Positions 1-64,000 of a DNA stretch of 64,000 bases are shown here, piece by piece (within the stretch, counting starts at the first letter, position 1; each line of letters begins with the position of its first letter). The position numbers were made by a program, and so were the translations under genes. The stretch lies in sequence record KY499642.1. One strand, written 5' to 3'. The notes beneath the pieces were generated by a model. The model saw only the letters and a program-made list of their open reading frames with translations. It did not search any database and was not told the DNA's origin.

Positions 1-6
1 GTTAAT

Positions 7-642
7 TTGTTCAAGGGTCAGAAGAGTCCTACTGAAGAATTCCGTAACTATGAACGTCAAACGGATGCGGCGATGAACCGTGGTGGGCTGGAAGTGGGTA
101 TCATCTCAATTGCACGTATGGACTTTCTACACATGAAGTCGCATTACGACCTGTCTGTATACTTACGTCGTCTGGAAATCGCACTACGTTACTTACGTCC
201 TACGCTTGCGGTGTATGATGTCCCGTTCCCTGAAGCACAATACAACTTCATCATTAACCGTCACGATCAAGAAGTCACCTCTTTCAACATTGTACTCACT
301 CGTAAGGATTTGCCTGAGCCAATCATCTTGCGTGCCGAGGTGTTGGATAACGGTGTATGGGAAGCAGGTGTATCAAACGAAGCTACGCCCTACCCTATGT
401 TTGAGAACGATGGATACGAGTCGGTCTATTGGGCAATGTTAAAGTCACAAGACCGCATGGTTAAACTAGGTGTGGCTAAGAAAACCATATCGAGCTACAC
501 GTTATTGGATTTGGAATACCACCTGTCTGCATACACGTACTTACGTACTGAAGACAACGTTAATGTAACTATTGGAATCATGGGATTGATTGATGAACAT
601 AAATACACTGAAAGCGAGCACGACGATTCAACACCTGCGTAA
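7..642 (+). CDS. hypothetical protein, probably truncated at window start
   Basis: 211-codon ORF; frame open to position 1; no recognised motif. Confidence 0.75.
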   Translation: MFKGQKSPTEEFRNYERQTDAAMNRGGLEVGIISIARMDFLHMKSHYDLSVYLRRLEIALRYLRPTLAVYDVPFPEAQYNFIINRHDQEVTSFNIVLTRKDLPEPIILRAEVLDNGVWEAGVSNEATPYPMFENDGYESVYWAMLKSQDRMVKLGVAKKTISSYTLLDLEYHLSAYTYLRTEDNVNVTIGIMGLIDEHKYTESEHDDSTPA

Positions 643-796
643 AGGTGATAAGTACACTGTACTTGCAGTGGGTAAAATGGAAGAGCGTGGCGGTAATTGG
701 GTACCGTCAGTTACGTTTCGTAAAATCAACACCGATGAAGTGTACACACGTGCAGCTTCCCGTGTAGCAATTAAGTTTAAAGTGGTGGAAGGATGA
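590..796 (+). CDS. small DUF1653-like (SH3-fold) protein
   Basis: QHLRKGDKYTVLAVG...VYTR...KF resembles the H-x-KG-x-x-Y-x-V..V-x-x-R...F pattern; stop overlaps next ATG (ATGA). Confidence 0.5.
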   Translation: MMNINTLKASTTIQHLRKGDKYTVLAVGKMEERGGNWVPSVTFRKINTDEVYTRAASRVAIKFKVVEG

Positions 797-1332
797 AAGA
801 CTTAGCGTTCTATCAACGTGTTAGTTTCAATGAAGCACAGTGGCAAGAGATTCGTACTATCTGGTATGAACTCTTTGACAAGCATAAAGAACTGATGCAA
901 GTTAACTTCAGCCATGTTCTGCCAGAGTACAAGGACGAGTTCTTCGAAGAGTCTCAATTGGTTGATTTAAATGGTGAGGTACTTACCGATCCAGATAAAG
1001 TGTACGGTGCTGAGAAAGTAGACTACCATACTGAAACTGACATTTCGGTTTACATTCAGATACATGAATTTAAGCCATATAGAAGTGTACCATTCCGCTT
1101 GTACCGACATATCACGCCGTCGTATGAGGGCGATGAAGAACCTGAGTTCCGCGTGTATAAAGTCCGTAGTCAGTTCTACTCAGTTGTTGCACTAGCATTA
1201 TTAAAGGCTATTGCATGTCGCTGGCCGGGAAGTATTGAAATGATGGATGAAGAAGACGAACTAGAGTTAGACTCTCACGTCTTAAACTACATCAATAAAT
1301 TCGCAAAACAATTTGAAGTACAGGGCGCATAG
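793..1332 (+). CDS. hypothetical protein
   Basis: 179 aa ORF, translationally coupled to upstream gene. Confidence 0.8.
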   Translation: MKDLAFYQRVSFNEAQWQEIRTIWYELFDKHKELMQVNFSHVLPEYKDEFFEESQLVDLNGEVLTDPDKVYGAEKVDYHTETDISVYIQIHEFKPYRSVPFRLYRHITPSYEGDEEPEFRVYKVRSQFYSVVALALLKAIACRWPGSIEMMDEEDELELDSHVLNYINKFAKQFEVQGA

Positions 1333-1361
1333 ACGCCCTCCTAATGGGAGATAGTAGTACC

Positions 1362-1886
1362 ATGAGTAAAGGTTTCACTAAGAAGCAAGTAGAACAAGCA
1401 AAGAAAACAGCACTAAACAACATCATCTTTTATGGTTCATCTGCGGTACGTGGCGTTACCTTTGAAGGGTTTGATACAATGGAACGCTTACTTCGACCTA
1501 AGAAGTACGAGCAAGCCGTAGAAGAACTTAAACACGAGTTACGTACTGAGAATCGTCCTTACATGTTTTGGGTGGCTGTGTTCCGTGAAGTTGAAGATGG
1601 TATTGAAATCGATACTTACCAAATCATCCACAAAGAACTTACGGTACCTGAGATCGACCTGTGGCTAAACGACTACATCACTCAGTGTATTCATGAGAAG
1701 AATCCTGAATCGTGTCAGGGTTATGGTTGGGTAGGTACGCCGTGTATGTATTTCGACTTCGATGCCGAAGAAGAAAAGCTGATTAAGCTGTTCGAACAAC
1801 AAGGCGTTTATGACCAAGAGAAGCGCCAACGTATCATTCATCAGTATACTGCGGAACAAATCGCTAAAATGAAAGGAAACATGTAA
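1362..1886 (+). CDS. hypothetical protein
   Basis: ORF 1344-1886; GGGAG SD precedes ATG at 1362. Confidence 0.8.
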   Translation: MSKGFTKKQVEQAKKTALNNIIFYGSSAVRGVTFEGFDTMERLLRPKKYEQAVEELKHELRTENRPYMFWVAVFREVEDGIEIDTYQIIHKELTVPEIDLWLNDYITQCIHEKNPESCQGYGWVGTPCMYFDFDAEEEKLIKLFEQQGVYDQEKRQRIIHQYTAEQIAKMKGNM

Positions 1887-2317
1887 TGGAATTTACAGTT
1901 TGTCTAGGTGTCCTGCATGAGCCAAGCCAATTTGGTAATGCAATGACTGAAGAACATGTGGTAGCAATGCAGAAGAAGATTGCAACGCATGGTGGCATTT
2001 ACGGGGAATGTGATTTCCCTAACCTTGAGGGGTTGTCTGATGAAGAATCATTCCGTCGCATCCGTCAAGTAGACCTCTCCAGAATCTCTCACTGCATCTC
2101 TAAGGTGTTTACTGAAGAGAATAAGGTAATGGCCTTAGTTAAACCATCAGGGCCATATGGTGGTGTTCTGGAGCAATATGTGGAGGGTGGTAAGAACACA
2201 ACGTTCAGTATCGCCAGCCACTCACAGCCTAAGTTTGGAATCCGTGGTCTAAAACGACCGCAGGAAAATGGGAATGACTTAATCGACATAGTGAGTTTTG
2301 ATTTAGTCGGTCCTTAA
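1886..2317 (+). CDS. degenerate paralog of phiKZ gp175/T4 gp21-type prohead protease
   Basis: YGECDFP...RQVDLSRISHCI..V...VKPSGPYG..L...FSIAS parallels GExxHP...ID..xSH...VKPxGPxG...FSxRS; His of GExxHP absent. Confidence 0.5.
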   Translation: MEFTVCLGVLHEPSQFGNAMTEEHVVAMQKKIATHGGIYGECDFPNLEGLSDEESFRRIRQVDLSRISHCISKVFTEENKVMALVKPSGPYGGVLEQYVEGGKNTTFSIASHSQPKFGIRGLKRPQENGNDLIDIVSFDLVGP

Positions 2318-2332
2318 TTGGGAGATACTAAT

Positions 2333-2650
2333 ATGATCCGTTTCACATGTGAGGTTAATCCTTCACTAGTACAACTAGGGGTCTTAGATGACCCTACTTT
2401 ACAACAACGTGTCGATAACTACAAAATCCCACTGGTTGTCGAAAACGATTTGGGTGACGATGTTATACTTTATAACGTCGGGCATGTGTCGGACTTATAT
2501 ATCGCAAAGGGCGCGCTGCAAGTCAGCGTTGCCTTTAAAGCATCTATTGCTTTTTATTTCGACAGCATAAATGAAGTGGAGTTATTACCCGTACTGATTG
2601 GGTACGGAAGCGATTGGAGATTGTTACGGTTTGACGTTAAGAAAAAATAA
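2333..2650 (+). CDS. hypothetical protein
   Basis: GGGAG SD before ATG 2333. Confidence 0.75.
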   Translation: MIRFTCEVNPSLVQLGVLDDPTLQQRVDNYKIPLVVENDLGDDVILYNVGHVSDLYIAKGALQVSVAFKASIAFYFDSINEVELLPVLIGYGSDWRLLRFDVKKK

Positions 2651-2654
2651 TAAA

Positions 2655-3092
2655 ATGGTGAGGGAGTCTCTCAAGACTATCCCATCAAAGACCCGAACGG
2701 GCATCCGGCGTACAAGAATCTTTCGTGTTAAACCACAGCGGTTCTTACCTATGGCACATCTTGATATGGTTGTGCCGCAATATTTACGGGATAACGTTAA
2801 ACTAGATGAGTTAGTGGAGACACTCACGTTAGACTGTGTGCCTATCGTAGCAACGCAGGAGGAACAGATGAGTCTAACTGATTTAGTTGTGGCGCGTAAA
2901 GATAGTATCGTTGGCTTTACTAAGGGTGCCTCAATCACTGACAACAAGTTGCGTATTTTAATACAGCCTACTGGATTGTATGGTCATTTACTAACAAGTA
3001 AACATGTTAGCATCAAATGGTCATTAGGCGACCGTAAATCGAAGTATAAGAGTTTACGTTATCTCATAATGGAACGTGTTCGAATACAATAG
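2655..3092 (+). CDS. hypothetical protein
   Basis: ORF 2598-3092, ATG at 2655 just after upstream stop; IQPTGLYGHLL weakly echoes VKPSGPYGGVL of the 1886 gene. Confidence 0.65.
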   Translation: MVRESLKTIPSKTRTGIRRTRIFRVKPQRFLPMAHLDMVVPQYLRDNVKLDELVETLTLDCVPIVATQEEQMSLTDLVVARKDSIVGFTKGASITDNKLRILIQPTGLYGHLLTSKHVSIKWSLGDRKSKYKSLRYLIMERVRIQ

Positions 3093-3101
3093 GAGTTTGT
3101 T

Positions 3102-3485
3102 ATGCCAACGTCAGGGTATAGTGATTTAGATACGCCAGAAATGGAACTCGCACTTGAGAGTGAGCGTCCGGGTGTGGTTGAAGTGAATAACAAGAGCGAT
3201 GTACAGGCAGTAGGTGCGTTGTTCGACCAGTTGTACAAACGGGTAGAGATAGTACATGCCGTGAAGATTACAGAAATCCACGGTAACAATCTAACTCTCT
3301 CCGAACATGAAATCTCCGCAGTGTTGTCTTTTGATGACCAATGGTTTGCGATTAACCGTCCGGCAGTTGGCGGTTACATCGTATTTGGTGAAGACAACGT
3401 TGCGAAGTATCTGGATGAGCTAACATTCTGTAAGCAATACCATCCAAGCATAAAAGTGGCTGAGCCTCAACCACTTCTTACATAA
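3102..3485 (+). CDS. small conserved phage protein (V-x-A-x-KI...P-x-VGGY-x-V pattern)
   Basis: AGGAG SD; VHAVKI...WFAINRPAVGGYIVFGED...F. Confidence 0.7.
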   Translation: MPTSGYSDLDTPEMELALESERPGVVEVNNKSDVQAVGALFDQLYKRVEIVHAVKITEIHGNNLTLSEHEISAVLSFDDQWFAINRPAVGGYIVFGEDNVAKYLDELTFCKQYHPSIKVAEPQPLLT

Positions 3486-3516
3486 CGGGTAGACGAAGTC
3501 CCCATAAGGAAACAAG

Positions 3517-4719
3517 ATGAGAATTGAGAATTTTGAACTACGTGATATCGCAGCAGTCCGTAAATATTTCCGACTAGACCAAGTCGTTGGTGATGTTTCT
3601 GAAGGACTAGCGGTACCGCCCGATGCGGAGAAAACGTATCAGATTGCACACAAAGTATCCAGTGAACTTAAGAGTTCATGGGGCACGGTGTCGTGGTTCA
3701 CTAATAAAGAGCTGGTAGAGTTAACCTCCCTTGCTATGTTAATCGCATCTAAAGACTGTGAAAATGACCGAGTGGATGACCTAGGTCGAACGTCCTATTG
3801 TATAGCGAAGCGTATGCATTGTAGTCATATCTTTGGACACAACCGTTACGACATCGACCGTCTAGGTGGCGAAGGATTATTTGGTGGTCGCACCGCTATC
3901 TTGGCGATTGTGTACAAGATTATGCTTGACTGGAAAGTGGATGGTAACACCGTTCGTAATTTCGACAAGCTACTTCGTGATGATATCATTAAGTATCTGT
4001 ACACTACAGTGAATACGTTGTTCGGCCCAATTGTTTCACCATTAACCCGTGGCGTAGCCGAAGGTGATGTCATTGAAGGCGTGTTACGTCATAATGAAGA
4101 TGACCCATCGACAAATGCGTCGCCTCGCATGTTCTGTGGTTTGTTTAATCAGTATGATAAAACACGAATCATCTTAGCACATGAGTTGAATGTTCATAAC
4201 CTACATCCAGACTGTGATAAGGGATTGATTGAAGTAGCCGTGGCTGCGAACTATGTTCATGACTACATGCATGTGCAGGGATATGAAAACGTTAAGACTG
4301 GTGTCGAATTCATTCGCAGACTTGCGCATAATGACAAGATTATCCACTTCCTTGGGAAACGTCAATCTAATCGACTAGACCGAATGGTTGAAGTGTTAGA
4401 TTTGATGCCGTGGCAAACGGAAATGAAAATGTCTTTGGTTCTGTCGCAGATACTGCGTGAGTTCACTGTAGATGAAATCGCTAGTCGTTTACGTGGTGAT
4501 TTGCGTGCACAGATGTTGGAAGTACATTCCCGATATGCACGATTGGTGTTTGATAACTACGAAATCGAGTTCGAAGAAAGACACCTTTTTGAAGGATGGG
4601 AGAAACGTGAAGAGCGTTTGAAGTTATTCATGCAGGTGTTAGATCAAGCTACTGTTTCAGGACTGGTAAATTCGTTTTACCCACTCAAGATAATCGGCAC
4701 CCCGATTGAAGAGAAATAA
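3517..4719 (+). CDS. hypothetical protein (400 aa)
   Basis: long ORF ending just before a terminator. Confidence 0.85.
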   Translation: MRIENFELRDIAAVRKYFRLDQVVGDVSEGLAVPPDAEKTYQIAHKVSSELKSSWGTVSWFTNKELVELTSLAMLIASKDCENDRVDDLGRTSYCIAKRMHCSHIFGHNRYDIDRLGGEGLFGGRTAILAIVYKIMLDWKVDGNTVRNFDKLLRDDIIKYLYTTVNTLFGPIVSPLTRGVAEGDVIEGVLRHNEDDPSTNASPRMFCGLFNQYDKTRIILAHELNVHNLHPDCDKGLIEVAVAANYVHDYMHVQGYENVKTGVEFIRRLAHNDKIIHFLGKRQSNRLDRMVEVLDLMPWQTEMKMSLVLSQILREFTVDEIASRLRGDLRAQMLEVHSRYARLVFDNYEIEFEERHLFEGWEKREERLKLFMQVLDQATVSGLVNSFYPLKIIGTPIEEK

Positions 4720-4727
4720 ATAGAGAT

Positions 4728-4756
4728 GAAGAGGGTCAAAGCCCTCTTCTTTTTTT
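4728..4756 (+). terminator. intrinsic terminator
   Basis: GAAGAGGG-tcaaag-CCCTCTTC followed by T-run, between convergent genes. Confidence 0.8.
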
Positions 4757-4969
4757 GTCTCTATACAGTAGGTACAGAATGGCATAGGTAATGGTGTAGG
4801 TGGTGGATACAATAACTACCATGTTCAGGTAGTCGCTCGCGATGGTAGGATAGATAATGCTATGGATAAAAGCGCATGTTGTACCATCTGTACTGGCCAG
4901 TAGGTAAATCATGCCATAAATAAACAGGCTGACTGTTACGGACACAGCTTTCTTGATTACGCTGGTCAT
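4736..4969 (-). CDS. small membrane protein (two hydrophobic segments, basic C-terminus)
   Basis: 77 aa; GGAG SD upstream on - strand; ends RDKKRRGL. Confidence 0.65.
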   Translation of the reverse strand: MTSVIKKAVSVTVSLFIYGMIYLLASTDGTTCAFIHSIIYPTIASDYLNMVVIVSTTYTITYAILYLLYRDKKRRGL

Positions 4970-5118
4970 TGTAATACTCCGATTGTCTCACAGATAAGGG
5001 CTTTCTCATAGGATTTCTTTTTTTGTCAACATTACACCGTAGATCTAGAGTCTAGCAGGGTTCTGCGAATAAAAAAGGCAAATGCTATGTGTAGATGCCA
5101 AATAGAAGAGGAGACAAC

Positions 5119-6723
5119 ATGGCTATTGACATCTCTAAACACCCGGAGGATTTGTTGGCGGCACGAATCTCCGAGGTGAACCCAAACTTGCCTGCCCTAA
5201 CTCGAAACGAAATTAACATTCGTCGTATTACACCATTCACCGTTGACCGTTGGGATATGGCTATTGACAAAGGTGCCGATAACTACATCGCAGGTTACCC
5301 GACAGTTCGTTACATTGAACCGCCTAAATGGAGTTCTCGTGATTACGCGGGTTTTGTAGTGCGTAAGACTCTAACGTTCTCTGGTAATCAGATTCTGTTA
5401 AAGGCGCGTTCCGATAACAACTTTACGGTCTACATTGATGGTGTAAGTGTCCTAAGTGGTACTGATTACATGACGGTTTACGAAGCGACCATCCAACCAA
5501 CTGCTGGTGATCATGAAGTGTTAATTTCTTCGTACGATCAAACAGGCGGTGCTGGCTTAGCATTCGTGTTCGATGACAACGGCACGCTCGTTGTGTCTGA
5601 TACAACATGGCCTTGTACTGAATACACTGGACAAGACCCACTGTTCTACTCCGGTGAAATCTACGAGACTACTGCTGAAGTCGATATGAAGATTGCACCA
5701 TCTGAGGCTTTTGGCGACTTCGTTGAGTTCCGCTACCCACGTATTCCAATCGATAAACTGTTTGGTCAAATCGATGAAGATACAGGAACCGTAGAAGTAG
5801 AAGTGAAGTACCCGTTAGACCAAATCCAAATGTTGTCTGGAGCGCTGGATAACTTTGAACAGATTTATACTAACTGGTATCGTTTCTCACATAACACGTC
5901 TGGTAACTATCCGGCTAATGAAGCTGAACTGAATGGTTGGAGTTACATCGCTGAATACGACTGTATCCAATCTACTCAGAACTCAGGTACTTACGTAGGC
6001 TTTATCTCCGATGACTTTGCAGACGACTACATCTTTAGTACGTTAGTCTCAGCACAGAACTCGGACGACGATGCTATCAACATTAACCTTGGCGCATTTA
6101 AGCAAGGTGATATTGATGCACGCGAACATACGTTGTCGGTATGTTGTGCTCGTGGTGGTGTGAATGGTGCGTTCATTACTGTCTACGATAACTACTTGCA
6201 GTCTGACGCTAAGCGCCTAATCACTATTGATGGAAACACTACTGACCGACCAAACAACGGCATTGGCTGGACGCCTTGGTACGCTCACGTATACGCTCGC
6301 CGCACTGGTGATAAGATTTACGTATGGGTATTGATGGAAGAAGTCCCTACGGTAGAAGGCAAGACTCGTGATGAAATCCTACTTGGTTTGGTGGATGACT
6401 CTGCTGCATTAACTGAAGCAGACTTCATTGCGCGTGGTTACAAAGCTGCGGTCATTGATCTCGCAACTCAAGCGCCGCGCTTCAACCGTTCTGTTCGTTA
6501 CGGTTACGGTCAGTACTCTCAGTCTTATGCACGTTTCTGGAACATTCGTCGTCCGAACGATAACCCAGAAGTGACGCCTGAACTGAAACAGTACTTCCTA
6601 ACTACCTTTGGTTTTAACATGGGTGACAATGGTATTGAAGTAGAGAACCTCGGTGCTAACAAGTTCCAGATTTCATTTGATAACGTCTTGTACAAAGGCG
6701 ATTTGACAATGTTGCCGTACTAA
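5119..6723 (+). CDS. putative virion/fibre-associated protein with PA14-like beta-sandwich and thrombospondin C-terminal-like lectin domain
   Basis: GAGGAG SD before ATG 5119; ARSDNNFTVYIDG...GDHEVLIS...GGAGL (PA14-like); STQNS...SDDDAI...RYGYGQYSQ shared with C-termini of the 1716 and 1714 aa fibres. Confidence 0.7.
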   Translation: MAIDISKHPEDLLAARISEVNPNLPALTRNEINIRRITPFTVDRWDMAIDKGADNYIAGYPTVRYIEPPKWSSRDYAGFVVRKTLTFSGNQILLKARSDNNFTVYIDGVSVLSGTDYMTVYEATIQPTAGDHEVLISSYDQTGGAGLAFVFDDNGTLVVSDTTWPCTEYTGQDPLFYSGEIYETTAEVDMKIAPSEAFGDFVEFRYPRIPIDKLFGQIDEDTGTVEVEVKYPLDQIQMLSGALDNFEQIYTNWYRFSHNTSGNYPANEAELNGWSYIAEYDCIQSTQNSGTYVGFISDDFADDYIFSTLVSAQNSDDDAININLGAFKQGDIDAREHTLSVCCARGGVNGAFITVYDNYLQSDAKRLITIDGNTTDRPNNGIGWTPWYAHVYARRTGDKIYVWVLMEEVPTVEGKTRDEILLGLVDDSAALTEADFIARGYKAAVIDLATQAPRFNRSVRYGYGQYSQSYARFWNIRRPNDNPEVTPELKQYFLTTFGFNMGDNGIEVENLGANKFQISFDNVLYKGDLTMLPY

Positions 6724-6743
6724 GCTTTTATATTGAGATAATA

Positions 6744-7052
6744 ATGAGACTTCGAGAATTAACCGATGTGGCGTTTAAATATCGTCACGTTAAAACAGGT
6801 GAGGTGATTTACGCACTACCAGTATTAACACATATCACGACCCACATCAAAACAAAGGGAAGTCATGGCCGCATTTTCTTGTTGGATATGACGTACTTCA
6901 AGAACCGCATCGAGGAATATGAGAATGGTGCATGGGTGTATGTGAGTGAACCAGAGATTCGTCGAATCATGATGTTCAACACAAAACACGCTAACATCTA
7001 TCAAACGACTCGAACTAAACTCATCACTGAGTATGATGAAATTACTGCATAA
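6744..7052 (+). CDS. hypothetical protein
   Basis: 102 aa ORF followed by terminator. Confidence 0.75.
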   Translation: MRLRELTDVAFKYRHVKTGEVIYALPVLTHITTHIKTKGSHGRIFLLDMTYFKNRIEEYENGAWVYVSEPEIRRIMMFNTKHANIYQTTRTKLITEYDEITA

Positions 7053-7086
7053 AGAGTGAGGGCTTCGGCCCTCCTCTTTTTTTTTT
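7051..7086 (+). terminator. intrinsic terminator
   Basis: GAGGGC-TTCG-GCCCTC then long T-run. Confidence 0.9.
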
Positions 7087-7095
7087 GTGCCAGTG

Positions 7096-7126
7096 AAAAA
7101 TAATGCGGATATATATCATGTAAGTG
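7096..7126 (+). promoter_or_regulatory. phage early-promoter-like motif, copy 1
   Basis: AAAAATAATGCGGATATATATCATGTAAGTG; 5 copies in window, all intergenic and upstream of + strand genes. Confidence 0.75.
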
Positions 7127-7162
7127 ATGTACACACAATGAACTTTTATAAACGAGGTAATA

Positions 7163-7471
7163 ATGACTACGCAAAGAGAACGTGACGAACAGGTCATACG
7201 TGATGGTAAACAGCATGTGACTATGATGGAACTCACAGTTACTAAGGATGGTGATGACTACACTGTTGGTAACGTGATGGCGGAACGTCACGGACACGAG
7301 TTAGGTGATGAGTACCTTTGGCATAGTGATTCTGGAGCATTGTGGGAGAACGTTGCAAAATGTCGCCAGTGTTCAATTAAAGCCCGATACAGAAACACCA
7401 CGTATATCCTAGATAATGATGATATCAATCTTATCGACGACATTGATATCGAGGAAATTAAGAATGACTAA
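7163..7471 (+). CDS. hypothetical early protein
   Basis: GAGGT SD; first ORF after promoter motif. Confidence 0.8.
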   Translation: MTTQRERDEQVIRDGKQHVTMMELTVTKDGDDYTVGNVMAERHGHELGDEYLWHSDSGALWENVAKCRQCSIKARYRNTTYILDNDDINLIDDIDIEEIKND

Positions 7472-8126
7472 TGTAATCACACATGACTTTGGATTCCGTG
7501 ACCCTAACGGTTATGATCCAGATAACCGATTCGATGTTGGAACGACCGGGTTAATCATGACGGTGGACTGGTTACTTAAAGTCTATCAGGACGCAGCGAT
7601 GGAATTGTTTCATGAGCATGATGAACATGAGATTGCTAAACTGTTCCCAGTGTTTGAAGTGTTCCGCACGGTCTACCAAGGTATCCTAATTCCGTTCAAG
7701 GTAACTAGTGGTATCACTATCCGCCGTGACCGAACAGTGAAGAAGAACTACTCTATCTTTGGATTACATTACCCACTCGATTCAATGAAAGATGTAGAAA
7801 AGCTCAAAGCGCAAGGTAAAGAGCCTGATCCAGAATTCCAAGTAGAGGTCACTTACGGCAACTACGAAGATGACTTCACGGAAGAAACGATGTTTGGTAA
7901 TACATCCACTCAAGTTCCTCCAATCCCAGACGGCTGTGTTTTGCATAGTAACTACTACCATGCATTGATTACCAACATCAACACGGTTGTCGCAAATCAC
8001 GGTGGCTTCAGTAGGGCTACCGAGGCAGACGATGCTAATAAGTCACCAGCACTTATTGGTTTCATTCCCTACTCTGGTGCTAACTACATTCGAATCTCGC
8101 TTGTAATCACCAACAAATCAAAATAA
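7464..8126 (+). CDS. hypothetical protein
   Basis: GAGGA SD before ATG 7464. Confidence 0.8.
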   Translation: MTNVITHDFGFRDPNGYDPDNRFDVGTTGLIMTVDWLLKVYQDAAMELFHEHDEHEIAKLFPVFEVFRTVYQGILIPFKVTSGITIRRDRTVKKNYSIFGLHYPLDSMKDVEKLKAQGKEPDPEFQVEVTYGNYEDDFTEETMFGNTSTQVPPIPDGCVLHSNYYHALITNINTVVANHGGFSRATEADDANKSPALIGFIPYSGANYIRISLVITNKSK

Positions 8127-8150
8127 CGTAAACAATAGGAGCATTCTAAA

Positions 8151-8711
8151 ATGCGCATTAACGATACTCAAATCATGAATTCAAAACCTAAGTTCGCTAC
8201 ACTGTTCTCTAATGCGAACTACTTTATGGGCGTCTACTTCCTGACCTTGAAAGACCGCTACGTTCGTAATCCACTCCCAATCCAAGAAGTGTTGTCAGAA
8301 GTGGAAGAGACGTATCCGGTACTGAAGAACAAGCCATACCACTACATGCGTTCTGACGAGTTGTTGGTTATCCACGACCGTACAGATGCTAACTTAGTAG
8401 CTGCGGTAGAAGCGTGTCAAGAAGACCGTAAGAACAAACAGCCATCGTTCGGCTTTGTTGCCCCGTCTTCTGGTAACCGTGATCCGCTAGAGCGTTTCAA
8501 CATGCACAATCATCAGGACTTCCGTCCTAATGAATCTGACAAGTACACCTCGGTGCGTTTGGCAGAACACATGCGCGAGCCTCGCTACAACGTATGGATG
8601 ATTGACGTATGTCCTGAGTTCGGTATGAACACAGTGATCATCGACGGTGTTATCGCAATCGACTTCTCTAAGCCAGCTGAGCTGAAGACTAGCGAAGACG
8701 AAGATAATTAA
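8151..8711 (+). CDS. hypothetical protein
   Basis: AGGAG SD; 186 aa. Confidence 0.85.
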   Translation: MRINDTQIMNSKPKFATLFSNANYFMGVYFLTLKDRYVRNPLPIQEVLSEVEETYPVLKNKPYHYMRSDELLVIHDRTDANLVAAVEACQEDRKNKQPSFGFVAPSSGNRDPLERFNMHNHQDFRPNESDKYTSVRLAEHMREPRYNVWMIDVCPEFGMNTVIIDGVIAIDFSKPAELKTSEDEDN

Positions 8712-8775
8712 TCACATGGGTGCGAATTGGTTGAAAGACTGATTCGCATTCTTTCTTTTTTGTAAGGGAGTACAT

Positions 8776-9591
8776 ATGTCTGGCATAATCAGCATGTCAA
8801 TGTCTCTTGCGGAAGGCATTGTTAATCGCGACCTCCGCACCCTAAAGAAAAGAACTATGTCCGTCCCTGACCTGTATGTTGCCATGTCACTACCCCACTC
8901 ACGTCGTTCTGGCAGTAAGCGAGTGAAGTACTTCGAAGAGCTGTTAAAGAGTTTTCGTGGGTACTCGGTAAGTGAAGCACAATTCAGTAAGAAGCGTCGG
9001 TATAGTTTCATACTCTGGGAAATCAACGAATGGGATGGGTTAGACCGCGTTGATGTTACTATCAAGAAGAACACCATTGAAGTTACACCTGTCTGTTTCG
9101 GCGTTACGTTCCATGCGTTAGCAAGGATACTTTATCGACGCAACTTGATGGATTTAGAATCCGGCATGGTGGAATTGAATTACCATTTGGAAATGCATCC
9201 ATTGGTGGTGTCTCAAGTAGTACATTCTAACTCACAGAAGAACGTTCGTACCGCTAACGGTTTCTTCATCTCTAAGATAATGAACGATGGTTGTATTCGT
9301 GCCGTAACTTGGGTAGATGAAGCCAAAGGTGGACGTGAACAATTAGAGCATAACTCTAACCTTTATACTACAATTCGTGGCTTAGCAGAATCTCGTGGTT
9401 TAACGGTTCAAGAATACCTACAGATGTGTATTCGTGAAACGGAAATGGGAGCATATAAGTCGTTTCGTAATGGCTACATAAAAGATGGCGGTGATGTAGA
9501 TGATGTCGAAGCGATGGCGGCATACTACGAACGTCGTATCATTGAAATATCAAAAGAAGTGGCAGAATCAGAGGAGCCTGTAAATGCCTAA
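8776..9591 (+). CDS. hypothetical protein
   Basis: GGGAG SD; 271 aa. Confidence 0.8.
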   Translation: MSGIISMSMSLAEGIVNRDLRTLKKRTMSVPDLYVAMSLPHSRRSGSKRVKYFEELLKSFRGYSVSEAQFSKKRRYSFILWEINEWDGLDRVDVTIKKNTIEVTPVCFGVTFHALARILYRRNLMDLESGMVELNYHLEMHPLVVSQVVHSNSQKNVRTANGFFISKIMNDGCIRAVTWVDEAKGGREQLEHNSNLYTTIRGLAESRGLTVQEYLQMCIRETEMGAYKSFRNGYIKDGGDVDDVEAMAAYYERRIIEISKEVAESEEPVNA

Positions 9592-11107
9592 TCACGTTAC
9601 TAATATGGTGCTAAGCTCACCGGAAGTTATTGCACAGCTCATGAACACGGATGGGTGTCCCGACTTTACTCAGGTCAGTCCATATCCTAAAGAGATGGAA
9701 TATGACTTTGATGGCATCAACATTATGGTTGAAGAAGCGGTTCGTCAGGCACTACCGAAACTGACTGAGTCAAATGCGGCACGTAATGACTTCGCCGCAG
9801 ACAAGCATCATGACGAACGCGCCATTAAACAATTCAATACCATGGCGGATAATGTCTTAAAGACTGGTTTCCGACACACCATGGATTGGAACCTTGGCAT
9901 CTGGTCTACTAAGTGGAACTGTTACGATTTTGATAAAGAGCGTTCTGCTGAAGACCGTGTTGTTTTTGATACTGCATGGGGTATGCCGGAAGGGTTACTG
10001 CGTGAGCTGTCTGCTAACAATGTAGAAACGCCAATTGTGGCGTTGTTTGCAGATGAAGACGTTGGTCGTAACTGCGGTATCTTTGTCTTCTTAGGCGGCA
10101 ACATCATCTATGACCAGCAAGCGGAAATAGACCGTTGGGGAGTAGGGCGTATTCAAGACCGCTGGAGTGAGTTTGCTATCTCACTCAAGAACTACGACTA
10201 CTGTGAAGAAGACATGGAAGAACTGCGTCAGATTCCTATCATGCACAAACTCTTCCGTGACAAGAAACCAATTGGTCGTTTAACGCCACAGGCACGCAAG
10301 CTCGCAGGCTTAGACAATCAAGATGACCAATCGCCCATCTTTCTAACTGCGCTCTTTAACGCGGTCTGTAAGCGCGATTCTGGCGTATCGTTCAACTACA
10401 ACTCGAAGGGTGTTACGGCATTCTCTCGTGATTATGAAACAGAGACAGCTGAACACGAGTGGATGATGAGCAAGCATCATGATGGTGAATTCTTCTATGT
10501 TGCAGACAACGCTGTCATTGAGTTTGACTTCGACGCTATCAGTGAGATATTTGCTGACCTTGACGAGCATAACTCATACACAACTGATGTCAAGCTACTG
10601 CCGTTACTTCAATACTGCGGCGATGAAGGTATGAACCTTGCTCGTGTCTTAGGTATTCTGGTTAACTTCAATTCATTGGTGGCATCACTCCGTCAGCCGC
10701 ACACGATATTGCAAGAAGCAGAAGACCTAGACTGGGTTGTTGATTGGATGAGCCGTAACCGCGAATGTGACATGACATTAGAGTTTGATCTCTTCCGTCA
10801 GTTCGTGATGGGTGAGATTCAGTTTACCTCATGGGCAGACAAAGCAGACCTACCTAAACCGTCACTGGTTCCTGCTACGGTATTGAACGCATCGTTCCAA
10901 GGCATGGATGAATCACGTCTGGGCTATGAACAGTGTCGTGTGTTTAAGAGCATGTGTATGCTTTACCAGTATCGCAACATCATTACTCACAACAGCATCT
11001 CTACTGAGTACATGGATAGTGTGGACGGTAAGGTTTATCAAGTAATTCATGGTAAGTTCAGTAACTTAGTACATACGTGTATTTCGAACGGCTTGCCTGA
11101 TTTATAA
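9584..11107 (+). CDS. DUF1281/YubB ferredoxin-like domain protein with C-terminal extension
   Basis: MPNHVTN...WSTKWNC...FDTAWGMP...FADEDVGRNCG. Confidence 0.7.
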   Translation: MPNHVTNMVLSSPEVIAQLMNTDGCPDFTQVSPYPKEMEYDFDGINIMVEEAVRQALPKLTESNAARNDFAADKHHDERAIKQFNTMADNVLKTGFRHTMDWNLGIWSTKWNCYDFDKERSAEDRVVFDTAWGMPEGLLRELSANNVETPIVALFADEDVGRNCGIFVFLGGNIIYDQQAEIDRWGVGRIQDRWSEFAISLKNYDYCEEDMEELRQIPIMHKLFRDKKPIGRLTPQARKLAGLDNQDDQSPIFLTALFNAVCKRDSGVSFNYNSKGVTAFSRDYETETAEHEWMMSKHHDGEFFYVADNAVIEFDFDAISEIFADLDEHNSYTTDVKLLPLLQYCGDEGMNLARVLGILVNFNSLVASLRQPHTILQEAEDLDWVVDWMSRNRECDMTLEFDLFRQFVMGEIQFTSWADKADLPKPSLVPATVLNASFQGMDESRLGYEQCRVFKSMCMLYQYRNIITHNSISTEYMDSVDGKVYQVIHGKFSNLVHTCISNGLPDL

Positions 11108-11119
11108 TGGGAGATATTA

Positions 11120-13339
11120 ATGGATAAGATTGTTACGGGACAGCCTTATGATGGCGTGGGTTATCACTGGCGTGAACGTGACGACACTGAAGTAATGAAT
11201 CCTCGTGAGTTTGATGACTCACGTGGGTTCTACTTATGTGACGATCCGTATTCGTGGGGCTCACCTCACCTTTCTGGCACACATGCAGTTGTTGTTGAGT
11301 ACCGTGTCGACAACCCTTATGTCGATCGTGATAATAAGGAGATTTATGAATTCACTTACCACAAAAGCGTGGTGGAGAAACTACGTAAAGAAGGCTATGA
11401 TGCTATCGTTTATGTAAGTGACCAACATAACGACCTTGAGTCAGGTCGCCAGTTATACTTGCTAAACCCATCGACGCAAATCAAAAGCATCAAACCGCTA
11501 ACCTTCCCAGTTATCTTAGATGCTCCTAGACAGATTGAAGACAGGGACATTCCCGTACCTGAGTTCAACACCACATACCCACTGGCTGTATATGAAGACG
11601 TGTCTGTTGTAAACGAACAACACTTGTTCTCGAATTACAGTGTCTACTATGAACGTGACCGATACTTAGACATTAAGCCTTTGCGTGAGTTACTTAGACG
11701 TGGGCAGTCAGCCAAGGACTACTTTTATGAAGCAGGGAAGCTAAATTTCAGAAATGCTCTTAACTTCTTACATCTTAGTCAATATGGTAGGAACGCAGAA
11801 GACTTCGGATTCGCAGATGAGTGGTTCGATAGACTGCGTGAACATTTAATAGATGAGGACAGTATTGTGTCTGATGATAATACAGCAATAAGTACCATCC
11901 AGCGCTTGAACGATAAAGTGCGTGAACTCACAACTTTACTGGAGAACAAAGGTAATCCGAAAGACATTGCACGACTCCAGAAAGAAGTCGATGAGTTAAA
12001 CGCTCAGGCGTTGACGATGGCAAAAGAGGTGGACATTGTCTCACATCTTGGCGATGAACCTTTATTTGAAGAAGGGGAGATAGAAGCGATTGCCAATAAG
12101 GCTATTGCGGAAGTGCATGCTGAAGAACGCTACAATCGCAAGATTGATGAGCAGACTGCTATTCGCATGGGCGCATTGACTCTGGCAGAAGTAGACCGTA
12201 TGGCTTATGATGCGGCAGGGTTCTCATCACCAAGCTATGACACCGCGTTACTGGCAGGTGAGATGGCACCTCATCCAGTACAACCTGTTTATGAAGATGA
12301 GAATGGTACGGTTCGATTCAAACCTAACCCAATCATTCGTGATCTACAAGAAGCAGGTGTGTTAGACCTGAACAAGATTGCAGGTAAGTACGATAAGAAA
12401 GACATCAGTCAGCTTAACCAGTTAATCGGTTACTCGGTTGATGGTTGGTGGTATCTATCTACTACTTCACAGATGGACAAAATCAAAGCCGCTATGCAAG
12501 AAGAACGTCGCAAGGCATTCGACAGCATTGATGGTGAGATTAACTATCTGCGTAAGAAAGATGACATCACGCCTATCGATGCTATCCACGTTACAATGGA
12601 TGCTGAACAATACCCACTGCCAATCGAGCTACCTATCCTCTTCCAACGTATGACTAAGTTTGACGGTCATTACTCCCTATCGGTTAACAGTAAAGATAGT
12701 TGGGAAGTGGAGTGGGTTGACTCATCGTTCCATGGTCATTGTTCTTACAACCTCACACCAGATTCACCAGACGGCACTCCTGAGTTTCCTGTAGGTACCA
12801 TCAATCTGAAAGTGAATGAGAACCACCTATGGTTAGAGAAGATTGGTGAGCCTGACTCAGGTCAAGCTATCTTAACCTTTAACTGGCCACAAGTGTCCGA
12901 ACAGCTATCTCGTGGTAAATGTGAGCTACCTACTGTAGTGAACTTTGGCATCAGTAAGCTACTGACCAATTACGGTACATTTACTAAAGCGAGTGCTGAC
13001 TTCCAAGGTATCTACCAGATGTGTCAGGCAGTCCTGCGCTTCATGGCATCGCGTAAGTTTATCTTGGATAACCTTACACCTGAGTTATTCGAACCTGAGC
13101 TATACGCTAAGCTGTTTAAGGCAGCAAGCTACGGCCCAGTAAAAGATAACACGGCAGTAAATAAATTGTTGAAAGCGACACAACGTGCTGGAGTCCGTGG
13201 CCAAATCCAGACCGCTTTTAAACACATTGCTAACAGTGAGATTCTTTTCGAAGAGTCTAAAATCCACCTTGAGACAGACCGTGCGGTTTATGATGCGCAC
13301 ACTACTGAGCTCGAAGAACTAATCAAGCAATACCTGTAG
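11120..13339 (+). CDS. multidomain protein with N-terminal ADP-ribosyltransferase-like (ART-PolyVal-type) domain
   Basis: YH...GFYL..D...DNPY...LRKEGYDAIVY...LLNPSTQIKS; middle segment HPVQPVYEDENGTVRFKPNPI...QLIGYSVDG resembles a small conserved phage domain. Confidence 0.55.
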   Translation: MDKIVTGQPYDGVGYHWRERDDTEVMNPREFDDSRGFYLCDDPYSWGSPHLSGTHAVVVEYRVDNPYVDRDNKEIYEFTYHKSVVEKLRKEGYDAIVYVSDQHNDLESGRQLYLLNPSTQIKSIKPLTFPVILDAPRQIEDRDIPVPEFNTTYPLAVYEDVSVVNEQHLFSNYSVYYERDRYLDIKPLRELLRRGQSAKDYFYEAGKLNFRNALNFLHLSQYGRNAEDFGFADEWFDRLREHLIDEDSIVSDDNTAISTIQRLNDKVRELTTLLENKGNPKDIARLQKEVDELNAQALTMAKEVDIVSHLGDEPLFEEGEIEAIANKAIAEVHAEERYNRKIDEQTAIRMGALTLAEVDRMAYDAAGFSSPSYDTALLAGEMAPHPVQPVYEDENGTVRFKPNPIIRDLQEAGVLDLNKIAGKYDKKDISQLNQLIGYSVDGWWYLSTTSQMDKIKAAMQEERRKAFDSIDGEINYLRKKDDITPIDAIHVTMDAEQYPLPIELPILFQRMTKFDGHYSLSVNSKDSWEVEWVDSSFHGHCSYNLTPDSPDGTPEFPVGTINLKVNENHLWLEKIGEPDSGQAILTFNWPQVSEQLSRGKCELPTVVNFGISKLLTNYGTFTKASADFQGIYQMCQAVLRFMASRKFILDNLTPELFEPELYAKLFKAASYGPVKDNTAVNKLLKATQRAGVRGQIQTAFKHIANSEILFEESKIHLETDRAVYDAHTTELEELIKQYL

Positions 13340-13377
13340 GGCCTCGTGCCCTACTCATCTATAAGGAATAAAAAGAA

Positions 13378-15078
13378 ATGTCAATGGTAATCGAATCTGC
13401 AACACCTACTTCATCTACACCGTCTAAAGTACCATACGCTCTCGTTGAAGGCGTGTACCAACAAGTGGCAGATAACCTGTGGCTTAAGTCACGTGACTAC
13501 AAGACTCTAATCATGCACGGCACTAAAGGCATCGAGTTAGAAGACTTCCAAAACCTACTGACGGATGAAGACCGTCAAATCATGCAGTGTAACTGCTGTA
13601 AAGATTTCTTCCGTAAGTACTCTAACTTACTGGCTGTAACAGAAGGCGGCGAAGTAACCTCAGCTTTGTTCCGCGATGTGAAAACATCTAATCAGCATGC
13701 TAAGGCGTTGTTCAATAAGCTAGCAGACATTGTTGAATCTGGTAAGCCTTCTCACTTCTTAGAAGAGCGTCTACGTGGTACTGGCCACCAGTCTGTGAAA
13801 ATCATTCTGGGTGTTAAAGAAGCAGGCGGCTACGGTCACTACCATGGTTACATTGCACGTCAAGACATTTCACGTAAAGCGTCTTTCGAAGACTCTGTCC
13901 GTGGAGTTAACAACCTAATGTCTAAGTACAAAGGTTTGGACAAGCTGGTAGACGCTATGGAAGCTATCTGTCCTGCTTTCATGCAAGAAGAACGTATTCC
14001 ACTAAACCAACGTGAATACTTCGAATCGTTCACTCAACTACTGGGCAAGTTCCGCGATGCTAAGAACGACGGTGGTCTTTCTACTGAACACATCATTGCA
14101 CAACTGTGGGCTGGTAATACAAACGGTCTGTCAATGATTCTCCACTTCAGCGGTAACGTTCTTGGTAACCTTATTGAGAACTTCCTTAATTCAGGTGACT
14201 ACGAAAAGGCAGTATCTCTGTTCCTAGAGCGTACTGACCCACTCGTATACAAAGCGCGTGAAACTGACAAGGTGACTAAGCAACAACTTGAGCAAGCACA
14301 TAAGTACATCAAAGAGAACGGTTATGGTTCTGCCCTAATCCATTCTATCGCAGCTCCTGATGAAATCGAAGCTATCTGGCGCACCACTCCGGTTGAAACT
14401 CCAGTAGAAGAAGAGAAGTCAGCAAGCGATGCAGCAGATGACTTGTTTGCAGAAAAGATTGCGGAAGTATCTAAGGAGCAGGCTAAGCCTGAGCCAAAAG
14501 AGATCTGGCCGGGTGCTAAGAACATCACACGTACTGACTTCGTCCATCGTGTATTGGGTGAAGCTGAGCGTATCTGGATTAACATGTCTGGTTACGAGAA
14601 GTTGGGCATCCTAACAGCGCCTACTGATAAAGAAGCGAAGCCTGTGTTCTTCTGGACAGCACAACGTCCATCTCGACCATACGTAACATGTATCCCGCAT
14701 GAGCGTATCCCTGTTGGTATGTACGGTTTCCGTTCTGGTTACACTGAGTTGGAGATGGTAGCAGAACTACCGTGGTTCAATGAAGACATCAAGATGGAAG
14801 GTGCACTATCTCCGGGCTGGATGCTGTGTTTCGCATTTGAGCCAGTTGAGTCAGTAATGTACCACGGTCTGCAATCATTCGGCGGTGCGCTGAAAGGTGA
14901 TCTACAACCATACCGTCTGGGCATTGACTCAGTGGTAAATAACCGTCAGGTGTTTACACGTGCGGGTGAGAAAGGCACTACGTACATGCAGCTATCGCGC
15001 CAATGGGAATACCGTAATGTTCGCGTATTGAACAAAGACGGTTCTCAGTCTGTTTACAACATCATGGATGTTGACTAA
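13378..15078 (+). CDS. conserved phage hypothetical protein with CNCC motif
   Basis: 566 aa; RQIMQCNCCKDFFRKYSNL..V. Confidence 0.8.
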   Translation: MSMVIESATPTSSTPSKVPYALVEGVYQQVADNLWLKSRDYKTLIMHGTKGIELEDFQNLLTDEDRQIMQCNCCKDFFRKYSNLLAVTEGGEVTSALFRDVKTSNQHAKALFNKLADIVESGKPSHFLEERLRGTGHQSVKIILGVKEAGGYGHYHGYIARQDISRKASFEDSVRGVNNLMSKYKGLDKLVDAMEAICPAFMQEERIPLNQREYFESFTQLLGKFRDAKNDGGLSTEHIIAQLWAGNTNGLSMILHFSGNVLGNLIENFLNSGDYEKAVSLFLERTDPLVYKARETDKVTKQQLEQAHKYIKENGYGSALIHSIAAPDEIEAIWRTTPVETPVEEEKSASDAADDLFAEKIAEVSKEQAKPEPKEIWPGAKNITRTDFVHRVLGEAERIWINMSGYEKLGILTAPTDKEAKPVFFWTAQRPSRPYVTCIPHERIPVGMYGFRSGYTELEMVAELPWFNEDIKMEGALSPGWMLCFAFEPVESVMYHGLQSFGGALKGDLQPYRLGIDSVVNNRQVFTRAGEKGTTYMQLSRQWEYRNVRVLNKDGSQSVYNIMDVD

Positions 15079-15092
15079 CAGTAGCTATATCT

Positions 15093-15120
15093 AGGGAGGC
15101 AATGCCTCCCTTATTTTTTT
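15093..15120 (+). terminator. intrinsic terminator
   Basis: AGGGAGGC-AAT-GCCTCCCT then T-run. Confidence 0.85.
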
Positions 15121-15132
15121 GTACTTAGAACG

Positions 15133-15163
15133 AAAATCAAAATAGATATATTTCATTGAAAGG
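15133..15163 (+). promoter_or_regulatory. phage early-promoter-like motif, copy 2 (divergent)
   Basis: AAAATCAAAATAGATATATTTCATTGAAAGG, 12 nt after terminator. Confidence 0.6.
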
Positions 15164-15198
15164 ACATATGTACTAAAAGAACTAAAAGGAGGTGTATT

Positions 15199-15318
15199 AT
15201 GTCTAATGGAAATGAATACTTAGGATGGATTATGGATTTACTTGCAGTGACTGGAGGCTTGGCAATCGTCGTGTACTTCATTTACCTGTGGTGGATTGGT
15301 AGAAATCTAAGTAAATAG
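15199..15318 (+). CDS. 39 aa single-pass membrane peptide (below ORF-track cutoff)
   Basis: AAGGAGGT SD; MSNGNEYLGWIMDLLAVTGGLAIVVYFIYLWWIGRNLSK. Confidence 0.75.
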   Translation: MSNGNEYLGWIMDLLAVTGGLAIVVYFIYLWWIGRNLSK

Positions 15319-15382
15319 TGGAATGGTATAGGTGGGTAATTCCCCTATACCTCTAGAATATATTATCTCGGAGAAAATAACA

Positions 15383-15808
15383 ATGCAACAATACACACTT
15401 ACTGCGCTTCAATCTGTAATGGTTCTTATCATGAGCGAAACAAACGAGCCGATGACTGGATACGATACGGCTAAGACAATTACAGAGCGTGGATATAAGT
15501 GGTCACATCAACAAGTGTACCGTGACTTGGCTAAGATGCCTTTGAATCTAACTGAGGTTCCTCAGGAAGGCAAGCCGGATAAAAAGAACTACACTTTGCA
15601 GTCTGATGTGGAGTACATACACAACGCTAAGATTATTCCTATTCCGGTTATTGAAGAATACGAACTGCTAGACGTAGCCCGTGAGAAATGGGAAATCCTC
15701 AACAAGCGTTTGGAAACAATCACCCTGAATTATGAACGTGAGCTGGTGAAGTTTGAAATCGGCTACCTTGAGAAACTAATTACTAAACTACAAGCTAAAG
15801 CAGCTTAA
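15383..15808 (+). CDS. aphA-like: AphA-like PadR-family winged-helix transcriptional regulator
   Basis: TGYDTAK...WSHQQVYRDLAKM...PQEGKPDKKNY versus Vibrio AphA TGYDITK...ASHQQVYRELNKM...PQEGKPDRKVY (recalled); GGAG SD before ATG 15383. Confidence 0.85.
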   Translation: MQQYTLTALQSVMVLIMSETNEPMTGYDTAKTITERGYKWSHQQVYRDLAKMPLNLTEVPQEGKPDKKNYTLQSDVEYIHNAKIIPIPVIEEYELLDVAREKWEILNKRLETITLNYERELVKFEIGYLEKLITKLQAKAA

Positions 15809-15819
15809 CGGAGCTAATA

Positions 15820-16641
15820 ATGGAAGTTATCAAAATCGACATCAATGACATGGTTGCTACCCCTGAATTAAAAGAGGCGGTTGCCAAGATTGGGTTTGAT
15901 GAATACGAATCGCGCTTCAATCAAATCTTCAATGACAATGAGCTGGAGTCTGAGTTCCGTGCAACGTTGTCGGAACAAATGTCTGACGCGATGGATGACT
16001 GGAAAGTCGTTATCATTAACGGTGCTAAGTCTCACGCGTGGCAAGAAGAGATGGCGTTGGCTAAGTTCCCTGAGCAGCCTATCTTTACTAACTGTATCAA
16101 TGGCGAACCGTATATCTACATTGATATGTCAATGATGCCGAACATCCCTGCGGATATCCGTGATGTGACTCTCGACTACATGCTGGTTAAAGAAGGCGTG
16201 CATCGTGAGCAGATCATCCGTGGTGATATGGTTATCTTCGATGGTACAATTACGTGGAAAGGCGTTACTTACACCGTTGACCAAATCCATGAGATGGCCA
16301 GTGAGAAAACCATGGAACTGCTGAACAGTGATGCTGAAGACAACCAATACGATGAGAAAGACATCATGGTCTTGGTTGATTGTCAACACGAATGGGAGCG
16401 CGAAGCAACCGTCCGCACGCTAGCAGGTCTATCGCACATCTACGAGATGGAACTCTCTGACGTACAGCGTAAACTGGTAGATGACTGGGTTAAAGAGTTT
16501 ATTGACGATGTGAATGCTCATGCAGGTGATGACGGTATTGAACTGGAGTCTCCGGTAATGAACTTTGGTGCAGGTACGAAAGTAGCAGATATCAAAGACT
16601 GGGTAAACACATTGTTCATGTGTGATGTAGATAACATGTAA
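15820..16641 (+). CDS. zincin-like protein with altered metal motif (KEGVH)
   Basis: LVKEGVHREQIIRGDM...WKG..Y...EWEREA follows the HExxHxxQxxxG...WKG...WExEA phage metallopeptidase pattern except first His. Confidence 0.5.
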   Translation: MEVIKIDINDMVATPELKEAVAKIGFDEYESRFNQIFNDNELESEFRATLSEQMSDAMDDWKVVIINGAKSHAWQEEMALAKFPEQPIFTNCINGEPYIYIDMSMMPNIPADIRDVTLDYMLVKEGVHREQIIRGDMVIFDGTITWKGVTYTVDQIHEMASEKTMELLNSDAEDNQYDEKDIMVLVDCQHEWEREATVRTLAGLSHIYEMELSDVQRKLVDDWVKEFIDDVNAHAGDDGIELESPVMNFGAGTKVADIKDWVNTLFMCDVDNM

Positions 16642-16646
16642 TTTAG

Positions 16647-16679
16647 ATTGAGAGTGCCTTCGGGTGCTCTCAATTTTTT
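16647..16679 (+). terminator. intrinsic terminator
   Basis: ATTGAGAGTGCC-TTCG-GGTGCTCTCAAT then TTTTT. Confidence 0.85.
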
Positions 16680-16719
16680 ATGTCTCTGTATTGGTTTTTA
16701 ATACAGGTGTGTAGATATT

Positions 16720-17157
16720 GTGCGAAAACCCGTCAGGAGAATTATAATGCTGCACGATAGTTTTAATGCAGTGGTTCGCATTCGGTTACGTTACGGGTTG
16801 GATATCAATCTTGATGTGACTGAGCATTATGTGGACGCTATTAAAGCAGCGGTGGGTCCGCATAACGGTAGAACTCTTGCAAAGAAGCTACCAAAGGGAA
16901 CCACGACGTGGACGGCAGATGGACGAAAGGAAGCAATGCATTTCCTCAGTAAGTTAAATGAGTTTGAAGTCATTAACGAACGGATTGAGGACATACATTC
17001 TAAATTACGTGGCTTAAACGAACACATGGCAACTTTCAATTTGATAGAAGACATTCATCATATACAGCCTGTGGTCTTAGCACTTCGTAATGGGTTTCGT
17101 TCTAACCACGAATTATCCCGAAAAGGATATACAAAACAGTACAACGTCTATAACTAA
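16720..17157 (+). CDS. hypothetical protein
   Basis: 145 aa ORF; start may be ATG 16747 after GGAG. Confidence 0.7.
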   Translation: MRKPVRRIIMLHDSFNAVVRIRLRYGLDINLDVTEHYVDAIKAAVGPHNGRTLAKKLPKGTTTWTADGRKEAMHFLSKLNEFEVINERIEDIHSKLRGLNEHMATFNLIEDIHHIQPVVLALRNGFRSNHELSRKGYTKQYNVYN

Positions 17158-17167
17158 GGAGACATAC

Positions 17168-18103
17168 GTGTCTTACAAAGAAGAAAAGTTACCAGCCATC
17201 TTTGTGGTTGTTGAAGGTGTATCGGAAGCAGTCGGCAAGTCTACTGTGGTTGATATCCTAAAGTCTAAGTTGGAACAGCAAGGTTACGATGCAATGATCT
17301 ACCGTCAGCCGGGCGGCACGCCTGCGGCTGAAGACATGCGCCGTATCGTTAAGAACAAAGGGTATGAGGGCGAAGAGTTAAACGAAGTCGTCGAGTACCT
17401 ACTGTTTAGTGCATCGCGTGAACAAGCGGATCACAACATTGTGCGTCCTGCGTTAGAGAAGGGCGTCATTGTAATCAGTGACCGTCACTATCTTACTACT
17501 CATGCGTATCAGGGACAGCGTATACCAGAGATTGACCGTCTCGTTGCACGTAAGCCCGACATGACAGTGTTCTTAGAAGCACCGTTTGAACTTTGTATGG
17601 CGCGTATGAAAGAACGTGGTGATGATTGTCGCATTGAAGCGCGCGGAGAAGACTGGTTCCGTGGGCAGTACCATACGTTGAAAGAACGTATCAATGATGG
17701 CATTCATGGTGAAGTGGTGAGAGTTGATACGACTGACTTTAACTCTGACCTATTTAAGGAAGGAATCGAAATGGCAGTAAATAAAGCGCTTGACCTACAA
17801 AAGGCTAAGCAAATGTCGCTTGGTCTGGAAGATGAATTCGTTACGGTAAAAGAATTCGAACGCCAAGTGCTAGAAACAGAAAGTGTGCGTGTGATTATTC
17901 GTACTGACGTGAATCAAAAGGTTAAGCCTTACAACCATTCGCGATTAGATGACGACCACACGTATGGTGATCTAATGGCACGTTTGAACAACCTCATCAA
18001 CGTCCCGTTCTCTATCGCATCAGTTATGCGTAACCCTACTAACGCTACTCTGTTATCAGAAGTGCGTATCCCTAAAACAGAAGGAGTCTGTGAGTGTCTG
18101 TAA
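17168..18103 (+). CDS. tmk: thymidylate kinase with C-terminal extra domain
   Basis: EGVSEAVGKST P-loop, RQPGGT, LLFSASREQ, SDRH...AYQG; AAGGAG SD before GTG 17168. Confidence 0.9.
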   Translation: MSYKEEKLPAIFVVVEGVSEAVGKSTVVDILKSKLEQQGYDAMIYRQPGGTPAAEDMRRIVKNKGYEGEELNEVVEYLLFSASREQADHNIVRPALEKGVIVISDRHYLTTHAYQGQRIPEIDRLVARKPDMTVFLEAPFELCMARMKERGDDCRIEARGEDWFRGQYHTLKERINDGIHGEVVRVDTTDFNSDLFKEGIEMAVNKALDLQKAKQMSLGLEDEFVTVKEFERQVLETESVRVIIRTDVNQKVKPYNHSRLDDDHTYGDLMARLNNLINVPFSIASVMRNPTNATLLSEVRIPKTEGVCECL

Positions 18104-18402
18104 CAGCAAAAGTAATGCGTAATGACGGTGTGGAAATCCCGACTTACGTTTCAATGGATGATAAAGAAACTATTCTGGCAATCGCAGTGCCAAGTCGCGG
18201 TGAAGTGCATTTCTACAAACCCGTCTTGAGCATGGAGCATCCCCGTAAGCGTCAAAAGCTTATTGATGATGTCATGGCTAAGGCTAAGCGTAAATACGGT
18301 GTTAAAAGCATTGTAGAGCGTCCTGACTCAACCGTACAGGTCGTTGATGGTACAGTACGTATCTACACACCGCAACCGGATGTGTTGGGCGCGTCTGTCT
18401 AA
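18094..18402 (+). CDS. hypothetical protein
   Basis: AAGGAG SD, GTG start overlapping tmk end. Confidence 0.75.
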   Translation: MSVTAKVMRNDGVEIPTYVSMDDKETILAIAVPSRGEVHFYKPVLSMEHPRKRQKLIDDVMAKAKRKYGVKSIVERPDSTVQVVDGTVRIYTPQPDVLGASV

Positions 18403-18412
18403 ACAATTCACT

Positions 18413-18443
18413 TAGGGGAGTTCTCTCCCCTATCTATTATTTC
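18413..18443 (+). terminator. hairpin, possible weak terminator
   Basis: TAGGGGAG-TTCT-CTCCCCTA with poor T-tail. Confidence 0.5.
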
Positions 18444-18455
18444 TAGGAGTTAATA

Positions 18456-18866
18456 ATGAGCAATCTTTATAGCATTGTGATTAAAGCTAAAGACGGCACT
18501 GTCGCGGTAAAAGCTTTCGACACTGACCGTACTAACATTGCTATTGCGTTGCGCGAGAAGTCAGCAAGTGTATTTACGGAGAGTCTACCTGAGGAGTTAG
18601 CGCCGTACAAACACGACCGTAAAGAGTTGATTAAACGTGTTCGTGATATCTTAAACGATAACACTATTCAAGTTTACGTGCGTGCAATGATGTCGGTACA
18701 AATTAATGAAGACGGTAACTACGTCTTTAAGATGGGTGAAGACTTTACGACGCTCGATGGTGACCATCCTGAGTTAGGTTCACGTCTAGCTCCAGTAAAG
18801 GTACGTAATGCAAGTCTCTCCGGAGCACGAATGAACAAGAACGCGCGACTATTTGGTAAGAAGTAA
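18456..18866 (+). CDS. hypothetical protein
   Basis: AGGAG SD; 136 aa. Confidence 0.85.
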   Translation: MSNLYSIVIKAKDGTVAVKAFDTDRTNIAIALREKSASVFTESLPEELAPYKHDRKELIKRVRDILNDNTIQVYVRAMMSVQINEDGNYVFKMGEDFTTLDGDHPELGSRLAPVKVRNASLSGARMNKNARLFGKK

Positions 18867-19261
18867 TGATTGATAACTTAAACGCCGTGTATCAGGCACT
18901 ACACGATCTCCCTGAAGGTCTTGAAGCTCCAGTAAATCTGATTGAAGGTCTGTCTGAGCACGGTACTAATTTCACTCGACTCGCTAGCGTAGAGCGATTA
19001 ACAAAAGCTACGATGTACCAATACACATTTATCCGTAATGGGTTTGGCATTAGTCTACACGTCCGTACCATGAATGGACCATTCTCATTACAGCGCTTCA
19101 TGCTACATGTTGGTGCAAAACGTTACCCTTGTGTAGTGGTAGGTTCTGAAGTTACTTTAAAAGATTACACTCACGCCGATAAGGTAGAGGTCGAGAAACT
19201 GTTGTCTAAACTCTCTCGGCTGATTACTGACATCACCCTGAACTATAAGGACGAAGTATGA
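18866..19261 (+). CDS. hypothetical protein
   Basis: TAATG coupling to upstream gene. Confidence 0.8.
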   Translation: MIDNLNAVYQALHDLPEGLEAPVNLIEGLSEHGTNFTRLASVERLTKATMYQYTFIRNGFGISLHVRTMNGPFSLQRFMLHVGAKRYPCVVVGSEVTLKDYTHADKVEVEKLLSKLSRLITDITLNYKDEV

Positions 19262-19473
19262 GTGTCTTTAAGTGTGGTGAGTGCGGTTGTAAGGAAAACA
19301 CGGCATGTTGTCGTGCACATATTCAAATGTCTGAAGGTGCAGATAAGTTACTTTGCTCTGAATGCGACCCTAAAATCGGTAAGTGGCATAACCGTTTTAA
19401 GAAGCAGCCGTTTGAAGGCCCTTATATCCGTGAACACCATGGTTCACTTCCTGCGAAATATCAACACAAGTAA
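19258..19473 (+). CDS. small Cys-rich (zinc-binding) phage protein
   Basis: FKCGECGCKENTA...LLCSECDP...GKWH. Confidence 0.75.
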   Translation: MSVFKCGECGCKENTACCRAHIQMSEGADKLLCSECDPKIGKWHNRFKKQPFEGPYIREHHGSLPAKYQHK

Positions 19474-19485
19474 CGAGATAGTAAA

Positions 19486-20544
19486 ATGGAAAAGAAAGAA
19501 CAAGTTAACGTTGCAACGGCAAACGACCGTAACCTAATCCCTGTAGAAATCATTTACGTTGATGAACGATTCCACTCAGACAAACCTGAGCATGAGAAGT
19601 TTGTTAAACTGACGTACGGTACTGAAGGTGCTGCGGCTGTTGATATGATTGCATGTATCAAAGAGCCTATCACTATCAAACCGGGCGAGCGCATTAAGAT
19701 GCCAACTGGTATCAAGATGTGGCTAAACAATGTTAACTCTGGCGCATTTATGCTACCTCGTTCTGGTATTGGTTCTGATCATGGTATCGTGCTAGCGAAC
19801 CTAGTCGGACTGATTGATTCAGACTACCAAGGTGAAATGAAAATTCCACTCTGGAACTCTAACCCTCAGGTAATCTGGGATGAGAAAATGGAAGGCGTGC
19901 GTTACAACCGCGAAGGCGAGTTTGTTGTACATCCGGGCGACCGTATCTGTCAAATGACACTACTGTCGGTTATACACGGTGACTACAATGAAGTGGTTGA
20001 GTTCTCTGGCAAGACTCAGCGTGGCGAAGGTGGCTTTGGTAGCACTAAAGGCGTTGCGCATCGCGATGAAATGTCTTCTCTGTATAATACAGTTGAGACT
20101 GAAATCCATGTCCACCACATCCAGCCATCGCCGATTGAAAACTACATGCGTGTTCATGGCACCCACGGTGATAACCCAGTATGGATGGATATCCGTGTAG
20201 GCGGTCATTCGCCAGACGTTAGCAAAATCAAGATGCAATGTACTGCTAAGTTCAAACATCGTTTAGACTGGGCAACCTCATTAGAGATTGAGCAAGACGG
20301 TGAAACGTATGAGTGGTTAATTAACCTACTTGACTTCCCGCATCAGTTTGTTCAGTTATCTGAGCATACCAAAGACGTCCAGTACCGCGTTGGTGGCACT
20401 AACATACTGTGCGCAGTGCACAACACATTGTTAGAAGACTTTGACGAGCCTAAGCAAAACGAAACCACCATGATTGATGTGATCAAAGGTGAGAACGGTT
20501 TGGTTAAGTTCGCCTACCAGAAGAAAACAGAAGTACCAGCATAA
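19486..20544 (+). CDS. dut: trimeric dUTPase with internal insertion and ~160 aa C-terminal extension
   Basis: motifs AAAVDM, PRSG, GLIDSDYQGE, GDRICQ, RGEGGFGST. Confidence 0.92.
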   Translation: MEKKEQVNVATANDRNLIPVEIIYVDERFHSDKPEHEKFVKLTYGTEGAAAVDMIACIKEPITIKPGERIKMPTGIKMWLNNVNSGAFMLPRSGIGSDHGIVLANLVGLIDSDYQGEMKIPLWNSNPQVIWDEKMEGVRYNREGEFVVHPGDRICQMTLLSVIHGDYNEVVEFSGKTQRGEGGFGSTKGVAHRDEMSSLYNTVETEIHVHHIQPSPIENYMRVHGTHGDNPVWMDIRVGGHSPDVSKIKMQCTAKFKHRLDWATSLEIEQDGETYEWLINLLDFPHQFVQLSEHTKDVQYRVGGTNILCAVHNTLLEDFDEPKQNETTMIDVIKGENGLVKFAYQKKTEVPA

Positions 20545-20590
20545 GCAAACGAGTGAGAGCTTCGGCTCTCGCTCTGCTTTTATTTATTTT
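20543..20590 (+). terminator. intrinsic terminator
   Basis: GAGTGAGAGC-TTCG-GCTCTCGCTC then T-rich tail. Confidence 0.8.
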
Positions 20591-20604
20591 AGGAGATAAT
20601 AAGA

Positions 20605-21162
20605 ATGGCAATTTACGATTGTACAGAGAAAGGCCCTTACTCAGGCTTCTTAGGTAAACGTGTAGTAGTTTGTGTAGGTGGTGTAGTACATCAGCATTAC
20701 TACAGTTGGAATATGTACGGTGCTAAAGCGGGACACTTGGCAGAGGTAAAGGAAGCTGAGCTGTTAGAGCTGCAAGAAAAGGCTAAGAACGAACGCCTGA
20801 CGGAGCTAGCACCTAAAAAGCGTAAGGTGACTGCATCATTCCAGATTGCCCGTAACCTACAATTCGTCTCGTTTAAATCTTACAAGAAATGGTACCTTGG
20901 CTTTAACATCAATAAAGCAGGCGGTGGCGGTAACTGGAAAATCTATTTAGGTGATGACTTTGAGGTAGCGTGGAACGAAGCTGTTGAAAAGTATGTAGAA
21001 ATTAACGGGCTAAGTGATACTGAGAGGGCTGTGCTAGAATCCTATAAACCAACTAAGCAAGCACTGTACAATCATGTTATCAATATCATGCCACAGTATC
21101 GCGATAGTCAGTTCCCTACAGCGCAGTTTATTATTCAACTTAGTGCATCATTTAAGGAGTGA
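20605..21162 (+). CDS. hypothetical protein, possible AP2-like DNA-binding folds
   Basis: AGGAG SD; G.RV...GG...Q.YYS...YG...A pattern; weak. Confidence 0.6.
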   Translation: MAIYDCTEKGPYSGFLGKRVVVCVGGVVHQHYYSWNMYGAKAGHLAEVKEAELLELQEKAKNERLTELAPKKRKVTASFQIARNLQFVSFKSYKKWYLGFNINKAGGGGNWKIYLGDDFEVAWNEAVEKYVEINGLSDTERAVLESYKPTKQALYNHVINIMPQYRDSQFPTAQFIIQLSASFKE

Positions 21163-21752
21163 TGGTGGAAAACTGCGACAAGACATTTCGAGACGCCATT
21201 AGAATCCAGTTGGAGAACAATGGCGTTACTCAAGAGACGTGTAACAAAATCGATGGGTTAATTGTATCAGACCTGAGTACAGGTGTTGGTGAATTACCCG
21301 ACCCAATCTACAAACGTGAACAAATCTATGCAACTAAGGTAGTGGAACATTGCTACAAGAAAGCAAGTAGTATCTTCGACGGAAAACCTTATCATCAGGT
21401 TATGGTAATCCCCAACTTACCCGTTGACCCAATGAAAGGGAATTGGTATGCCATTGCAATCCGTGGGCCTGAGTTCGGGAGTGTGCAGCGCGGATGGCTA
21501 TACCACAACCGTCAAAACTTTACCAACCATCAACTTAAGACGATGATCATGAATGGTGATGTGGACGCTCTACCAACAATCACTAATCTTGATTTAATTC
21601 GTATAGACGGTAAAGGCTATCCTTTGGAGGTCATCCAACTGGAACCATTCTTTGGATACACTCTATCGCATGGCAGCCGTATCTCGTCAGTTGGACGGTA
21701 TCGACTACCGAAACATCTAGAAACAAAAATTATTAATGAGAAAATAATATGA
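21159..21752 (+). CDS. hypothetical protein
   Basis: AAGGAG SD, coupled start. Confidence 0.75.
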   Translation: MMVENCDKTFRDAIRIQLENNGVTQETCNKIDGLIVSDLSTGVGELPDPIYKREQIYATKVVEHCYKKASSIFDGKPYHQVMVIPNLPVDPMKGNWYAIAIRGPEFGSVQRGWLYHNRQNFTNHQLKTMIMNGDVDALPTITNLDLIRIDGKGYPLEVIQLEPFFGYTLSHGSRISSVGRYRLPKHLETKIINEKII

Positions 21753-22009
21753 GCACTCTATACTTTTACAATGTTGAACAAACACCGTCTGATGCGCACC
21801 GTATTTCTATCCCACAATCTACGTTGGATGAAGTCACTGAGTTAGTTACGCAGTCGGGTGAAGAAGACAATTGTGGAAACACCGTTGCCTATGTAGAAGA
21901 CCTTGGGATGGAACTCGAAGAAGTCCTTGCTTCTGTTAATGCATCAGATGACCGTGTTGCCGAGCTTCTTAGCTGTGAGTTTGTCACAACCTCTACGTTG
22001 TGTAATTAA
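21749..22009 (+). CDS. small acidic hypothetical protein
   Basis: coupled start; 86 aa. Confidence 0.75.
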   Translation: MSTLYFYNVEQTPSDAHRISIPQSTLDEVTELVTQSGEEDNCGNTVAYVEDLGMELEEVLASVNASDDRVAELLSCEFVTTSTLCN

Positions 22010-22025
22010 AGCTAAGGGGCTATGG

Positions 22026-22244
22026 ATGGCTAGTCATAACGAGCAGATACTGCAACAAACGAAATCTTTCTATCGAAAGTTTTACAGATTCCCTAACTAT
22101 ATATATGTAGGGAAAAAGGAAGTTGGGCGTGATGCTATCGTTGAGTTAGTTGAGGGGCTCATCGGTAAGCCGTACCAATGGTATAAACGCCGTAAGGTGT
22201 TAAGCCAGTTGGACGACGCGCTTCGTTTAATGCAGCAAGCATAA
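22026..22244 (+). CDS. small basic hypothetical protein
   Basis: ATG 22026 (MASHNEQ) in ORF 21903-22244, after AAGGGG. Confidence 0.65.
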   Translation: MASHNEQILQQTKSFYRKFYRFPNYIYVGKKEVGRDAIVELVEGLIGKPYQWYKRRKVLSQLDDALRLMQQA

Positions 22245-22247
22245 TTT

Positions 22248-22277
22248 GAGGGTCCTAGGACCCTCTTCTTTTTTTTT
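22248..22277 (+). terminator. intrinsic terminator (perfect 18 bp palindrome)
   Basis: GAGGGTCCTAGGACCCTC then T-run, between convergent genes. Confidence 0.85.
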
Positions 22278-22278
22278 G

Positions 22279-23523
22279 TCAAAGTAATGAATCAAACTTG
22301 GCAGCAAGACGATTGTATTCTGCACGCTCAGCCTTATGGGCTTTGATTACAAACGATATTGGTGCAAGTGCTAAGTTAATAGACTTGGCTACTGTGTCTA
22401 ACTCACGTTTTCTGTCCTCAGCAAACCCGCCATTAAGATCTAGATTGGACATTTCTGCCACCTTATCAGCAAGACTATTGGCCTGCTGCTCCAATTCAGC
22501 TAAGTCGCGACTCCGTGCTTCAAAACGTGCATCTGCCGGATTATGTACTGATAGCATTGGGATAGGTTCTTCGAATCCCTCGCCTGGTAACATACGGTAC
22601 CATTTAGTGGAGTAGTTATTGATTGTGTCGCGTAACTCACCAGTTTTCCAACCAGATGACTTACTCAACTCCTCATACACGGTGCGGATTCTAGAGTCTG
22701 ATGTTTTAATTGATTCCGTAAGAAATGGCGCATCATCAGAAGCTTTAGTCACGAGAGCCAGTAAGTAGTCAATCTCTTTGATGAGTCTGGATGCCATAAT
22801 TGACCATTGCGATATCCTACCTTGCTGCTTAGTCATACTGATTGCAATGAGTCTACCAGACACACCCTTACTCGAACACACACCTGCGGCGACAACAGGT
22901 GAAACAATACGTAACTGTTTTAGCCTATCAAGATATTGCTCTCTTGCGTCTTCTAACTTTTCTTCAGCGATGGTGTTTTCAACTTTAGGCGTTGCAGGTT
23001 TAGCCTCAACAGGAACTTCAGTAGCTTTAACCAACTCAACTACAGCGGGTATGTTTTCAATGTTCTTTTTCTTACTAAGATTGACTACAGTCTCAGCTCT
23101 TGGACTAGTCAGTATCTTTTTGCTCTTTGTACGTTTATCGAACGACTGCTTTGCTGCTCTAGGTGCGTCTTTAGCGTGCTGTGTCACGGCTTTGACTTCT
23201 TCGACAGGCGTTGAGCTACCGCCACCGCCACCACCGCCACCTGCACCGCCGCCGAATGCCTTTGAAATAAGGGCAAGTATAATTCCGATTATACCGCCAG
23301 CGGCAGCAACCTTTAACCCGGTTGTGGCCAACGATGCCCAATCCACTGATTCCATAGCCACATTTCTTAATGTGTTAGAAGGTCGAACAGTTAACTTCCG
23401 TTTATCTATATTGTCAAAGGTTCCGGGAAAGGCTGCTTCAACGTCTTGATAAATCTCTAAGCAAAAACCTTCATGCTCCAACCGTTCTAAAGCATGAAAT
23501 GCTTTTATTTTTTTCTCGTCCAT
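22279..23523 (-). CDS. putative internal head/ejection protein with prohead-protease site
   Basis: LTVRPSNTLRNVAMES matches the T..PS......A-x-E propeptide pattern of phiKZ-like head proteins; followed by hydrophobic segment and poly-Gly linker. Confidence 0.6.
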   Translation of the reverse strand: MDEKKIKAFHALERLEHEGFCLEIYQDVEAAFPGTFDNIDKRKLTVRPSNTLRNVAMESVDWASLATTGLKVAAAGGIIGIILALISKAFGGGAGGGGGGGGSSTPVEEVKAVTQHAKDAPRAAKQSFDKRTKSKKILTSPRAETVVNLSKKKNIENIPAVVELVKATEVPVEAKPATPKVENTIAEEKLEDAREQYLDRLKQLRIVSPVVAAGVCSSKGVSGRLIAISMTKQQGRISQWSIMASRLIKEIDYLLALVTKASDDAPFLTESIKTSDSRIRTVYEELSKSSGWKTGELRDTINNYSTKWYRMLPGEGFEEPIPMLSVHNPADARFEARSRDLAELEQQANSLADKVAEMSNLDLNGGFAEDRKRELDTVAKSINLALAPISFVIKAHKAERAEYNRLAAKFDSLL

Positions 23524-23606
23524 AATACCGCCATTACTACTTTTACGTTAAAATACATACTATTGCTAAAGATAAATTCTATGTATTATCACATGGAGAT
23601 ACGAAC

Positions 23607-24287
23607 ATGGCTAACTTTTCAGGACCGCTGGTCTATGAACGATTGACTGAGAAGTGGGTTGTGTTACTTGAAGATCTACACTTCTACTTTACGTTAGAAG
23701 AAGCTCTGGGTACACACCCACCTTATCTCAGAAAACTACTCGCAGTAACAGGTCTTAAGAAAGACCAGACGCTTCACGTAACCGCCCCTAAAGGCTTTGT
23801 GACCGACTTAGCGTCTATTCCTAAGTCATTGCATGGGTTCTTTAAACCGGACGGTCCTTGGGCACCTGCGGCGGTTATTCACGATATGGTTTATCAGTCT
23901 CTTAAAGAGAAGATGGTGGCGGAGGAAACTCATTCCCCTATCGATAAACTTAACCGTAACCACACACGTCTATTAGCAGACCGTCTTTTCTTGATGGGCA
24001 TGCGTTCATTAGGCATTGGTTGGTTTACACGCGGCAGTATGTACAACGCAGTTCGCGCTTTTGGCAAGTCCAGTTACGGAGGCACGCCTATGGTAAGCGA
24101 CTACGGTGTATGGAATGTATTGGAGAGACGCCCTATGGATGTTAACTACCCAATCTTCCGTATTAAGAAAGAACGTGGAGTACCTGTAGATGTGTCGGTG
24201 TTTAAGACTAATCGTTACGAATACCACACTGTTAAATACCCGAACTTGAAACGAGCGTTCTTGTTCCCCGCAACCATTAACGTATAA
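23607..24287 (+). CDS. DUF1353 family protein
   Basis: PKGFVTDLASIP...AAVIHDMVY...ADRLF..GM...MYNAVRAFG. Confidence 0.85.
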   Translation: MANFSGPLVYERLTEKWVVLLEDLHFYFTLEEALGTHPPYLRKLLAVTGLKKDQTLHVTAPKGFVTDLASIPKSLHGFFKPDGPWAPAAVIHDMVYQSLKEKMVAEETHSPIDKLNRNHTRLLADRLFLMGMRSLGIGWFTRGSMYNAVRAFGKSSYGGTPMVSDYGVWNVLERRPMDVNYPIFRIKKERGVPVDVSVFKTNRYEYHTVKYPNLKRAFLFPATINV

Positions 24288-24291
24288 GACA

Positions 24292-24322
24292 CAGGAGGAG
24301 GGCTTCGGCCTTCCTCCTGCTT
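24292..24322 (+). terminator. hairpin/terminator
   Basis: CAGGAGGAGGGC-TTCG-GCCTTCCTCCTG, short T tail. Confidence 0.7.
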
Positions 24323-24332
24323 ATGTGTCAGT

Positions 24333-24364
24333 AAAAATATTTTCAGATATATATTATCTTAGTG
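24333..24364 (+). promoter_or_regulatory. phage early-promoter-like motif, copy 3
   Basis: AAAAATATTTTCAGATATATATTATCTTAGTG. Confidence 0.75.
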
Positions 24365-24402
24365 AGAATGCATACAAAACCTTTTTATTAATGGAGTTCA
24401 CC

Positions 24403-24636
24403 ATGGCATTACAAGAAGCAATCAACGACATGTTATCAGAGATGTCGCCAGAAGACGCTGCTGAGTTCAATGCATTACTTGCTGAGATTGAAGACACTTC
24501 CGTCTTCGACGCACAAGCCGAATCTATTCGAGCTGATGGTAAACATCAACTTGAAACAATGTACGCGGAAACTGCTGAAGAGATTAACGCAGCATTCCAA
24601 CACGAAGCTAATGAAATCACTAAACTGTTCAATTAA
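24403..24636 (+). CDS. small acidic early protein
   Basis: GGAG SD before ATG 24403 (MALQEAINDML); track start 24325 would run through the promoter motif. Confidence 0.8.
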   Translation: MALQEAINDMLSEMSPEDAAEFNALLAEIEDTSVFDAQAESIRADGKHQLETMYAETAEEINAAFQHEANEITKLFN

Positions 24637-24651
24637 TTGGGAGATACCACT

Positions 24652-25098
24652 ATGAAACTTACTCAAACTGTAACTGTAACGCGCGAAGAACTAACTATGA
24701 TTAAAGGTAGCTACGCTGACCTGCTTGGTATGTTCCTTTCTAAAATCGGTCGTTCTGACGACGGTAAGTACCAAGAGCTAATGCATACGTTCTTTGGTCA
24801 TGAAGTTAAAGTCGATGTGAAAACTAAGTCTAAACTTGGTAAATTCGCTTACGCGCTTCACCTCACTGATACAATTGAAGTCGACATGACTTTAGAGCTG
24901 ACTACAGCGGCTCTAGACCGTATCATCAAGCTTGGCTTTGCAATTGCAGATTTGGCTATGCCTGTTGCGGTAGCTATGTACGAAATGGCAAACGCAAGCG
25001 ACAAAATCAAAGCTATCAAAGAAGCTAATGGAGAACTCAACAAACTGGCGTCAGTCGGCAAGAACGAGTTCTCTATCGAGCGTAAAGAAAAAGACTAA
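24652..25098 (+). CDS. hypothetical early protein
   Basis: GGGAG SD before ATG 24652. Confidence 0.85.
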   Translation: MKLTQTVTVTREELTMIKGSYADLLGMFLSKIGRSDDGKYQELMHTFFGHEVKVDVKTKSKLGKFAYALHLTDTIEVDMTLELTTAALDRIIKLGFAIADLAMPVAVAMYEMANASDKIKAIKEANGELNKLASVGKNEFSIERKEKD

Positions 25099-25106
25099 TT
25101 AACTAT

Positions 25107-25139
25107 TGAGGGACTTCGTGTCCCTCACTTTCTTTTTTT
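25107..25139 (+). terminator. intrinsic terminator
   Basis: TGAGGGAC-TTCGT-GTCCCTCA then T-run. Confidence 0.85.
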
Positions 25140-25153
25140 AATGGGAGATAACA

Positions 25154-25315
25154 TTGAGAACATTCATCGATTTAAAATCGGCATTGGTCAGAGACAAAAT
25201 TGACCGTGCTATGGAATCACTATACTTGGAGAACCCTAAGAAGGAGTCTCCTCAAAAGGTTGTATGTTACGGCGTACATCAAAAAGCAAAGTCGCAATTA
25301 GTAGCGACAGTTTAA
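25154..25315 (+). CDS. 53 aa hypothetical protein (below ORF-track cutoff)
   Basis: GGGAG SD, TTG start, MRTFIDLKSALVRDKIDRAMESLY...LVATV; fills the gap. Confidence 0.55.
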   Translation: MRTFIDLKSALVRDKIDRAMESLYLENPKKESPQKVVCYGVHQKAKSQLVATV

Positions 25316-25329
25316 CGGAGAAAATAACA

Positions 25330-26535
25330 ATGCGTTTACAACTATTTAAAGGTATCACTACTTACTCTGGCGTTCAAACAGAAGTGCTGTTTCTTTCTGA
25401 AGGTGAGAGTACTGACCTAGCCGTCTACCTACCTGGACGTGTTAAGATGGTGCCAAATAAAGGCTCTGTTCCTACGTGGAGTCCTGAAGGTGTAATGTCT
25501 ACCCGTATCAAAGAAATCCTTAAAGCTAAAGGTATGGGTACGCGCCATTACCATCAGGCAGAAAACCATTCGCCTGCACGTCATCTGGCGACGCTACTTC
25601 TTTTACTTGAAGTGAATGCGTTAACTATCGTTGTGGATAAGAACACAGTGACTGTTATTACACAGCGTGATAGTGAGCCAACTGATAGTGTATTGACTGG
25701 CGTAAAAGAATCTATTGTTGAACTATTCAAGTCGTTCAATGTTGACGAACTCACCCGCGCACTACGCGGATTTGATGACATCCAAGAGGTAAACGTTTTG
25801 ACTACAGAAACTGATATTGCAGAAGTGTATACGCCGAGTGAAGAAACACTGGAGCTGGAAAAGACCTGTGAAGTGATCAACCAAATCCTTCGCAAAGAAG
25901 GTGATGTTGCAAACAGTCACATCACTATGGAATGTGGCTGTATCTGTGTACGCATTCCTGAGTTCGGTACTATCTGGACAACCATCTCTGAAGATGATGA
26001 AGATGTGCAAGAAGTTCATATCAACACTAAGTCTGCTGCGGTGAAAGATCGTCTCAATGTCCTGAACAATGAAATGGTAACGCAGGCTATTGAAGGTGTG
26101 CTACGTCACGTCTCTAAAGACTGCGACGCACCATGGCAAGCAATTGTTCGTCCTACGTGTACAATCAACTACCCAGACGGTGAAGTCATGCCTGAAACTA
26201 AAGGTAACGCACGTCCACATCGTGAGCGTTCTATCCGTGAAATGACACATCAGGCCGATGTGCGCTTCAAGCTTCCAGTTACTCCAGTGCTGTACAACTA
26301 CACTAACATTCAGGTTGCTGTAGATGGCGCGCGCGTTGTTAGCTACACCAACAACGTACGTCTGCAAGAAATGCAGTACGAAGGTGACCCAGTCATCGGT
26401 GTGATTCTGGACTTCAATCACCCAATCGCTGGCATGCACGACATGAATGCAGTTCGTAGCAAGAATCCTAACTTACCTATCTACATTCTGTGGAATAGTG
26501 AAGCGGGCCCAATGCTGGAACTGTACGTTGAATAG
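25330..26535 (+). CDS. hypothetical protein
   Basis: GGAG SD before ATG 25330 in ORF 25264-26535. Confidence 0.85.
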   Translation: MRLQLFKGITTYSGVQTEVLFLSEGESTDLAVYLPGRVKMVPNKGSVPTWSPEGVMSTRIKEILKAKGMGTRHYHQAENHSPARHLATLLLLLEVNALTIVVDKNTVTVITQRDSEPTDSVLTGVKESIVELFKSFNVDELTRALRGFDDIQEVNVLTTETDIAEVYTPSEETLELEKTCEVINQILRKEGDVANSHITMECGCICVRIPEFGTIWTTISEDDEDVQEVHINTKSAAVKDRLNVLNNEMVTQAIEGVLRHVSKDCDAPWQAIVRPTCTINYPDGEVMPETKGNARPHRERSIREMTHQADVRFKLPVTPVLYNYTNIQVAVDGARVVSYTNNVRLQEMQYEGDPVIGVILDFNHPIAGMHDMNAVRSKNPNLPIYILWNSEAGPMLELYVE

Positions 26536-26548
26536 TTAATAACTACAC

Positions 26549-26585
26549 GGGACGCTATGGTATAGCGTCCCACTCTTCCTTTTTT
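26549..26585 (+). terminator. hairpin/terminator
   Basis: GGGACGCTAT-GGT-ATAGCGTCCC then pyrimidine/T tract. Confidence 0.7.
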
Positions 26586-26609
26586 CCTACTATAAATTGA
26601 GATACTAAT

Positions 26610-28139
26610 ATGAACTTTACATTCCCACGTGCAACACTTATCAAAGCTATTCCAACCATGCGTTTTCAATTAGATGACGAGGCTGACCAAAGCGCAACTC
26701 TTAAAGATTTCTTTATGTCGAACTACGGTGAGGAAATTGAAATTACCAACTCGCTACTTGCTAAACTCTGTGAAATCGTTGACCGCGAATACGTGTTTGA
26801 AATGATTCAAGGTTCAGATGAAACCGATCAGTCGTTATGCGCAGCATTCCTAATTGTCATGCCATATGAGATGTTCACACACGGTGGGCGTGAAGTATGC
26901 CCATTTGGCTCATTACGTTACAGTACCATCGGCGGAGTTGTCGATAACCCTATCTTTAAGATGATGTGGGAACACCGTGAACTCGACCACTACAACATGG
27001 AAGAGAAGTTGGCAGACATTCTAGCGCAGACGGTATTCAACAACAGTGAAGGTGTTGAGCAGATTGCACTATCGTTCAAGACACCAATGCTTCGTAATGA
27101 GCTATGCTTCATGTGCGACCCTAACAAGTATGTTGAACACTTACCTACGTTAGCGGTAATGCCACGTTATGATAGCACAATGCGTGCGTTGGAACACCTG
27201 ACGTCCAAAGCGTTGGAGTCTGTTTCTAACGAACCATATCCTGCTGCAATGATGGATGCTATCTTAAACAATGCAATGACGGCGATTTACTTCCTGAATC
27301 AAGACACCACACCACTGGCTTATCGTCAGGTTAAGGACTATCTGATTTCGTGCTTTGAAGATGGTAACTACACTGTGGACATTGATGGACGTACAGCGAT
27401 TCGTTGTGGTCATCGTAATAAGCTGATTGCTTTCATTACGTTGAATAAAGGTGAAGTGATTGACAGTACGTATTTCGATACCATGTTTGCACACATTGAT
27501 CGTGACCTGTACCTCAAAGCTTCGGACAAGTTCCGTCGCAATGCAAGATCTGGTGCATTCGGTACCGCAGGTCGTGTACGTGATGTTCTAGGCGACGCTA
27601 AGAAGCGCATGGGACAGCGTATTGAAATTCCGTATGCAGTTAACCCTCAATTTACTGGAGCTGTTCCTAAACTGGCAGAAGGCATTTACGTCAGTAACTT
27701 AAGAGAAGACAGTGAGCCTTTACTTAAGCAGCTGGTTCCAGACGATGTGGTTGAAGTTACACCAGCAGAACTGGAAACAACTGACGCTAAGTATGTCATC
27801 GTTAAGCATACCAATGAACATACACTGACCATGTTGAAAGACAAGCGCGTACTGGCAAACTACGCTAAACGTCATCTACATCACCGTGTCGTGTTAGTCC
27901 CTGCGGAATTCAGTGCTGAAGGCTTGGTTATGCTGGATAATGTCCACTTGGTTTATGAACGTCAACGTGATTACATGCTGACTATCTCAAGCCAGTTCTC
28001 ACTAGCGTTCGGCAACCGACGTGACAGAGGCGGACGTCGACGCAGTGAAACAGCAATCTGTCTGAACGCGGTAGCCTACCGACTGAACTTTGAAGAGCAG
28101 ACTACAAACATCGGTCGCATGCCACCACACTTCATCTAA
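26610..28139 (+). CDS. hypothetical protein (509 aa)
   Basis: long ORF. Confidence 0.85.
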   Translation: MNFTFPRATLIKAIPTMRFQLDDEADQSATLKDFFMSNYGEEIEITNSLLAKLCEIVDREYVFEMIQGSDETDQSLCAAFLIVMPYEMFTHGGREVCPFGSLRYSTIGGVVDNPIFKMMWEHRELDHYNMEEKLADILAQTVFNNSEGVEQIALSFKTPMLRNELCFMCDPNKYVEHLPTLAVMPRYDSTMRALEHLTSKALESVSNEPYPAAMMDAILNNAMTAIYFLNQDTTPLAYRQVKDYLISCFEDGNYTVDIDGRTAIRCGHRNKLIAFITLNKGEVIDSTYFDTMFAHIDRDLYLKASDKFRRNARSGAFGTAGRVRDVLGDAKKRMGQRIEIPYAVNPQFTGAVPKLAEGIYVSNLREDSEPLLKQLVPDDVVEVTPAELETTDAKYVIVKHTNEHTLTMLKDKRVLANYAKRHLHHRVVLVPAEFSAEGLVMLDNVHLVYERQRDYMLTISSQFSLAFGNRRDRGGRRRSETAICLNAVAYRLNFEEQTTNIGRMPPHFI

Positions 28140-28155
28140 TCTAAACATCATCTAC

Positions 28156-28180
28156 GGGGTAGTGTTAACTGCCCCATTTT
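28156..28180 (+). terminator. intrinsic terminator
   Basis: GGGGTAGT-GTTA-ACTGCCCC-ATTTT. Confidence 0.65.
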
Positions 28181-28205
28181 CTATTTATATCTGGAGATAA
28201 TAACA

Positions 28206-29012
28206 ATGGCAATGACAGCATCTAAACCACGTTACGAAAAAATTGATGTAGCACACAAGCAAGAAATCGTGTCCGACTTTGAAGACCGTCACCATCACTT
28301 ACTACGTGACATCGTCCATGGCACGCAAAGCGTTATCGAACATTTGGGTTTGTCTAACCTAGTACCACATTCATTCCGTATTAACATGGTGGCACAGTTA
28401 CACTATCCGCATGAAAATCACGTGTACACAATGTTCGCTAGTGATGAGAACATGCCACGTGTCACTATTAATTTAGGACAGGCGTTGACTGCCCGCTGGA
28501 CTAGTCGCTTATGGAATACTGCACGTCATGATCGTCAAGATGAAATCTTCATTGACTTCTGCGGTATCAAGCTGGATGACAAAGATGCATGTGAAACTAT
28601 TGTTGATAGCATCATCACCAACTTGCTGATGAAAGATTCTATCAATGTGTGCGATAGCAACATGCCGCTAAGTAAGAACAAAGAAGATAAGACTTACGTA
28701 CAGTCATTTGATATCGAGTCTGGTGAAATGATCGTTTATTGCGATGATAAGTTGTCAGCTAAGTTCATCACTAAGACTATCGGTTCTACAATAGTCATTC
28801 AGGCTAAACAAGTACGCGACTTTAATTTCGTCACAGCTCTAGTAACCGCCCTGTGTTACATTCACGATAACTTCTCGTCTCATGTCAAGCTTGCATTTAA
28901 TGAAAACCTGCATCCTGAAATTACAGGTCTAAACGAAAAGACCTTAACACGCGGTGATAAGAAGTACATTGTTAAGCGTGCAGGCAACCTATTCAAATTC
29001 GAAACTAAATAA
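28206..29012 (+). CDS. hypothetical protein
   Basis: GGAG SD; 268 aa. Confidence 0.85.
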   Translation: MAMTASKPRYEKIDVAHKQEIVSDFEDRHHHLLRDIVHGTQSVIEHLGLSNLVPHSFRINMVAQLHYPHENHVYTMFASDENMPRVTINLGQALTARWTSRLWNTARHDRQDEIFIDFCGIKLDDKDACETIVDSIITNLLMKDSINVCDSNMPLSKNKEDKTYVQSFDIESGEMIVYCDDKLSAKFITKTIGSTIVIQAKQVRDFNFVTALVTALCYIHDNFSSHVKLAFNENLHPEITGLNEKTLTRGDKKYIVKRAGNLFKFETK

Positions 29013-29032
29013 TTAATTGGGAGATAACAATA

Positions 29033-31267
29033 ATGACTTTTCAAACTACATTCGATCTAGAAGTATTCATCAAAGCTTGTAATGACCTACGCGATGGTGT
29101 CTGTGACGACGGTAACGACACTCTCGACAAGTGGATTGAGTTAGGTAAGAAACATGCAAAAGACGGTAAGCTTACTTTCACACAACACTTAGTGACTAAC
29201 TTGTCACGCTACGCTCGCGCTATCGCAGATACTTCTGTTCGCTATGTATTTGGCGAGGACGAGTTTCCAGTTGAACTACAGTACTGTTTATGGGCGTTAG
29301 ATAAAGACTGGGACACTGGCCGAATTGGTTACATTGAAAGTCGTATCGAAGGACTACGTTGGGCTGAGAAACATATGCCGGAACGCTTCGATGTCGAACT
29401 GGAAGAATATGTTAAAGGTGTAGGGCACGACACACGTATGGATTACCGCAAGGAGTGGCCTGACCATCCGGTAATCAAGAAGTATGTGCTTACTGTAAAA
29501 GAAGTACTTGAACAGCGACCATTTGACCCAGATGATGAATACTGCATACCTACACTACTAAGTAACTTAGACGAATATGGACATACTCGTTACGGTAATG
29601 TTGTTGCAACGCTTATCTATCAACATTTAGATACGCTATTGGATAATGAAGTAGCGGTCTCAAATATGGTGGTTAATGATAACATGGTTAAGGTATTACA
29701 CGATATCTTTAGCTCGCCAAAAGCATATGCTGAGTATTGGGAACGTCTGGCTGCATACGGACTTAAAATCGATGACAGCGGAGATCGTAAAATCATTACA
29801 GGCTACAACGATTGGTTTATTTCTCTGTCTATTAAGGTTCGTGGATTCCTTGCGTTACTTAATGACATGTGGGATGTGTACCTACCGACAAAAGCGACTA
29901 AAGCACGTATCGTGTCTAAGCACTATGAGATCGTGGGTGAGCTACCTCTGGAAGGTAAGTCGTACTTTACTGACCTACCGCTATCAGCAGTGCGGTCACT
30001 ATACCCAGACTTTAAAGTCGTTTCATTCCAAGAGTTCATCAACGGCGATAAGGTTAAAGAACCGCTTATCATCACGTACCCTGAAGAACGCACCATGGCA
30101 AGTGTCTTACTGCGTGAACACCAATCTAAGTTGGAAACACCTAAAGACACAGGTGTGTCTGTAGTGTATGTTGGTTGGCCTATGGATTTCACTAAAGGGC
30201 ATCTTAACATCGTTGAATACGACGGTCAGTTAGAAGTCATTGAACGTGAAGGGCGTTTTGTAGCGCGTTATGCGACTATGTTCGGAACTACAGGCGTTGG
30301 CCGTGATTTATCTACTGCATACCTAACAGGCTCAGATAAAACATACCACGCTGTAAGTGAAGACGAGGTTGGCGAGTCAGATCAAAACACACTTGGAATG
30401 CGTGAAGGACTGTTACGTTCTAGACCAGTACGCTCGCTCGGTGAGGTGGAAGCTCGCCATACCTATGGTCGTAATGCGCGTACGTTAGCCGGAGGCGATA
30501 TCGGACGTGGAATGACACACCCACGCATCTGGAATGACGTGTTAGGCGACCTGCACATTGCTAGACAGATGGGTAAGTCTGGTTTAGTCAGCGGATTCTT
30601 TAAAGACGTGATTGCAGAACGTAATAAAGACTTCGATGGCGATGAACTACACTTCATGTTGTCGAATGACCCATTCCCGTTTGAAATGGAAATTAAACAA
30701 ACACCAGCACCTGTTCAATATCCTAAAATACCATTCACGCTACGCAAACCAACTGCTGAACGTTACCGTTTATCGATGGGTAAGCCTGTAACAATCGGTG
30801 GGATGGAATGTGACTTTGTCCCACTAATGTTTGGCGGCACCACACACACGCCATTACTCTCTACACCACGTATGTTACATGCAGAATCTAGAAACCAAAC
30901 AATGGCGAGACTGATGAATGAACAGCTTTTATCACGTCCTCGTAATCCATTGCTGGCAGCTGCAATGGATCATACTGTTCTACATACAAGCGGGATATCT
31001 AGAGAGCGTCAGGCCATGGTAGCTAGCCACATTGGACAGGAACCAACCGTAGTGCGTAATCCAACTGAACTAAAGGATGTATTTGAAGGAGAAGGTCCAC
31101 ATTACGTTCAACGTTTAGTTCCGGATGACGCCGAGAGTCTGCCAGCTTTTTACCATCAGGGCACACCAAGCCGACTACAGATGCAAGCAGGCGATGTTGA
31201 TATCACTGAAGCTTATCCAAAGACCTACACTGAGGTCAACTTGGCAAGCGATGAAGATAAGGAATAA
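29033..31267 (+). CDS. hypothetical protein (744 aa) containing an NKDFDGDE motif
   Basis: GGGAG SD; long ORF. Confidence 0.85.
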   Translation: MTFQTTFDLEVFIKACNDLRDGVCDDGNDTLDKWIELGKKHAKDGKLTFTQHLVTNLSRYARAIADTSVRYVFGEDEFPVELQYCLWALDKDWDTGRIGYIESRIEGLRWAEKHMPERFDVELEEYVKGVGHDTRMDYRKEWPDHPVIKKYVLTVKEVLEQRPFDPDDEYCIPTLLSNLDEYGHTRYGNVVATLIYQHLDTLLDNEVAVSNMVVNDNMVKVLHDIFSSPKAYAEYWERLAAYGLKIDDSGDRKIITGYNDWFISLSIKVRGFLALLNDMWDVYLPTKATKARIVSKHYEIVGELPLEGKSYFTDLPLSAVRSLYPDFKVVSFQEFINGDKVKEPLIITYPEERTMASVLLREHQSKLETPKDTGVSVVYVGWPMDFTKGHLNIVEYDGQLEVIEREGRFVARYATMFGTTGVGRDLSTAYLTGSDKTYHAVSEDEVGESDQNTLGMREGLLRSRPVRSLGEVEARHTYGRNARTLAGGDIGRGMTHPRIWNDVLGDLHIARQMGKSGLVSGFFKDVIAERNKDFDGDELHFMLSNDPFPFEMEIKQTPAPVQYPKIPFTLRKPTAERYRLSMGKPVTIGGMECDFVPLMFGGTTHTPLLSTPRMLHAESRNQTMARLMNEQLLSRPRNPLLAAAMDHTVLHTSGISRERQAMVASHIGQEPTVVRNPTELKDVFEGEGPHYVQRLVPDDAESLPAFYHQGTPSRLQMQAGDVDITEAYPKTYTEVNLASDEDKE

Positions 31268-31272
31268 TTGTA

Positions 31273-31425
31273 ATGAAAACTCGTGAATTAGAGAAAGACG
31301 AATTCCCTGAGATTCCGGGAGTTACATTCACACGTGGTGTTGAATTTGAATTCGACATTGAATTTGACGAACCAAGTTGTAAGAGAATGCATGAAATCAA
31401 TGCCAACGACCACGTCGACAAATAA
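31273..31425 (+). CDS. 50 aa acidic hypothetical protein (below cutoff)
   Basis: MKTRELEKDEFPEIPGVTFTRGVEFEFDIEF...; AAGGA upstream; ends before terminator. Confidence 0.55.
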   Translation: MKTRELEKDEFPEIPGVTFTRGVEFEFDIEFDEPSCKRMHEINANDHVDK

Positions 31426-31429
31426 AAAC

Positions 31430-31467
31430 AAATAAAGAGAGAGGGCCTTAGCCCTCCTCTTTTTTTT
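31430..31467. terminator. bidirectional intrinsic terminator
   Basis: A-rich flank, GAGGGC-CTTA-GCCCTC, T-run; between convergent units. Confidence 0.85.
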
Positions 31468-31506
31468 GCCTTTACTTTATTTTTTTACACGTTTTCAAAC
31501 TAAAAG

Positions 31507-32139
31507 TTAAACGCGAGGAATTCCGTAACGGTCAAGGTAACCTGCAATCTCACGGATTACACGGATGTTCCAACCCCAGAAGTACTTCTCGTTCTTCTCT
31601 TGAGGCCGACGCAAGGTGATGTGTTTCATATAGTGCATACAGTCTGCGTTAGTCTGCGCTACTAAGAAAGCCATTGCATCATCACGACCACGCTTCTTAA
31701 TGAAAGCATCAATCGTACCTAGAGTCTTAGGACCCATCCAACCATCTGCGGTAATGTTTGGCCAGTAAGCCTGACGGTTGTTCAGACAGTTTAGCGTCTC
31801 TTGAACAGCCATGACAGGTTCATCTGCACCAGACTTCAAACCCCAACGGAACATGGTACGCGCTAATGAGCGTGAACGCTTACACACCTCGTCAAGGAAC
31901 ATCGGATGCCAGAACTCCATCTCATATAGCCAGAAGGCCATTTCTTGAGTGAGATCTTTCATCTGACCATTCCAACCAAACAGTGACTTCAGTTTAGATG
32001 TGTAACGGGTAGCCAGTCCAATGGTAATACCGTGGTTAGTTTCCTTACCTAAGTCGGTTGGGTCATTTACATAACCACCCTCGACATTAGTTTCACCACG
32101 GATACATTCCTTACGGAACTCTGCCAAAGTAGTTTCCAT
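31507..32139 (-). CDS. glycoside hydrolase family 108 lysozyme with PG-binding C-terminal domain (endolysin candidate)
   Basis: EGGYVNDPTDLGKETNHGIT; ITADGWMGPKTL; FFWGW-like YFWGW; GGAG SD before ATG 32139. Confidence 0.9.
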   Translation of the reverse strand: METTLAEFRKECIRGETNVEGGYVNDPTDLGKETNHGITIGLATRYTSKLKSLFGWNGQMKDLTQEMAFWLYEMEFWHPMFLDEVCKRSRSLARTMFRWGLKSGADEPVMAVQETLNCLNNRQAYWPNITADGWMGPKTLGTIDAFIKKRGRDDAMAFLVAQTNADCMHYMKHITLRRPQEKNEKYFWGWNIRVIREIAGYLDRYGIPRV

Positions 32140-32161
32140 TATTATCTCCAAACTTTCAGTG

Positions 32162-32590
32162 TTACGAACGCGGTAGGAACGCAGGTGCTTTCGGCCACAC
32201 TATACGTGCAGGGAAGCCACCTTGTTGAGGAACGTCCAGTAACTTCTCACGGTATGTGGTTAAAGCTTGCTGTTGTTCTTCAGTCAATGCATTCCAGCGA
32301 AGTGGGTTGCTAACATAGGTATCTAAGATGCCTAGAAGTGCGTCACGTGTTGCGCGCTGTCTGTCTGCATCAGATTTACCGTCAATTAACAATTCAGGAC
32401 GTTGACGTACATCGCGTACAAGATTATGCTTACGATCCCATACAGCAAACTCAGGATAAACATTATTCTGAATTTCCTCAGGAGTCCTGCTATTAATCTC
32501 CAACACTTCCAACCCTTCAGTAAATAACCCCTCTAGGGTTGTACCAATGTAGTTGACAGTGTTGTCAGGGTTAAGCAATACAATTGCCAT
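32162..32590 (-). CDS. tail fibre assembly chaperone
   Basis: RATRDALL...WNAL...YREKLLDVPQQGGFP..IVWPKAP. Confidence 0.85.
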   Translation of the reverse strand: MAIVLLNPDNTVNYIGTTLEGLFTEGLEVLEINSRTPEEIQNNVYPEFAVWDRKHNLVRDVRQRPELLIDGKSDADRQRATRDALLGILDTYVSNPLRWNALTEEQQQALTTYREKLLDVPQQGGFPARIVWPKAPAFLPRS

Positions 32591-32599
32591 ATTTTACTC

Positions 32600-33997
32600 C
32601 TACGAAATACCAATTGAACGGTAACGGAAACGCCAGCGACGGTCTTCGGTGTGGTTAGTGTGGTATGAGTACGCACCTACCATAACCGACCCATCTGGAC
32701 AAGTCCAATCAACTACTTGGTCAAAGCCGTTAACGTAACCCGTAATCTGAACACCACCCCATGAAATAGCGGGCTTGTTAGTCTTCAGGTTATTGACTTC
32801 TTGCTGTAGCGATTGAATTGAACTTGCGTGTGTATTTAGTGTTTGATCTTGAGTGGTGTTCTTCTCTTCGACCAAACGAACACGTTCCGTCAACTGCGAC
32901 ATACTCGTTGCAAATTGTTCATCCACAGTTTTCTGGCGTTGCAATTCAGCGTCATGTTCAGCGTCTTTTGCTTCCAGTTCTGCAATCTTAGAGTCATGCC
33001 CGTCGTTACGAGTTTTCTCTTTATTGATATCTTGGATGTTTTTATCAATCGCCGCTTGGAGTTCTTGGTCACGTTGTTTCAAGCCAGTGATTTCATTATT
33101 GATGTCGTTGATTTCATCATTAATGGTTTCGATAGCCGCGTTCACATCTGCAATGTTCAGGTGAACTCGTGACAAAGATTGCGCATTTTGGTTCAACTGT
33201 AGGTTGTTGTTGTTCAGCGCTTGAACTAAACCATCGATACGGTCATTGATATCAGAGATACCATTAACCAGTGAACGGAAGCGAGGTTCCAAGTCTCCCA
33301 GTGCCACATTCAGCACTTGAACGATTTGGTCGATACGTTCTTTATCGTAACAGTTGACTTGTTCCGCACTCACCTGATGTGGATTGTTTAAATCATCGAG
33401 GTGTTCTTGATGCAATGTGCGTAGAGTAGACTCTAACGCATCAATGCGTGCACGGACTTGTTCGAACTGAGCGTTGTCACCGATCATAAGAGTATCACGA
33501 ATGTGACCTAGCACGTCGATAAGGAACTCAAGACCGAAGATGTCACCGAAGTCGTGCATATGCGGAGTTGGCTGGAACAGGTCTGGCTTGTCGATGACGT
33601 TCTGCCAGTAAGTGTTCTTGTTGTTGATTTCAAGTGCATCGATAGCATCTTGGATGGCTTGTGCAGATTGTGCAAACGGGCCACCTACGATGTTAGCACT
33701 CACGGTAACGTCCGTAGAGACAGCAGTGTTATGTACTACGATAACGCCACAGATTTCTTTACCGGGTGTAAGCGCGGTCAAGTCCTCGTAGAAGAATACG
33801 CACTCGTAATCATCTCCACGCTTCAACAGTTTACCAGAGTTGCGCTCCCGGACAGCCAAGTCCTTGGTGTAGAACGGGCCATTCTTTAGCGCAAATGCAC
33901 GGTACTGCTGAGTGCCGAGTGTGTGGTTTTCTTCTACACGGTTTGATTCACGATCACCTCTTAAATCCAATGGATAGATGAACTTTTTCAAAGCCAT
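32600..33997 (-). CDS. short tail fibre: conserved N-terminal anchor, coiled coil, C-terminal dermatopontin-like repeat
   Basis: FIYPLD N-term shared with 3 paralogs; NNPH motif; heptad-rich middle; tip TGYVNGFD...CPDG...SYHTNHTEDRRWRF. Confidence 0.8.
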   Translation of the reverse strand: MALKKFIYPLDLRGDRESNRVEENHTLGTQQYRAFALKNGPFYTKDLAVRERNSGKLLKRGDDYECVFFYEDLTALTPGKEICGVIVVHNTAVSTDVTVSANIVGGPFAQSAQAIQDAIDALEINNKNTYWQNVIDKPDLFQPTPHMHDFGDIFGLEFLIDVLGHIRDTLMIGDNAQFEQVRARIDALESTLRTLHQEHLDDLNNPHQVSAEQVNCYDKERIDQIVQVLNVALGDLEPRFRSLVNGISDINDRIDGLVQALNNNNLQLNQNAQSLSRVHLNIADVNAAIETINDEINDINNEITGLKQRDQELQAAIDKNIQDINKEKTRNDGHDSKIAELEAKDAEHDAELQRQKTVDEQFATSMSQLTERVRLVEEKNTTQDQTLNTHASSIQSLQQEVNNLKTNKPAISWGGVQITGYVNGFDQVVDWTCPDGSVMVGAYSYHTNHTEDRRWRFRYRSIGIS

Positions 33998-34005
33998 GCT
34001 TGTTC

Positions 34006-34027
34006 ATGCGGGTGTTGCCACCCGCAT
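34006..34027 (-). promoter_or_regulatory. GNRA-capped 9 bp hairpin 8 nt upstream of fibre start codon
   Basis: ATGCGGGTG-GCAA-CACCCGCAT on - strand. Confidence 0.55.
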
Positions 34028-34041
34028 CCCTGTTTCAATGG

Positions 34042-34437
34042 TTAATCTTTAGCGTCTGGCGATTTAGGCCATACAACAGTATCCAGACTTGTGAAGTCCA
34101 TACCGTAAAGCTCAGCACGATATTTACGCCATGCTTGCAGCTTAGCCTCAGCTTCTTCAGACGGTGTAAATTCTACAACATCATTCAAAGTATCAATCTG
34201 AGTTTTAGCAGTTTCCATTTCGTAAACGTGCTTCTGCTTGGCTTCTTCCAGCAGTTCTTTTTCGGTGTAGACGATATCAACGATAATATCATTACCATTG
34301 TCATCTTTACCAAGTTGGATTTTGCTGATGTCAAGGGATTCATCAGATTGAAGCATGATGATGTTCTCAGGAACAACAGGCTCCATATCGATAGACCATT
34401 GACAACGGCCAGTTTCTTTGTTAAATCCGTAATACAT
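34042..34437 (-). CDS. tail fibre assembly protein (Tfa/Caudo_TAP-like)
   Basis: AKTQIDTLND...AKLQAWRKYRAEL...VVWPKSP; ATG 34437 abuts upstream stop. Confidence 0.85.
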   Translation of the reverse strand: MYYGFNKETGRCQWSIDMEPVVPENIIMLQSDESLDISKIQLGKDDNGNDIIVDIVYTEKELLEEAKQKHVYEMETAKTQIDTLNDVVEFTPSEEAEAKLQAWRKYRAELYGMDFTSLDTVVWPKSPDAKD

Positions 34438-34438
34438 T

Positions 34439-37400
34439 TTACACCTCTGGATTCTTACGAGCAATTAGATAGTAACGAGCATTACAGCCCAAGGGATTCG
34501 TGACAACTGAACCACCTGCTAGACGTATTGTGATATTACAAGTAAGTCCTGACAGTACCGCTTTCGCGTAGGTCAGTTTAGAAGTTGAAGAACTATGGTT
34601 GAATGAAACAACCGCGTGACAGTCAGCCGCCGTAAAGCCGATAGGGATTGGGAGTGTATGACCACCGCCAATAGTACCTGTAGCAAACGCAACTGCTTCT
34701 GCTTGACGCTCCGAGAGGATACGAATGGTATCCGCAGAAGCGTAGTAGTTACCAACGTTCTCATCTGGGCGCAGGATGTTGATAAAGGTTGAGTTAGGCT
34801 GAGACATACAGCCGTAACCGAACCGACCACCAGATTTGAACTGCTGTAGCTCCGTGAACTGCTGCAAATCAAACTCATGGACAACTTCGATGTGTTCTTT
34901 ACCATGGTCTTCTAGCTTCGTACTTTTAATGAAACGAGTTGCCGAAACCACGAACTTCTCACCTTTACGTACGGCAGTGATACGTGAGTAGTTACCGCCC
35001 CAACCGCCTGCATTAGCGCCAGTACCGCCACCAGTTTTGATAAGTTTACGAGACGGCAGATGGTAATCGTACCAAATGTCAAACTTACCGCTGATTGCCA
35101 TATGTCCTTCAATTGACTGTGCACGCACCGCACAGATTGTGTGCTCGATACCCTGAGCATCTTCAATGAAGGCTAGGATAACTGCAACCGCATCGTTATC
35201 CCCGTCAGGTGAACCGACCAATGTATCAAAAACGTAATCGCCTACTGGTGCAGGACTTACAAAGCCTACAAACGTGGCAGAGTTGATAGTACATTTGATT
35301 GTATCTGTCGCTTCTGTATACGTCCAACTTGATAACTCACCAGGGTTATGTGGTTGCGTGGCACTGTCCTTAAAGTGCGAAATACGCTCCCACGAATTGA
35401 ATACCTCTTTAAAGGTAGGCAATGTTAACGTGTGTATCATCCCCATGTTCTCAACTTTACCCAAACTGAATGAGTTCTTGTCAAGGTTGGTGATGTCATT
35501 GTGCGCCCGACGGTCGTAGATATGCTCCTCTAGTTCATAAATCATACCAAGGCGTGTAGCACGGTCAACCTTTAGTTCATTGATTTGTGTGTCGCCTGTG
35601 ATGGCATAACCAATGTACATGCTGGTTTCGGAGTCAGCTGTCTTAGTTAGACTAAACTTGTAGTTCGCAGTACCAACACCCTCATTATCGTACGTAACTT
35701 CCACGTAAATGTAGAAAGTCTTGTTTTGATAATTTGGGAACTCAGACATCTTCGATAAGTCGAAGTTCTGGATTGGTAGTTCTAAACTCTCACCCGCAAC
35801 GTAAAAACGTGCGGCCTCAGTAAAGTATACAACCCATCCAGAAGCTACCTGAGTAGCATGAATGATTTGCGATGATAGATAAGTATTACCGCTCATCTCT
35901 GCAACAGTTCTACCAAGTTTCTTAGCGGATACAACCTGCGCCGCATATTCGTTTACTGTATCAATTAGACCAATGTCTGGATGCCAGTAAGACGCATACA
36001 TTACGTGAGTGTGTGCATTTCGGTTTCGTTCATACAACACGGAACCGTCATCTTTATCCAAGACAATTTGGAAGATGCGACCACCTGAGTGACCTACATA
36101 ACTCACGTATAGCGAATGGTTCAAACAGTAGACTTTGTGACCATCGTCCGTAGTGCCACAAGTATTCATGCCAAACGACTCGAAACTACCCCAACCTACA
36201 ACTGAGTTATTCCAGTTAGGGTTAGAGATTAACTCGCCGATATTAACGCTTGCTACCGCAGCACCAGCCATGGTGATTGTACACTTGTGCGTTGCAGTGA
36301 ACACACGACGTGAAGACTTAGCAGCATCCGCCCAGAAGACATATGTGTACTGGATAAAACATACAAGTGTGTTAGCACCCTTTTCCCAATCGCCGAATGC
36401 GTGAAGCATCACGCGGTCTTCCCATAGCGACATACCGCCTGTGGCTGGATGTAACGCACGGAAACGAGTACGTAAGTCTGCTACTAATGCACTACTCCAA
36501 CTCACCGGACTCGTTGGGGTTTCATTCACGATTTTGGAATTATTCGTAGGGTATGTTGACGAAATCACGAAACCTTCGTTCTTATTCGTATCCCAGTTCA
36601 TCGGCACACGAATTAACCGTGCATTGTCACCATTTGGCAATAATCTTCGGTCAGAAGTTGGACCCCAACCTGTGCCGTCTTCTACATAACTCCCGTTCAA
36701 ATCGTAAGTACAAATTGTATCACGACCATCTAACTGATCACTTATCAACTTGTTACCCGGCAAGAAGCCCATGTATTTAGTACCAGCACCGACAACAGAA
36801 CCGTAGGCACCTTCAAAATCGGCGGCTGTAATAGTAACCGGGTTTGACTTACCAGCTTCCAAGTAATCAAAAACCGAAAGGTCAGTGCCAGACTTAAACT
36901 CATACACACGCGGAATGTACGTTGTTCCGTAGAAACGGAATGCAAACATTCTATCTCTCGTAACTAGCACAGGCGTGTTATTGTTCGGGTTAGCGCCAGT
37001 CCACGCCTCCGCAGGTGCAGATTTACCCGCAGGCATTTCCCAACGATTGTTATACAGCTTAATTGGGAAACAATCCGCATTATCAGACACCATTTGCATC
37101 GTATCTAAATCTAACACAAACGAATGTGATAGTGGGTAACCTGTCGAGCCATCCGAACGTGAGTAGTAGGTTCTACCGTAAACCTGCACGCGTAACTTAT
37201 TATCCTTAATATAGAACATTGAGTTTTGCGTTGAGTGTCGAACGTTGTTAGAGCCACTCCAGTGACCATTATCAAGACGATGGATGATTGGCTTATCACC
37301 ATCCAAGTTATTTGCCTGGCCGAGGGTAGTAAAGAAGAACGTTTCGGTGTCGTTCTGAGCATTACCCTTCCAGTCATCACCGTTTAGACCAACACGTTCT

Positions 37401-39589
37401 AACGTGATCGGTCGACCCGCTTCGATATCTGAAATCTTAGCTTTCCAGTGACGACTATAACAACCACCGTTACCAAAGTAATGAAAGTGGAAGTGAACTT
37501 CATTCTTGTACAAGAAGATAGAACAACCGTTACCCAATGGACAGCCATTTAAGTCAACAATTTCAGCACCTACGTGTTTAGACATATCCATAGTACTACG
37601 GGTCAGTACTAGGTAGTACTTGCCATTAATTGTAGACAATGGAAATACTGTCTCACTACCACGGTGCGTATGACTTACACGGTCGCCATCTTCAATAAAG
37701 TTTGGGCGGTATTCAGTTGTAGTCGTTACTGTTTTAGAGAACGTTCCATCCGTTTTAAACTCACCGTACCAGTAATATACACCTTTATTAGCATGGTCAG
37801 CACCGTTACGCAATAGTACCAAACGCCCATCTGCTTCAATACAGCCCACTGCCACACCAGAACCTGTACCAGCAGCACCATATGAACCCAACACTGGCAA
37901 CGGTAGATAACCAAATCCACCATATTGCATAATGTCAAATGGCAGCGACGGCATCTTACCACTCAGGTTACTCTCTGCAACCAACTGGCTCTGGTATGCA
38001 TCATTCAGCATTACTGGAGTAGCTGCAACATCGTCACGAGACGACTGTGTAGTCGTTAGCTTAGTCATACCGTATGTATCATGGTCAGCATAAGGGATGT
38101 TCGTGAAGTCCGAGTTAGGGTGTGAGTGCGCAGCATTTGCTTTTGCCGCTGCTGCTGATTTAAACGCATTACTCGCAGGCTTGTTTTCCGGAGCAGTGTC
38201 GTTCACATTACCCAGACCTAAGTCTGTTTTAGTAATGGTAATGTCTTGGTTTAGACGATGACCATTAATGGTGAATGTGTTGTCTACCTTTTCAGAGGCT
38301 AGCCTATTCAGGTTGTACAATGCACGTCCTGATGCTGCCATGTCTTTACTATCCGAGTAAATCGAATGATTAAGACGGAACACACCGTTAGTGGTTGATG
38401 TTGCTACAGGGTAGAACACGTAACCAGTTAGTGGCGAACCACTAAGACCACGACCAGCTAGATAAACAGTTTCAGTCGTCTCTACATGCAGAATTGTATC
38501 GACATAATCAGGCGGCGGCATGAAATCAGCAAGGTTGCCGACATGGATGAGGTAGAAGCCGTTATACACCGCTGTGTCGTCATTACCTGCATCCGAGTGT
38601 ACTGTTAACAGGTTATCTCCCGAACGGAGTGATGCAGTGATTTTATCATTACCACCACTTGCATCTGCTTCTAACACAATGTTACTGTTAGAGAGGATGT
38701 TCAAGTCACCATTAACAAGGTTAATCAGTGCTGAACCACCTTCGTTTTGAATGATGACGTTTGAACCATCGAAACGTAAACGACCTTCCAGTGTGTCGCC
38801 GATTAGACGGAACAGGTTATCTGTGTCTTCGGCATTTTCACCCAGTAGGTTAACCAACGTAACCAAATCGGCTAGGACGTAACCATACGCTTTCAATGAG
38901 TCTACTGCGGTATCATCACGATGTAGCGCGTTGAGCTGCGCCGCTGTAATGCGGTGACGACCACGTTTATCTTCGTGGTTATCCACGTCATGTGCATGGA
39001 TTTTGTTGGTTAAAGCAATCAGTGCGGCGATGACATCATCATACCCCTGCTTCTGAGCTTCGTTAAGACGCTCTAGAGCCTTTCTTACGCGGTCTAGGGC
39101 ACCAGTAGGTAAATCGTTAGCAATCGCTTCATCGATGTTTGCAGGCGCATCTACGGATGGGATAGCCATCTCGTAACGCATCACATCTTCCCAGTCTAAG
39201 TTACGTGGGTCACGCAAATCAACTTGGTTAAGATGGACATCAATAACACGCTTAAGCATGTTGTAGCGACCACCGAGAGTTCGGTACTGTACAAATTCAA
39301 TAGTGCCAGATAACGTTTGATCGATTATCATCACACTACCAAAAATCGGCATCTTGTTTTCTTCAGATGCTGCTTTGTAATAGTGACCGAGGTAGTAGTC
39401 AATACCCTCGTGAAGGGTGCGATCTTCCTCTACGTGACGTAGTGTGAGATCTTTGCGATAGAACGGCGCAAACAGAGGAATGATACATCCCCATTTATTA
39501 GGGTAGTCCTCAAGCTTGTGCTGTTCCCCTTTGACCAAACATAGAGGGTTAGTTCCCTCCGGGTCGTAAGGATAAGCGTAATCTGACAT
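34439..39589 (-). CDS. large tail/baseplate fibre protein (paralog 1) with TSP_C-like domain near C-terminus
   Basis: YAYPYDP N-term, LGLGNVND fibre motif, DGDNDAV...GGRFGYGCMSQ. Confidence 0.85.
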   Translation of the reverse strand: MSDYAYPYDPEGTNPLCLVKGEQHKLEDYPNKWGCIIPLFAPFYRKDLTLRHVEEDRTLHEGIDYYLGHYYKAASEENKMPIFGSVMIIDQTLSGTIEFVQYRTLGGRYNMLKRVIDVHLNQVDLRDPRNLDWEDVMRYEMAIPSVDAPANIDEAIANDLPTGALDRVRKALERLNEAQKQGYDDVIAALIALTNKIHAHDVDNHEDKRGRHRITAAQLNALHRDDTAVDSLKAYGYVLADLVTLVNLLGENAEDTDNLFRLIGDTLEGRLRFDGSNVIIQNEGGSALINLVNGDLNILSNSNIVLEADASGGNDKITASLRSGDNLLTVHSDAGNDDTAVYNGFYLIHVGNLADFMPPPDYVDTILHVETTETVYLAGRGLSGSPLTGYVFYPVATSTTNGVFRLNHSIYSDSKDMAASGRALYNLNRLASEKVDNTFTINGHRLNQDITITKTDLGLGNVNDTAPENKPASNAFKSAAAAKANAAHSHPNSDFTNIPYADHDTYGMTKLTTTQSSRDDVAATPVMLNDAYQSQLVAESNLSGKMPSLPFDIMQYGGFGYLPLPVLGSYGAAGTGSGVAVGCIEADGRLVLLRNGADHANKGVYYWYGEFKTDGTFSKTVTTTTEYRPNFIEDGDRVSHTHRGSETVFPLSTINGKYYLVLTRSTMDMSKHVGAEIVDLNGCPLGNGCSIFLYKNEVHFHFHYFGNGGCYSRHWKAKISDIEAGRPITLERVGLNGDDWKGNAQNDTETFFFTTLGQANNLDGDKPIIHRLDNGHWSGSNNVRHSTQNSMFYIKDNKLRVQVYGRTYYSRSDGSTGYPLSHSFVLDLDTMQMVSDNADCFPIKLYNNRWEMPAGKSAPAEAWTGANPNNNTPVLVTRDRMFAFRFYGTTYIPRVYEFKSGTDLSVFDYLEAGKSNPVTITAADFEGAYGSVVGAGTKYMGFLPGNKLISDQLDGRDTICTYDLNGSYVEDGTGWGPTSDRRLLPNGDNARLIRVPMNWDTNKNEGFVISSTYPTNNSKIVNETPTSPVSWSSALVADLRTRFRALHPATGGMSLWEDRVMLHAFGDWEKGANTLVCFIQYTYVFWADAAKSSRRVFTATHKCTITMAGAAVASVNIGELISNPNWNNSVVGWGSFESFGMNTCGTTDDGHKVYCLNHSLYVSYVGHSGGRIFQIVLDKDDGSVLYERNRNAHTHVMYASYWHPDIGLIDTVNEYAAQVVSAKKLGRTVAEMSGNTYLSSQIIHATQVASGWVVYFTEAARFYVAGESLELPIQNFDLSKMSEFPNYQNKTFYIYVEVTYDNEGVGTANYKFSLTKTADSETSMYIGYAITGDTQINELKVDRATRLGMIYELEEHIYDRRAHNDITNLDKNSFSLGKVENMGMIHTLTLPTFKEVFNSWERISHFKDSATQPHNPGELSSWTYTEATDTIKCTINSATFVGFVSPAPVGDYVFDTLVGSPDGDNDAVAVILAFIEDAQGIEHTICAVRAQSIEGHMAISGKFDIWYDYHLPSRKLIKTGGGTGANAGGWGGNYSRITAVRKGEKFVVSATRFIKSTKLEDHGKEHIEVVHEFDLQQFTELQQFKSGGRFGYGCMSQPNSTFINILRPDENVGNYYASADTIRILSERQAEAVAFATGTIGGGHTLPIPIGFTAADCHAVVSFNHSSSTSKLTYAKAVLSGLTCNITIRLAGGSVVTNPLGCNARYYLIARKNPEV

Positions 39590-39621
39590 CAGGTTAAACC
39601 TCTTATCTTTGTTATTCGAGA

Positions 39622-39659
39622 ATAATACAAAGGATGATCAACCGTTTGGCTAATCATCC
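39622..39659 (-). terminator. intrinsic terminator between fibre genes
   Basis: - strand GGATGATTAGCC-AAAC-GGTTGATCATCC then TTTGTATT. Confidence 0.65.
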
Positions 39660-39671
39660 CCTGCATTCATT

Positions 39672-42600
39672 TTAGACGTCCCTCAGACCTGCCAGCAGGT
39701 AGTTTACATAACCCGTCTTAGTGATTGGTGCAGACCCACCCTCTGACTCCGTCTTATACTGAGCTTCGACATACATGTAACGGTCGAGCGTTAGCATATC
39801 AATCCGTGATTCAGTGATGACGTTACCTGTAATGACTGAACGGATACGATGCTCAAGACCATCAATCGGGTCAGTATTTCCCTCAGTACCCATCGCATGC
39901 CAACCTAAGTAGACATTTACATAACGGCAGTTTGGAAGTAATGGTAGTTCTGCATTATTTACAGCCCCACCCTTGGCAATCAGTAAGTTAACGCCATCAC
40001 GTAGCGATTGGTATACACCTTTCGCGGTGATGTATTTCTTATCTTGACTACCTTCATCCGCAGCAATGCAATCAATGTATAACAACACTGAGTTAGCACT
40101 ACCCACCTCGGACGCCGGATACATGTTACCGCCAAACCCAATAACTCCAGAATCAATTGCTTTCTTAATGTTACCGTTGACATACCCTTTGTTGTTATCG
40201 CTACCTGTTGCCGTGTAATGCGTAATACGTTTACCTAATTGTTCCATACGAACGTCCATGTCGAAACTATCGTCACGGAAGTCTAAGTCAACACGAACGG
40301 TATCTATACGGGAAGTATAGACCAATGCGTCGTACTGATACTCAACAGCATAGTGGAAACCGTCAGCAGTTTCCCAGTATTCGAATATCATGTATAAACG
40401 ACCGTGTTGCGGCGCCACTTGCCAGTTACCGATATTAACGTGCGCTAGGTCTTGCTCAAACACACCGTTACGGTATTGACGTAGCCATACTTGTTTCTCG
40501 TTATAGAAACGGAACGAGTGTGCAAGTACGATATCAATAGTGTCACCAGCATCATCCACGTAAGAACCAAGAATAGCATGCCAGTTATTAACTGATTGCG
40601 TTCCCGTGTCGGCTCCCGGATTTAACACGTATCCCAACTTACGTTTACGTACGCCATTTTCAGGCTCATCGGACACATATGTAGGATCATTGAACTTCAT
40701 ACGTTGATTGCGGATTGCTAAGTACTGAGTACCTCCAGTCTTCCACGGGATAGTTACCATCACACCGTTACTGACCGGAATACCGTTATTGTCCAACGTA
40801 CGTGGTAGTGAAACAACGTTTTCGGCAGCCTCAACATCCCAACCTGTGAAGTAATCCCATTCATCGATACCGTTATGGCTGCCGTCTGAGATTTGACTCA
40901 CTACATCATAGTTGTGGATCAAGTCAAGACCAATCGTACCCGCATCACCTACAGCCCCGTCACCAATGTGCGCAGTTGGGTCATCCTCGTGCTCTTCAAG
41001 CTCACGGAACATACCGACTGAAGTAACTGAGTCAATATCTAGGATACCACTCACGTTGTCATCATAAATGTGATCGGATGTTCCTGTCTCCTGAGTCACG
41101 TTAGCGATTGCTGAAGCACCACACTTAATTGTGGAGATATGCAAACGACCCACTGCGTTAGTCAGCTTGTCTTTGCTAGCACTATAGAAGATGGAGTCGT
41201 CTTCCACATTAATGTAGATGTAGAACGTTTCATTAACGTAAGCATTCGGGAACAACGTTGCAAAGTTCAACGTGCCGCCCGGAACTGGCAAGTCTACACG
41301 TTCCGCATAGTTGATACGGTTCATGTACAACTCAGCATCCGCCGGGAACGTAATTGCCAGACCACTACAAGTAACGTCAGCAGTTGCACGCCAGTAACGA
41401 ACGTCCAAAACGTCAGCAGGCATCTTACCTTGAGAAGCTGTTGCCACTTCAACAATCTTCGATGCGTACTCACCCACCAATTTGGGTGTTATCGCCGCAT
41501 TCACATCAGAGTCAGACATACTTACAGCATGTCGGGTAACACCGAGCTCAGTACTCGTCGCTCTTTCCAATTCCACGCCAGTTAAGTCGTGTTTGTGGCT
41601 ACCTTCGGAGTATTGGTCAAGTAAACGCTGTTGCTCAGTCGAGATTGGCTTAGCTGCATCTGACGTGTTGTCTACCTTATCCAGATAAATGTCATCTTTA
41701 TCTAAACTGAAGTTACCCGACATTACATGACCGTTAATCACTCGCGCTTTAGGCACACGTCCGTCTAGGTCTTTACGCATGACATTAATCACGTAAGGCG
41801 TAGGCGCTTCTGTCAAATTGTTAGCAGTACGTGAGTTGGTTAACTTAACCGTGCCACGTTTAGACAATGTGGCAACTGGAAGTACCACACGCGCTTTAAG
41901 TGGCGTGTCAGGACGTGATGTTCCTTCCCATTTAATAGTGTCAGTGTCTTGCGTAACAACACGCATACCGACACCACCTTTCTCTCTTAGCTTCGCGCGT
42001 ACCGTACCTTGGTGAATCACCTCATGACCATTGTAACGTAACGTGTCTTTAGTACGTCCGTTACGACCACTTGAAACAATTTCCAGAATGTTTGCACCTG
42101 CCATGAACTTCATACGCTCACCGACAGTTTGTACATCACTGTCTGCCATGATGGCGAGAAGCTCATCTGCACTGATTGTGATATCGCCCGTTGATAGGTC
42201 AATTGACGTTGTACCACTTTCACTGCGGATAACCGCTTGGTTATTCTTCAGCGTTAGTCGGTCATCATAAACCTGATCACCAAACTTAGCCAAATACTTA
42301 CTGACGTCCGCTTCTGTAATACCACGGTTGTTAATGTAGTCAGCTAACTCCACTAACGTTTTGTTGAACGCACGGAACGTATCAACGGCTTGAGCGTTCT
42401 TTTCCAACGCATGGACTTGCGTTGCCGTAGTCTTATGAGGGTTCCCATAGTCCACGATATGCGTATCTTGACGATACTGGTTCAATAGGGCATCTACAGC
42501 GTTAACACGCGCTAGGAGGTCACCTACGGCCCCACTGTTGGCATTCTCGATTGCTTCATCGATTGCTGCTGCCAATCCATCAAGTTCTGCGGCCACGCCA

Positions 42601-43073
42601 TCTTTATTTACGAAGTCAGCGTAGTGCTGTTCGTGTTTAGCCGGAGTGAAATAAGCAGGTCTATCAATAACCTTTTCAAATGGCGTCTTGACAGGATCGT
42701 TCAATGCGTTTGCTAGATACGTCAGTACGTTACTGCGAATACCAACAAAGTTACCACCGACGGTTCGGTAGCCGACGATGAACTCACCTTTAAGTTGCGG
42801 GTTGATTAACACAATACAACCAAAGAGGTCACGCTGTGCAATCTTCTTAGCAGAGAGGACACGGTAACCTAGGTTATAGTCCTTTCCTTCTTTTAGTTCC
42901 AGACCGGACTCAGCATGTACAATGCTCAAGTTCTCAGTATAGAACGGTGCCATCTCAGGAACGATAACACGGTAAGTATTATCGTTAGTCAAGATAATGT
43001 GACTTTCATCCTGAATATGGCACTCATCCCTCGTACCCGCAGGGTCGTAGGGATAAGCGACCATAATCGTCAT
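39672..43073 (-). CDS. tail/baseplate fibre protein (paralog 2, shorter)
   Basis: VAYPYDP N-term, GNPH, YLDKVDN, TFYIY; lacks the long central region of paralogs 1 and 3. Confidence 0.85.
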   Translation of the reverse strand: MTIMVAYPYDPAGTRDECHIQDESHIILTNDNTYRVIVPEMAPFYTENLSIVHAESGLELKEGKDYNLGYRVLSAKKIAQRDLFGCIVLINPQLKGEFIVGYRTVGGNFVGIRSNVLTYLANALNDPVKTPFEKVIDRPAYFTPAKHEQHYADFVNKDGVAAELDGLAAAIDEAIENANSGAVGDLLARVNAVDALLNQYRQDTHIVDYGNPHKTTATQVHALEKNAQAVDTFRAFNKTLVELADYINNRGITEADVSKYLAKFGDQVYDDRLTLKNNQAVIRSESGTTSIDLSTGDITISADELLAIMADSDVQTVGERMKFMAGANILEIVSSGRNGRTKDTLRYNGHEVIHQGTVRAKLREKGGVGMRVVTQDTDTIKWEGTSRPDTPLKARVVLPVATLSKRGTVKLTNSRTANNLTEAPTPYVINVMRKDLDGRVPKARVINGHVMSGNFSLDKDDIYLDKVDNTSDAAKPISTEQQRLLDQYSEGSHKHDLTGVELERATSTELGVTRHAVSMSDSDVNAAITPKLVGEYASKIVEVATASQGKMPADVLDVRYWRATADVTCSGLAITFPADAELYMNRINYAERVDLPVPGGTLNFATLFPNAYVNETFYIYINVEDDSIFYSASKDKLTNAVGRLHISTIKCGASAIANVTQETGTSDHIYDDNVSGILDIDSVTSVGMFRELEEHEDDPTAHIGDGAVGDAGTIGLDLIHNYDVVSQISDGSHNGIDEWDYFTGWDVEAAENVVSLPRTLDNNGIPVSNGVMVTIPWKTGGTQYLAIRNQRMKFNDPTYVSDEPENGVRKRKLGYVLNPGADTGTQSVNNWHAILGSYVDDAGDTIDIVLAHSFRFYNEKQVWLRQYRNGVFEQDLAHVNIGNWQVAPQHGRLYMIFEYWETADGFHYAVEYQYDALVYTSRIDTVRVDLDFRDDSFDMDVRMEQLGKRITHYTATGSDNNKGYVNGNIKKAIDSGVIGFGGNMYPASEVGSANSVLLYIDCIAADEGSQDKKYITAKGVYQSLRDGVNLLIAKGGAVNNAELPLLPNCRYVNVYLGWHAMGTEGNTDPIDGLEHRIRSVITGNVITESRIDMLTLDRYMYVEAQYKTESEGGSAPITKTGYVNYLLAGLRDV

Positions 43074-43088
43074 GTTTCACCTCGTTAA

Positions 43089-46000
43089 TTAAATCATTCG
43101 CACGTCATTGAAGAACGTAATGTTGTATCGCAACAATGCAGTGTAGAAACCACCACGGTTATGACTCAGCGCAGTAAAGCGAATCACATCACCAACACGT
43201 TCATGCGATAGTGCCATAGTTGTAATACCGCCACCTGAATCCGAAGACTGGTCAATGTTGTACCACGCGTGATAGTTCATGTCTCGGTACTCCACGGGGA
43301 TTGGCACGTCGTACGTATCGGTGTCGCCACCGTTCACGGTCGGCGCAACTACACCGCTGATGGTTTTCAGACGGCTAGACCAACTGAAATTATCACGGTA
43401 CAGCTTCTGAGACGCGTAGAAGTTCTTACCATCTTCATCAGGACGCAAGATATTACGCCAAGTTGACGACGCTTGAGACTGCGCACAGTAGCCGAAACGT
43501 ACAGCACCGCGGAACAACGCAGCAAGCTCAGGGTGGTCTTTAACATCAAAGCTAAAGGTACGCTCTGTCGCCGCGTCAGTCATCATCTTAGTCACGTGGA
43601 TAGTGAACACATCACCACGACGTTTAACTGTAATGATACGTTCTGGGATTTCATCCCATCCGTGTTTCAAAGCAGTTGTATGTGAGTACAACGTTTTCTG
43701 GCCACGATTGGCGGTTTGGTTCCAGTTGTAATGTACTGAGAAGTGATCATTACGCGTATCTGTGCCCGAACACAGTGCTGTCAGCGTATGCTGAATCCCA
43801 TCCTTTTCCACCATGGCGAAGATAACACCGATCCAGTCATCATCACCGTTAGCTGAATTAACGCCAGTAATGAAATCATAGTCACCTACTGTAACGTCAG
43901 CAGGAGATACCATGCCAACGAAGCTAGAGCTGTTGGTTGTGTTAAAGATGGAGTCAGTTGCTGCGTTATACGACCACGTGGTTGTCTCCGCAGGGATTGC
44001 CGGGTACGGTTTCTCAGCTTGATGTGACAAACGGTACCAGCCATCGAATATCTCCTTAAAGGTTGGAACGACCAGTGAGTGACGAATGTCTTTGTTCTCA
44101 AGCAGACCTAAACCGATGTCATCGGTGGTTACCTGTGACAAATCCAAACCGTGTGGTTTAGGATCGGTTAAGTGCTCTGTGAACTCTCGGAAGTCGCCCA
44201 TACGTGTTGCACGGTTAACTTGCAAGTCGACAATCTTCTCATCCGTAGTACGACAGAAGCCAATGTAGATTTCTGTTGAACTGTCTGCCACATACTGCTC
44301 TTTAATCACGTAGTGCGCTACACCACCCTCAACCGACGCGTAGATGTAAAACGTGTTTGACTTATATGTGGACGGGAATAACGTCGACAAGTCTAACCCG
44401 GTTTCAGGGATCATGAATCGTGTACTGTTGATAAAGAACTGCACATCCTGAGTGAAGTATACTACCCAACCCTCAGCCACCTGTGAGGTGTGAAGCACCA
44501 CCGTTTCTTTGTACGAGTCCTTGTTAGCGTAGAACACTTTCCAATCCGCAGCCGTCTTACCAATATGACGTGCAGTAATCGCAGTAAAGGAGTTGTGCTG
44601 TAAAGGAATCACCAGACCGTAATCTTTGGTAATCATCATGCCACCTGCACGGTAGCTATACATGTCGGTGTTATGCATGTGTGCCGGATCAGGAGTTCCA
44701 GAACTATAATCGATTTCCACAAGGAATGACTTCGTGTGACTACCGTAATAGAAACTACAGTTTGTGTTCAACACAAACAACATCTTACCTGAGGCTTCAT
44801 CATCAATGATACCACTGTTAGGTAAGTAGTCTCGCGGCGATGAGTAAGACGCGTAACGACTTGCACCACCTGCTGACCCTAACGTACCACGGACACGGAA
44901 GTTACCAACACTGCCACTACGGGGAACGTTTTCAAGCGTACCCACTTTGTTTATACTACGAACAGCCCCATCCGATGCTTTAACGAAACGACCTACCGCA
45001 GTCCACATTGGCGGAATACGTTCATCTGGGAGGATATACACCACCACATCCACGCCTTGCAGCGTATCCGAACCTGCATCCGCTTCAAAGATAGGCTCAA
45101 GTGCCGCAGAGAGCGCATCCAGATGCTCGACTGTGGTTGAAATGCTACCGCTTGTATTGTGGCTCGCATCCATCGTGGTCCATGTAGATAAGCTTGCTTT
45201 ATGTAAAATACCACCGAAAGCAAGTTCAACATCCGACCCGTTAGTGAAGTAGACGTTATGGCGATACTTCCGCCAATCACCCGCATACTTACGGTCAACG
45301 TGTGGCCCGTAACCTTTCATGCCATTTGCAAATGTGTAATTAGGTACAAACTTACACATATTCCACCCGCTGTAACTATGCAAGTAGCGATTAGGTAGCA
45401 TAGCAACATGTCGTTGCATTACACCAACCGCACTACCAAAGTTACCAGTCAAACTAGGTCGAGAACCGATCGTCTGGATAGAACGGTTTGCTGCATGTAG
45501 TGAGTCGAAGTAATCTGCATTGTTATACTTCTGACCACCCGCACTCGGTGTAGATTCATTGTGAGTGTGCCACACCGCTGTAAATTTACCGTCACTAATT
45601 TCACCAGCACCAATATTACCACCATTCATCCAACCCATACTCTGGCTATTGTTCGCACCCATATTACCGCCGTAGTTATTACGACCATTAAACACATACG
45701 GGAGGTTTCGGCCTGAGTCAATAACCAACTGACGTGTGGCTAGGTTGACGGTTACACTGTACGACCAGTTATAGCGAGATGAGTCAAATGACGATGATTC
45801 ATAACTACCGACCTTAACAAAGATGCGAAGTAAATCACCTTTAATCGCCATCGCTAAACCGATGTTGTTCCAGCGCGGATTAATCGAGTAACGTGTATCT
45901 TTTCGAATACAGATAGCTTCTGCATTCTCATCATCACTCCAGTCATTACGGCAAAGTACAATGGTAGAACCCGACTGCTGCTCATTAAAGAAGTCAGTAC

Positions 46001-48233
46001 CTGAGATAACAACCTCTTCAAAGTTAGCCACACCGAATTCATCAAAGTCAGAAAGTGGTGCACGATAGAACGCATGTCGGATACCGTAACCATTACCAAC
46101 CCATGTGCCAATGTAATACACATAGTTGCCAAAGATAATAGGCGTTGGATCAGCGACACCTAGATTGTCAGGTAACAAGGCCACTTTATGGTTTTCACCA
46201 TTACCTGAGTTATTAAAGATAACAACCCCAGGGTGCTGATTACCCGCAGCATCTTTTAGACGAACATACATCCCATCACGAGAACCGCGCAGACAGTACA
46301 GAACTTCCCACCCTTCCGGCAAGGTGCCCGGACGATAACGCGTTGCCGTGGCAACGTAGTCAGTAATACTACCATCGCTTAGGAACGTAGCGTACGCGTA
46401 GAAGATACCTTGAGTAACTAAGTCATAACCGTTACGGTAGAAGATACATTTACCATCCTCTTCTACAAAGCCTGCCATCTGGCGTGCCGACTGGTAGTGA
46501 CCAGAACCTTCATACGAGCCTTGGACTGGAATAGGCAGCCAGTGGTTACCGCCATATTGAGTGATGTCAATTACATCATCGGGTAGGCGCGTACTAGTTA
46601 CAAACTCCAAGTCCATTACTTCGGTGTTCAAGTCCGACAGTTTAGCCGCAGAGAAACCGCGGTCAGTTGCACTTGACGTAGGATCATCACTTAAGAACGT
46701 GATACCATAGGTAGCCTCAGTAGCACGCGCAAAGCCCATTTCCGCAAAGGAGTGCGTGTGGTCACCCACTGCTTTATTCGCCAGTAGGTTCTCATGGTTC
46801 TGATTGACAGGCATATCCATATCGCTCAGGTTATCCACGTTACCTAAACCAAACTTGTCCTTAGTAAGGGTAATGTCGCGGTCAAGTCGAATGCCATTGA
46901 TTTTAACCGTGTCTGGAACCTTGGCTTTAATCTTAGCATCTACTTTAGCAGTGCCTTGACTTAACGCCACCTTAGTAGGTTGGTCTTTGGTTTCATCAAC
47001 AGTACCTACGGCAATACCAGAAACCGATGTTGTTGCGTCATCAAGTGTTGCGTCAGCCTTTAACGGATTACCTGCGACACCCTTACCTGAGAAATTCAGC
47101 GAAACACTGTCCTTAGTTTGGATATCGATGATGTGAGTGCCTGCGTCTGGCACATGCGCTTCTAAGTTACCGTCATGAATGATGGTCTTGTCATTGATAC
47201 GCAAGTCATCATCCGTTTGAGTCGCACCACGCGACGTTACAGTTAGTTCTACATCGCCAGAACGTAAGGTCGCCTTAGCACCCGGACTGTTCTTGTCTCT
47301 ATCAGCATGAACCAACGCATCAGAGATAGCGTCGAAACCAATGTTACCATTCGACATGTTAATACGCAGATACGCATTGTTTGAATGTAAGAACTCGATG
47401 AACATCAGACCGTCTTTCAGTACGATATCGCCTACTACAGTGTTACCGCCACTACGCTTAACGTAGTTATCCAAGTCAGCTTGAGTGATACCACGAGAGT
47501 TCACATAGTCAGCCAATTGGTTGATGGTCATGCCAGCGACTTTAGCCGTGTCTTTAGCGATACCTGCTTCATGCAGCGCTTGTGACTCGAACCATACTTC
47601 CCCGTGAGGGTTATTGAAGTTGTCTTGATGTGTCTTTAGAGGAGACTCATCCACAACCTTTTTCAGTTGCAGGAACCAATCATCCAACAGCATGTACATG
47701 TCGTTAGTCGTTTGGTCTTTGTTACGAACCACATCTGCGATTTCACGAATTGCAGTTTGAACGTTCTCTTCATCTACGAAGGTATCGCGGTCGAACTGTA
47801 GGTCAACTGGTGGGAACACAGGATCGTCATTAATGACTTCTTCCCATGTTGCGTGTTGTGGGTCAGTTTGACGATTTGTTAGGTAGTCGTCAATGATTGA
47901 ACGTTGGACAGGGAACTTACCGCCAAGTGTGCGATATTTAACTGTTACCGTTCCTGAAAGTTTCGGGTTGACAATCCAGATACCGCTATACATCAACTTA
48001 CCAGTACGCTCAATACCAGTAAAGTATTTATGCGATAGGTAGTAGTCAACACCCATGAGCAACGGTTTGTTGTTGCACTTAACTTCAATCTCCAAGTCTT
48101 CAAAGAACGGAGCGAAGTTAGGGATGATGACACGGTACGGGGACATTGTCGCACTTAGCACATGCGCTTCGTCACGTACGATGTTGTCATCGTTAGCAGC
48201 ATGTGGGTCAAACGCATACGCAAACTGTGGCAT
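43089..48233 (-). CDS. large tail/baseplate fibre protein (paralog 3) with TSP_C-like domain near C-terminus
   Basis: FAYAFDP N-term, NNPH, FGLGNVDN, NGDDDWIGVIF...VRFGYCAQSQ. Confidence 0.85.
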   Translation of the reverse strand: MPQFAYAFDPHAANDDNIVRDEAHVLSATMSPYRVIIPNFAPFFEDLEIEVKCNNKPLLMGVDYYLSHKYFTGIERTGKLMYSGIWIVNPKLSGTVTVKYRTLGGKFPVQRSIIDDYLTNRQTDPQHATWEEVINDDPVFPPVDLQFDRDTFVDEENVQTAIREIADVVRNKDQTTNDMYMLLDDWFLQLKKVVDESPLKTHQDNFNNPHGEVWFESQALHEAGIAKDTAKVAGMTINQLADYVNSRGITQADLDNYVKRSGGNTVVGDIVLKDGLMFIEFLHSNNAYLRINMSNGNIGFDAISDALVHADRDKNSPGAKATLRSGDVELTVTSRGATQTDDDLRINDKTIIHDGNLEAHVPDAGTHIIDIQTKDSVSLNFSGKGVAGNPLKADATLDDATTSVSGIAVGTVDETKDQPTKVALSQGTAKVDAKIKAKVPDTVKINGIRLDRDITLTKDKFGLGNVDNLSDMDMPVNQNHENLLANKAVGDHTHSFAEMGFARATEATYGITFLSDDPTSSATDRGFSAAKLSDLNTEVMDLEFVTSTRLPDDVIDITQYGGNHWLPIPVQGSYEGSGHYQSARQMAGFVEEDGKCIFYRNGYDLVTQGIFYAYATFLSDGSITDYVATATRYRPGTLPEGWEVLYCLRGSRDGMYVRLKDAAGNQHPGVVIFNNSGNGENHKVALLPDNLGVADPTPIIFGNYVYYIGTWVGNGYGIRHAFYRAPLSDFDEFGVANFEEVVISGTDFFNEQQSGSTIVLCRNDWSDDENAEAICIRKDTRYSINPRWNNIGLAMAIKGDLLRIFVKVGSYESSSFDSSRYNWSYSVTVNLATRQLVIDSGRNLPYVFNGRNNYGGNMGANNSQSMGWMNGGNIGAGEISDGKFTAVWHTHNESTPSAGGQKYNNADYFDSLHAANRSIQTIGSRPSLTGNFGSAVGVMQRHVAMLPNRYLHSYSGWNMCKFVPNYTFANGMKGYGPHVDRKYAGDWRKYRHNVYFTNGSDVELAFGGILHKASLSTWTTMDASHNTSGSISTTVEHLDALSAALEPIFEADAGSDTLQGVDVVVYILPDERIPPMWTAVGRFVKASDGAVRSINKVGTLENVPRSGSVGNFRVRGTLGSAGGASRYASYSSPRDYLPNSGIIDDEASGKMLFVLNTNCSFYYGSHTKSFLVEIDYSSGTPDPAHMHNTDMYSYRAGGMMITKDYGLVIPLQHNSFTAITARHIGKTAADWKVFYANKDSYKETVVLHTSQVAEGWVVYFTQDVQFFINSTRFMIPETGLDLSTLFPSTYKSNTFYIYASVEGGVAHYVIKEQYVADSSTEIYIGFCRTTDEKIVDLQVNRATRMGDFREFTEHLTDPKPHGLDLSQVTTDDIGLGLLENKDIRHSLVVPTFKEIFDGWYRLSHQAEKPYPAIPAETTTWSYNAATDSIFNTTNSSSFVGMVSPADVTVGDYDFITGVNSANGDDDWIGVIFAMVEKDGIQHTLTALCSGTDTRNDHFSVHYNWNQTANRGQKTLYSHTTALKHGWDEIPERIITVKRRGDVFTIHVTKMMTDAATERTFSFDVKDHPELAALFRGAVRFGYCAQSQASSTWRNILRPDEDGKNFYASQKLYRDNFSWSSRLKTISGVVAPTVNGGDTDTYDVPIPVEYRDMNYHAWYNIDQSSDSGGGITTMALSHERVGDVIRFTALSHNRGGFYTALLRYNITFFNDVRMI

Positions 48234-48337
48234 TGTTTTTCACCTCATGTGTTAATAAAATTCGTTAGAAACCAGTCACGTGTCGGACTGGCTTATAGTC
48301 ATAGTATGAACGACTCAGTATTAATAGGAGCAACCAT

Positions 48338-49576
48338 ATGTCCAGCCATTACACACTGGCACCGACTCCAGCATTTGCCAAAACTAAAGATACGAATCGC
48401 TGGATTGAAGTTGATATTTCCGATAAGCCGCTTAAGGATTTATTCGCCCTCTATCGTAAGGTAGAAGTTCCAGTCTTTGATTTCTTCGGTAAAGCGCTGA
48501 CTTTATTTCTTTACGACTTTGAGCGTGAGTTAAAGAATCGTGATTACACACTGTCTAGTTGGTTTGAGCGAATCGCTGACCGCCGATTAGATTTAACGGA
48601 TGGTCATCCATCGTTAACATTCTCTTACGCTAACTATGTTCCAGTCAACTATCACAGTTCTACGATTAAGCCCGCTAAGGCAGGTTACCACCCATCGCAA
48701 GAAGTTGCGGTAGAAGACTACGACGATTTGATCATTGACATCGAGGGTTATGACCCTGCGTATGTCACCAAGCACTGTTTATTCAGTGTGAATGGTTTTG
48801 TCTTCCCATCTAAGTATCAGGATTACGGGGTACGTGTTCTACATGCTGCCGATGCTGTCCGTGATAGTCAGAATATGGAAGCAGGTTTCTTGAACTTTGA
48901 AAAGATTGGTACTATCCGTCAGGTTCCTATTACTAAGAACATGATCACCAAGATTGATGAAAGTAAGACGTGGTTCGACCGCATCACTATCGACACAACC
49001 GAATACATCGGCAATAAGACCGTAGGCATCGTCTTAGGCGGCTATTTGCATTTACTTGATGGTTTGGTTAAAGTCATCGGTCCGAACACTCTGTCGCTCT
49101 CTATGCGCAACTACAACCTACGTGAGCGCGTAATGAACTCAATGAAAGAGTTGGACTTGGAGTTCATGGGCTTAGACCAAGTGAACAACAGCGTACCACT
49201 CAATGAGTTCTTGAACGAAGAGAATGTTGTTAATTACCTTACCAGTAAATATAGCTTTCTGGTTTTAATTGACAATACCGAGATGTCTGTCGATTACGAA
49301 GGTGTATCAAGCACAGCGATGTTGGGTACGTACATCATTCCTAAAGACCATCGTCTAGGTCGTCTGGTTGACCATATCGGTAAAGGTTTAGATTACTGGC
49401 CGAATTACGAATGTGGACAGTGGGCATTAAAGACTACACGTTTTAATGTGGCTTCTGACTTGTATGAAACAAACGGTTGGGAAAAGCTTACTCGTTTGAA
49501 TGACGCTGCCGTTGGACATAAACCAACTGAAGAGTTACAAGTTCGAATGATTAACTATTTTGGTCGAGACAAATAA
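48338..49576 (+). CDS. putative virion structural protein (phiKZ-like, fibre-cluster neighbour)
   Basis: 412 aa ORF, AGGAG SD, divergent from fibre cluster; function inferred from context. Confidence 0.7.
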   Translation: MSSHYTLAPTPAFAKTKDTNRWIEVDISDKPLKDLFALYRKVEVPVFDFFGKALTLFLYDFERELKNRDYTLSSWFERIADRRLDLTDGHPSLTFSYANYVPVNYHSSTIKPAKAGYHPSQEVAVEDYDDLIIDIEGYDPAYVTKHCLFSVNGFVFPSKYQDYGVRVLHAADAVRDSQNMEAGFLNFEKIGTIRQVPITKNMITKIDESKTWFDRITIDTTEYIGNKTVGIVLGGYLHLLDGLVKVIGPNTLSLSMRNYNLRERVMNSMKELDLEFMGLDQVNNSVPLNEFLNEENVVNYLTSKYSFLVLIDNTEMSVDYEGVSSTAMLGTYIIPKDHRLGRLVDHIGKGLDYWPNYECGQWALKTTRFNVASDLYETNGWEKLTRLNDAAVGHKPTEELQVRMINYFGRDK

Positions 49577-49621
49577 AAAAGTTGGAGAGAGGGTTTAGCC
49601 CTCTCCCTCTTTTATTTTTTT
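49575..49621 (+). terminator. intrinsic terminator
   Basis: GAGAGGG-TTTAG-CCCTCTC then T-run; A-run upstream. Confidence 0.8.
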
Positions 49622-49894
49622 GGATCTCCCTTTCCTCTCTTCCTTTCTCCTTTCCTTAACAATCCATACCACTATCCATCTCTCCTATCCCTCACGCGCG
49701 GCTCCAGTCGCGCTCTCCCACACAGGAGAGCCCTCCCAAGGAACCGCTTCAAGGCCGCTATTAAATAGACGTCTGAGTTAAAATTTACTGTACATTTTGT
49801 GTACAGGGATTTTAACGGCTTTAACTCTATGAATAATAATAGGGTATATTCATAGGTAAAGTTAAAGCCTAATGGATCATTTTTTAGAGAGTAT
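49622..49894. other. non-coding structured region (polypyrimidine tract plus several inverted repeats)
   Basis: see finding; no credible ORF. Confidence 0.6.
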
Positions 49895-50965
49895 CTAGTG
49901 CGGCCCGTGTGAGTCGAAGTTGCCCGACTTCGCTTTGATTGAGTCACACTCAATAGTGTCTGCTTTAAGCCCGCCAGTAACTTGCAGCCCTTTCTTAAAC
50001 TCTGCAAAGTTGTTGACCACACAAAGACCACCACCGCCGGAGCCGCCACCACCTACTGATAGACCTGCACATGTCAATAGACCTGTCGCAACTGTCTTAG
50101 GCGCATTAGAGGTTACTTTGTCTGCTTTGAAGAGGATGTCTGAGGCGACGTAGGAGATGTTAGTTGCTTTTGCTGTCCACTTGGTGGTTTTGAAGTCGAT
50201 GGTATCACTACTATCAACCGTCCACGCACTGGTCTTGAACGAAATAGACTTGCTCGCATTTAGTATAAAGTCCGTACATTCCCATTTCACCGTGTTCTCT
50301 GCTTTGAAGTACATACTGTCTGGTGCATAACCGTAGATGTTCTTCTTATCTAAGCGGAACTCCGTCTCCATGGCATTCTTAAAACCAATAACGGTATCTG
50401 CACTATTGAGATACATGATGTTGTTATCTGTATCTACAAGCTGGAAGACACCGTCCCCTGTATTTAACTGCATGGTGTAACCAAAGGGCTCACCGTTTGC
50501 CTGTGACGTCTGTAGAGTGATAGACTTGTTGTGTGTCGATAGCTCTAAGAAGTAAGCGTTGGATAAGTCATCTTTGATTGGATTGTTTGGATCGGCTGAC
50601 CAAGCATACACAACCGTTTCTAAACGCTTAACATTAGAGACGTTCATATCTGTCCAGAAATAGCGGTCAGTGTTACCTAGACGCCAGATAAGGACTTGGT
50701 CATTACGACGTACGTCCGGTGCGGTGATTCGGTTGGTATTGAACTTCAACCATTTTGCAGTAACCGCAGTACCACGGACTACGTTAACAATCTCTTCACC
50801 TTCATCGGTTTGATAGGCTTCTTCATCTTCCTCTGGTTGGTCTAACACCGACTCCAATACCCCGAAGCGGTATTCAATCGGCACAACCTTAATCTCCTTC
50901 TCACCGAGGTTCTTAACGTTGGCAACCAATCCCCACGAGTGAAAATGGAGTTGTGATAATTCCAT
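49895..50965 (-). CDS. probable baseplate central spike (OB-fold plus beta-helix)
   Basis: N-term GLVA...EI.V.P...VTAKW...APDVR..DQV; short beta-strand repeats; His-containing tip SHGPH. Confidence 0.65.
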   Translation of the reverse strand: MELSQLHFHSWGLVANVKNLGEKEIKVVPIEYRFGVLESVLDQPEEDEEAYQTDEGEEIVNVVRGTAVTAKWLKFNTNRITAPDVRRNDQVLIWRLGNTDRYFWTDMNVSNVKRLETVVYAWSADPNNPIKDDLSNAYFLELSTHNKSITLQTSQANGEPFGYTMQLNTGDGVFQLVDTDNNIMYLNSADTVIGFKNAMETEFRLDKKNIYGYAPDSMYFKAENTVKWECTDFILNASKSISFKTSAWTVDSSDTIDFKTTKWTAKATNISYVASDILFKADKVTSNAPKTVATGLLTCAGLSVGGGGSGGGGLCVVNNFAEFKKGLQVTGGLKADTIECDSIKAKSGNFDSHGPH

Positions 50966-51064
50966 AATAGCTCCCAGTTGATAAATTCTCTATATGATGA
51001 CCACTTAATTAATTACAGATGCGGTTAGATGTATGTAGGATAAACATTTACTCTAGGAGTTTGC

Positions 51065-51895
51065 ATGGAAAAGCAACGTGCATTCCTCAAGTGGGCAGGT
51101 GGAAAGTATTCTACAATGGAACACATCCATAAAGTGCTGCCCGATGGCGACTTACTGATTGAACCGTTTGTCGGTGCGGGTAATGTGTTCCTCAATACGA
51201 ACTTTAAGTCGTATGTTCTAATGGATGCAAATCGTGATTTGTCAGACCTTTACACAATACTTACCAAGTATGGTCAGACGTTCATTGATGAATGTAAAGC
51301 AATGTTCACGCCCGAGAACAATACGGAAAAGCGTTACTACGAAATACGTACTGAGTTTAATACCTCTAGCGACCCAAGAGTCCGGGCACGTATCTTCGTC
51401 TATTTGAATCGACATGGTTTTAATGGATTATGTCGATACAATCGTAGCGGTTGGTTTAATGTGGCGTACGGCAAATATAAGAAACCTTATTTTCCTGAAG
51501 AGGAAATGCAAGCGTTCCATAAAAAGGCAGTGGAAACAAAAGCTGTGTTTCTGTGGAATAAGTTTCAAGATTGCTTTAAAGCGATTCATGCTTTTACACA
51601 CTTAGGTAGAATTGTCGTCTATTGTGATCCGCCGTATGTGCCGTTATCTCCCACTGCAAACTTCACTTCGTATTGTGTAGATGGTTTTCGTCATGAAGAC
51701 CAAGAGATGCTTGCTGAATGTGCACGCAATGCATCTGTCCCTGTGGTTATTTCCAATCACGATACTGACGTTAGTCGTCAACTGTATCATGATGCGGATA
51801 TTACATCTTTTGAAATTCAGCGCAGCATTAGTTGTGTTGGTGAAACTCGTATTAAGGCCAAAGAACTCTTGGCTGTATTCAACAAGGATAAATAA
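51065..51895 (+). CDS. dam: DNA adenine methyltransferase (Dam family)
   Basis: FLKWAGGK, EPFVGAG, YLNRHGFNGLCRYN, VYCDPPY. Confidence 0.95.
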   Translation: MEKQRAFLKWAGGKYSTMEHIHKVLPDGDLLIEPFVGAGNVFLNTNFKSYVLMDANRDLSDLYTILTKYGQTFIDECKAMFTPENNTEKRYYEIRTEFNTSSDPRVRARIFVYLNRHGFNGLCRYNRSGWFNVAYGKYKKPYFPEEEMQAFHKKAVETKAVFLWNKFQDCFKAIHAFTHLGRIVVYCDPPYVPLSPTANFTSYCVDGFRHEDQEMLAECARNASVPVVISNHDTDVSRQLYHDADITSFEIQRSISCVGETRIKAKELLAVFNKDK

Positions 51896-52710
51896 TGAAA
51901 GCTATCATTACACCAGCTACTTTCTCTCCAGTTAAACTGTCTCGCGTACTGCACGCACTTACTCGTGTAGGTCAGTTACACGTGAACGAGCACGGTGAGC
52001 TATTCGGTAACTACGATGAAGCAACTACGTGTCCACAAGACGGACGTAAAGAAATCTCTGGTGAGCAGTTCTATGGTTACCTTGGTCTTGAAACACTGGG
52101 TCCAATTAAAGAACTCGGCTGGAAAGACGGCGCGTTCACTTACAAAGGTTTCCCGGTTATCGAAGTGGGCGGTGTGGCACAAGTTGAAGATGAATTCATC
52201 AGCGGTACACCAGTTGCTACGTTCGATGCTGACCAAGTTGTCTCTCAGCTTCTGAACCTTGAAGGTCAGGAAGAGAAGAACATGGAAAACATCCGTAATG
52301 CAGTACAGCGTTCACGTGGTCTTAACCTAATCATGCGCTCGCTTGTGTTCAAGCTGTTTAACCTGGTTAAAGTTCGCGAACTGTACGTCGAAGATCCAAA
52401 CGTTTCTATGGATGAGCGTGAACGTATCCTTAACGACCGTAACACTGAAGCCGAACAAATTCGCCTTAAGTCAATGTCTAACATTGCAAACAATATGGCG
52501 TCTTACGTAATGGTTGGTTCTGGTGACGAGTTTGAAGTTCGTCAAGCACGCAGCGCACTACGTACCGCACGTTCACTGGGTAGTCTAACAATTGCAGAAG
52601 CAGCAAGCTTCGCCGATTACAGCTTCTACTACAAAGAAGATGAAGCGGTTCGTGAAGACACCTTCAAAATGTCTGAGCTGCTTGAACTGGGCATGCCTAT
52701 CTCTATCTAA
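51895..52710 (+). CDS. hypothetical protein
   Basis: TAATG coupling; strongly biased codon usage. Confidence 0.85.
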   Translation: MKAIITPATFSPVKLSRVLHALTRVGQLHVNEHGELFGNYDEATTCPQDGRKEISGEQFYGYLGLETLGPIKELGWKDGAFTYKGFPVIEVGGVAQVEDEFISGTPVATFDADQVVSQLLNLEGQEEKNMENIRNAVQRSRGLNLIMRSLVFKLFNLVKVRELYVEDPNVSMDERERILNDRNTEAEQIRLKSMSNIANNMASYVMVGSGDEFEVRQARSALRTARSLGSLTIAEAASFADYSFYYKEDEAVREDTFKMSELLELGMPISI

Positions 52711-52725
52711 TTGATAGTTACAATT

Positions 52726-52754
52726 GAGGGTCTTCGGACCCTCTCTTTTATTTG
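52726..52754 (+). terminator. intrinsic terminator
   Basis: GAGGGTC-TTCG-GACCCTC then T-rich tail. Confidence 0.85.
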
Positions 52755-52824
52755 TCTCAATAAAGTTGGTATTTTTTAATGCGTAGTATGATGCTATAGA
52801 CAACTGTATACTAAGGACAATTCC

Positions 52825-53103
52825 ATGGAAAAGAAAATCACTGTATCGCAAGAACTGTTTGACCAAATGTCTACAGTTGAAGAGCAATCCGCTATCCCGG
52901 CTGATAAAGCGCTTGAGATGGCAAAGGAAGCCAAGGGCGGTACTTGGTATTCTGATGAATATGTGCCATATTGCGGTGCCCGTAACTGTATGATAATGCC
53001 ACGTACGATTAAAGAACCGTATGGCTATCGCTGCCCTGCCTGTAAGAACATGATTGGTCATGATTACAAACGACTAAAAGAATCACCGTTAAACTACCGA
53101 TAA
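52825..53103 (+). CDS. small zinc-ribbon protein
   Basis: YVPYCGARNC...RCPACKNMIG. Confidence 0.8.
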   Translation: MEKKITVSQELFDQMSTVEEQSAIPADKALEMAKEAKGGTWYSDEYVPYCGARNCMIMPRTIKEPYGYRCPACKNMIGHDYKRLKESPLNYR

Positions 53104-53112
53104 GAAAACGCT

Positions 53113-55599
53113 ATGAACCTCACTATTGAATCCATTAAGCTTGTTGGGTTTACTGGAATGTGGCTTAACGATATTAAGCATTTCGAAATGACTGTTCGAG
53201 AAGCCATTACCCTGATCCTTGGACGTAATGGTTCGGGTAAGTCACGTTTGATGGCGCAGTTAAGTCCACTTGCACCTGCTAAGTCTGACTTCTACGACAA
53301 AGGCTTTAAAGAGATTGTCTGTGACAACGGTAAACGCTACCGCCTTACTTGTTCTAAGCACGGTAAGTCTCTGAAATGTACTATCGTGAACGAAACTGAC
53401 AACGAAGTGATTTGTGAAAACGCTAACCCAAGTGTGTACAATCGTTTCGTTAAAGAAATCTTCAACTACGATAAAGACCTGCATGATTTGTTTACAGGAC
53501 AAGTACGTCTAACTGAGATGCGTACTCCTGAGCGCCGTAAATGGTTCAGCATGCTGTCTGAATCTGACTTGACCTATGCGTTGAACTTCTACAAGAAAGC
53601 GCGTGAGATGAACCGTGATGTCTCTGGTACGATTAAAACCCTAAAGCGTTCAATTGGCGAGTTGCGTCCTTTGGTATTGGAACGTGAAGAAGACTACCAA
53701 GCCTTAGGGAAGCGTATCGGTACTTTGCAGGCTGACATTACGAAGATTGAAACACAGCTTCGTGATTTGAACTACGACATGTCGATTAGCGATAACGACA
53801 TCGAGTTGGTTGAGAAACATCTGGACAACATCAACCGTGAAGTTGCGAAGATGGAATTGTGGTTACCGTCTAACTACGAAGATTATGACGCAGCGGAGAT
53901 TGAACGTTCGTTATCTTTCTTAATGGCTAAGAAAGAAGGGATGCTGTCTAAGTTGGAAGACTTAGAGAATCGTATCGCCAAAGCGAATGCAATCAACAAT
54001 GTAGATATTACTGCATTGGAAACCCACCGTGATGACCAAGACATCTTTGTTACTACGGAAAGCGCTAAGCTTATCATGTTTAAAGGCTTGCTTGAAATCG
54101 ACCTGACTACTTTGAATCAGGCATATTCAGGCATGGATAGTTACTGCGACACGCTTGTTGATTCGATGACAGTTCTAACGACTGACCTACCGATTGACAA
54201 CTGCCGTAAACGACTTGACGAAGCCAAAAAGACAGCAGGTGAGTTACAACAGCAGATTAACAAGCTGATTAACCACGAAGCTACGCTGACAGCCACCCTA
54301 AAGCACGCTGAGGGTGTTTGTGATGTAACTTGTGTTAAGTGTGAGCATACGTTCAAACCGGGCGTTAGCGACCACGAGCTTGAGAATACGAAGAAGCGTC
54401 TATCCGCAACTGCGGACATGCTAACTGCTAAGAAAGCGGAGTTAGTTACTGCGGATGAAATGGTTGAGCGTTACTCTCGTTTCTGCGTGGCATCTGAGAA
54501 CATCGCAATGGCTGCCCGTAACTATAAAGTGAACGGTGCAGTTAACTTACTATTCGAATCATTGATTGAACGTCGTGCGTTCATTGAGAAACCATCAAGC
54601 CATTTAGGTTTGATTCATCAATTCCAGCGTGAGTTGGAATCGGCGGTTCATATTGCTAAAGCGAAAGAAGTGATTGCTAAATACGATCATGATATCAAAC
54701 TCGCTAAAGCAACTCAGGCAGAAGACACCACTGAACTTGAATCCATGAAGAACGTTGTGGAGAACGAGTTACATGAAGTAGGTACACGTGAGAACTACTT
54801 ACGTCAGAACTTGGACACGGCTCTTGGCATTGACCGCACACATGCGCGTGCTAAAGAGTTAGAGGTTGAGTTCCAGCGTCAGTTAGATGAACACGGTCGT
54901 ATCTCTCAGACGTTGATGTCTAACCTGAAAGCTGAAGTGCTTAACGAGCACAAAGCACAATTGTGGGATCTACTAGCCACAGCAAGACAGCGTTACAACG
55001 ACATGGAACAAGAGCGCCAAAAGCTTAAGTTCCAAGAAGAGCAGTTGGTGGATGCAGAGAAACGATTCGAAGCATCTAAGCTGTTAGTTAAGACAATGTC
55101 TCCGGATGAAGGCATCTTAGCGAAATACCTGTATCAATGTATTACACGTATTACTGATTTGATGTCGGATTACATCAGCCGTATTTGGGGCTATGAGATG
55201 CGAATCCAACCGTGTGAAGTTAGTGATGGTGAGATGGACTACAAGTTCCCATTCTGGACTAAAGATAAGTCTCGCCCTAATGAAGATGTGAGTCAAGGTT
55301 CGAAAGCTCAGAAAGAGGTTATCGACTTTGTATTCGTACTGGCAGCGTATCGTGCCATGGGACTAGAACGTTGTCCTTTGTGGCTGGATGAAATCTCATC
55401 TGGTTTTGACGAGGGACATAAGGCAGAACTGATTGACTTCGTTAAGGACTTAGTCGGTAAGCAACACCATAGCCAAGTGTTCATGGTTTCGCATGATGCG
55501 ACGACACACTTCAAACTGACACACGCAGATATCGTTGTCATTGACCCAGATGGCATTACTGTCCCTAAAGAATACAACAAGAACGCGATTATCAAGTAA
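53113..55599 (+). CDS. sbcC: SbcC/Rad50-like SMC ATPase
   Basis: Walker A GRNGSGKS, zinc hook CVKC in coiled coil, Walker B LWLDEISSGFD, H-loop SHD. Confidence 0.92.
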   Translation: MNLTIESIKLVGFTGMWLNDIKHFEMTVREAITLILGRNGSGKSRLMAQLSPLAPAKSDFYDKGFKEIVCDNGKRYRLTCSKHGKSLKCTIVNETDNEVICENANPSVYNRFVKEIFNYDKDLHDLFTGQVRLTEMRTPERRKWFSMLSESDLTYALNFYKKAREMNRDVSGTIKTLKRSIGELRPLVLEREEDYQALGKRIGTLQADITKIETQLRDLNYDMSISDNDIELVEKHLDNINREVAKMELWLPSNYEDYDAAEIERSLSFLMAKKEGMLSKLEDLENRIAKANAINNVDITALETHRDDQDIFVTTESAKLIMFKGLLEIDLTTLNQAYSGMDSYCDTLVDSMTVLTTDLPIDNCRKRLDEAKKTAGELQQQINKLINHEATLTATLKHAEGVCDVTCVKCEHTFKPGVSDHELENTKKRLSATADMLTAKKAELVTADEMVERYSRFCVASENIAMAARNYKVNGAVNLLFESLIERRAFIEKPSSHLGLIHQFQRELESAVHIAKAKEVIAKYDHDIKLAKATQAEDTTELESMKNVVENELHEVGTRENYLRQNLDTALGIDRTHARAKELEVEFQRQLDEHGRISQTLMSNLKAEVLNEHKAQLWDLLATARQRYNDMEQERQKLKFQEEQLVDAEKRFEASKLLVKTMSPDEGILAKYLYQCITRITDLMSDYISRIWGYEMRIQPCEVSDGEMDYKFPFWTKDKSRPNEDVSQGSKAQKEVIDFVFVLAAYRAMGLERCPLWLDEISSGFDEGHKAELIDFVKDLVGKQHHSQVFMVSHDATTHFKLTHADIVVIDPDGITVPKEYNKNAIIK

Positions 55600-55642
55600 T
55601 CGTGTGTTGTAACTTTGAAACTAAAGTTAAGAGAGTTTTAAA

Positions 55643-56065
55643 ATGTATCAAAATCCTAAAGGAAACCGTCGAATGATAGTAGACCGCCGCAACAGTGACC
55701 GTTGTGGAGTGGTTCTCTCGCCTGAAGAGCGAAGAGCAGTCTATAAGGAGATGGAAGTGTTTGACTTCCACTTACCTGAGATTGCAGGGAACTTTCTCCC
55801 ACAGCATGATCACTTTACGGTCTTGCATATTTACAAAGTTGATGGGCAGTTATCATTAACCATCGTGGGTAAGCAAGGGAAGCACAGTTGGGTGCGCAAC
55901 CAGAAAGAGTGCTTACATGCGCTCACCAACGAACACATGAAATACAGTGTTAAACAGGACATTATGGATATCCTCGCTTACAAAGCACCGACCATCCATC
56001 GACTCCTTAAACTTAAACTGGTAACTGCCGATGTCGAGTCAGCTCAAACTGCGGAAGCGGTCTGA
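55643..56065 (+). CDS. hypothetical protein
   Basis: 140 aa ORF. Confidence 0.7.
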   Translation: MYQNPKGNRRMIVDRRNSDRCGVVLSPEERRAVYKEMEVFDFHLPEIAGNFLPQHDHFTVLHIYKVDGQLSLTIVGKQGKHSWVRNQKECLHALTNEHMKYSVKQDIMDILAYKAPTIHRLLKLKLVTADVESAQTAEAV

Positions 56066-56507
56066 ACTACCTGACGGTTGTATCCTGAACGCTCCTGAAC
56101 AGACAGTCATTATCACTACCAATTGTGAAGGTGCTGCTGGCAGGGGCGTTGCCTTAGCTATGCGCGAAAGATATAGAAAGGTATATGAAGGGTATCGCCA
56201 TCTGTGTAAGTCAGGACGTTATACGCCTAACTCACTACTGTACGCTACAGTGTCCGATGAACAGCAACTACTGCTATTCCCAACTAAGATTAAATGGCGT
56301 AATGCATCACCGCCTGATTTAATCATCGCTAATTTGGATAAGCTTGCGAGTATCTATCGTGAGTTAAACATCGAGTCTCTCGCAATCCCTCCAATGGGTA
56401 TGGCCAATGGTTGGTTGAAAGGGGAAGACAAAGAAAGGGTATGGAATCACATGCTCTACACGTTCGAGAATATGGATATTCCGTGTACGATTTATACGGA
56501 AGAGTAA
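56031..56507 (+). CDS. macrodomain protein (DarG/Poa1p-like ADP-ribose hydrolase)
   Basis: TTNCEGAAGRGVALA, LLFPTKIKWR..S, IESLAIPPMG.ANG.L. Confidence 0.85.
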   Translation: MSSQLKLRKRSELPDGCILNAPEQTVIITTNCEGAAGRGVALAMRERYRKVYEGYRHLCKSGRYTPNSLLYATVSDEQQLLLFPTKIKWRNASPPDLIIANLDKLASIYRELNIESLAIPPMGMANGWLKGEDKERVWNHMLYTFENMDIPCTIYTEE

Positions 56508-56537
56508 AAATCATTTGAGATATATATCATCTAAGTG
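56506..56537 (+). promoter_or_regulatory. phage early-promoter-like motif, copy 4
   Basis: AAAAATCATTTGAGATATATATCATCTAAGTG. Confidence 0.75.
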
Positions 56538-56585
56538 AACTTAATCATGTGACACAACATGAAATCTTTTATAATGGAGAAAATA

Positions 56586-57473
56586 ATGAAAACGGTTATA
56601 CTACTAGCGGTGGCGCTACTACTATCTATCTCATCAGAAGCTTATGGTAAAGCAGGATGGGAATATCATTCTGACCTATTCGCAGAGGTCAGTGTTAAAA
56701 CTGGAGTTGACGCATCAGAGCTTGCAGCTGTCGCAGCTATTGAATCGTCATTCCGACCTTGGGTTAAAGCAGACACTTCAACTGCAACTGGTTTGTTTCA
56801 GTTCACCAACCGCACATGGCGTGTAACGCTTCAAAGCTACGGGGCTAAGTATGGGTTGGATGAGACTGCCGATAGACGTGACCCTATGGCTAATGCATTA
56901 ATGGGTGCTGAATACATCAAAGAGAACCGCCGCGTCCTACGAAAGAAGATGGGACGTTATGCAAGCCTTGCAGATGTTTACATGGCACACTTAATCGCAC
57001 CGCGTCGAGTTGCTGCATTGGAAGACATTAACCCGAATGCTTCTATGGCTTATCTGTATCCTAATCTGGCGAAGTACAACTACAACCTGTTCTATAAGGA
57101 CGATGGTAGCGCACGTACAGTGAAAGAGTTCAAACGTTACATTGGCGGTAAAGTATGGCGCGCATACAACAAGTATCGCGAGTCTGCAAAACTTGCTGTT
57201 GTAGAATGGAAACGTGAACGTGATGCTGAACAATTCGCAGCTGCAATGGAATACCAAGAGAGTCCATGGAACTGCTCTAAGTTTGCATTAGTTCGTAAAT
57301 GGGGCGAGTCTTTCAAAGAAGAGTCTATTGCTTACATGAAAACTTACTTAAATGTAGCAAAGGTACGCGTAACCAAATACGCATCGGCTAAGCAAGATAA
57401 CAACCAACGTCGTGAACCATTTGATGGTGCATCCACGCGTGTGTTGTATCTTGACCGACGTTGGATTGCATAA
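56586..57473 (+). CDS. lytic transglycosylase (SLT, phiKZ gp144 catalytic-domain-like) with N-terminal signal peptide
   Basis: AAIESSF...ADTSTATGLFQF...TW...YG.KYG...DP...ALMGAEYIKEN...YMAH...FY..DGS..TVKE; MKTVILLAVALLLSISSEAYG leader; GGAG SD. Confidence 0.88.
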   Translation: MKTVILLAVALLLSISSEAYGKAGWEYHSDLFAEVSVKTGVDASELAAVAAIESSFRPWVKADTSTATGLFQFTNRTWRVTLQSYGAKYGLDETADRRDPMANALMGAEYIKENRRVLRKKMGRYASLADVYMAHLIAPRRVAALEDINPNASMAYLYPNLAKYNYNLFYKDDGSARTVKEFKRYIGGKVWRAYNKYRESAKLAVVEWKRERDAEQFAAAMEYQESPWNCSKFALVRKWGESFKEESIAYMKTYLNVAKVRVTKYASAKQDNNQRREPFDGASTRVLYLDRRWIA

Positions 57474-57477
57474 AGAC

Positions 57478-57517
57478 AAATAAAAAGGAGGGCTTTCGCC
57501 CTCCCTTATTTTTTTTT
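57478..57517. terminator. bidirectional intrinsic terminator
   Basis: A-run, GGAGGGC-TTTC-GCCCTCC, T-run between convergent genes. Confidence 0.88.
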
Positions 57518-57520
57518 GCC

Positions 57521-58174
57521 TTAACCTGCGTTTTCGAACAATTCAGGGTGTGCGGTAATGACTGCGAGCAGTTGTTTGTTCTGCTCCTCTAGTGCATCAG
57601 CACGTGCTGTTTGTTCCTTTAGTTGTACCTCAAGCGGTTTATGCAATTGGATTGCGGCACGGCGTGAGGCTTCTAACTGAATGTGATCTTCATGACTAAC
57701 TGTACCAGACATTGGAATCGTAGCGAAATTGATTTCCGCTTTATCTTCAGTTACACCAACAGCTTTTGTTACTAGGTCTTGCATGTCACCAATTAGATAA
57801 TCTATTTGGAAGTTTGACGGCAGTGGACCTAGGTCAAGCATCATCACTTTACGTTCATAACGCAGACCCGCCATACCCGGATACGATTCAATGAACGTGT
57901 TAGGCACATAGATGTATTCTTGGTCGGCTGAAATCAGAGTTACAATAGAAGCGCCTTTTGCTGCATCTTCTTTGTAGATTTTCTCTGACAGTTCTTTCGG
58001 TGCGTAGTACTCTTCGTAAACGTTGATGCCACGCTTAACTAACTCATCAAAGGAACGTACTGCATGACAGCGGTAAATCATTTCCAGTGATACAGTAAAC
58101 GGTGTGAACAATGAGTACACACCTGAAGCGTGAATTGGTGGCGTGATTAATGCCCTTACGCGTTCTTCCGCCAT
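57521..58174 (-). CDS. conserved phiKZ-like protein, probably virion-associated
   Basis: AGGAG SD; TPPIHASG...PF...YRC.AVRSF.EL pattern recalled from phiKZ-like phages. Confidence 0.7.
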   Translation of the reverse strand: MAEERVRALITPPIHASGVYSLFTPFTVSLEMIYRCHAVRSFDELVKRGINVYEEYYAPKELSEKIYKEDAAKGASIVTLISADQEYIYVPNTFIESYPGMAGLRYERKVMMLDLGPLPSNFQIDYLIGDMQDLVTKAVGVTEDKAEINFATIPMSGTVSHEDHIQLEASRRAAIQLHKPLEVQLKEQTARADALEEQNKQLLAVITAHPELFENAG

Positions 58175-58184
58175 CCTCTACTCC

Positions 58185-59507
58185 TTATGCGGCTTGTTCT
58201 TGTGCAACAGCTTCTTCCATTGACAAACGAGACAGTACCATGTACAATACGTTGTCGTAAGAGAAACCAACATAGAAAAGACCATCACGTTCAACACGTG
58301 CGTACTCTACATCAAGGTATGAGTACTCGTCCATTTCTTCTGCGGCAATCACTGCGTTCTGCAACATGAAAATCCAATCCGTTGTGTATTTGTTCAAACG
58401 GTTGAAGTCGGCAGAGCGAGAAGCAATCAGCGCATAGTCAGGGAAGTAGTCTTTGAGTTTGTATTTGTTATCGCGGTTTTCGATACCACCGGAGCATACA
58501 AACGCAAGTGATTTGTAGTGCACTGTACTGATGTCTAAATACTTCAAAACGTGACCAGCTTTAGGGTACTTGATGTACTTTTCTGCCAGAACGCCTGCTT
58601 CATCATATGGTACAATCGGCGAATACAGTTGTCCGCGTACTGTTTCATCTGGTACGCTTCGGTTATGCCACATTGGAACAATAACGAACTCTGTGGAAGT
58701 AAAGATATCTGGGAACACTGGAACCCAGTCTTCGCGACCGTATACGGAGTTGGCTAGGATATATTCTGCGATGGCTTCTTTGATAACTAACGGGTTATTC
58801 CCGGCAATGCCGTAGATAATCACCGTCCAGTTTGTCATTAGAGACGTATCAGGATCTTCACGGTCGTACCAAGGGTACTCACGAGTGACACGATTCGAAT
58901 AAGGGTTTTCTTCAGCAAGCTGAGCAACCTTGACATCGTGGTCTGGTAGATTGAATTGGTCAAGTGCAGGTTTAACGTACTCGACCGTCTTCATGAATGT
59001 GTCGACTGGCTCGATAGGTGGAATAACAACGATTTCAAATTCGTCGTATTGCGCCTTGAACGCTTCGTCAGCAAACCATACACGAAGTTCATTCTCTTCA
59101 CCACCATCATCAAGATTCCACTTGATGTATGTCGGCATCCAGTTGTTTTTCGCAGTCTCCATCAGACCAATTTCTGCATCACCGATGCGGTCTTGGAACT
59201 CCGCTAAGAACAATGTACGGAAATGTTCCGGATCATCGTTCAAAGAACCTGCGACAGATTTGTTGAACACCCATTGTGCAATTTCAAGCACGTGGGCGTG
59301 ATACTTAGCTGGCGTTTCAATCTTCTCTTCGTCTTTTTTGCTCGTAAACGTAACAAGTTCTACGTTAGGAGCATCCGCCTTTGAGTAATATCCTTTCTCA
59401 GTAGCGTAGGACAAAGACATGTTTGAAAGTTCGCCTAGCGGGGAGATGTTTTTGGGAATGTTGTTGGCAAATGCCGTGATCTCAATAAACCCTTTAAGAT
59501 TGTACAT
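58185..59507 (-). CDS. conserved phiKZ-like virion structural protein
   Basis: MYNLKGF...NN.P...GELS N-terminus recalled from phiKZ-like virion proteins; GGAG SD. Confidence 0.7.
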   Translation of the reverse strand: MYNLKGFIEITAFANNIPKNISPLGELSNMSLSYATEKGYYSKADAPNVELVTFTSKKDEEKIETPAKYHAHVLEIAQWVFNKSVAGSLNDDPEHFRTLFLAEFQDRIGDAEIGLMETAKNNWMPTYIKWNLDDGGEENELRVWFADEAFKAQYDEFEIVVIPPIEPVDTFMKTVEYVKPALDQFNLPDHDVKVAQLAEENPYSNRVTREYPWYDREDPDTSLMTNWTVIIYGIAGNNPLVIKEAIAEYILANSVYGREDWVPVFPDIFTSTEFVIVPMWHNRSVPDETVRGQLYSPIVPYDEAGVLAEKYIKYPKAGHVLKYLDISTVHYKSLAFVCSGGIENRDNKYKLKDYFPDYALIASRSADFNRLNKYTTDWIFMLQNAVIAAEEMDEYSYLDVEYARVERDGLFYVGFSYDNVLYMVLSRLSMEEAVAQEQAA

Positions 59508-59557
59508 AGTGCACTCCGTAGGACTATCTTTAACTTACATAATAAATAGGTGACAAT

Positions 59558-59977
59558 ATGGGCATATTTGGTTGGTTCAAACTATTCATGCCCCTGATTC
59601 TGGAATATGCTAAGGAGGTATTATTCCCTGGGGCAGATGCCAAGAAAACCACCCCACTTGAACGAGTGAGCATTCTGGTGATTATCATTTTAATCGCTTT
59701 GCTTGGTTTCCTTGGTGACAGGTTTTTCATCTTGTATGAAGAAAAACAAACACTCAAGTCTGACGTAACAAAGAAAGAGTTGATAATCGAATCTCACAAG
59801 AAAGAGATTGCATCTCTGACCGAGGACATTTCAGAACTTGAAAACAAGGTCTGCGTAATCCCGCCTAAGACTCCACCATACGATGGGCAAACTAATCGCC
59901 CAAGTAAGGTTGCAAGGGAAGAGGATTTAACCCACGAGCAACGATTAAGAATGATCGACAACATCAACGACAGTTAG
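59558..59977 (+). CDS. inner-membrane protein with coiled coil (i-spanin-like)
   Basis: TM SILVIIILIALLGFLG then heptad region. Confidence 0.55.
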   Translation: MGIFGWFKLFMPLILEYAKEVLFPGADAKKTTPLERVSILVIIILIALLGFLGDRFFILYEEKQTLKSDVTKKELIIESHKKEIASLTEDISELENKVCVIPPKTPPYDGQTNRPSKVAREEDLTHEQRLRMIDNINDS

Positions 59978-59989
59978 TAAGGAGCTATC

Positions 59990-60574
59990 ATGAAACGCGT
60001 TGTGCTTATAGCTTCCATGCTATTGGGCGGTTGCACCGTTCCATCAAACTATGTTTCTGACCGTGCTATGAACACAACCACGCTTTCTCAAGAAAGTAAA
60101 GAGGTTACTACATCAATCCCTGACAATGAGTTAAGGCGATTGGTGCATGTAGTTGCTCAAGAGGTTGATAAGAAGTTAGCCGTACGTAACAATGGTATTT
60201 TGACGAAGCAACCACCACCACCTTATGCTGAGGCGTATCCAAACCTTCGTAGAGACAACATTGCTTTCTACGATTACGTGGATGACTTCAACTGGTATGT
60301 GAACTATCTCTTTTCATACACCATTGTGTTGAATGACTACGCTGAATCCCGTGGGTGGAAACATCCAGACACAGTCCCTATTTGTCGGGTTGTGAACTGG
60401 CAAGTCATGGAAGAGCTCCCGAAGTTTCAACCTAAGTCTGACCCAAGTCGTGACTTAAATCGATTCGAATGGGAGTTGGTGGATTACATCAAAGCCATCA
60501 AAGACAAATATAAGGATGAGTCTGCTGAGTTGGACACCATCCAAGCTACTCAACGCATTTTGTGCGTTTATTAG
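59990..60574 (+). CDS. lipoprotein (o-spanin-like)
   Basis: MKRVVLIASMLLGGC lipobox; Pro-rich QPPPP; follows TM/coiled-coil gene. Confidence 0.6.
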   Translation: MKRVVLIASMLLGGCTVPSNYVSDRAMNTTTLSQESKEVTTSIPDNELRRLVHVVAQEVDKKLAVRNNGILTKQPPPPYAEAYPNLRRDNIAFYDYVDDFNWYVNYLFSYTIVLNDYAESRGWKHPDTVPICRVVNWQVMEELPKFQPKSDPSRDLNRFEWELVDYIKAIKDKYKDESAELDTIQATQRILCVY

Positions 60575-60689
60575 TGTTAAAAAATACCGTTATCGTGCAG
60601 GGGCTTGTCCTCTGTACGGTAGCTGTATTTTTCTATTGTGTGTCAGATGTTTTGTATAACAGCTATTTACTTTTGAGGATTCTGAATCA

Positions 60690-61436
60690 ATGGATACAGA
60701 GACTAATTTAATTACCCAAGCCGTACGTGTATCCATCCCGCGATATACTTTAGGCATCGATATTGAAACTAAGAACGTCACGGCAAACTCGTACATCTTA
60801 GCCATCGGTGCCGTGTTGTTTGACAACTACACGTTGAAAAGCATTGCGTGTTTGAACCTAGAGTTTGACCCGAACGATCCTGAGCAATCTAACCGTACGG
60901 AAGCACACTTTACAATTGACTGGTGGAACACTCGTGGTGAAGAACCTAAGTTCCCATCGCAAGCTGCTTATGACCGTACATGGTCTGGCACTCTTAAGTT
61001 CCTACAGGGTATGGAATTGTTTGACAAGTTCATGCGTCAGTTACCTCGCGATGGTCAGATTGTTCTGCCAATGCGTGGGCCGGACTTTGACTACGTGATT
61101 TTGAAAGACGCATTACGCGATGCAGGCATTTACCGTACGCCAATGTATGCGAGAGCTTTAGACTCTCATCGTACTATTGAACGTGTATTGGATGCACTAG
61201 ATATCCCACCTGTTTCGCAAGCGGAGCATGAGAACATGGTTTGGAAAGGTGCGCCTATTCCTCATGTTGCAATTTATGACGCGGCAATCGAAGGTTATGA
61301 AACTGCCCGAATGTATCATCTGTTACATTGCATTAAGACAATTGGGTACGAAGAAACGATTGCAAGAATTAAGAGTTGGGAGCAGGCTAAGAACTGTGAA
61401 ACCATCTCACTGATTACGGCAGAGAAAAATGAATAA
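60690..61436 (+). CDS. DEDDh 3'-5' exo(ribo)nuclease
   Basis: IDIET...ILAIGAV, RGPDFD, HVAIYDA. Confidence 0.85.
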   Translation: MDTETNLITQAVRVSIPRYTLGIDIETKNVTANSYILAIGAVLFDNYTLKSIACLNLEFDPNDPEQSNRTEAHFTIDWWNTRGEEPKFPSQAAYDRTWSGTLKFLQGMELFDKFMRQLPRDGQIVLPMRGPDFDYVILKDALRDAGIYRTPMYARALDSHRTIERVLDALDIPPVSQAEHENMVWKGAPIPHVAIYDAAIEGYETARMYHLLHCIKTIGYEETIARIKSWEQAKNCETISLITAEKNE

Positions 61437-63027
61437 ACTAGAATACAAATACGGCGTCTTTTATACAGACGGCGGTTTCCGTGACAGAAAACCACTCGCA
61501 GGCGCAGGCCATGGCATACATGGTTACTTGTTCAATGAACTCCCTTCGGTGCGATTTTCTAAAGTTCCGGTAATGTTAACTCCGCATGGATATGAACCAA
61601 AGATGTCTGGTGCGGAATTGAAAAACGAAAAGCATAACCCTGAATACAAACAGTGGGACTTAACCATCAAAGCGAAAGATGGTGGCATTGTTAAAGACGG
61701 TGCTGACATTAAGATACTTGACTATTGGGCATGTATGGGTAATGTGACTGCACAGCGTGGCGAGTTAGAATCATTCATTCACTTGTTCGAAACGGATAAG
61801 TTTGAATGTGAGTACATCACTATCCACTCAGACAGTAACTATCTGGTACTTGGTGTAAGCCGTGACTTACCTAACTGGAAAGCGAATAACTGGGTTCGAC
61901 GTGACGGTACTCCGGTTAAGAACTTAGACCTGTGGCAGAAAATTGATGCTATCTTTGAAGAGCGTGGCGAGAAGATTGACCTACGTAAAATCAAAGCACA
62001 TGATGGTCACTACGGTAATGAAGCGGCTGACCGCAATGCGACAATGGGCGTGGCTGGTTCTTGTAACTCTTGTGAGTTTACTGATTGGATTGAGACTGAC
62101 GTTCATGATGTGGATTACTGGGAACCTGAGAAGCCACTACCTATTATGCTACAGCAGAAGTGGAACTACACCATGTCTGAGGCTGACCGTATGGCTACGT
62201 CAGTTGACAGTGAGGTGTTCCATCATTACTTCATGGGTGATCACAATAAGTCTAAGGACGACATTGAGTTGCTTGGCAAGTACTTCTCAGATGCGGGTTT
62301 CTCATTAGTTCTGCATAAAGAGCGTGCCGACATTCTCGACACATTGGTGAAGTATCATGTTGATAACATGTGGAAACACAGTTGTAACATGTACAAGTCT
62401 GAACTGATGATGATGGTTAACTGTGCGAACTTAGTGAAACCAAAGAACACTTGGGAAGTCATGCGTGGTCGTCCTGAGTGTATGTTTATCAGCGGTAGTA
62501 AGAACGATGTATCTGCGGCTAAGACAGAAGACCTGATTACTAAGGTTATCCGTCCGCCTAAGCTATCATTCCGTGTCTTAGACATCGAAGAGCAGTTCAA
62601 AGAGATCATTTACTCTTACTTGGTAATGACAGGTCGTAAACTGGATGAGCAACCGAACTTCAAGCCGATGAACATTGTGCTAAACGAAGTAACGGATCAA
62701 TTCTATGAAACATCTGTTAATGCTAAAGGTGTGGAGGGTGCAACTAAACTGACTAACTTCTATGACCAAATGGCTAAGTCATTAACCTTTGAAGTTAACC
62801 ATCCTTACAATGATAAGAAAGCTAAAGTTATCTTCACACGCGGTGTTGATATCCCAAGCCGTACTATCATGAGTAAGGTCGCTCAGAAGAATCCAAAAGT
62901 GTACGTAGTGACGTGGCAGTTCGATACTATCATGATTAACTTCGGTATGCTGTTGGAAACAGATGACGGCGTTGGTTTCTGGTCAGGTTACGCGAGCACT
63001 CGAATTCTTAACTCACAGGAACAGTAA
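61429..63027 (+). CDS. rnhA: RNase HI with long C-terminal domain (phiKZ-like)
   Basis: YTDGG, GELES, SDSNY, W...NW...DG..VKN.DLW, KAHDGH.GNE.AD. Confidence 0.92.
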   Translation: MNKLEYKYGVFYTDGGFRDRKPLAGAGHGIHGYLFNELPSVRFSKVPVMLTPHGYEPKMSGAELKNEKHNPEYKQWDLTIKAKDGGIVKDGADIKILDYWACMGNVTAQRGELESFIHLFETDKFECEYITIHSDSNYLVLGVSRDLPNWKANNWVRRDGTPVKNLDLWQKIDAIFEERGEKIDLRKIKAHDGHYGNEAADRNATMGVAGSCNSCEFTDWIETDVHDVDYWEPEKPLPIMLQQKWNYTMSEADRMATSVDSEVFHHYFMGDHNKSKDDIELLGKYFSDAGFSLVLHKERADILDTLVKYHVDNMWKHSCNMYKSELMMMVNCANLVKPKNTWEVMRGRPECMFISGSKNDVSAAKTEDLITKVIRPPKLSFRVLDIEEQFKEIIYSYLVMTGRKLDEQPNFKPMNIVLNEVTDQFYETSVNAKGVEGATKLTNFYDQMAKSLTFEVNHPYNDKKAKVIFTRGVDIPSRTIMSKVAQKNPKVYVVTWQFDTIMINFGMLLETDDGVGFWSGYASTRILNSQEQ

Positions 63028-63045
63028 TTCGATAGGAGTGATGTA

Positions 63046-63414
63046 ATGCGATATCAGTATTCATCCCCACTAGCACTGGCTATGACATGCACGCTCTATG
63101 GGCGTGCTGTATATGGGCAGGATAATCATGTCTGGTATTATGAATGTGTTGGTGAATCACCACATATCCGTATCGGTATAAATGATGTTGTACCCTTTAT
63201 ACTCCGATTCTATCCAGGCGATTGCAATTTAGGTGAGAGTGGTTTCGTTATCTCTTTTGATAAAGAACAGTTTCGTGAACCACTTGACGTTGAATTAAAT
63301 TCCGCTGTACTAAGGAGTGGTATAGATCATGATAGCGAACAACACTACCGAAATGTCCGGACACGTAACTCTCTTCCCAAGGAAAATGTATTACATCTCG
63401 TTGAAAGGACCTAA
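63046..63414 (+). CDS. hypothetical protein
   Basis: AGGAG SD; 122 aa. Confidence 0.65.
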   Translation: MRYQYSSPLALAMTCTLYGRAVYGQDNHVWYYECVGESPHIRIGINDVVPFILRFYPGDCNLGESGFVISFDKEQFREPLDVELNSAVLRSGIDHDSEQHYRNVRTRNSLPKENVLHLVERT

Positions 63415-63793
63415 TGCAGGTTTACCTTTTGAGAATCCTGAAGGCGAGTCTATTGCAGCCATGGGTGGAAAGATATCACGTGAAGAGTATCCTGAAGCAT
63501 GTCGTGTATTAGAGCGTGCGTTAGGTCAACAACGATTCATTGTTAAGCAGCGCGGCAAAGTCCGTAGTTGGTTAGTAGACAAATGGAATGGTTTCCTAAC
63601 CAAGCATACTGCACAGCATCCATGGTTACTACATTTGTATCGTGACCGCATGATGCAAAATCCTGATTGGCATCCTGAATACCTCAGAGCACCAGACGCG
63701 GGTAAGCTAGACATCCTGACGTTATCGTTGAGGTTAGCCACACGTAAGTCGTTTGAGATTAACTTGGAACCACGTGGCATGGACTTTGATTAA
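63386..63793 (+). CDS. hypothetical protein
   Basis: ORF 63329-63793; likely ATG 63386; ends at terminator. Confidence 0.65.
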   Translation: MYYISLKGPNAGLPFENPEGESIAAMGGKISREEYPEACRVLERALGQQRFIVKQRGKVRSWLVDKWNGFLTKHTAQHPWLLHLYRDRMMQNPDWHPEYLRAPDAGKLDILTLSLRLATRKSFEINLEPRGMDFD

Positions 63794-63795
63794 TT

Positions 63796-63823
63796 GGAGG
63801 CTTCGGCCTCCTCTTATTTTTTT
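63796..63823 (+). terminator. intrinsic terminator
   Basis: GGAGGC-TTCG-GCCTCC then T-run. Confidence 0.88.
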
Positions 63824-63832
63824 GTTCCGGTC

Positions 63833-63863
63833 AAAAATAATACGGATATATATCATCTGAGTG
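63833..63863 (+). promoter_or_regulatory. phage early-promoter-like motif, copy 5
   Basis: AAAAATAATACGGATATATATCATCTGAGTG, differs from copy 1 at 3 of 31 positions. Confidence 0.8.
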
Positions 63864-63914
63864 TAATGCGTACGATGTAGCACGCAGTGATATGACTATT
63901 AATTGGGAGTTAAT

Positions 63915-64000
63915 ATGAAATTCAAATTCACTTTTCTGGCGCGAATAAATGGCGACGTCCGAATCAAATTTAGTAATGAAGATGTTCCGGAAGGTCAGTG
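63915..64000 (+). CDS. hypothetical early protein, truncated at window end
   Basis: GGGAG SD; MKFKFTFLARINGDVRIKF... open to end. Confidence 0.7.
   Translation, partial: MKFKFTFLARINGDVRIKFSNEDVPEGQ

Follow-up and report, generated by a model that had tools for sequence, protein, structure and literature searches.

AphA is the master regulator of Vibrio quorum sensing at low cell density. It binds boxes of the form ATATGCA-N6-TGCATAT and represses luxR/opaR/hapR, qrr4, and aphA itself. Quorum sensing in vibrios governs receptor expression, biofilm formation, and several anti-phage traits. The vibriophage VP882 is said to encode a homolog of a host quorum-sensing transcription factor, VqmA-Phi, whose ligand sensing and function were reportedly shown by experiment by Silpe and Bassler in 2019. 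Homologs of AphA have been described in phages as well. The protein family PHROG 13512 includes AphA homologs from Sargassum Vibrio prophage.8 and from vB_VpaS_MAR10, and a prophage "AphA homolog" of this family is analyzed in a 2026 paper, which also speculates about a link to quorum sensing (PMC13670528). For phage pVa-22, a 2025 paper describes gp98 as a PadR-type regulator that may modulate quorum sensing by AphA-like action (PMC12685585). We found no experiments on any member of the AphA-like phage family in the literature.

The 64,000-nt stretch of DNA analyzed here, called the window throughout, is part of the Vibrio phage pVa-21 (KY499642.1; 100% identity, with window coordinate + 62000 equal to record coordinate). 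The first-pass annotation had taken the carrier for a lytic jumbo phage, and pVa-21 is indeed a phiKZ-like lytic jumbo phage of 232 kb that infects V. alginolyticus (PMC6472347). As it carries PicA homologs, it has been placed among the nucleus-forming phages (10.1101/2024.03.21.585822), and it encodes its own RNA polymerases (PMC6472347; 10.1101/2024.03.21.585822). The gene of interest, pVa21_098, appears to encode a small sequence-specific DNA-binding regulator of the PadR superfamily that belongs to PHROG 13512, a family of Vibrio phages and prophages only. The annotation of pVa21_098, its family as a named PHROG, and the quorum-sensing hypothesis are already known. What is new here is that the similarity to AphA is confined to the DNA-reading head, that poisoning of AphA through heterodimers is unlikely, that the gene was probably not acquired from host aphA in recent times, and that phages of different lifestyles carry the family, all of them Vibrio phages.

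The gene and its transcription unit

The ATG at 15383 agrees with the GenBank annotation (Table 1). It is taken as the real start because GGAG precedes it, because homologs begin with the same MQQ, and because a longer open reading frame (ORF) would have to cross a conserved intergenic hairpin; the longer ORF from GTG-15332 was rejected as the gene on this ground. The three peptides quoted in the first-pass annotation are all present in the translation of 15383-15808, with TGYDTAK at residues 25-31 (15455-15475), SHQQVYRDLAKM at residues 41-52 (15503-15538), and PQEGKPDKKNY at residues 60-70 (15560-15592). Against three orthologs, dN/dS is about 0.1 in both halves of the gene, and both halves are under purifying selection. 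Window positions 15538-15637 form a divergence hot spot against the related phage pVp-JHP1101, with 65% nucleotide identity between flanks of 84-98%, and this hot spot spans the linker and the wing strands on either side of an invariant GKPD turn. The leader and the small ORF upstream of pVa21_098 are 95-98% identical to those of pVp-JHP1101.

Table 1. Features of the pVa21_098 locus, in window coordinates
Feature	Position	Strand	Remarks
Intrinsic terminator ending pVa21_097	15093..15120	+	Stem AGGGAGGCA/TGCCTCCCT and T-run; conserved in JHP1101 and contig L099
Phage-specific promoter-like element	15130..15175	+	Core GATATATTTCAT at 15145-15156, A-run upstream, GACATATGTAC downstream; conserved in JHP1101 and contig L099
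Unannotated 39-aa ORF, one predicted transmembrane helix	15199..15318	+	First gene of the operon; preceded by AAAGGAGGTG
Stem-loop GGTATAGG-N11-CCTATACC	15325..15351	+	Between the small ORF and the regulator gene
Shine-Dalgarno GGAG	15370..15373	+	9 nt before ATG 15383; conserved in relatives
AphA-like PadR-family regulator gene pVa21_098	15383..15808, including stop codon	+	141 aa; GenBank label "transcriptional regulator"
Winged helix-turn-helix domain, residues 8-75	15404..15607	+	AlphaFold2 model; sole part homologous to AphA
Lineage-specific C-terminal helical domain, residues 76-141	15608..15805	+	AlphaFold2 model; presumed dimerization module; ends -AKAA
pVa21_099	15820..16641	+	273 aa, acidic; begins 11 nt past the regulator gene; synteny kept in all pVa-21-like contigs
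Intrinsic terminator closing the three-gene unit	16645..16676	+	

The predicted transcription unit would run from the promoter-like element through the 39-aa membrane ORF, the hairpin, the regulator, and pVa21_099 to the closing terminator. The 39-aa ORF has a strong Shine-Dalgarno sequence, is annotated in pVp-JHP1101, and is conserved in three metagenomic relatives (L104, L099, and L094); in all of these genomes it lies immediately upstream of the AphA-like gene. Neither this ORF nor pVa21_099 has a Pfam or PHROG match. A conserved pairing of the regulator with its downstream neighbor was considered and rejected, as pVa21_099 and the gene that follows the homolog in phage BONAISHI are not similar. 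The gap between pVa21_099 and pVa21_100 holds a 136-aa ORF (16747-17157, +) that is unannotated in pVa-21, annotated in pVp-JHP1101, and called on contig L099, and for which no family match was found.

The hairpin ahead of the regulator gene is the sole dyad of its type in the window. In L099, L104, and L094 the sequence differs yet the stem still pairs, through compensatory changes and a G.U pair, as would be expected of an RNA element (an attenuator, stabilizer, or processing site, for example). The tract after it is A/T-rich but has no T-run.

The first-pass annotation placed the regulator under an early promoter. A repeated promoter-like motif does lie 238 nt upstream of pVa21_098, ahead of the 39-aa ORF, but the phiKZ early consensus TATATTAC (TATATTAY) is not enriched in the window, with 3 matches against 5 expected, and the phiKZ early-promoter class was rejected for this element on that count. 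The repeated motif, GATATATWTYAT, occurs five times without mismatch in the window, each time on the + strand (7108, 15145, 24346, 56519, and 63845), where 1.2 are expected even with one mismatch allowed. The copies are found 40-60 nt upstream of ORFs or after terminators, most of them following intrinsic terminators, and they can be aligned for about 45 nt, including a conserved A-run on the upstream side and a conserved AGTGA on the downstream side. One copy precedes a lytic transglycosylase gene. The motif is probably a promoter class of a pVa-21 RNA polymerase. The downstream part of the element, GACATATGTAC, was not enriched in the window scan.

The DNA-reading head and the C-terminal domain

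The AlphaFold2 model of pVa21_098 (pLDDT 96.8) is a PadR-type protein of two domains. The head is made up of α1 (residues 8-20), α2 (26-35), the recognition helix α3 (42-51), and two wing strands (54-61 and 64-72), followed by a strand (76-80) and three helices (87-92, 96-110, and 116-140) in the C-terminal half. The model thus has the subfamily 1 PadR fold of α1-α2-α3, a β-hairpin wing, and a helical C-terminal domain. Foldseek returned B. subtilis PadR, PadR-DNA complexes, Rv1176c from M. tuberculosis, and other PadRs as the top PDB matches, with probability 1.0 and E about 1e-4. V. cholerae AphA (1YG2) did not appear among the 50 best matches, and global TM-scores reached only 0.4-0.5, so the structure search confirms the PadR fold without singling out AphA. 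This is likely due to how the two domains are oriented in the monomer model.

Sequence comparison is more discriminating. The best PDB match of the single sequence in phmmer is V. cholerae AphA (1YG2), with E=3.5e-7. When a family profile built from the 19 closest relatives of pVa21_098 was searched against the PDB, V. cholerae AphA (1YG2) scored 2.2e-16, M. tuberculosis Rv1176c (8IOI) 1.9e-8, and B. subtilis PadR (5X11) 5.9e-4, while all other PadRs had E above 0.03; equal similarity to generic PadR proteins, which the first-pass annotation had named as grounds for giving up its reading, was not seen. Alignment against a canonical AphA alignment by hhalign gave a probability of 99.7 and E=5e-26 over 65 columns. 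By these scores the resemblance to AphA is far above chance. They also make the head specifically AphA-type and not generically PadR-like, because AphA is by far the best solved relative and generic PadRs are much weaker.

The motifs of an AphA-type head, TGYD, SHQQVYR, and PQEGKPD.K.Y, are present in pVa21_098, and the counterparts given in the first-pass annotation (TGYDITK, SHQQVYRELNKM, and PQEGKPDRKVY) are truly those of V. cholerae AphA in the 1YG2 alignment. B. subtilis PadR contacts DNA bases through Tyr20, His38, Ser39, Gln40, and Tyr42, and through Lys64/Leu65 of the wing (PMC5728393). When these residues were mapped onto the phage protein and AphA through HMMER alignments, the two agreed at all equivalent positions (Y-H-Q-Q-Y), as they do at the wing tip GKPD. 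Relative to AphA, the head has deletions of 3 residues before α3 and 4 after it.

Pfam and NCBIfam are of little help in placing the protein. The Pfam PadR model (PF03551) does not match pVa21_098 even at E<=1 and an NCBIfam scan returned no match; the family assignment therefore comes from PHROGs, the PDB, and homologs. The PHROG 13512 "transcriptional regulator" profile matches residues 5-87 with E=1.7e-16. Membership in the PadR superfamily is transitive, since PF03551 misses the protein itself and matches 59 of 82 homologs.

The C-terminal half is a different matter. No homology to AphA was found past residue ~75 by phmmer, the family profile, or profile-profile comparison with hhalign, which covers columns 9-75 only and not the ~179 aa of full-length AphA. 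The AphA C-terminal domain Vir_act_alpha_C ("virulence activator alpha," PF10400) was absent from pVa21_098 in a Pfam scan, and 14 canonical homologs carry it. The C-terminal region had been described as shorter and diverged, and this stands, with 141 aa against 179. Family members bear several unrelated C-terminal domains. A C-terminal -AA occurs in 18 of 87 phage-type AphA-like proteins, in several clades, and in 0 of 32 chromosomal AphA-type proteins; residues 138-141 of the pVa-21 protein (window 15794-15805) read AKAA. The tail resembles the ssrA/ClpX C-terminal degron, and its bearers may be short-lived regulators.

Proteins of PHROG 13512 would be built by joining an AphA-type DNA-reading head, with the recognition helix SHQQVYR and the wing tip GKPD, to an unrelated helical dimerization domain of their own. 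For pVa21_098, a dimeric winged-helix DNA binder with an AphA-type head and its own dimerization module is a well-supported description, of which dimerization and DNA binding are the predicted parts.

Relatives, distribution, and origin

An exhaustive HMMER search of 1.84 billion representatives at E<=1e-3 found 92 proteins, the best of which are 137-165 aa long. The nearest relatives are short Vibrio phage and prophage proteins of PHROG 13512, and a canonical Vibrionaceae AphA representative (P0077) ranks ~70th of the 92 with E 2.8e-4. The expectation that Vibrionaceae AphA would supply the best matches was therefore not borne out, and the head motifs also extend beyond Vibrio. Vibrio and Photobacterium chromosomes encode proteins with these motifs (44-47% identity over residues 8-72), as do those of cyanobacteria, Marinobacter, Pseudomonadales, and Ketobacteraceae (33-42% identity), while Rv1176c of M. 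tuberculosis shares HQQ.YR and G.PDKKVY. As cyanobacteria, Marinobacter, Pseudomonadales, and M. tuberculosis carry them, the motifs mark a PadR subfamily wider than the Vibrionaceae.

In the phage database, all 103 of 103 homolog-bearing records are Vibrio phages, and only 3 records cover >=80% of pVa21_098; a scan of IMG/VR gave 4 loci only. Carriers include pVa-21, pVp-JHP1101, the jumbo phage BONAISHI, the N4-like phi50-12, the siphoviruses D93, D65, 264E42.1, and phiVP505, and the temperate-type 2E1; they span unrelated lineages with different transcription machinery. The GenBank note for phiVP505_23LXQ pA_0054 reads "aphA." In lambdoid Vibrio-type prophages (L095, 6001-6432; L098, 6001-6426), the AphA-like gene directly follows a cI-like repressor (HTH_3 and Peptidase_S24) and precedes a DUF3799 protein (PF12684) and RecT, heading the leftward early block. 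This is the position of a first leftward early gene or of a moron expressed in lysogens. The homolog in phi50-12 lies in a string of small genes upstream of RNAP1, and together these loci make early or immunity-region genes the recurrent context.

The first-pass annotation called the protein a phage homolog of AphA. This holds for the winged-helix head, which is specifically AphA-like, but the C-terminal half, the relatives, and the trees speak against an ortholog. In maximum-likelihood trees, both a quick tree of full-length proteins and a careful tree of heads only, all chromosomal full-length AphA-type proteins form a well-supported clade without any phage isolate. The pVa-21 protein sits in a clade of six with support of 98-99, and the next-nearest row in the head-only tree is another phage-type protein (P0009). 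The spacings from Tyr27 to His42 and from His42 to Gly63 are 15/21 in the pVa-21 protein and 17 other phage-type proteins, and the equivalent spacings are 18/25 in 28 of the 30 chromosomal proteins with measurable spacing. On sequence grounds pVa21_098 is not an AphA ortholog, because its C-terminus is non-homologous, its nearest relatives are phage and prophage proteins with which it has in common two indels absent from every chromosomal AphA, AphA stands so far down the ranking, and the trees place it outside the chromosomal clade.

The spacing signature and the unrelated C-terminus point to a long-standing phage-borne lineage, and pVa21_098 was probably not captured from host aphA in recent times. 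Ranking, indels, C-terminus, and trees all disfavor such a capture, although AU tests that forced the pVa-21 clade together with Vibrionaceae AphA, a group named after the tree had been seen, stopped short of formal rejection (p 0.49 for the quick full-length tree; p 0.072, delta lnL 43, for the careful head-only tree). A second annotated "transcriptional regulator" of pVa-21, pVa21_006 (record 6061-6519, outside the window; locus L105), is a winged helix of ArsR/BlaI type. It was rejected as a paralog of pVa21_098, to which it has no similarity.

Candidate targets and comparison with known regulators

The published autoregulatory AphA box lies ~240 nt upstream of chromosomal aphA (PMC3440409). 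As a positive control, a scan upstream of chromosomal aphA genes gave 11 matches against 3.3 expected and recovered this box (PMC3440409). The same scan upstream of 12 phage aphA-like genes gave 0 against 3.1 expected. Within the window, which is 28% of the pVa-21 genome and the scope of the operator scan, the consensus AphA box has 2 matches against 3.8 expected, and AphA half-site dyads with spacers of 0-20 number 6 against 7.4 expected, with no enrichment overall. Dyads with an N5 spacer occur at 26003, 51718, and 56957 (3 against 0.2 expected, 2 mismatches each); they are taken as chance because all lie inside coding regions with that many mismatches and because 21 spacers were tried.

The likeliest reading, which we hold tentatively, is that a pVa21_098 homodimer formed through its own C-terminal helices would act outside the phage nucleus, binding half-sites of AphA type in the host chromosome, and would there mimic or compete with the host low-cell-density regulator AphA. 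Host targets are favored because the family is confined to the phages of one host genus yet crosses unrelated transcription systems, because pVa-21 DNA is shut away in a phage nucleus and transcribed by the phage's own polymerases, and because AphA-type dyads are neither enriched in the window nor found upstream of the 12 phage aphA-like genes. Several considerations temper this. The two head deletions and the different dimer stalk may alter operator geometry; a different dimerization domain could impose another half-site spacing, and AphA boxes therefore need not be bound. The likeness of the head may be inherited rather than mimicry, because bacteria without Vibrio quorum sensing share the motifs. 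The trees, too, set the phage clade apart from that of chromosomal AphA. A gene pool common to Vibrio phages may be enough to explain the restricted distribution, and when a nucleus-forming phage infects, the host DNA may be broken down or may not matter. The place of the gene in the immunity region of prophages would suit a phage regulator just as well.

Such a phage regulator is the possible, if doubtful, alternative. The protein would bind operators in the genome of its own phage, for which in pVa-21 it would first be imported into the nucleus, and would time or repress phage genes, with the AphA-like head a matter of shared ancestry only. The gene of temperate relatives belongs to the immunity and early region beside cI and cro, where phage regulators sit, and it is found in early-type blocks of phi50-12, D93, D65, and phiVP505; both the trees and the indel signature suggest that phages have long carried it separately from host AphA, and a conserved hairpin and a promoter-like element lie upstream. 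However, the intergenic regions of the window hold no repeated long operator-like dyad, the one dyad close to the gene has the marks of an RNA hairpin (G.U pair, compensatory changes), and the core of the promoter-like motif, GATATATATC, spans 10 bp only, less than a winged-helix dimer would need. The family is common to phages whose RNA polymerases and promoters are unrelated, which is hard to square with a regulator of phage-specific promoters, and transcription in pVa-21 is expected to be independent of host RNA polymerase. Quite improbable is a DNA-binding role apart from transcription or quorum sensing, whether of nucleoid or centromere type like AspA, as a small-ligand sensor like classical PadR, or as a decoy for host defenses. 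PadR-fold proteins do include effector sensors and a segregation protein (PMC5728393), the 39-aa membrane ORF and the acidic pVa21_099 are uncharacterized neighbors, and the -AA end in 18 of 87 phage-type members suggests controlled turnover. Against this, no positive evidence was found for a nucleoid, ligand-sensor, or decoy role, the C-terminal domain is small and the AlphaFold2 model has no evident ligand pocket, and the wing and recognition helix are strongly conserved, as is typical of sequence-specific binders. The dominant-negative competitor of the first-pass annotation, which would tie up host AphA in inactive heterodimers, is the least credible of these proposals and very improbable. 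The N-terminal domains are similar and the N-terminal helix of the PadR family adds somewhat to the dimer interface, but heterodimers are needed and the dimerization half is not homologous to that of AphA: it has no likeness to Vir_act_alpha_C at the sequence or profile level, falls short of it by about 40 residues and differs in the number of helices, and is replaced by several unrelated domains among family members. Competition by a homodimer at AphA-type sites on host DNA, the preferred reading, involves no poisoning of AphA by heterodimers.

A broader and less likely extension of the preferred reading would make the "AphA head" a portable module common to unrelated Vibrio phage lineages, with interchangeable dimerization domains and, in about 1 in 5 members, an ssrA-like -AA tail. 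Such proteins would occupy host AphA boxes early in infection or in lysogens and lock the host in a low-density-like state, with luxR/opaR off and receptors and defenses reset, for a time set by host proteolysis. If true, this would be a family-wide, host-genus-specific takeover of the quorum-sensing master switch. Even a single phage-borne factor that reads AphA sites would, if confirmed, be a direct viral handle on that switch, and could also explain the "antivirulence" phenotype reported for pVa-22.

Among described proteins, AphA of the Vibrionaceae (PDB 1YG2; PadR subfamily 1) is the closest to the head of pVa21_098, which is 46-47% identical over residues 8-72, with 10 of 12 residues identical in the recognition helix, 9 of 11 in the wing, and identity at all inferred base-contacting positions. 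The two differ in that AphA has 179 aa and pVa21_098 141, with Vir_act_alpha_C replaced by an unrelated shorter helical domain, and in that pVa21_098 is phage-encoded, has two head deletions, falls outside the chromosomal clade in the trees, and has no AphA box upstream. Rv1176c (8IOI) and B. subtilis PadR (5X11) have the same two-domain PadR subfamily 1 fold and are top Foldseek matches, but their sequence similarity to the pVa21_098 family is much weaker than that of AphA. Other members of PHROG 13512 have the same head, the same restriction to Vibrio phages, and the same speculative link to quorum sensing, whereas the pVa-21 clade has its own C-terminal domain and belongs to a lytic nucleus-forming jumbo phage, not a temperate siphovirus. 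In the sister phage pVa-22, gp98 is almost certainly the ortholog of pVa21_098, as it has the same gene number and 98-99% identical proteins exist; it has been published as an annotation only. The second "PadR-type" regulator named there, gp6, corresponds to the ArsR/BlaI-type pVa21_006, and the description of two PadR-type regulators in pVa-22 probably does not hold for gp6. VqmA-Phi is a precedent for a Vibrio phage with a homolog of a host quorum-sensing transcription factor, although it belongs to a protein family unrelated to pVa21_098 and its phage, VP882, is temperate and plasmid-like.

Follow-up and report, generated by a model that had tools for sequence, protein, structure and literature searches.

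The fibre gene pVa21_121 (gp121) lies at positions 32600..33997, on the minus strand, of the DNA examined, a 64 kb window of the giant (jumbo) Vibrio phage pVa-21 (KY499642.1). It encodes a protein of 465 aa, annotated as 'minor tail protein', in an open reading frame that was intact including its stop codon, and the protein matched PHROG 2163 ('virion structural protein', E 2.8e-93) as well as tail fibre PHROGs. Residues 1-218 (33344..33997, minus strand) make up an N-terminal anchor domain that gp121 has in common with three larger paralogous fibre-like proteins of pVa-21, of 1716, 1133 and 1714 aa, encoded at 34439..48233 on the same strand. PHROGs 2163, 13857 and 23008 matched the N-termini of gp121 and of all three larger paralogues, and the gp121 anchor was 28% identical to the N-terminus of the 1133-aa protein (E 1e-18). 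The N-terminus is that of a phage fibre anchor, without a hydrophobic leader or signal peptide. The N-terminal two thirds of gp121 were conserved in 219 jumbo-phage records, the identity of the anchor domain among close relatives of pVa-21 being 88-91%. Nothing informative was found in the literature on the SPN3US homologue, gp167, and the papers on pVa-21 and pVa-22 are silent on gp121 in the virion and on any receptor that it might bind.

The anchor is followed by an alpha-helical heptad (coiled-coil) shaft comprising residues 219-406 (32780..33343, minus strand). The AF2 monomer of the whole gp121, which had a mean pLDDT of 54 and was used for helix boundaries only, showed one helix over residues 219-406, with block-mean pLDDT of 75-91 at residues ~281-390. 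The hydrophobic periodicity of the shaft was 3.5 residues (power 20.9 vs 0.76 +/- 0.72), and none of 2000 shuffles reached 20.9. At the extreme C-terminus we found a single DERM repeat (residues 417-464, with one Cys inside), for which the profile HMM gave the bounds 32606..32749 on the minus strand, in agreement with the coordinates 32600-32760 proposed for the tip by an earlier, sequence-only reading of this DNA. Among relatives the tip was 78-84% conserved vs 37-45% in the adjoining shaft. The gene directly downstream, pVa21_120 (32162..32590, minus strand), codes for a tail fibre assembly chaperone of 142 aa (PF16778, 47.8 bits). A second, unrelated fibre chaperone (Caudo_TAP, PF02413, 47.6 bits), for the upstream 1716-aa fibre, is encoded at 34042..34464 on the minus strand.

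Sequence comparison identified the pVa-21 tip as a genuine DERM / amoebocyte-aggregation-factor repeat. The Pfam DERM model (PF14704), proposed earlier as the check for a dermatopontin-family repeat at this site, was positive on the whole gp121 (38.1 bits, E 2.3e-9) and on its last 66 aa (42.5 bits, E 1e-10), the curated cut-off being 28.3, and a repeat HMM gave 108-109 bits on the tip; automatic Pfam annotation already marked gp121 with DERM. The 45-residue peptide quoted in the sequence-only reading corresponded to residues 418-462, encoded by 32612..32746, and was followed by G-I-S and the stop codon. In BLASTP all three repeats of a hagfish 'hemagglutinin/amebocyte aggregation factor-like' protein aligned with the tip, at 56%, 35% and 38% identity (E 1e-15, 4e-13 and 2e-7, respectively). 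All non-cysteine hallmark columns, namely N, D, G, S, H, N, E-D-R and the next aromatic, were present in the pVa-21 tip; the conservation of these columns in 614 cellular repeats was N 95%, D 90%, G 77%, S 96%, H 91%, N 82%, E 87%, D 99% and R 99%. The closest of the cellular repeats compared with the pVa-21 tip was bacterial (60% identity), the eukaryotic ones being 53-56% identical to it and up to 63% identical to one or other phage tip. No second DERM repeat was found in the 64 kb window, the gp121 tip being the sole copy there. Queried with the tip and with the chaperone, word-based protein searches found close relatives only, and distant family members were found by exhaustive profile search and pattern scans.

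The folding unit of DERM in cellular proteins is three repeats in one chain. The Pfam model, with 152 positions, covers three repeats, and in a census of 157 family proteins (six fibre and 151 non-fibre proteins; best 150 of 1,546 profile matches) 135 of the 151 non-fibre proteins had 3, 6 or 9 repeats (97, 36 and two proteins, respectively), while the six single-repeat proteins of this census were every one a phage fibre. Complete three-repeat domains were also encoded in Bacteriovoracaceae (Bdellovibrionota) genomes, in proteins of ~360-380 aa that begin with a prepilin-like segment and have their three repeats at the C-terminal end, and bacterial proteins matched positions 1-150 of the DERM model at 123-170 bits. 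With NCBIfam models the leader of the Bacteriovoracaceae proteins gave sub-threshold matches to GspJ/ComGE N-termini, and one member was exactly at the TIGR02532 cut-off; these matches were weak or borderline, and the segment is therefore called pilin-like and not pilin. In a Myxococcota protein, one DERM repeat (49.9 bits) came after a Pfam Collagen triple helix (90 bits). The earlier framing of the tip as an animal domain could not be maintained, given the three-repeat domains of Bacteriovoracaceae, the single repeat behind a collagen-like segment in Myxococcota and the bacterial origin of the closest complete repeat. The animal members of the family include matrix proteins and agglutinins and, in fire coral, a cytolysin, none of these activities being ascribed to the phage tip. 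Cellular family members bear agglutinin names (Fujii et al. 1992, cited in PMC5685644).

The phage repeats differed from the cellular ones in their cysteines. At column 45, 75% of cellular repeats had Cys, and at column 46, 51%; the six phage tips scored all had Tyr at the first of these columns and Lys or Arg at the second (Arg in pVa-21), as did the other phage tips. The Cys of column 19 was kept in the pVa-21 tip and lost in other phage lineages. Loss of the paired cysteines is as expected when folding takes place in the cytoplasm of a bacterium.

AF2 modelled a natural three-repeat DERM domain with 3 x 4 strands (pLDDT 94.3, pTM 0.89). BFVD contains a monomer model of a viral protein of 465 aa, which we take to be the pVa-21 fibre protein from its same length and 41% identity over the tip; over 58 columns, this monomer superposed at 2.0 A on a single repeat of the DERM model. 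The other BFVD matches by fold were giant-virus entries and one Podoviridae protein (11-16% identity, TM 0.4-0.6). The tip of our own gp121 monomer had a pLDDT of 30-45, for which an alignment of 4 sequences may be the sole reason. Searches of the PDB by sequence gave weak matches at most, the best E for the tip being 0.039 (phmmer, PLP1 APC-beta) and a full bacterial DERM protein having no match at E <= 1, so no solved DERM relative was detected. A PDB search by fold with the high-confidence DERM model returned none at E <= 0.001, PLP1 APC-beta again being the best (Foldseek E 0.076, TM 0.21).

Fibres of at least four scaffolds ended, at the extreme C-terminus, in a single-repeat tip: the pVa-21-type jumbo fibre, the T4 gp12 slot, the P2 gpH slot and one unclassified scaffold. 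The C-termini of T4 gp12 and P2 gpH are receptor-binding ends, and the DERM tip replaced the C-terminal part of one gp12-slot fibre and one gpH-slot fibre. Eight further phage tips passed or approached the DERM model, with scores including 33.1, 35.6, 39.9 and 40.9 bits (cut-off 28.3). The distal shaft, the DERM tip and the chaperone form an exchangeable cassette (32153..32949, minus strand). Comparison by blastn with the close relative pVp-JHP1101 gave 92.5% over 31417-32152, 79% over 32950-36000 and no match between, the cassette being the sole stretch without DNA homology to that phage; the corresponding proteins were 87% identical over residues 1-353 of gp121, with no identity beyond, and pVp-JHP1101 had no chaperone gene at the corresponding site. 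It was isolated on a different Vibrio species from pVa-21, a host difference that is a correlation, other fibre genes of the two phages differing too.

Wherever sequence downstream of a DERM tip could be examined, a homologous chaperone gene coding for 133-152 aa came next, in every case, and the IMG/VR loci found with the chaperone alignment had a single DERM repeat at the end of the upstream ORF in six out of six. The tip and the chaperone travel jointly as a cassette between unrelated fibre scaffolds. The C-terminal part of pVa21_120 is a generic Phage_tail_APC domain (PF16778), and the whole protein was 30% identical to the chaperone of a T4-like locus (E 8e-13). Five DERM-tip chaperones compared had their N-terminal half in common, and 11 of the 13 invariant columns in the alignment of DERM-tip chaperones (A7) were in this half, which in pVa21_120 showed no similarity to the window's other chaperone. 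In chaperones of the Tfa type, the N-terminal domain, which binds the fibre, is variable, and the C-terminal domain, which trimerises, is conserved (PMC9608196).

The explanation that we favour, and consider fairly probable, is that the chains of a trimeric fibre together restore a DERM domain, free of disulfides, that serves as a receptor-binding tip for a bacterial surface, with tip and chaperone constituting a cassette; trimeric reconstitution, binding function and the nature of the ligand are what we infer. Each chain of the trimeric fibre would contribute one DERM repeat behind the heptad coiled coil of ~190 residues and, since the cellular unit has three repeats and each fibre chain has one, three chains would rebuild the whole domain, which would sit around the true threefold axis of the fibre. 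The earlier idea that a homotrimer would supply three copies of one repeat fits well with the repeat numbers in threes and the compact three-repeat model, and with the finding of single repeats only behind trimerising stalks, trimer assembly itself being a prediction. Folding and trimerisation would be aided by the downstream Tfa-type chaperone, which has an N-terminal half specific to the DERM tip and, as its C-terminal half, a generic trimerising module. Of the four paralogous fibres, one would have the rebuilt domain at its distal end, and receptor binding could be carried out mainly by the three much larger paralogues instead of gp121. On the Vibrio host, the most likely target of the rebuilt tip is a surface structure, probably a carbohydrate such as LPS or capsule, and the tip would in this way contribute to host specificity. 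In favour of receptor binding are the replacement of the C-terminal part of gp12-slot and gpH-slot fibres by this tip, its much higher conservation than that of the adjoining shaft, and the exchange of the cassette relative to pVp-JHP1101.

The single repeat might instead be a foldon-like trimerisation or registration cap at the C-terminus of the coiled coil, without receptor binding. We regard this as unlikely, although a long heptad coiled coil with a C-terminal beta unit of ~48 residues resembles fibritin and the strong conservation of the tip among relatives is as expected of a folding nucleus, because gp121 had no fibritin match among PHROG and Pfam profiles (the true fibritin of locus L006 was detected at E 8.5e-90), the same tip ends gp12-slot and gpH-slot fibres, and it needs its own chaperone. 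The tip is, moreover, the part swapped between close relatives from different Vibrio hosts, and cellular members of the family carry agglutinin names. A cap role and a receptor-binding role of the DERM tip are mutually compatible.

Two further explanations look to animals. Known phage mucus-adherence domains, to our knowledge, decorate capsids and not fibre ends. Binding of the tip to animal mucus, extracellular matrix or haemocytes, which would keep the phage on marine-animal surfaces, would be in keeping with a family best known from animal matrix proteins and agglutinins and with a host that is a pathogen of aquatic animals (PMC6472347). However, free-living predatory-type bacteria and a Myxococcota genome encode DERM too, nothing ties the metagenomic DERM-tip loci to animals, and the tip, besides its dedicated fibre chaperone, is found at the canonical receptor-binding positions of three other fibre types; those of gp12 and gpH, together with the chaperone, point to a bacterial surface. 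The mucus or matrix option of the sequence-only reading thus seems to us quite improbable. We give still less credit to a recent capture of the repeat by the phage from an animal genome, which the identities of eukaryotic repeats to the pVa-21 tip and to one or other phage tip might suggest: a bacterial repeat was equally close or closer to the pVa-21 tip, the cassette has the GC content of the window as a whole (0.452 and 0.444, respectively) and gave no composition signal against its flanks, and the tip is already on four scaffolds, with a co-evolved chaperone and the paired cysteines lost in all. The neighbour-joining tree of the 46-column repeat settled neither the direction of transfer nor a single origin of the phage tips, which formed one group in 32 of 200 bootstraps, the jumbo group appearing in 38 of 200. 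Finally, chance or convergence on a short motif, the tip being a generic fibre end, was rejected as having practically no likelihood: the unit is short, with 48 residues, but it scored above the curated Pfam cut-off, aligned with an animal member at E 1e-15 and has all hallmark columns in common with the family, and the further phage tips score above or near the threshold of that model.

Modules made up of a fibre tip and its chaperone are already known; the DERM type of tip appears to be undescribed, no paper joining dermatopontin or PF14704 to phage fibres having been found in our literature search. The receptor-binding tip predicted here adds a compact form of ~48 residues, disulfide-free and chaperone-dependent, which is common to jumbo, T4-like and P2-like phages. 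A domain regarded as of animal matrix or agglutinin type is also bacterial and viral, and candidate gene transfers involving DERM therefore need a different reading, as for example the choanoflagellate dermatopontin genes listed as transfer candidates (PMC7971027). That a chain has either three repeats or a single one behind a trimer stalk is a clear and testable rule for the construction of a DERM fold that is still unsolved. More tentatively, DERM may be a shared module for surface recognition directed at Gram-negative cells, used in phage fibres, in adhesin-like proteins of predatory bacteria and in innate-immune agglutinins of animals, the phage form having one third of the domain per chain and a true homotrimer in place of a pseudo-threefold single chain; we see this as a possible reading, though a doubtful one. 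If it were true, the phage form would illustrate, in a living system, how a domain evolves from homo-oligomer to tandem repeat, animals may have obtained DERM from a bacterial or phage pool, and the phage trimer would offer a first experimental handle on the unsolved dermatopontin fold.

When compared with known systems, the phage tip resembles the dermatopontin / haemagglutinin-amoebocyte aggregation factor family in its PF14704 score above threshold, its hallmark columns and its 53-56% identity, and differs from it in having one repeat per chain and not 3, 6 or 9, in lacking paired cysteines and a signal peptide, and in being fused to a fibre shaft with an attached chaperone gene. The Bacteriovoracaceae proteins share up to 60% repeat identity with it and a surface-display architecture, in bacteria that attack other Gram-negative cells, whereas they have three repeats per chain, keep the cysteines and are encoded in chromosomal housekeeping neighbourhoods. 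Among folds, threefold beta-prism and trefoil lectin-like domains are similar to the DERM model in their 3 x 4 strands; jacalin-type lectins and a Tupanvirus ricin-B protein were among its weak fold matches, none of them significant, and Toxoplasma PLP1 APC-beta, the best PDB match both by sequence and by fold although not significant, has three CP-x-G-containing repeats.

T4 fibritin also has a coiled-coil shaft with a small C-terminal beta unit, but the DERM tip is larger, has its own separate chaperone, is swapped as a cassette and bears no sequence relation to it. The fibre and chaperone pairs P2 gpH-gpG, Mu S-U and Pam3 gp24-gp25 are like the pVa-21 pair in their conserved N-terminal anchor, trimeric shaft (predicted to be so in pVa-21) and exchangeable C-terminal tip, and in an adjoining downstream chaperone with a tip-specific N-terminal and a generic C-terminal domain. 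Lectins may be built from repeats within one chain or by oligomerisation of a single repeat, as in the propeller of the Ralstonia fucose lectin, which is an analogy only, and in the collagen-stalked trimeric heads of C1q/TNF type each chain likewise provides one subunit-sized piece, by analogy with the DERM fibre. The collagen-DERM protein of Myxococcota follows the same logic as the phage fibre, with one piece per chain behind a trimerising stalk.

The record of Vibrio phage pVa-21 (KY499642.1) comprises 231,998 bp, of which the window is one part (record position = window position + 62,000); the phage, which was isolated on V. alginolyticus, is of the phiKZ-like jumbo type (PMC6472347). Its fibre gene pVa21_121, annotated as 'minor tail protein', was found to be an intact ORF coding for 465 aa (32600..33997, minus strand), with an anchor domain (residues 1 to about 218), a shaft predicted to be a single long helix (residues 219-406), in which the heptad signal was very strong (power 20.9 versus 0.76 +/- 0.72 in shuffles), and a DERM repeat at the C-terminal end (residues 417-464). 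The 45-residue peptide of the sequence-only reading corresponded to residues 418-462, which leaves three residues before the stop codon. The anchor and proximal shaft were kept in 219 jumbo-phage records, where the annotation was often 'virion structural protein' and once 'viral fiber protein', and none of these matches but pVa-21 itself covered the tip. For the three full-length relatives that we found, identity to the pVa-21 fibre fell from 88-91% (anchor) through about 70% (proximal shaft) to 37-45% (distal shaft) and rose again to 78-84% at the tip, so the tip is under a constraint of its own.

Three very large genes (1716, 1133 and 1714 aa) lying just upstream on the same strand (34439-48233, minus) have the same type of anchor. 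The pVa21_121 anchor was 28% identical to the 1133-aa protein (E 1e-18), and the 1716-aa and 1714-aa proteins were paralogues over their full length (28% identity, E 1e-153). One of the large proteins is labelled 'putative membrane protein' in GenBank; the PHROG matches were virion and tail fibre families. Because the anchor and the matching PHROG families were common to all four proteins, pVa-21 seems to carry four paralogous fibres with one anchor type. A second fibre chaperone, of the Caudo_TAP type (34042-34464, minus; 47.6 bits), was also present, and its ORF overlapped the 3'-end of the 1716-aa gene by 26 bases (ORFs as listed).

The tip had been proposed from the sequence alone to be a dermatopontin-type repeat, and the Pfam DERM profile (PF14704) bore this out, scoring 38.1 bits with the whole protein and 42.5 bits with its 66 C-terminal residues (curated cut-off, 28.3 bits); the match covered profile positions 107-146 of 152, that is, the third repeat. 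When 1.84 billion representatives were searched with a profile built from the pVa-21 tip, the tip of one relative and the three repeats of a bacterial relative, 1,546 proteins reached E <= 0.001, and the best 150 of these were inspected. One match was a hagfish protein named 'hemagglutinin/amebocyte aggregation factor-like' in UniRef, and the tip alone matched all three of its repeats (56%, 35% and 38% identity; E 1e-15 to 2e-7). The best-conserved columns of 614 cellular repeats were N (95%), D (90%), S (96%), H (91%), N (82%), E (87%), D (99%) and R (99%), and every one of them was present in the pVa-21 tip. The DERM comparison was independent of the consensus letters given in the sequence-only reading. 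On sequence grounds the pVa-21 tip belongs to the DERM family. The paired cysteines at columns 45 and 46 (75% and 51% Cys in the family) were replaced by Tyr and Lys/Arg in every phage tip, a loss that would suit folding in the cytoplasm; among phage tips, the column-19 Cys was kept in the pVa-21 group only.

The gene starting nine bases downstream of pVa21_121 encodes a 142-aa tail fibre chaperone (Phage_tail_APC, 47.8 bits; 32162..32590, minus), and directly downstream of this pair there is an endolysin gene with GH108 and PG_binding_3 domains (31507-32151, minus), an order also kept in two of the loci compared (L005 and L027). The DNA of pVp-JHP1101, a close relative isolated on V. parahaemolyticus, was 92.5% identical to that of pVa-21 through the endolysin and 79% identical from window position 32950 onwards, and no DNA match was found within 32153-32949 (minus), though both flanks matched. 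Its fibre was 87% identical to pVa21_121 over residues 1-353 and unrelated beyond, and a chaperone gene was absent from the matching site. Distal shaft, tip and chaperone thus make up a single exchangeable cassette. The N-terminal half was conserved among the chaperones of five loci, containing 11 of the 13 invariant columns, and had no counterpart in the Caudo_TAP chaperone of the window; the chaperone of a T4-like locus was 30% identical to that of pVa-21 (E 8e-13). When IMG/VR was scanned with the chaperone alignment, six loci were found, and in all six the ORF just upstream ended in a single DERM repeat. Published work on Tfa chaperones (PMC9608196) describes an N-terminal domain that varies and binds the tip of the fibre, and a C-terminal domain that is conserved and responsible for trimerisation; the pairing of chaperone and DERM tip fits that work.

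Pattern scans of IMG/VR and JGI metagenomes revealed fibres of other scaffold types that likewise end, at the extreme C-terminus, in a single DERM repeat. A T4-like contig had the order gp10, gp11, DERM-tipped fibre in the gp12 slot (PHROG 910 over residues 1-358; DERM 33.1 bits), 140-aa gene, fibritin and gp13. P2-like modules on three contigs had the order V, J, I, H-type fibre (327 aa, Phage_tail_fib N-terminus, DERM 40.9 bits), 133-aa gene in the G slot and sheath. An unclassified 393-aa fibre (DERM 35.6 bits) was followed by a 145-aa APC chaperone (64 bits), and further pVa-21-type fibres were located on contigs of 225.7 kb and 98 kb, both of which repeat the order fibre, chaperone, GH108 endolysin. 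L005 is a near genome-length pVa-21-like jumbo contig in a very large NCBI assembly (GCA_024449935.1, JAANSS014211311.1, 225,723 bp), and a second contig of 224,039 bp has the same fibre.

Complete three-repeat DERM domains were detected by genome scan in two Bacteriovoracaceae genomes (phylum Bdellovibrionota), one of which scored 155-170 bits over profile positions 1-150; these genes sit among housekeeping genes. Of the complete cellular repeats among the matches listed, the one nearest to the pVa-21 tip (60% identity) was in a similar metagenomic protein (P0002, DERM 123 bits); eukaryotic repeats reached 53-56% identity to the tip. Proteins of this type (L008:2362-3507, L007:2071-3153 and L003:3891-5021) had a complete three-repeat DERM domain after an N-terminal segment resembling a prepilin leader, for which the family matches were weak and in which Gln takes the place of the pilin Glu5; a role as adhesins in predatory bacteria is possible. 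In L008 and L003 a small ORF (130-136 aa) lies in front of the gene and overlaps it. A secreted 424-aa protein of a Myxococcota MAG (CAUJFU010000408.1; L009:1870-3144, plus) had a collagen triple-helix region (Pfam Collagen, 90 bits) and, at the C-terminal end, one DERM repeat (49.9 bits) with its cysteines kept, a bacterial design in which a collagen stalk bears a lone repeat. A eukaryote-looking 499-aa protein on a short metagenome contig (L011:53-1552, plus) had two cysteine-rich repeats at its N-terminus, joined through a lysine-rich linker to three DERM repeats. A repeat tree on the 46 usable columns of this short domain settled neither where the phage tips came from nor whether they form one group.

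Among 157 family proteins at the top of a score-ranked table, below which weaker single-repeat cellular proteins may exist, three repeats were counted in 97, six in 36 and nine in two, and all six single-repeat proteins were phage fibres; the Myxococcota protein came from another route. AlphaFold2 predicted a natural three-repeat domain as one very confident body of 3 x 4 strands (pLDDT 94.3, pTM 0.89), and a BFVD model taken as the pVa-21 protein superposed on one DERM repeat at 2.0 A. Since every single repeat found comes after a trimerising element, whether coiled coil, phage fibre shaft or collagen helix, the simplest reading is that single-repeat chains rebuild the predicted three-repeat domain as trimers. 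Three fibre chains would thus restore it on a true threefold axis, and the chaperone would hold the three chain ends in register.

Sequence and fold searches detected no solved relative of the DERM domain. The tip showed a weak likeness (E 0.04-0.1) to each of the three CP-x-G-containing repeats in the C-terminal domain of Toxoplasma perforin-like protein 1 (PDB 5ouo / 6d7a), also the top, non-significant fold match. The three-repeat model matched several viral proteins in BFVD (E 5e-5 to 1e-3, 12-15% identity), with Ostreococcus virus OtV5 (E 2.3e-3) and a Tupanvirus ricin-B lectin (E 0.018) next lower; giant viruses may widely possess such a threefold beta fold.

The occurrence of DERM tips at the gp12 and gpH positions of other phages, the exchange of the cassette between two phages that came from different Vibrio hosts and the agglutinins among the named family members together make a surface structure of the host the putative binding target of the tip. 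Although pVa21_121 was already flagged by automatic Pfam annotation, our literature search found no paper describing a DERM-type tip on a phage fibre; the pVa-21 (PMC6472347) and pVa-22 papers treat fibre divergence and host range, not the DERM domain. In contrast to the DERM family, with its three repeats, disulfide cysteines and secretion signal, the pVa-21 tip has one repeat and the fibre lacks both of the latter. Among phage modules of fibre tip plus chaperone, the pVa-21 system is an ordinary example, differing by the type of its tip.

Follow-up and report, generated by a model that had tools for sequence, protein, structure and literature searches.

The tail fibres of the Vibrio phage pVa-21, a jumbo phage, carry an L-type lectin domain whose nearest described relative is the C-terminal L-lectin domain of thrombospondins and COMP, with the W...N...DDD segments of the two in register, and which most likely grips sugars on bacterial surfaces, not animal tissue. 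The window analysed (64,000 nucleotides, positions 62001-126000 of KY499642.1) encodes three tail-fibre proteins, pVa21_123, pVa21_125 and pVa21_089, each with one such domain of about 215 residues, close to the C-terminus in the first two, and the copies are paralogous. We favour, with a probability of roughly 0.6, the reading that these L-type-lectin copies constitute a putative calcium-stabilised glycan-binding module, placed before a variable tip and acting on the bacterial envelope.

The domain of pVa21_123 lies at 34748..35431 on the minus strand (family-HMM envelope, aa 1387-1614, E 1.5e-81), its translation showing a DND motif at nt 35192-35200 (minus strand), and that of pVa21_125 at 43422..44081, also on the minus strand (family-HMM envelope, aa 1385-1604, E 4.3e-77), with a translated DDD motif at nt 43836-43844 (minus strand). 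Both envelopes contain the domains that a first-pass annotation, made from the letters of the window, had placed at 34766-35392 and 43440-44039, and the motifs it quoted are all found there (W, I..TxNS, DY.F, DND or DDD with a hydrophobic strand, GW, and RFGY...SQ) in the order given; the spacing was miswritten, W standing 9 and not 6 residues before I and the gap from DY.F to DDD being 9 and not 6, which is immaterial. Absent from that annotation was the third copy, in pVa21_089, at 5839-6570 on the plus strand (family HMM E 4.9e-69, and tblastn; DDD at 6064-6072), which clusters with Derbicusvirus-type copies in a neighbour-joining tree. Identity between the pVa21_123 and pVa21_125 copies is 38% (tblastn E 7e-38), a match well outside what chance would give, and the best-scoring other ORF of the window reaches E 1.3 against the family HMM.

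The proteins bearing the first two copies are giant fibres. pVa21_125 (43089..48233, minus strand, 1714 aa, an intact ORF) matches phrog_7449 over its full length and is a 'putative tail fiber protein' in GenBank; pVa21_123 (34439..39589, minus strand, 1716 aa, likewise intact and identified by ORF and PHROG) is 28% identical to it over the full length of pVa21_125, and is a 'putative membrane protein' in GenBank, where its start is set 17 codons downstream of that of the ORF; translated from the ORF start, the protein matches its paralogues right from the beginning. Between them, pVa21_124 (39672..43073, minus strand, 1133 aa, from ORF and PHROG) has aa 6-558 and the pre-lectin module in common with both, anchor and shaft being alike, and is without lectin domain or tip, the family HMM giving no match in it; its C-terminal ~400 aa are its most divergent part relative to phage pVp-JHP1101 (42-68%). 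The third lectin copy sits in the short fibre protein pVa21_089 (5095..6723, plus strand, a 542-aa ORF recovered by tblastn and the family HMM). None of these four genes is disrupted (0 stops, 0 frameshifts).

Beyond the lectin domain, pVa21_125 ends in a tip of ~110 aa plus stop (43089..43421, minus strand) that can be aligned over 71 aa (32%, E 8e-8) to the corresponding tip of pVa21_123, itself ~102 aa plus stop (34439..34747, minus strand). The latter tip is restricted to the pVa-21 lineage, its tblastn matches being only pVa-21 and pVp-JHP1101 (71.6%) plus one weak match in an Aeromonas phage, and it diverges more than the lectin domain does between pVa-21 and pVp-JHP1101; identity of the pVa21_125 tip to its pVp-JHP1101 orthologue, 60-78%, is also below that of the lectin domain. 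At the 3' end of pVa21_123 lies pVa21_122, a tail-fibre assembly chaperone gene (34042..34464, minus strand; phrog_136/188/105, tail fibre assembly, and GenBank), followed on the minus strand by a 465-aa fibre-like protein (32600..33997; phrog_2163), a second tail-fibre assembly chaperone gene (32162..32590; phrog_4912/4628/8746) and pVa21_119, a lytic transglycosylase or endolysin-like gene (31507..32151; phrog_315 and GenBank) that is the last of the fibre operon, at whose end a bidirectional terminator-like hairpin is seen in the sequence (31440..31457). The 465-aa protein has the N-terminal anchor of the three giant fibres, its first ~210-265 aa matching pVa21_124 (blastp E 1e-18), pVa21_125 (E 8e-10) and pVa21_123 (E 1e-5), and this anchor, common to four pVa-21 paralogues, recurs in 285 phage records, among them many from jumbo phages that infect Pseudomonas, Erwinia and other genera. 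The giant proteins match PHROG tail and virion families, with weak Phage_fiber_2 matches in Pfam, and their anchor N-terminus, fibre repeats and adjoining assembly chaperones are those of phage tail fibres or receptor-binding proteins.

AF2 models were built for the copies of pVa21_123 (pLDDT 90.1, pTM 0.89) and pVa21_125 (pLDDT 89.2, pTM 0.89), and in these two independent models the predicted fold is an L-type-lectin/ConA-like beta-sandwich, a two-sheet jelly roll matching several members of the ConA-like lectin/glucanase superfamily (which we take to be Pfam clan CL0004). In Foldseek comparisons with the PDB, which bore out the proposed likeness to TSP-1 and COMP, thrombospondin or COMP had the top TM among the matches listed for both models: COMP 3fby_A at 0.60 and thrombospondin-1 1ux6 and 2rhp_A at 0.54 and 0.53 for the pVa21_123 copy, and thrombospondin-1 2rhp_A and 1ux6 at 0.57 and 0.53 for the pVa21_125 copy, all others listed being at or below 0.51. 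The modelled sandwich, of similar size, can thus be superposed on the solved thrombospondin/COMP domains (TM 0.53-0.60), with a structure-based identity of 12-13%. The best Foldseek E values (~1e-5 to 1e-4) fall elsewhere, on peanut lectin, CBM66 and the CBM2 of the J-1 distal tail protein (Dit) for the pVa21_123 copy and on legume lectins for the pVa21_125 copy, with the L-lectin module of S. aureus SraP and Lactococcus YwfG also in this range, and matches further span galectins, SPRY, GH16, alginate lyases and DUF1080-type proteins.

This breadth invites the reading that the domain is a generic ConA-like one, its likeness to TSP_C, D-x-D included, being due to convergence or to kinship at clan level only. 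Foldseek E values are similar for many ConA-like families, with legume lectins first, and the three window copies and their full-length proteins give no match to Pfam TSP_C (PF05735) at E up to 1-10; nor do the window domains have any Pfam, NCBIfam or PDB sequence match, or the family profiles reach the thrombospondin chains of the PDB. The sole above-threshold Pfam match, that of the phage relative P0159 (25.9 bits, E 1e-5), exceeds the gathering score of PF05735 (25.6 bits) by 0.3 bits within the first 60 profile positions, and P0171, 62% identical to P0159, has no TSP_C match. Yet P0159 and the pVa21_125 domain share 38% identity (E 2e-47), and three independent members of ~127, P0159 together with P0048 (E 0.016) and P0164 (E 0.042), both below threshold, match TSP_C out of 24,736 models in the same register, all covering profile positions 4-60 (about 56 of 198), that is, domain positions 36-92, with no other ConA-clan family among the matches listed. 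Moreover, the top PDB sequence match of P0159 among 177,635 sequences is thrombospondin-1 (1ux6_A), with W and N aligned and DDD on DDD; by index arithmetic we infer the triplet to be D1001-1003 in mature numbering. The link by sequence to TSP_C is borderline. Because the fold and the top TM values point to TSP-1 and COMP, P0159 passes the TSP_C threshold and DDD aligns on DDD, the likeness nevertheless goes beyond that of a ConA-like domain devoid of the DDD site, and a purely generic kinship seems to us rather unlikely. The first-pass description of a thrombospondin C-terminal-like domain thus stands as regards fold and DDD register, whereas the Pfam TSP_C match that it proposed to look for is found in a relative and not in the window copies.

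The triplet itself reads DDD in pVa21_125 and pVa21_089, and DND in pVa21_123 as against the DDD of thrombospondin-1, where two calcium ions are bound (PMC4501361, PMC6526912); the D-x-D of the phage domains is likely, from the aligned register, to be a calcium site as well. Family-wide, the motif positions picked out by the first-pass annotation are the best-conserved columns: over 196 distinct domain instances, W is conserved in 95%, N in 96%, the first D in 95% and the third in 98%, with D (71%) or N (26%) between them, followed by the GW tryptophan (97%), the G of GY (100%), S (97%) and Q (99%). Length-variable loops alternate with these conserved strands in the AF2 models, and domain positions 106-118, 136-148 and 168-182 are hypervariable.

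Neither Pfam nor NCBIfam has a model for the family, which comprises 1155 clusters. The phages that carry it infect, among others, Bacillus, Erwinia, Cronobacter, Pseudomonas, Serratia, Salicola and Leeuwenhoekiella and come from soil, orchards, leaf litter, sewage and a saltern; chromosomal lipoproteins, including one encoded by a Bdellovibrionaceae MAG, have it too. BFVD places a pVa21_123-type domain in fibre proteins of Derbicus, PBS1, 0305phi8-36, PaBG and CP21. Domains found alongside it are Collagen (12 members), Peptidase_S74 (3), Baseplate_wedge (2), GP38, Collar and Phage_RBD_prop (1 each), and database annotation lists relatives as proteins of the virion, in one case from mass spectrometry. 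The domain is sub-terminal, with a median of 103 residues after it in 166 representatives.

The known mucus-adherence decoration domains are Hoc-type, Ig-like and borne on the capsid; in pVa-21 the modelled fold is that of a lectin sandwich and not of an Ig-like domain, and tail fibres, not the capsid, bear the domains, within a host-recognition operon that also encodes chaperones. This bears on the first-pass proposal of an array of metazoan-matrix-like adhesins that would hold the virion on marine animal surfaces or mucus. It is true that the closest relative with a name belongs to the animal extracellular matrix, that V. alginolyticus, the host, causes infections in aquatic animals (PMC6472347), and that L-type lectin modules can bind animal glycans, as SraP does (PMC4047093). 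However, the proposal finds no support, because the family is widespread, being present in the fibres of phages from many habitats that infect Bacillus, Erwinia, Pseudomonas and Salicola, and in Bdellovibrionaceae lipoproteins. Nor does anything point to acquisition from an animal or to an animal ligand: the base composition of the lectin domains matches that of nearby phage genes, identity to thrombospondin is as low as stated above, and the type-3 repeats and EGF modules that precede the lectin domain in thrombospondins are missing, Pfam giving no EGF or TSP_3 match in the giant fibres, where a phage-fibre shaft lies upstream and the setting is a fibre or lipoprotein, not animal matrix. Attachment to animals is accordingly a highly improbable role. 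A more credible, though still unlikely, alternative is that the domain serves structure or assembly and has no sugar ligand of its own, as a calcium-stabilised rigid platform for the tip or in contacts between fibres or between fibre and baseplate. It would explain why another 60-150 residues almost always follow the domain and why, in phages that differ in host, it has diverged less than the tip has, and this role recalls the thrombospondin DDD site, which acts in thrombospondin-thrombospondin trapping in the matrix, a protein-protein interaction and not sugar binding (PMC4501361). The same residues are invariant whether the phage host is Gram-positive, Gram-negative or a member of the Bacteroidota, and in lipoproteins too, which fits this alternative and a shared binding site equally. 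Against it, thrombospondin apart, the folds nearest to the domain are those of lectins and CBMs that bind sugars, some of them adhesin modules of phages and bacteria (PMC6115969, PMC4047093), the modelled loops of variable length between conserved strands resemble those of lectins of variable specificity, and free-standing versions of the domain occur in lipoproteins, where there is no fibre to hold up.

Recognition of bacterial sugars, the reading that we prefer, is favoured by the wide occurrence of the domain, which recurs in phage fibres and in some bacterial lipoproteins across many habitats, and by the sugars bound by experimentally studied analogues of the same fold, since the CBM2 of J-1 binds host cell-wall polysaccharide (PMC6115969) and the SraP L-lectin, with a calcium ion at its apex, binds Neu5Ac (PMC4047093). 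Each fibre, presumably a trimer, would present three domains directly ahead of a short, fast-evolving tip; calcium held by the invariant D-x-D would stiffen the apex of the sandwich, and a shallow site, built from the hypervariable loops and the invariant Trp, Asn, Arg, Ser and Gln, could make reversible, low-affinity contacts with envelope polysaccharide, presumably bacterial. Host-specific recognition would then come from the tip and the other fibre paralogues. The lectin domain is unlikely to be the main determinant of host range, because it is not the most divergent part between pVa-21 and pVp-JHP1101, which have different hosts and whose tips vary more, and because the variable loops are enriched in substitutions in the pVa21_123 copy and not in that of pVa21_125.

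Among known systems, L-type lectins (soybean agglutinin, peanut lectin, SraP and YwfG, with Foldseek E of 1.8e-5 to 1e-4) are apex-loop, calcium-dependent sugar binders on a stalk (PMC4047093), and their likeness to the phage domain is at fold level, with lower TM (0.40-0.51) and no Pfam legume-lectin match to the phage domains. J-1 Dit CBM2 (5LY8) and CBM66 (4B1M) are lectin-fold modules of about the same size (TM 0.41-0.49), without detectable sequence similarity; J-1 CBM2 differs in being inserted in a siphovirus distal tail protein and not a myovirus fibre, and its binding residues Asn, Trp, Phe and Gln (PMC6115969) recall, as a lead and in residue type only, the invariant Asn, Trp, Phe/Tyr and Gln of the family. 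The work on concanavalin-fold lectin domains (Laminin G3, SPRY) in jumbo-phage fibres (PMC7824862) and that on animal-like adhesion folds at Bdellovibrio fibre tips (PMC10769870), in the portions available to us, offer parallels in which folds shared with animals serve phages and predatory bacteria in recognising bacterial surfaces, an idea that the TSP_C-like family would fit; neither the pVa-21 lectin family nor a TSP_C-type member is described in those portions.

The thrombospondin/COMP L-lectin domain, with its DDD double-calcium site, is listed among the Pfam domains exclusive to matrix proteins in humans. One may tentatively entertain, while leaning against it, that this domain is not an invention of the animal lineage and shares a specific ancestor, with an ancestral calcium site, with a very large prokaryotic family of adhesins of phage fibres and predatory bacteria. 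At the level of architecture, pVa-21, a phiKZ-like phage (PMC12685585), resembles phiKZ, whose tail fibres are gp131 paralogues with N-terminal segments in common (PMC13250141), in having four proteins with one anchor; gp131 ends in a seven-bladed propeller, whereas the giant fibres of pVa-21 end in the lectin domain and tip.

The window matches bases 62001-126000 of Vibrio phage pVa-21 (KY499642.1) at 100% identity. The fibre operon of this 232-kb phiKZ-like jumbo myovirus, whose host is Vibrio alginolyticus (PMC6472347; PMC12685585), lies on the minus strand and comprises, in order, genes for the fibre proteins pVa21_125 (43089-48233, 1714 aa), pVa21_124 (39672-43073, 1133 aa) and pVa21_123 (34439-39589, 1716 aa), a fibre-assembly chaperone (34042-34464), a 465-aa fibre-like protein (32600-33997), a second chaperone (32162-32590) and a lytic transglycosylase (31507-32151), all of them intact, with no stops and no frameshifts. 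A bidirectional terminator-like hairpin (31440-31457) stands at the end of the operon, and a second (49585-49607) about 1.35 kb past its start, after a divergent plus-strand gene (48338-49576). pVa21_123 and pVa21_125 are full-length paralogues (28% identity, E 1e-153), laid out as an anchor and shaft (residues ~1-560), a large central region, a pre-lectin module (~1212-1383), a lectin domain and a tip some 100 residues long; the C-terminal region of pVa21_124, which stands where these two have lectin domain and tip, is different and unrelated. In GenBank, pVa21_123 is a “putative membrane protein” whose start lies 17 codons after the first ATG of its ORF, but label and start both look wrong, since the longer N-terminus can be aligned with the paralogues from its very first residues. 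An N-terminal anchor of about 200 residues, common to these three proteins and the 465-aa fibre-like protein and present in 285 phage records, recalls the fibres and hetero-oligomeric base of phiKZ, where gp131 paralogues have common N-terminal segments (PMC13250141). His-x-His and Glu-His...His motifs are conserved in pVa21_123, pVa21_124 and pVa21_125, in the fibre-repeat region (residues ~487-495) and just before the lectin domain (~1355-1365, or 690-700 in the equivalent pre-lectin module of pVa21_124). Such motifs bring to mind the metal-binding sites of other phage fibres. The synteny of the operon recurs on a 182-kb metagenomic contig (locus L022, 1-13451), where three giant fibre genes in a row are accompanied by a small gene of chaperone size and by genes for an S74-domain protein and a GH108 lysozyme; the third fibre on the contig is P0048, a lectin-family member considered below.

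The lectin domain spans 34748-35431 on the minus strand in pVa21_123 (residues 1387-1614, family HMM E 1.5e-81) and 43422-44081, also minus, in pVa21_125 (residues 1385-1604, E 4.3e-77), and these boundaries enclose the two stretches, 34766-35392 and 43440-44039, in which the first-pass annotation had seen domains like the C-terminal one of thrombospondin. The motifs it quoted are all present, two of their spacings being slightly and immaterially wrong as written, and their residues turn out to be the best conserved columns of the family: across 196 distinct domain instances, the W is retained in 95%, the N in 96% and the GW tryptophan in 97%, the aspartate triplet reads D (95%), D (71%) or N (26%), and D (98%), and the C-terminal motif keeps the G of GY in 100%, S in 97% and Q in 99%. 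A third copy lies far from the operon, at 5839-6570 on the plus strand (DDD at 6064-6072, E 4.9e-69), in the gene (5095-6723) for the 542-aa fibre protein pVa21_089. Beyond these three, no ORF in the window scored better than E 1.3 with the family HMM; a fourth, divergent copy in pVa21_124 was considered and rejected for want of any such signal. The pVa21_123 and pVa21_125 domains are 38% identical (E 7e-38) and are sisters in a neighbour-joining tree, their duplication predating the split from pVp-JHP1101, a related phage with orthologous fibres, while the pVa21_089 copy clusters with the Derbicusvirus type and not with the giant-fibre copies. The lectin-coding stretches equal their own genes in GC and GC3.

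AlphaFold2 models of the pVa21_123 copy (pLDDT 90.1, pTM 0.89) and, from a different, deeper alignment, of the pVa21_125 copy (pLDDT 89.2, pTM 0.89) are both beta-sandwiches of about 14 strands, with the D-x-D of the triplet at the end of the loop leading to the sixth strand. The two invariant aspartates of this D-x-D are residues 1464 and 1466 in pVa21_123 and pVa21_125 alike. Against solved structures, the Foldseek matches listed for both models were solely ConA-like/L-type lectin folds. The best E-values went to legume lectins (peanut lectin 3.9e-5, soybean agglutinin 1.8e-5), together with CBM66, CBM2 from the distal tail protein of phage J-1 and the L-lectin adhesin modules of the bacterial proteins YwfG and SraP; the top TM-scores in both searches were those of COMP (3fby_A, 0.60) and thrombospondin-1 (1ux6, 0.53-0.54; 2rhp_A, 0.53-0.57), every other match listed having 0.51 or less. 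Models and structural matches thus back the L-type lectin fold proposed earlier. Among predicted viral structures, Foldseek found the domain in proteins of the fibre or virion from Erwinia phage Derbicus, Bacillus phages PBS1 and 0305phi8-36, Pseudomonas phage PaBG and Campylobacter phage CP21.

A sequence link to the thrombospondin/COMP C-terminal domain (TSP_C, Pfam PF05735) came from other members of the family, some 127 of which were scanned against Pfam. P0159, a phage fibre-module protein of 351 aa whose gene lies two genes upstream of one for a GP38-type adhesin, matches TSP_C with 25.9 bits (curated cut-off 25.6; E 1e-5), and two further members, P0048 (E 0.016) and P0164 (E 0.042), do so below threshold; all three matches cover profile positions 4-60, corresponding to domain positions 36-92, which are exactly the W...TxNS...DY.F...DDD segment. 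P0159 shares 38% identity with the pVa21_125 domain over its full length (E 2e-47), and the first of its matches among 177,635 PDB sequences is the thrombospondin-1 chain 1ux6_A, at an E of 0.15 that is not significant alone, with W, the TxNS asparagine and DDD in register. By index arithmetic, the triplet aligned with the DDD of P0159 would be D1001-D1003 (mature numbering); the thrombospondin DDD is a double calcium-binding site of the L-lectin domain and is invariant in vertebrate thrombospondins (PMC4501361; PMC6526912). The Pfam check proposed at first pass therefore came out positive for P0159 and negative for the window's own proteins and domains, which have no useful match in Pfam, NCBIfam or PDB sequences. 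Likewise, a whole-fibre profile found no solved relatives, and P0164 had no match among PDB sequences. Because family profiles of three sizes recovered no thrombospondin from PDB sequences, only chance-level matches (fatty-acid-binding protein, alkaline phosphatase), and a relative 62% identical to P0159 has no TSP_C match, the kinship is borderline in sequence, where it is limited so far to the N-terminal third of the domain. The equivalence of the GW and RFGY...SQ motifs with thrombospondin, also suggested at first pass, is putative. We nevertheless consider a specific kinship to TSP_C likely, with a probability of roughly 0.7, and a likeness that is merely clan-level or convergent rather unlikely. 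TSP_C annotation in bacteria has a precedent in a cellulosome protein (PMC5256962).

The extent of the family emerged when 1.84 billion cluster representatives were searched exhaustively with an HMM, which found 1155 clusters at E <=1e-3, 931 at 1e-10 and 380 at 1e-30; word-index homology search was weak for the domain (17, 3 and 3 matches). The family has neither a Pfam nor an NCBIfam model, PHROGs holds it as part of phrog_33406, 36886 and 21285, and GenBank labels its proteins “membrane protein” or “hypothetical”. By tblastn, the domain occurs in 60 phage records, including those of Erwinia and Cronobacter jumbo phages (Derbicusvirus), the Pseudomonas phages PhiPA3, Psa21, PA1C and Lu11, the Bacillus phages PBS1, AR9 and 0305phi8-36, Serratia phage PCH45, Salicola phage SCTP-2 and a 43-kb Leeuwenhoekiella phage (name prefix vB_LaeS); matches in Ralstonia, Burkholderia, Sinorhizobium and Campylobacter phages are to its N-terminal half only. 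Tail-fibre partner domains in 64 mid-sized members are Collagen (12), Peptidase_S74 (3), Baseplate_wedge (2) and, once each, GP38, Collar and a receptor-binding propeller. Among 166 representatives, the domain hardly ever ends the protein, a median of 103 residues lying C-terminal to it, and thirteen proteins have two copies. In about a dozen short members, the N-terminus is signal-peptide- and lipobox-like; chromosomal contexts of such lipoprotein-like carriers are found at 4836-7146 of locus L017, 6001-7218 of L018 and 5001-6167 of L023, and the three contexts checked, those of P0019, P0040 and P0025, are ordinary chromosomal neighbourhoods. P0019 was placed in a Bdellovibrionaceae MAG, where one tandem pair lies; the sharing of one adhesion module by a predatory bacterium and phage fibres is suggestive. 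P0025 adjoins a discoidin-domain protein.

Siphovirus tails bear well-studied carbohydrate-binding modules of lectin fold. On jumbo-phage fibres, concanavalin-fold lectin domains (Laminin G3, SPRY) are noted in general terms in a review (PMC7824862), the only literature found on thrombospondin and tail fibres together, with thrombospondin merely in a reference title; no description of the present family, or of a TSP_C-type member in phages, was found in the literature. For gp163 of 0305phi8-36, the accessible part of a 2007 analysis recognises FN3 and intimin domains, not the lectin domain (PMC2147016). The results supply a name, a fold and a testable site for a domain unannotated in at least 1155 protein clusters, among them fibres of the much-studied jumbo phages PBS1, AR9, PhiPA3 and 0305phi8-36 and of Erwinia/Cronobacter Derbicus-like phages. 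A counterpart in phages and bacteria to the C-terminal domain of thrombospondin, its DDD calcium motif in register, would also bear on the origin of that matrix domain.

As to function, we infer a conserved, calcium-stabilised lectin module that would make generic, low-affinity contacts with envelope polysaccharide, specificity being supplied by the tip and by other fibre paralogues; calcium binding, sugar binding, a bacterial ligand and a trimeric state are all presumed here. Two experimentally studied modules of the same fold act in this manner, the CBM2 of phage J-1, which binds host cell-wall polysaccharide (PMC6115969), and the L-lectin of SraP, which has an apex calcium and binds sialic acid (PMC4047093). 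The serious rival is a purely structural or protein-protein role, with which the constancy of the invariant residues across hosts, the sub-terminal position of the domain and the use of the thrombospondin DDD site itself in protein-protein trapping would agree; set against the precedents of J-1 and SraP, we regard it as unlikely. Far less probable is the suggestion of the first-pass annotation that these are metazoan-matrix-like adhesins for residence on animal surfaces, countered as it is by the distribution of the family, by base composition and by location in a host-recognition operon; the present finding is no evidence that the phage lives on animal surfaces. Adhesion folds of an “animal-like” kind are known from prokaryotic fibres, where they are directed toward the surfaces of bacteria (PMC7824862; PMC10769870). 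An animal origin by recent transfer was rejected on base composition and family distribution.

Within the putative lectin module, conservation covers the N-terminal half and the two final strands, and three loops are hypervariable in sequence and length (domain positions 106-118, 136-148 and 168-182). The first of these, two strands after the aspartate triplet, would by strand count in the models be the counterpart of the thrombospondin-1 beta7/beta8 loop, which works jointly with the DDD site (PMC4501361). In a comparison of pVa-21 with pVp-JHP1101, which infects another host species, the lectin domains are 79-84% identical overall (80-92% in 50-residue blocks) and the tips 60-72%, and the lectin domain, less divergent than the tip, was rejected as the main host-range determinant. 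The tips of pVa21_123 (34439-34747, minus strand) and pVa21_125 (43089-43421, minus strand) are related (32% identity); tips of this kind are nearly restricted to pVa-21-like phages and change more quickly than the lectin domain does, and that of pVa21_123 is matched in hardly any other phage. Setting the conserved module apart from the fast-evolving tip aids the reading of host-range differences among pVa-21-like phages. The C-terminal region of pVa21_124 (the last ~400 codons), which has no family matches, is the most divergent stretch between the two phages, at 42-68% identity, and is a candidate host-specificity element.
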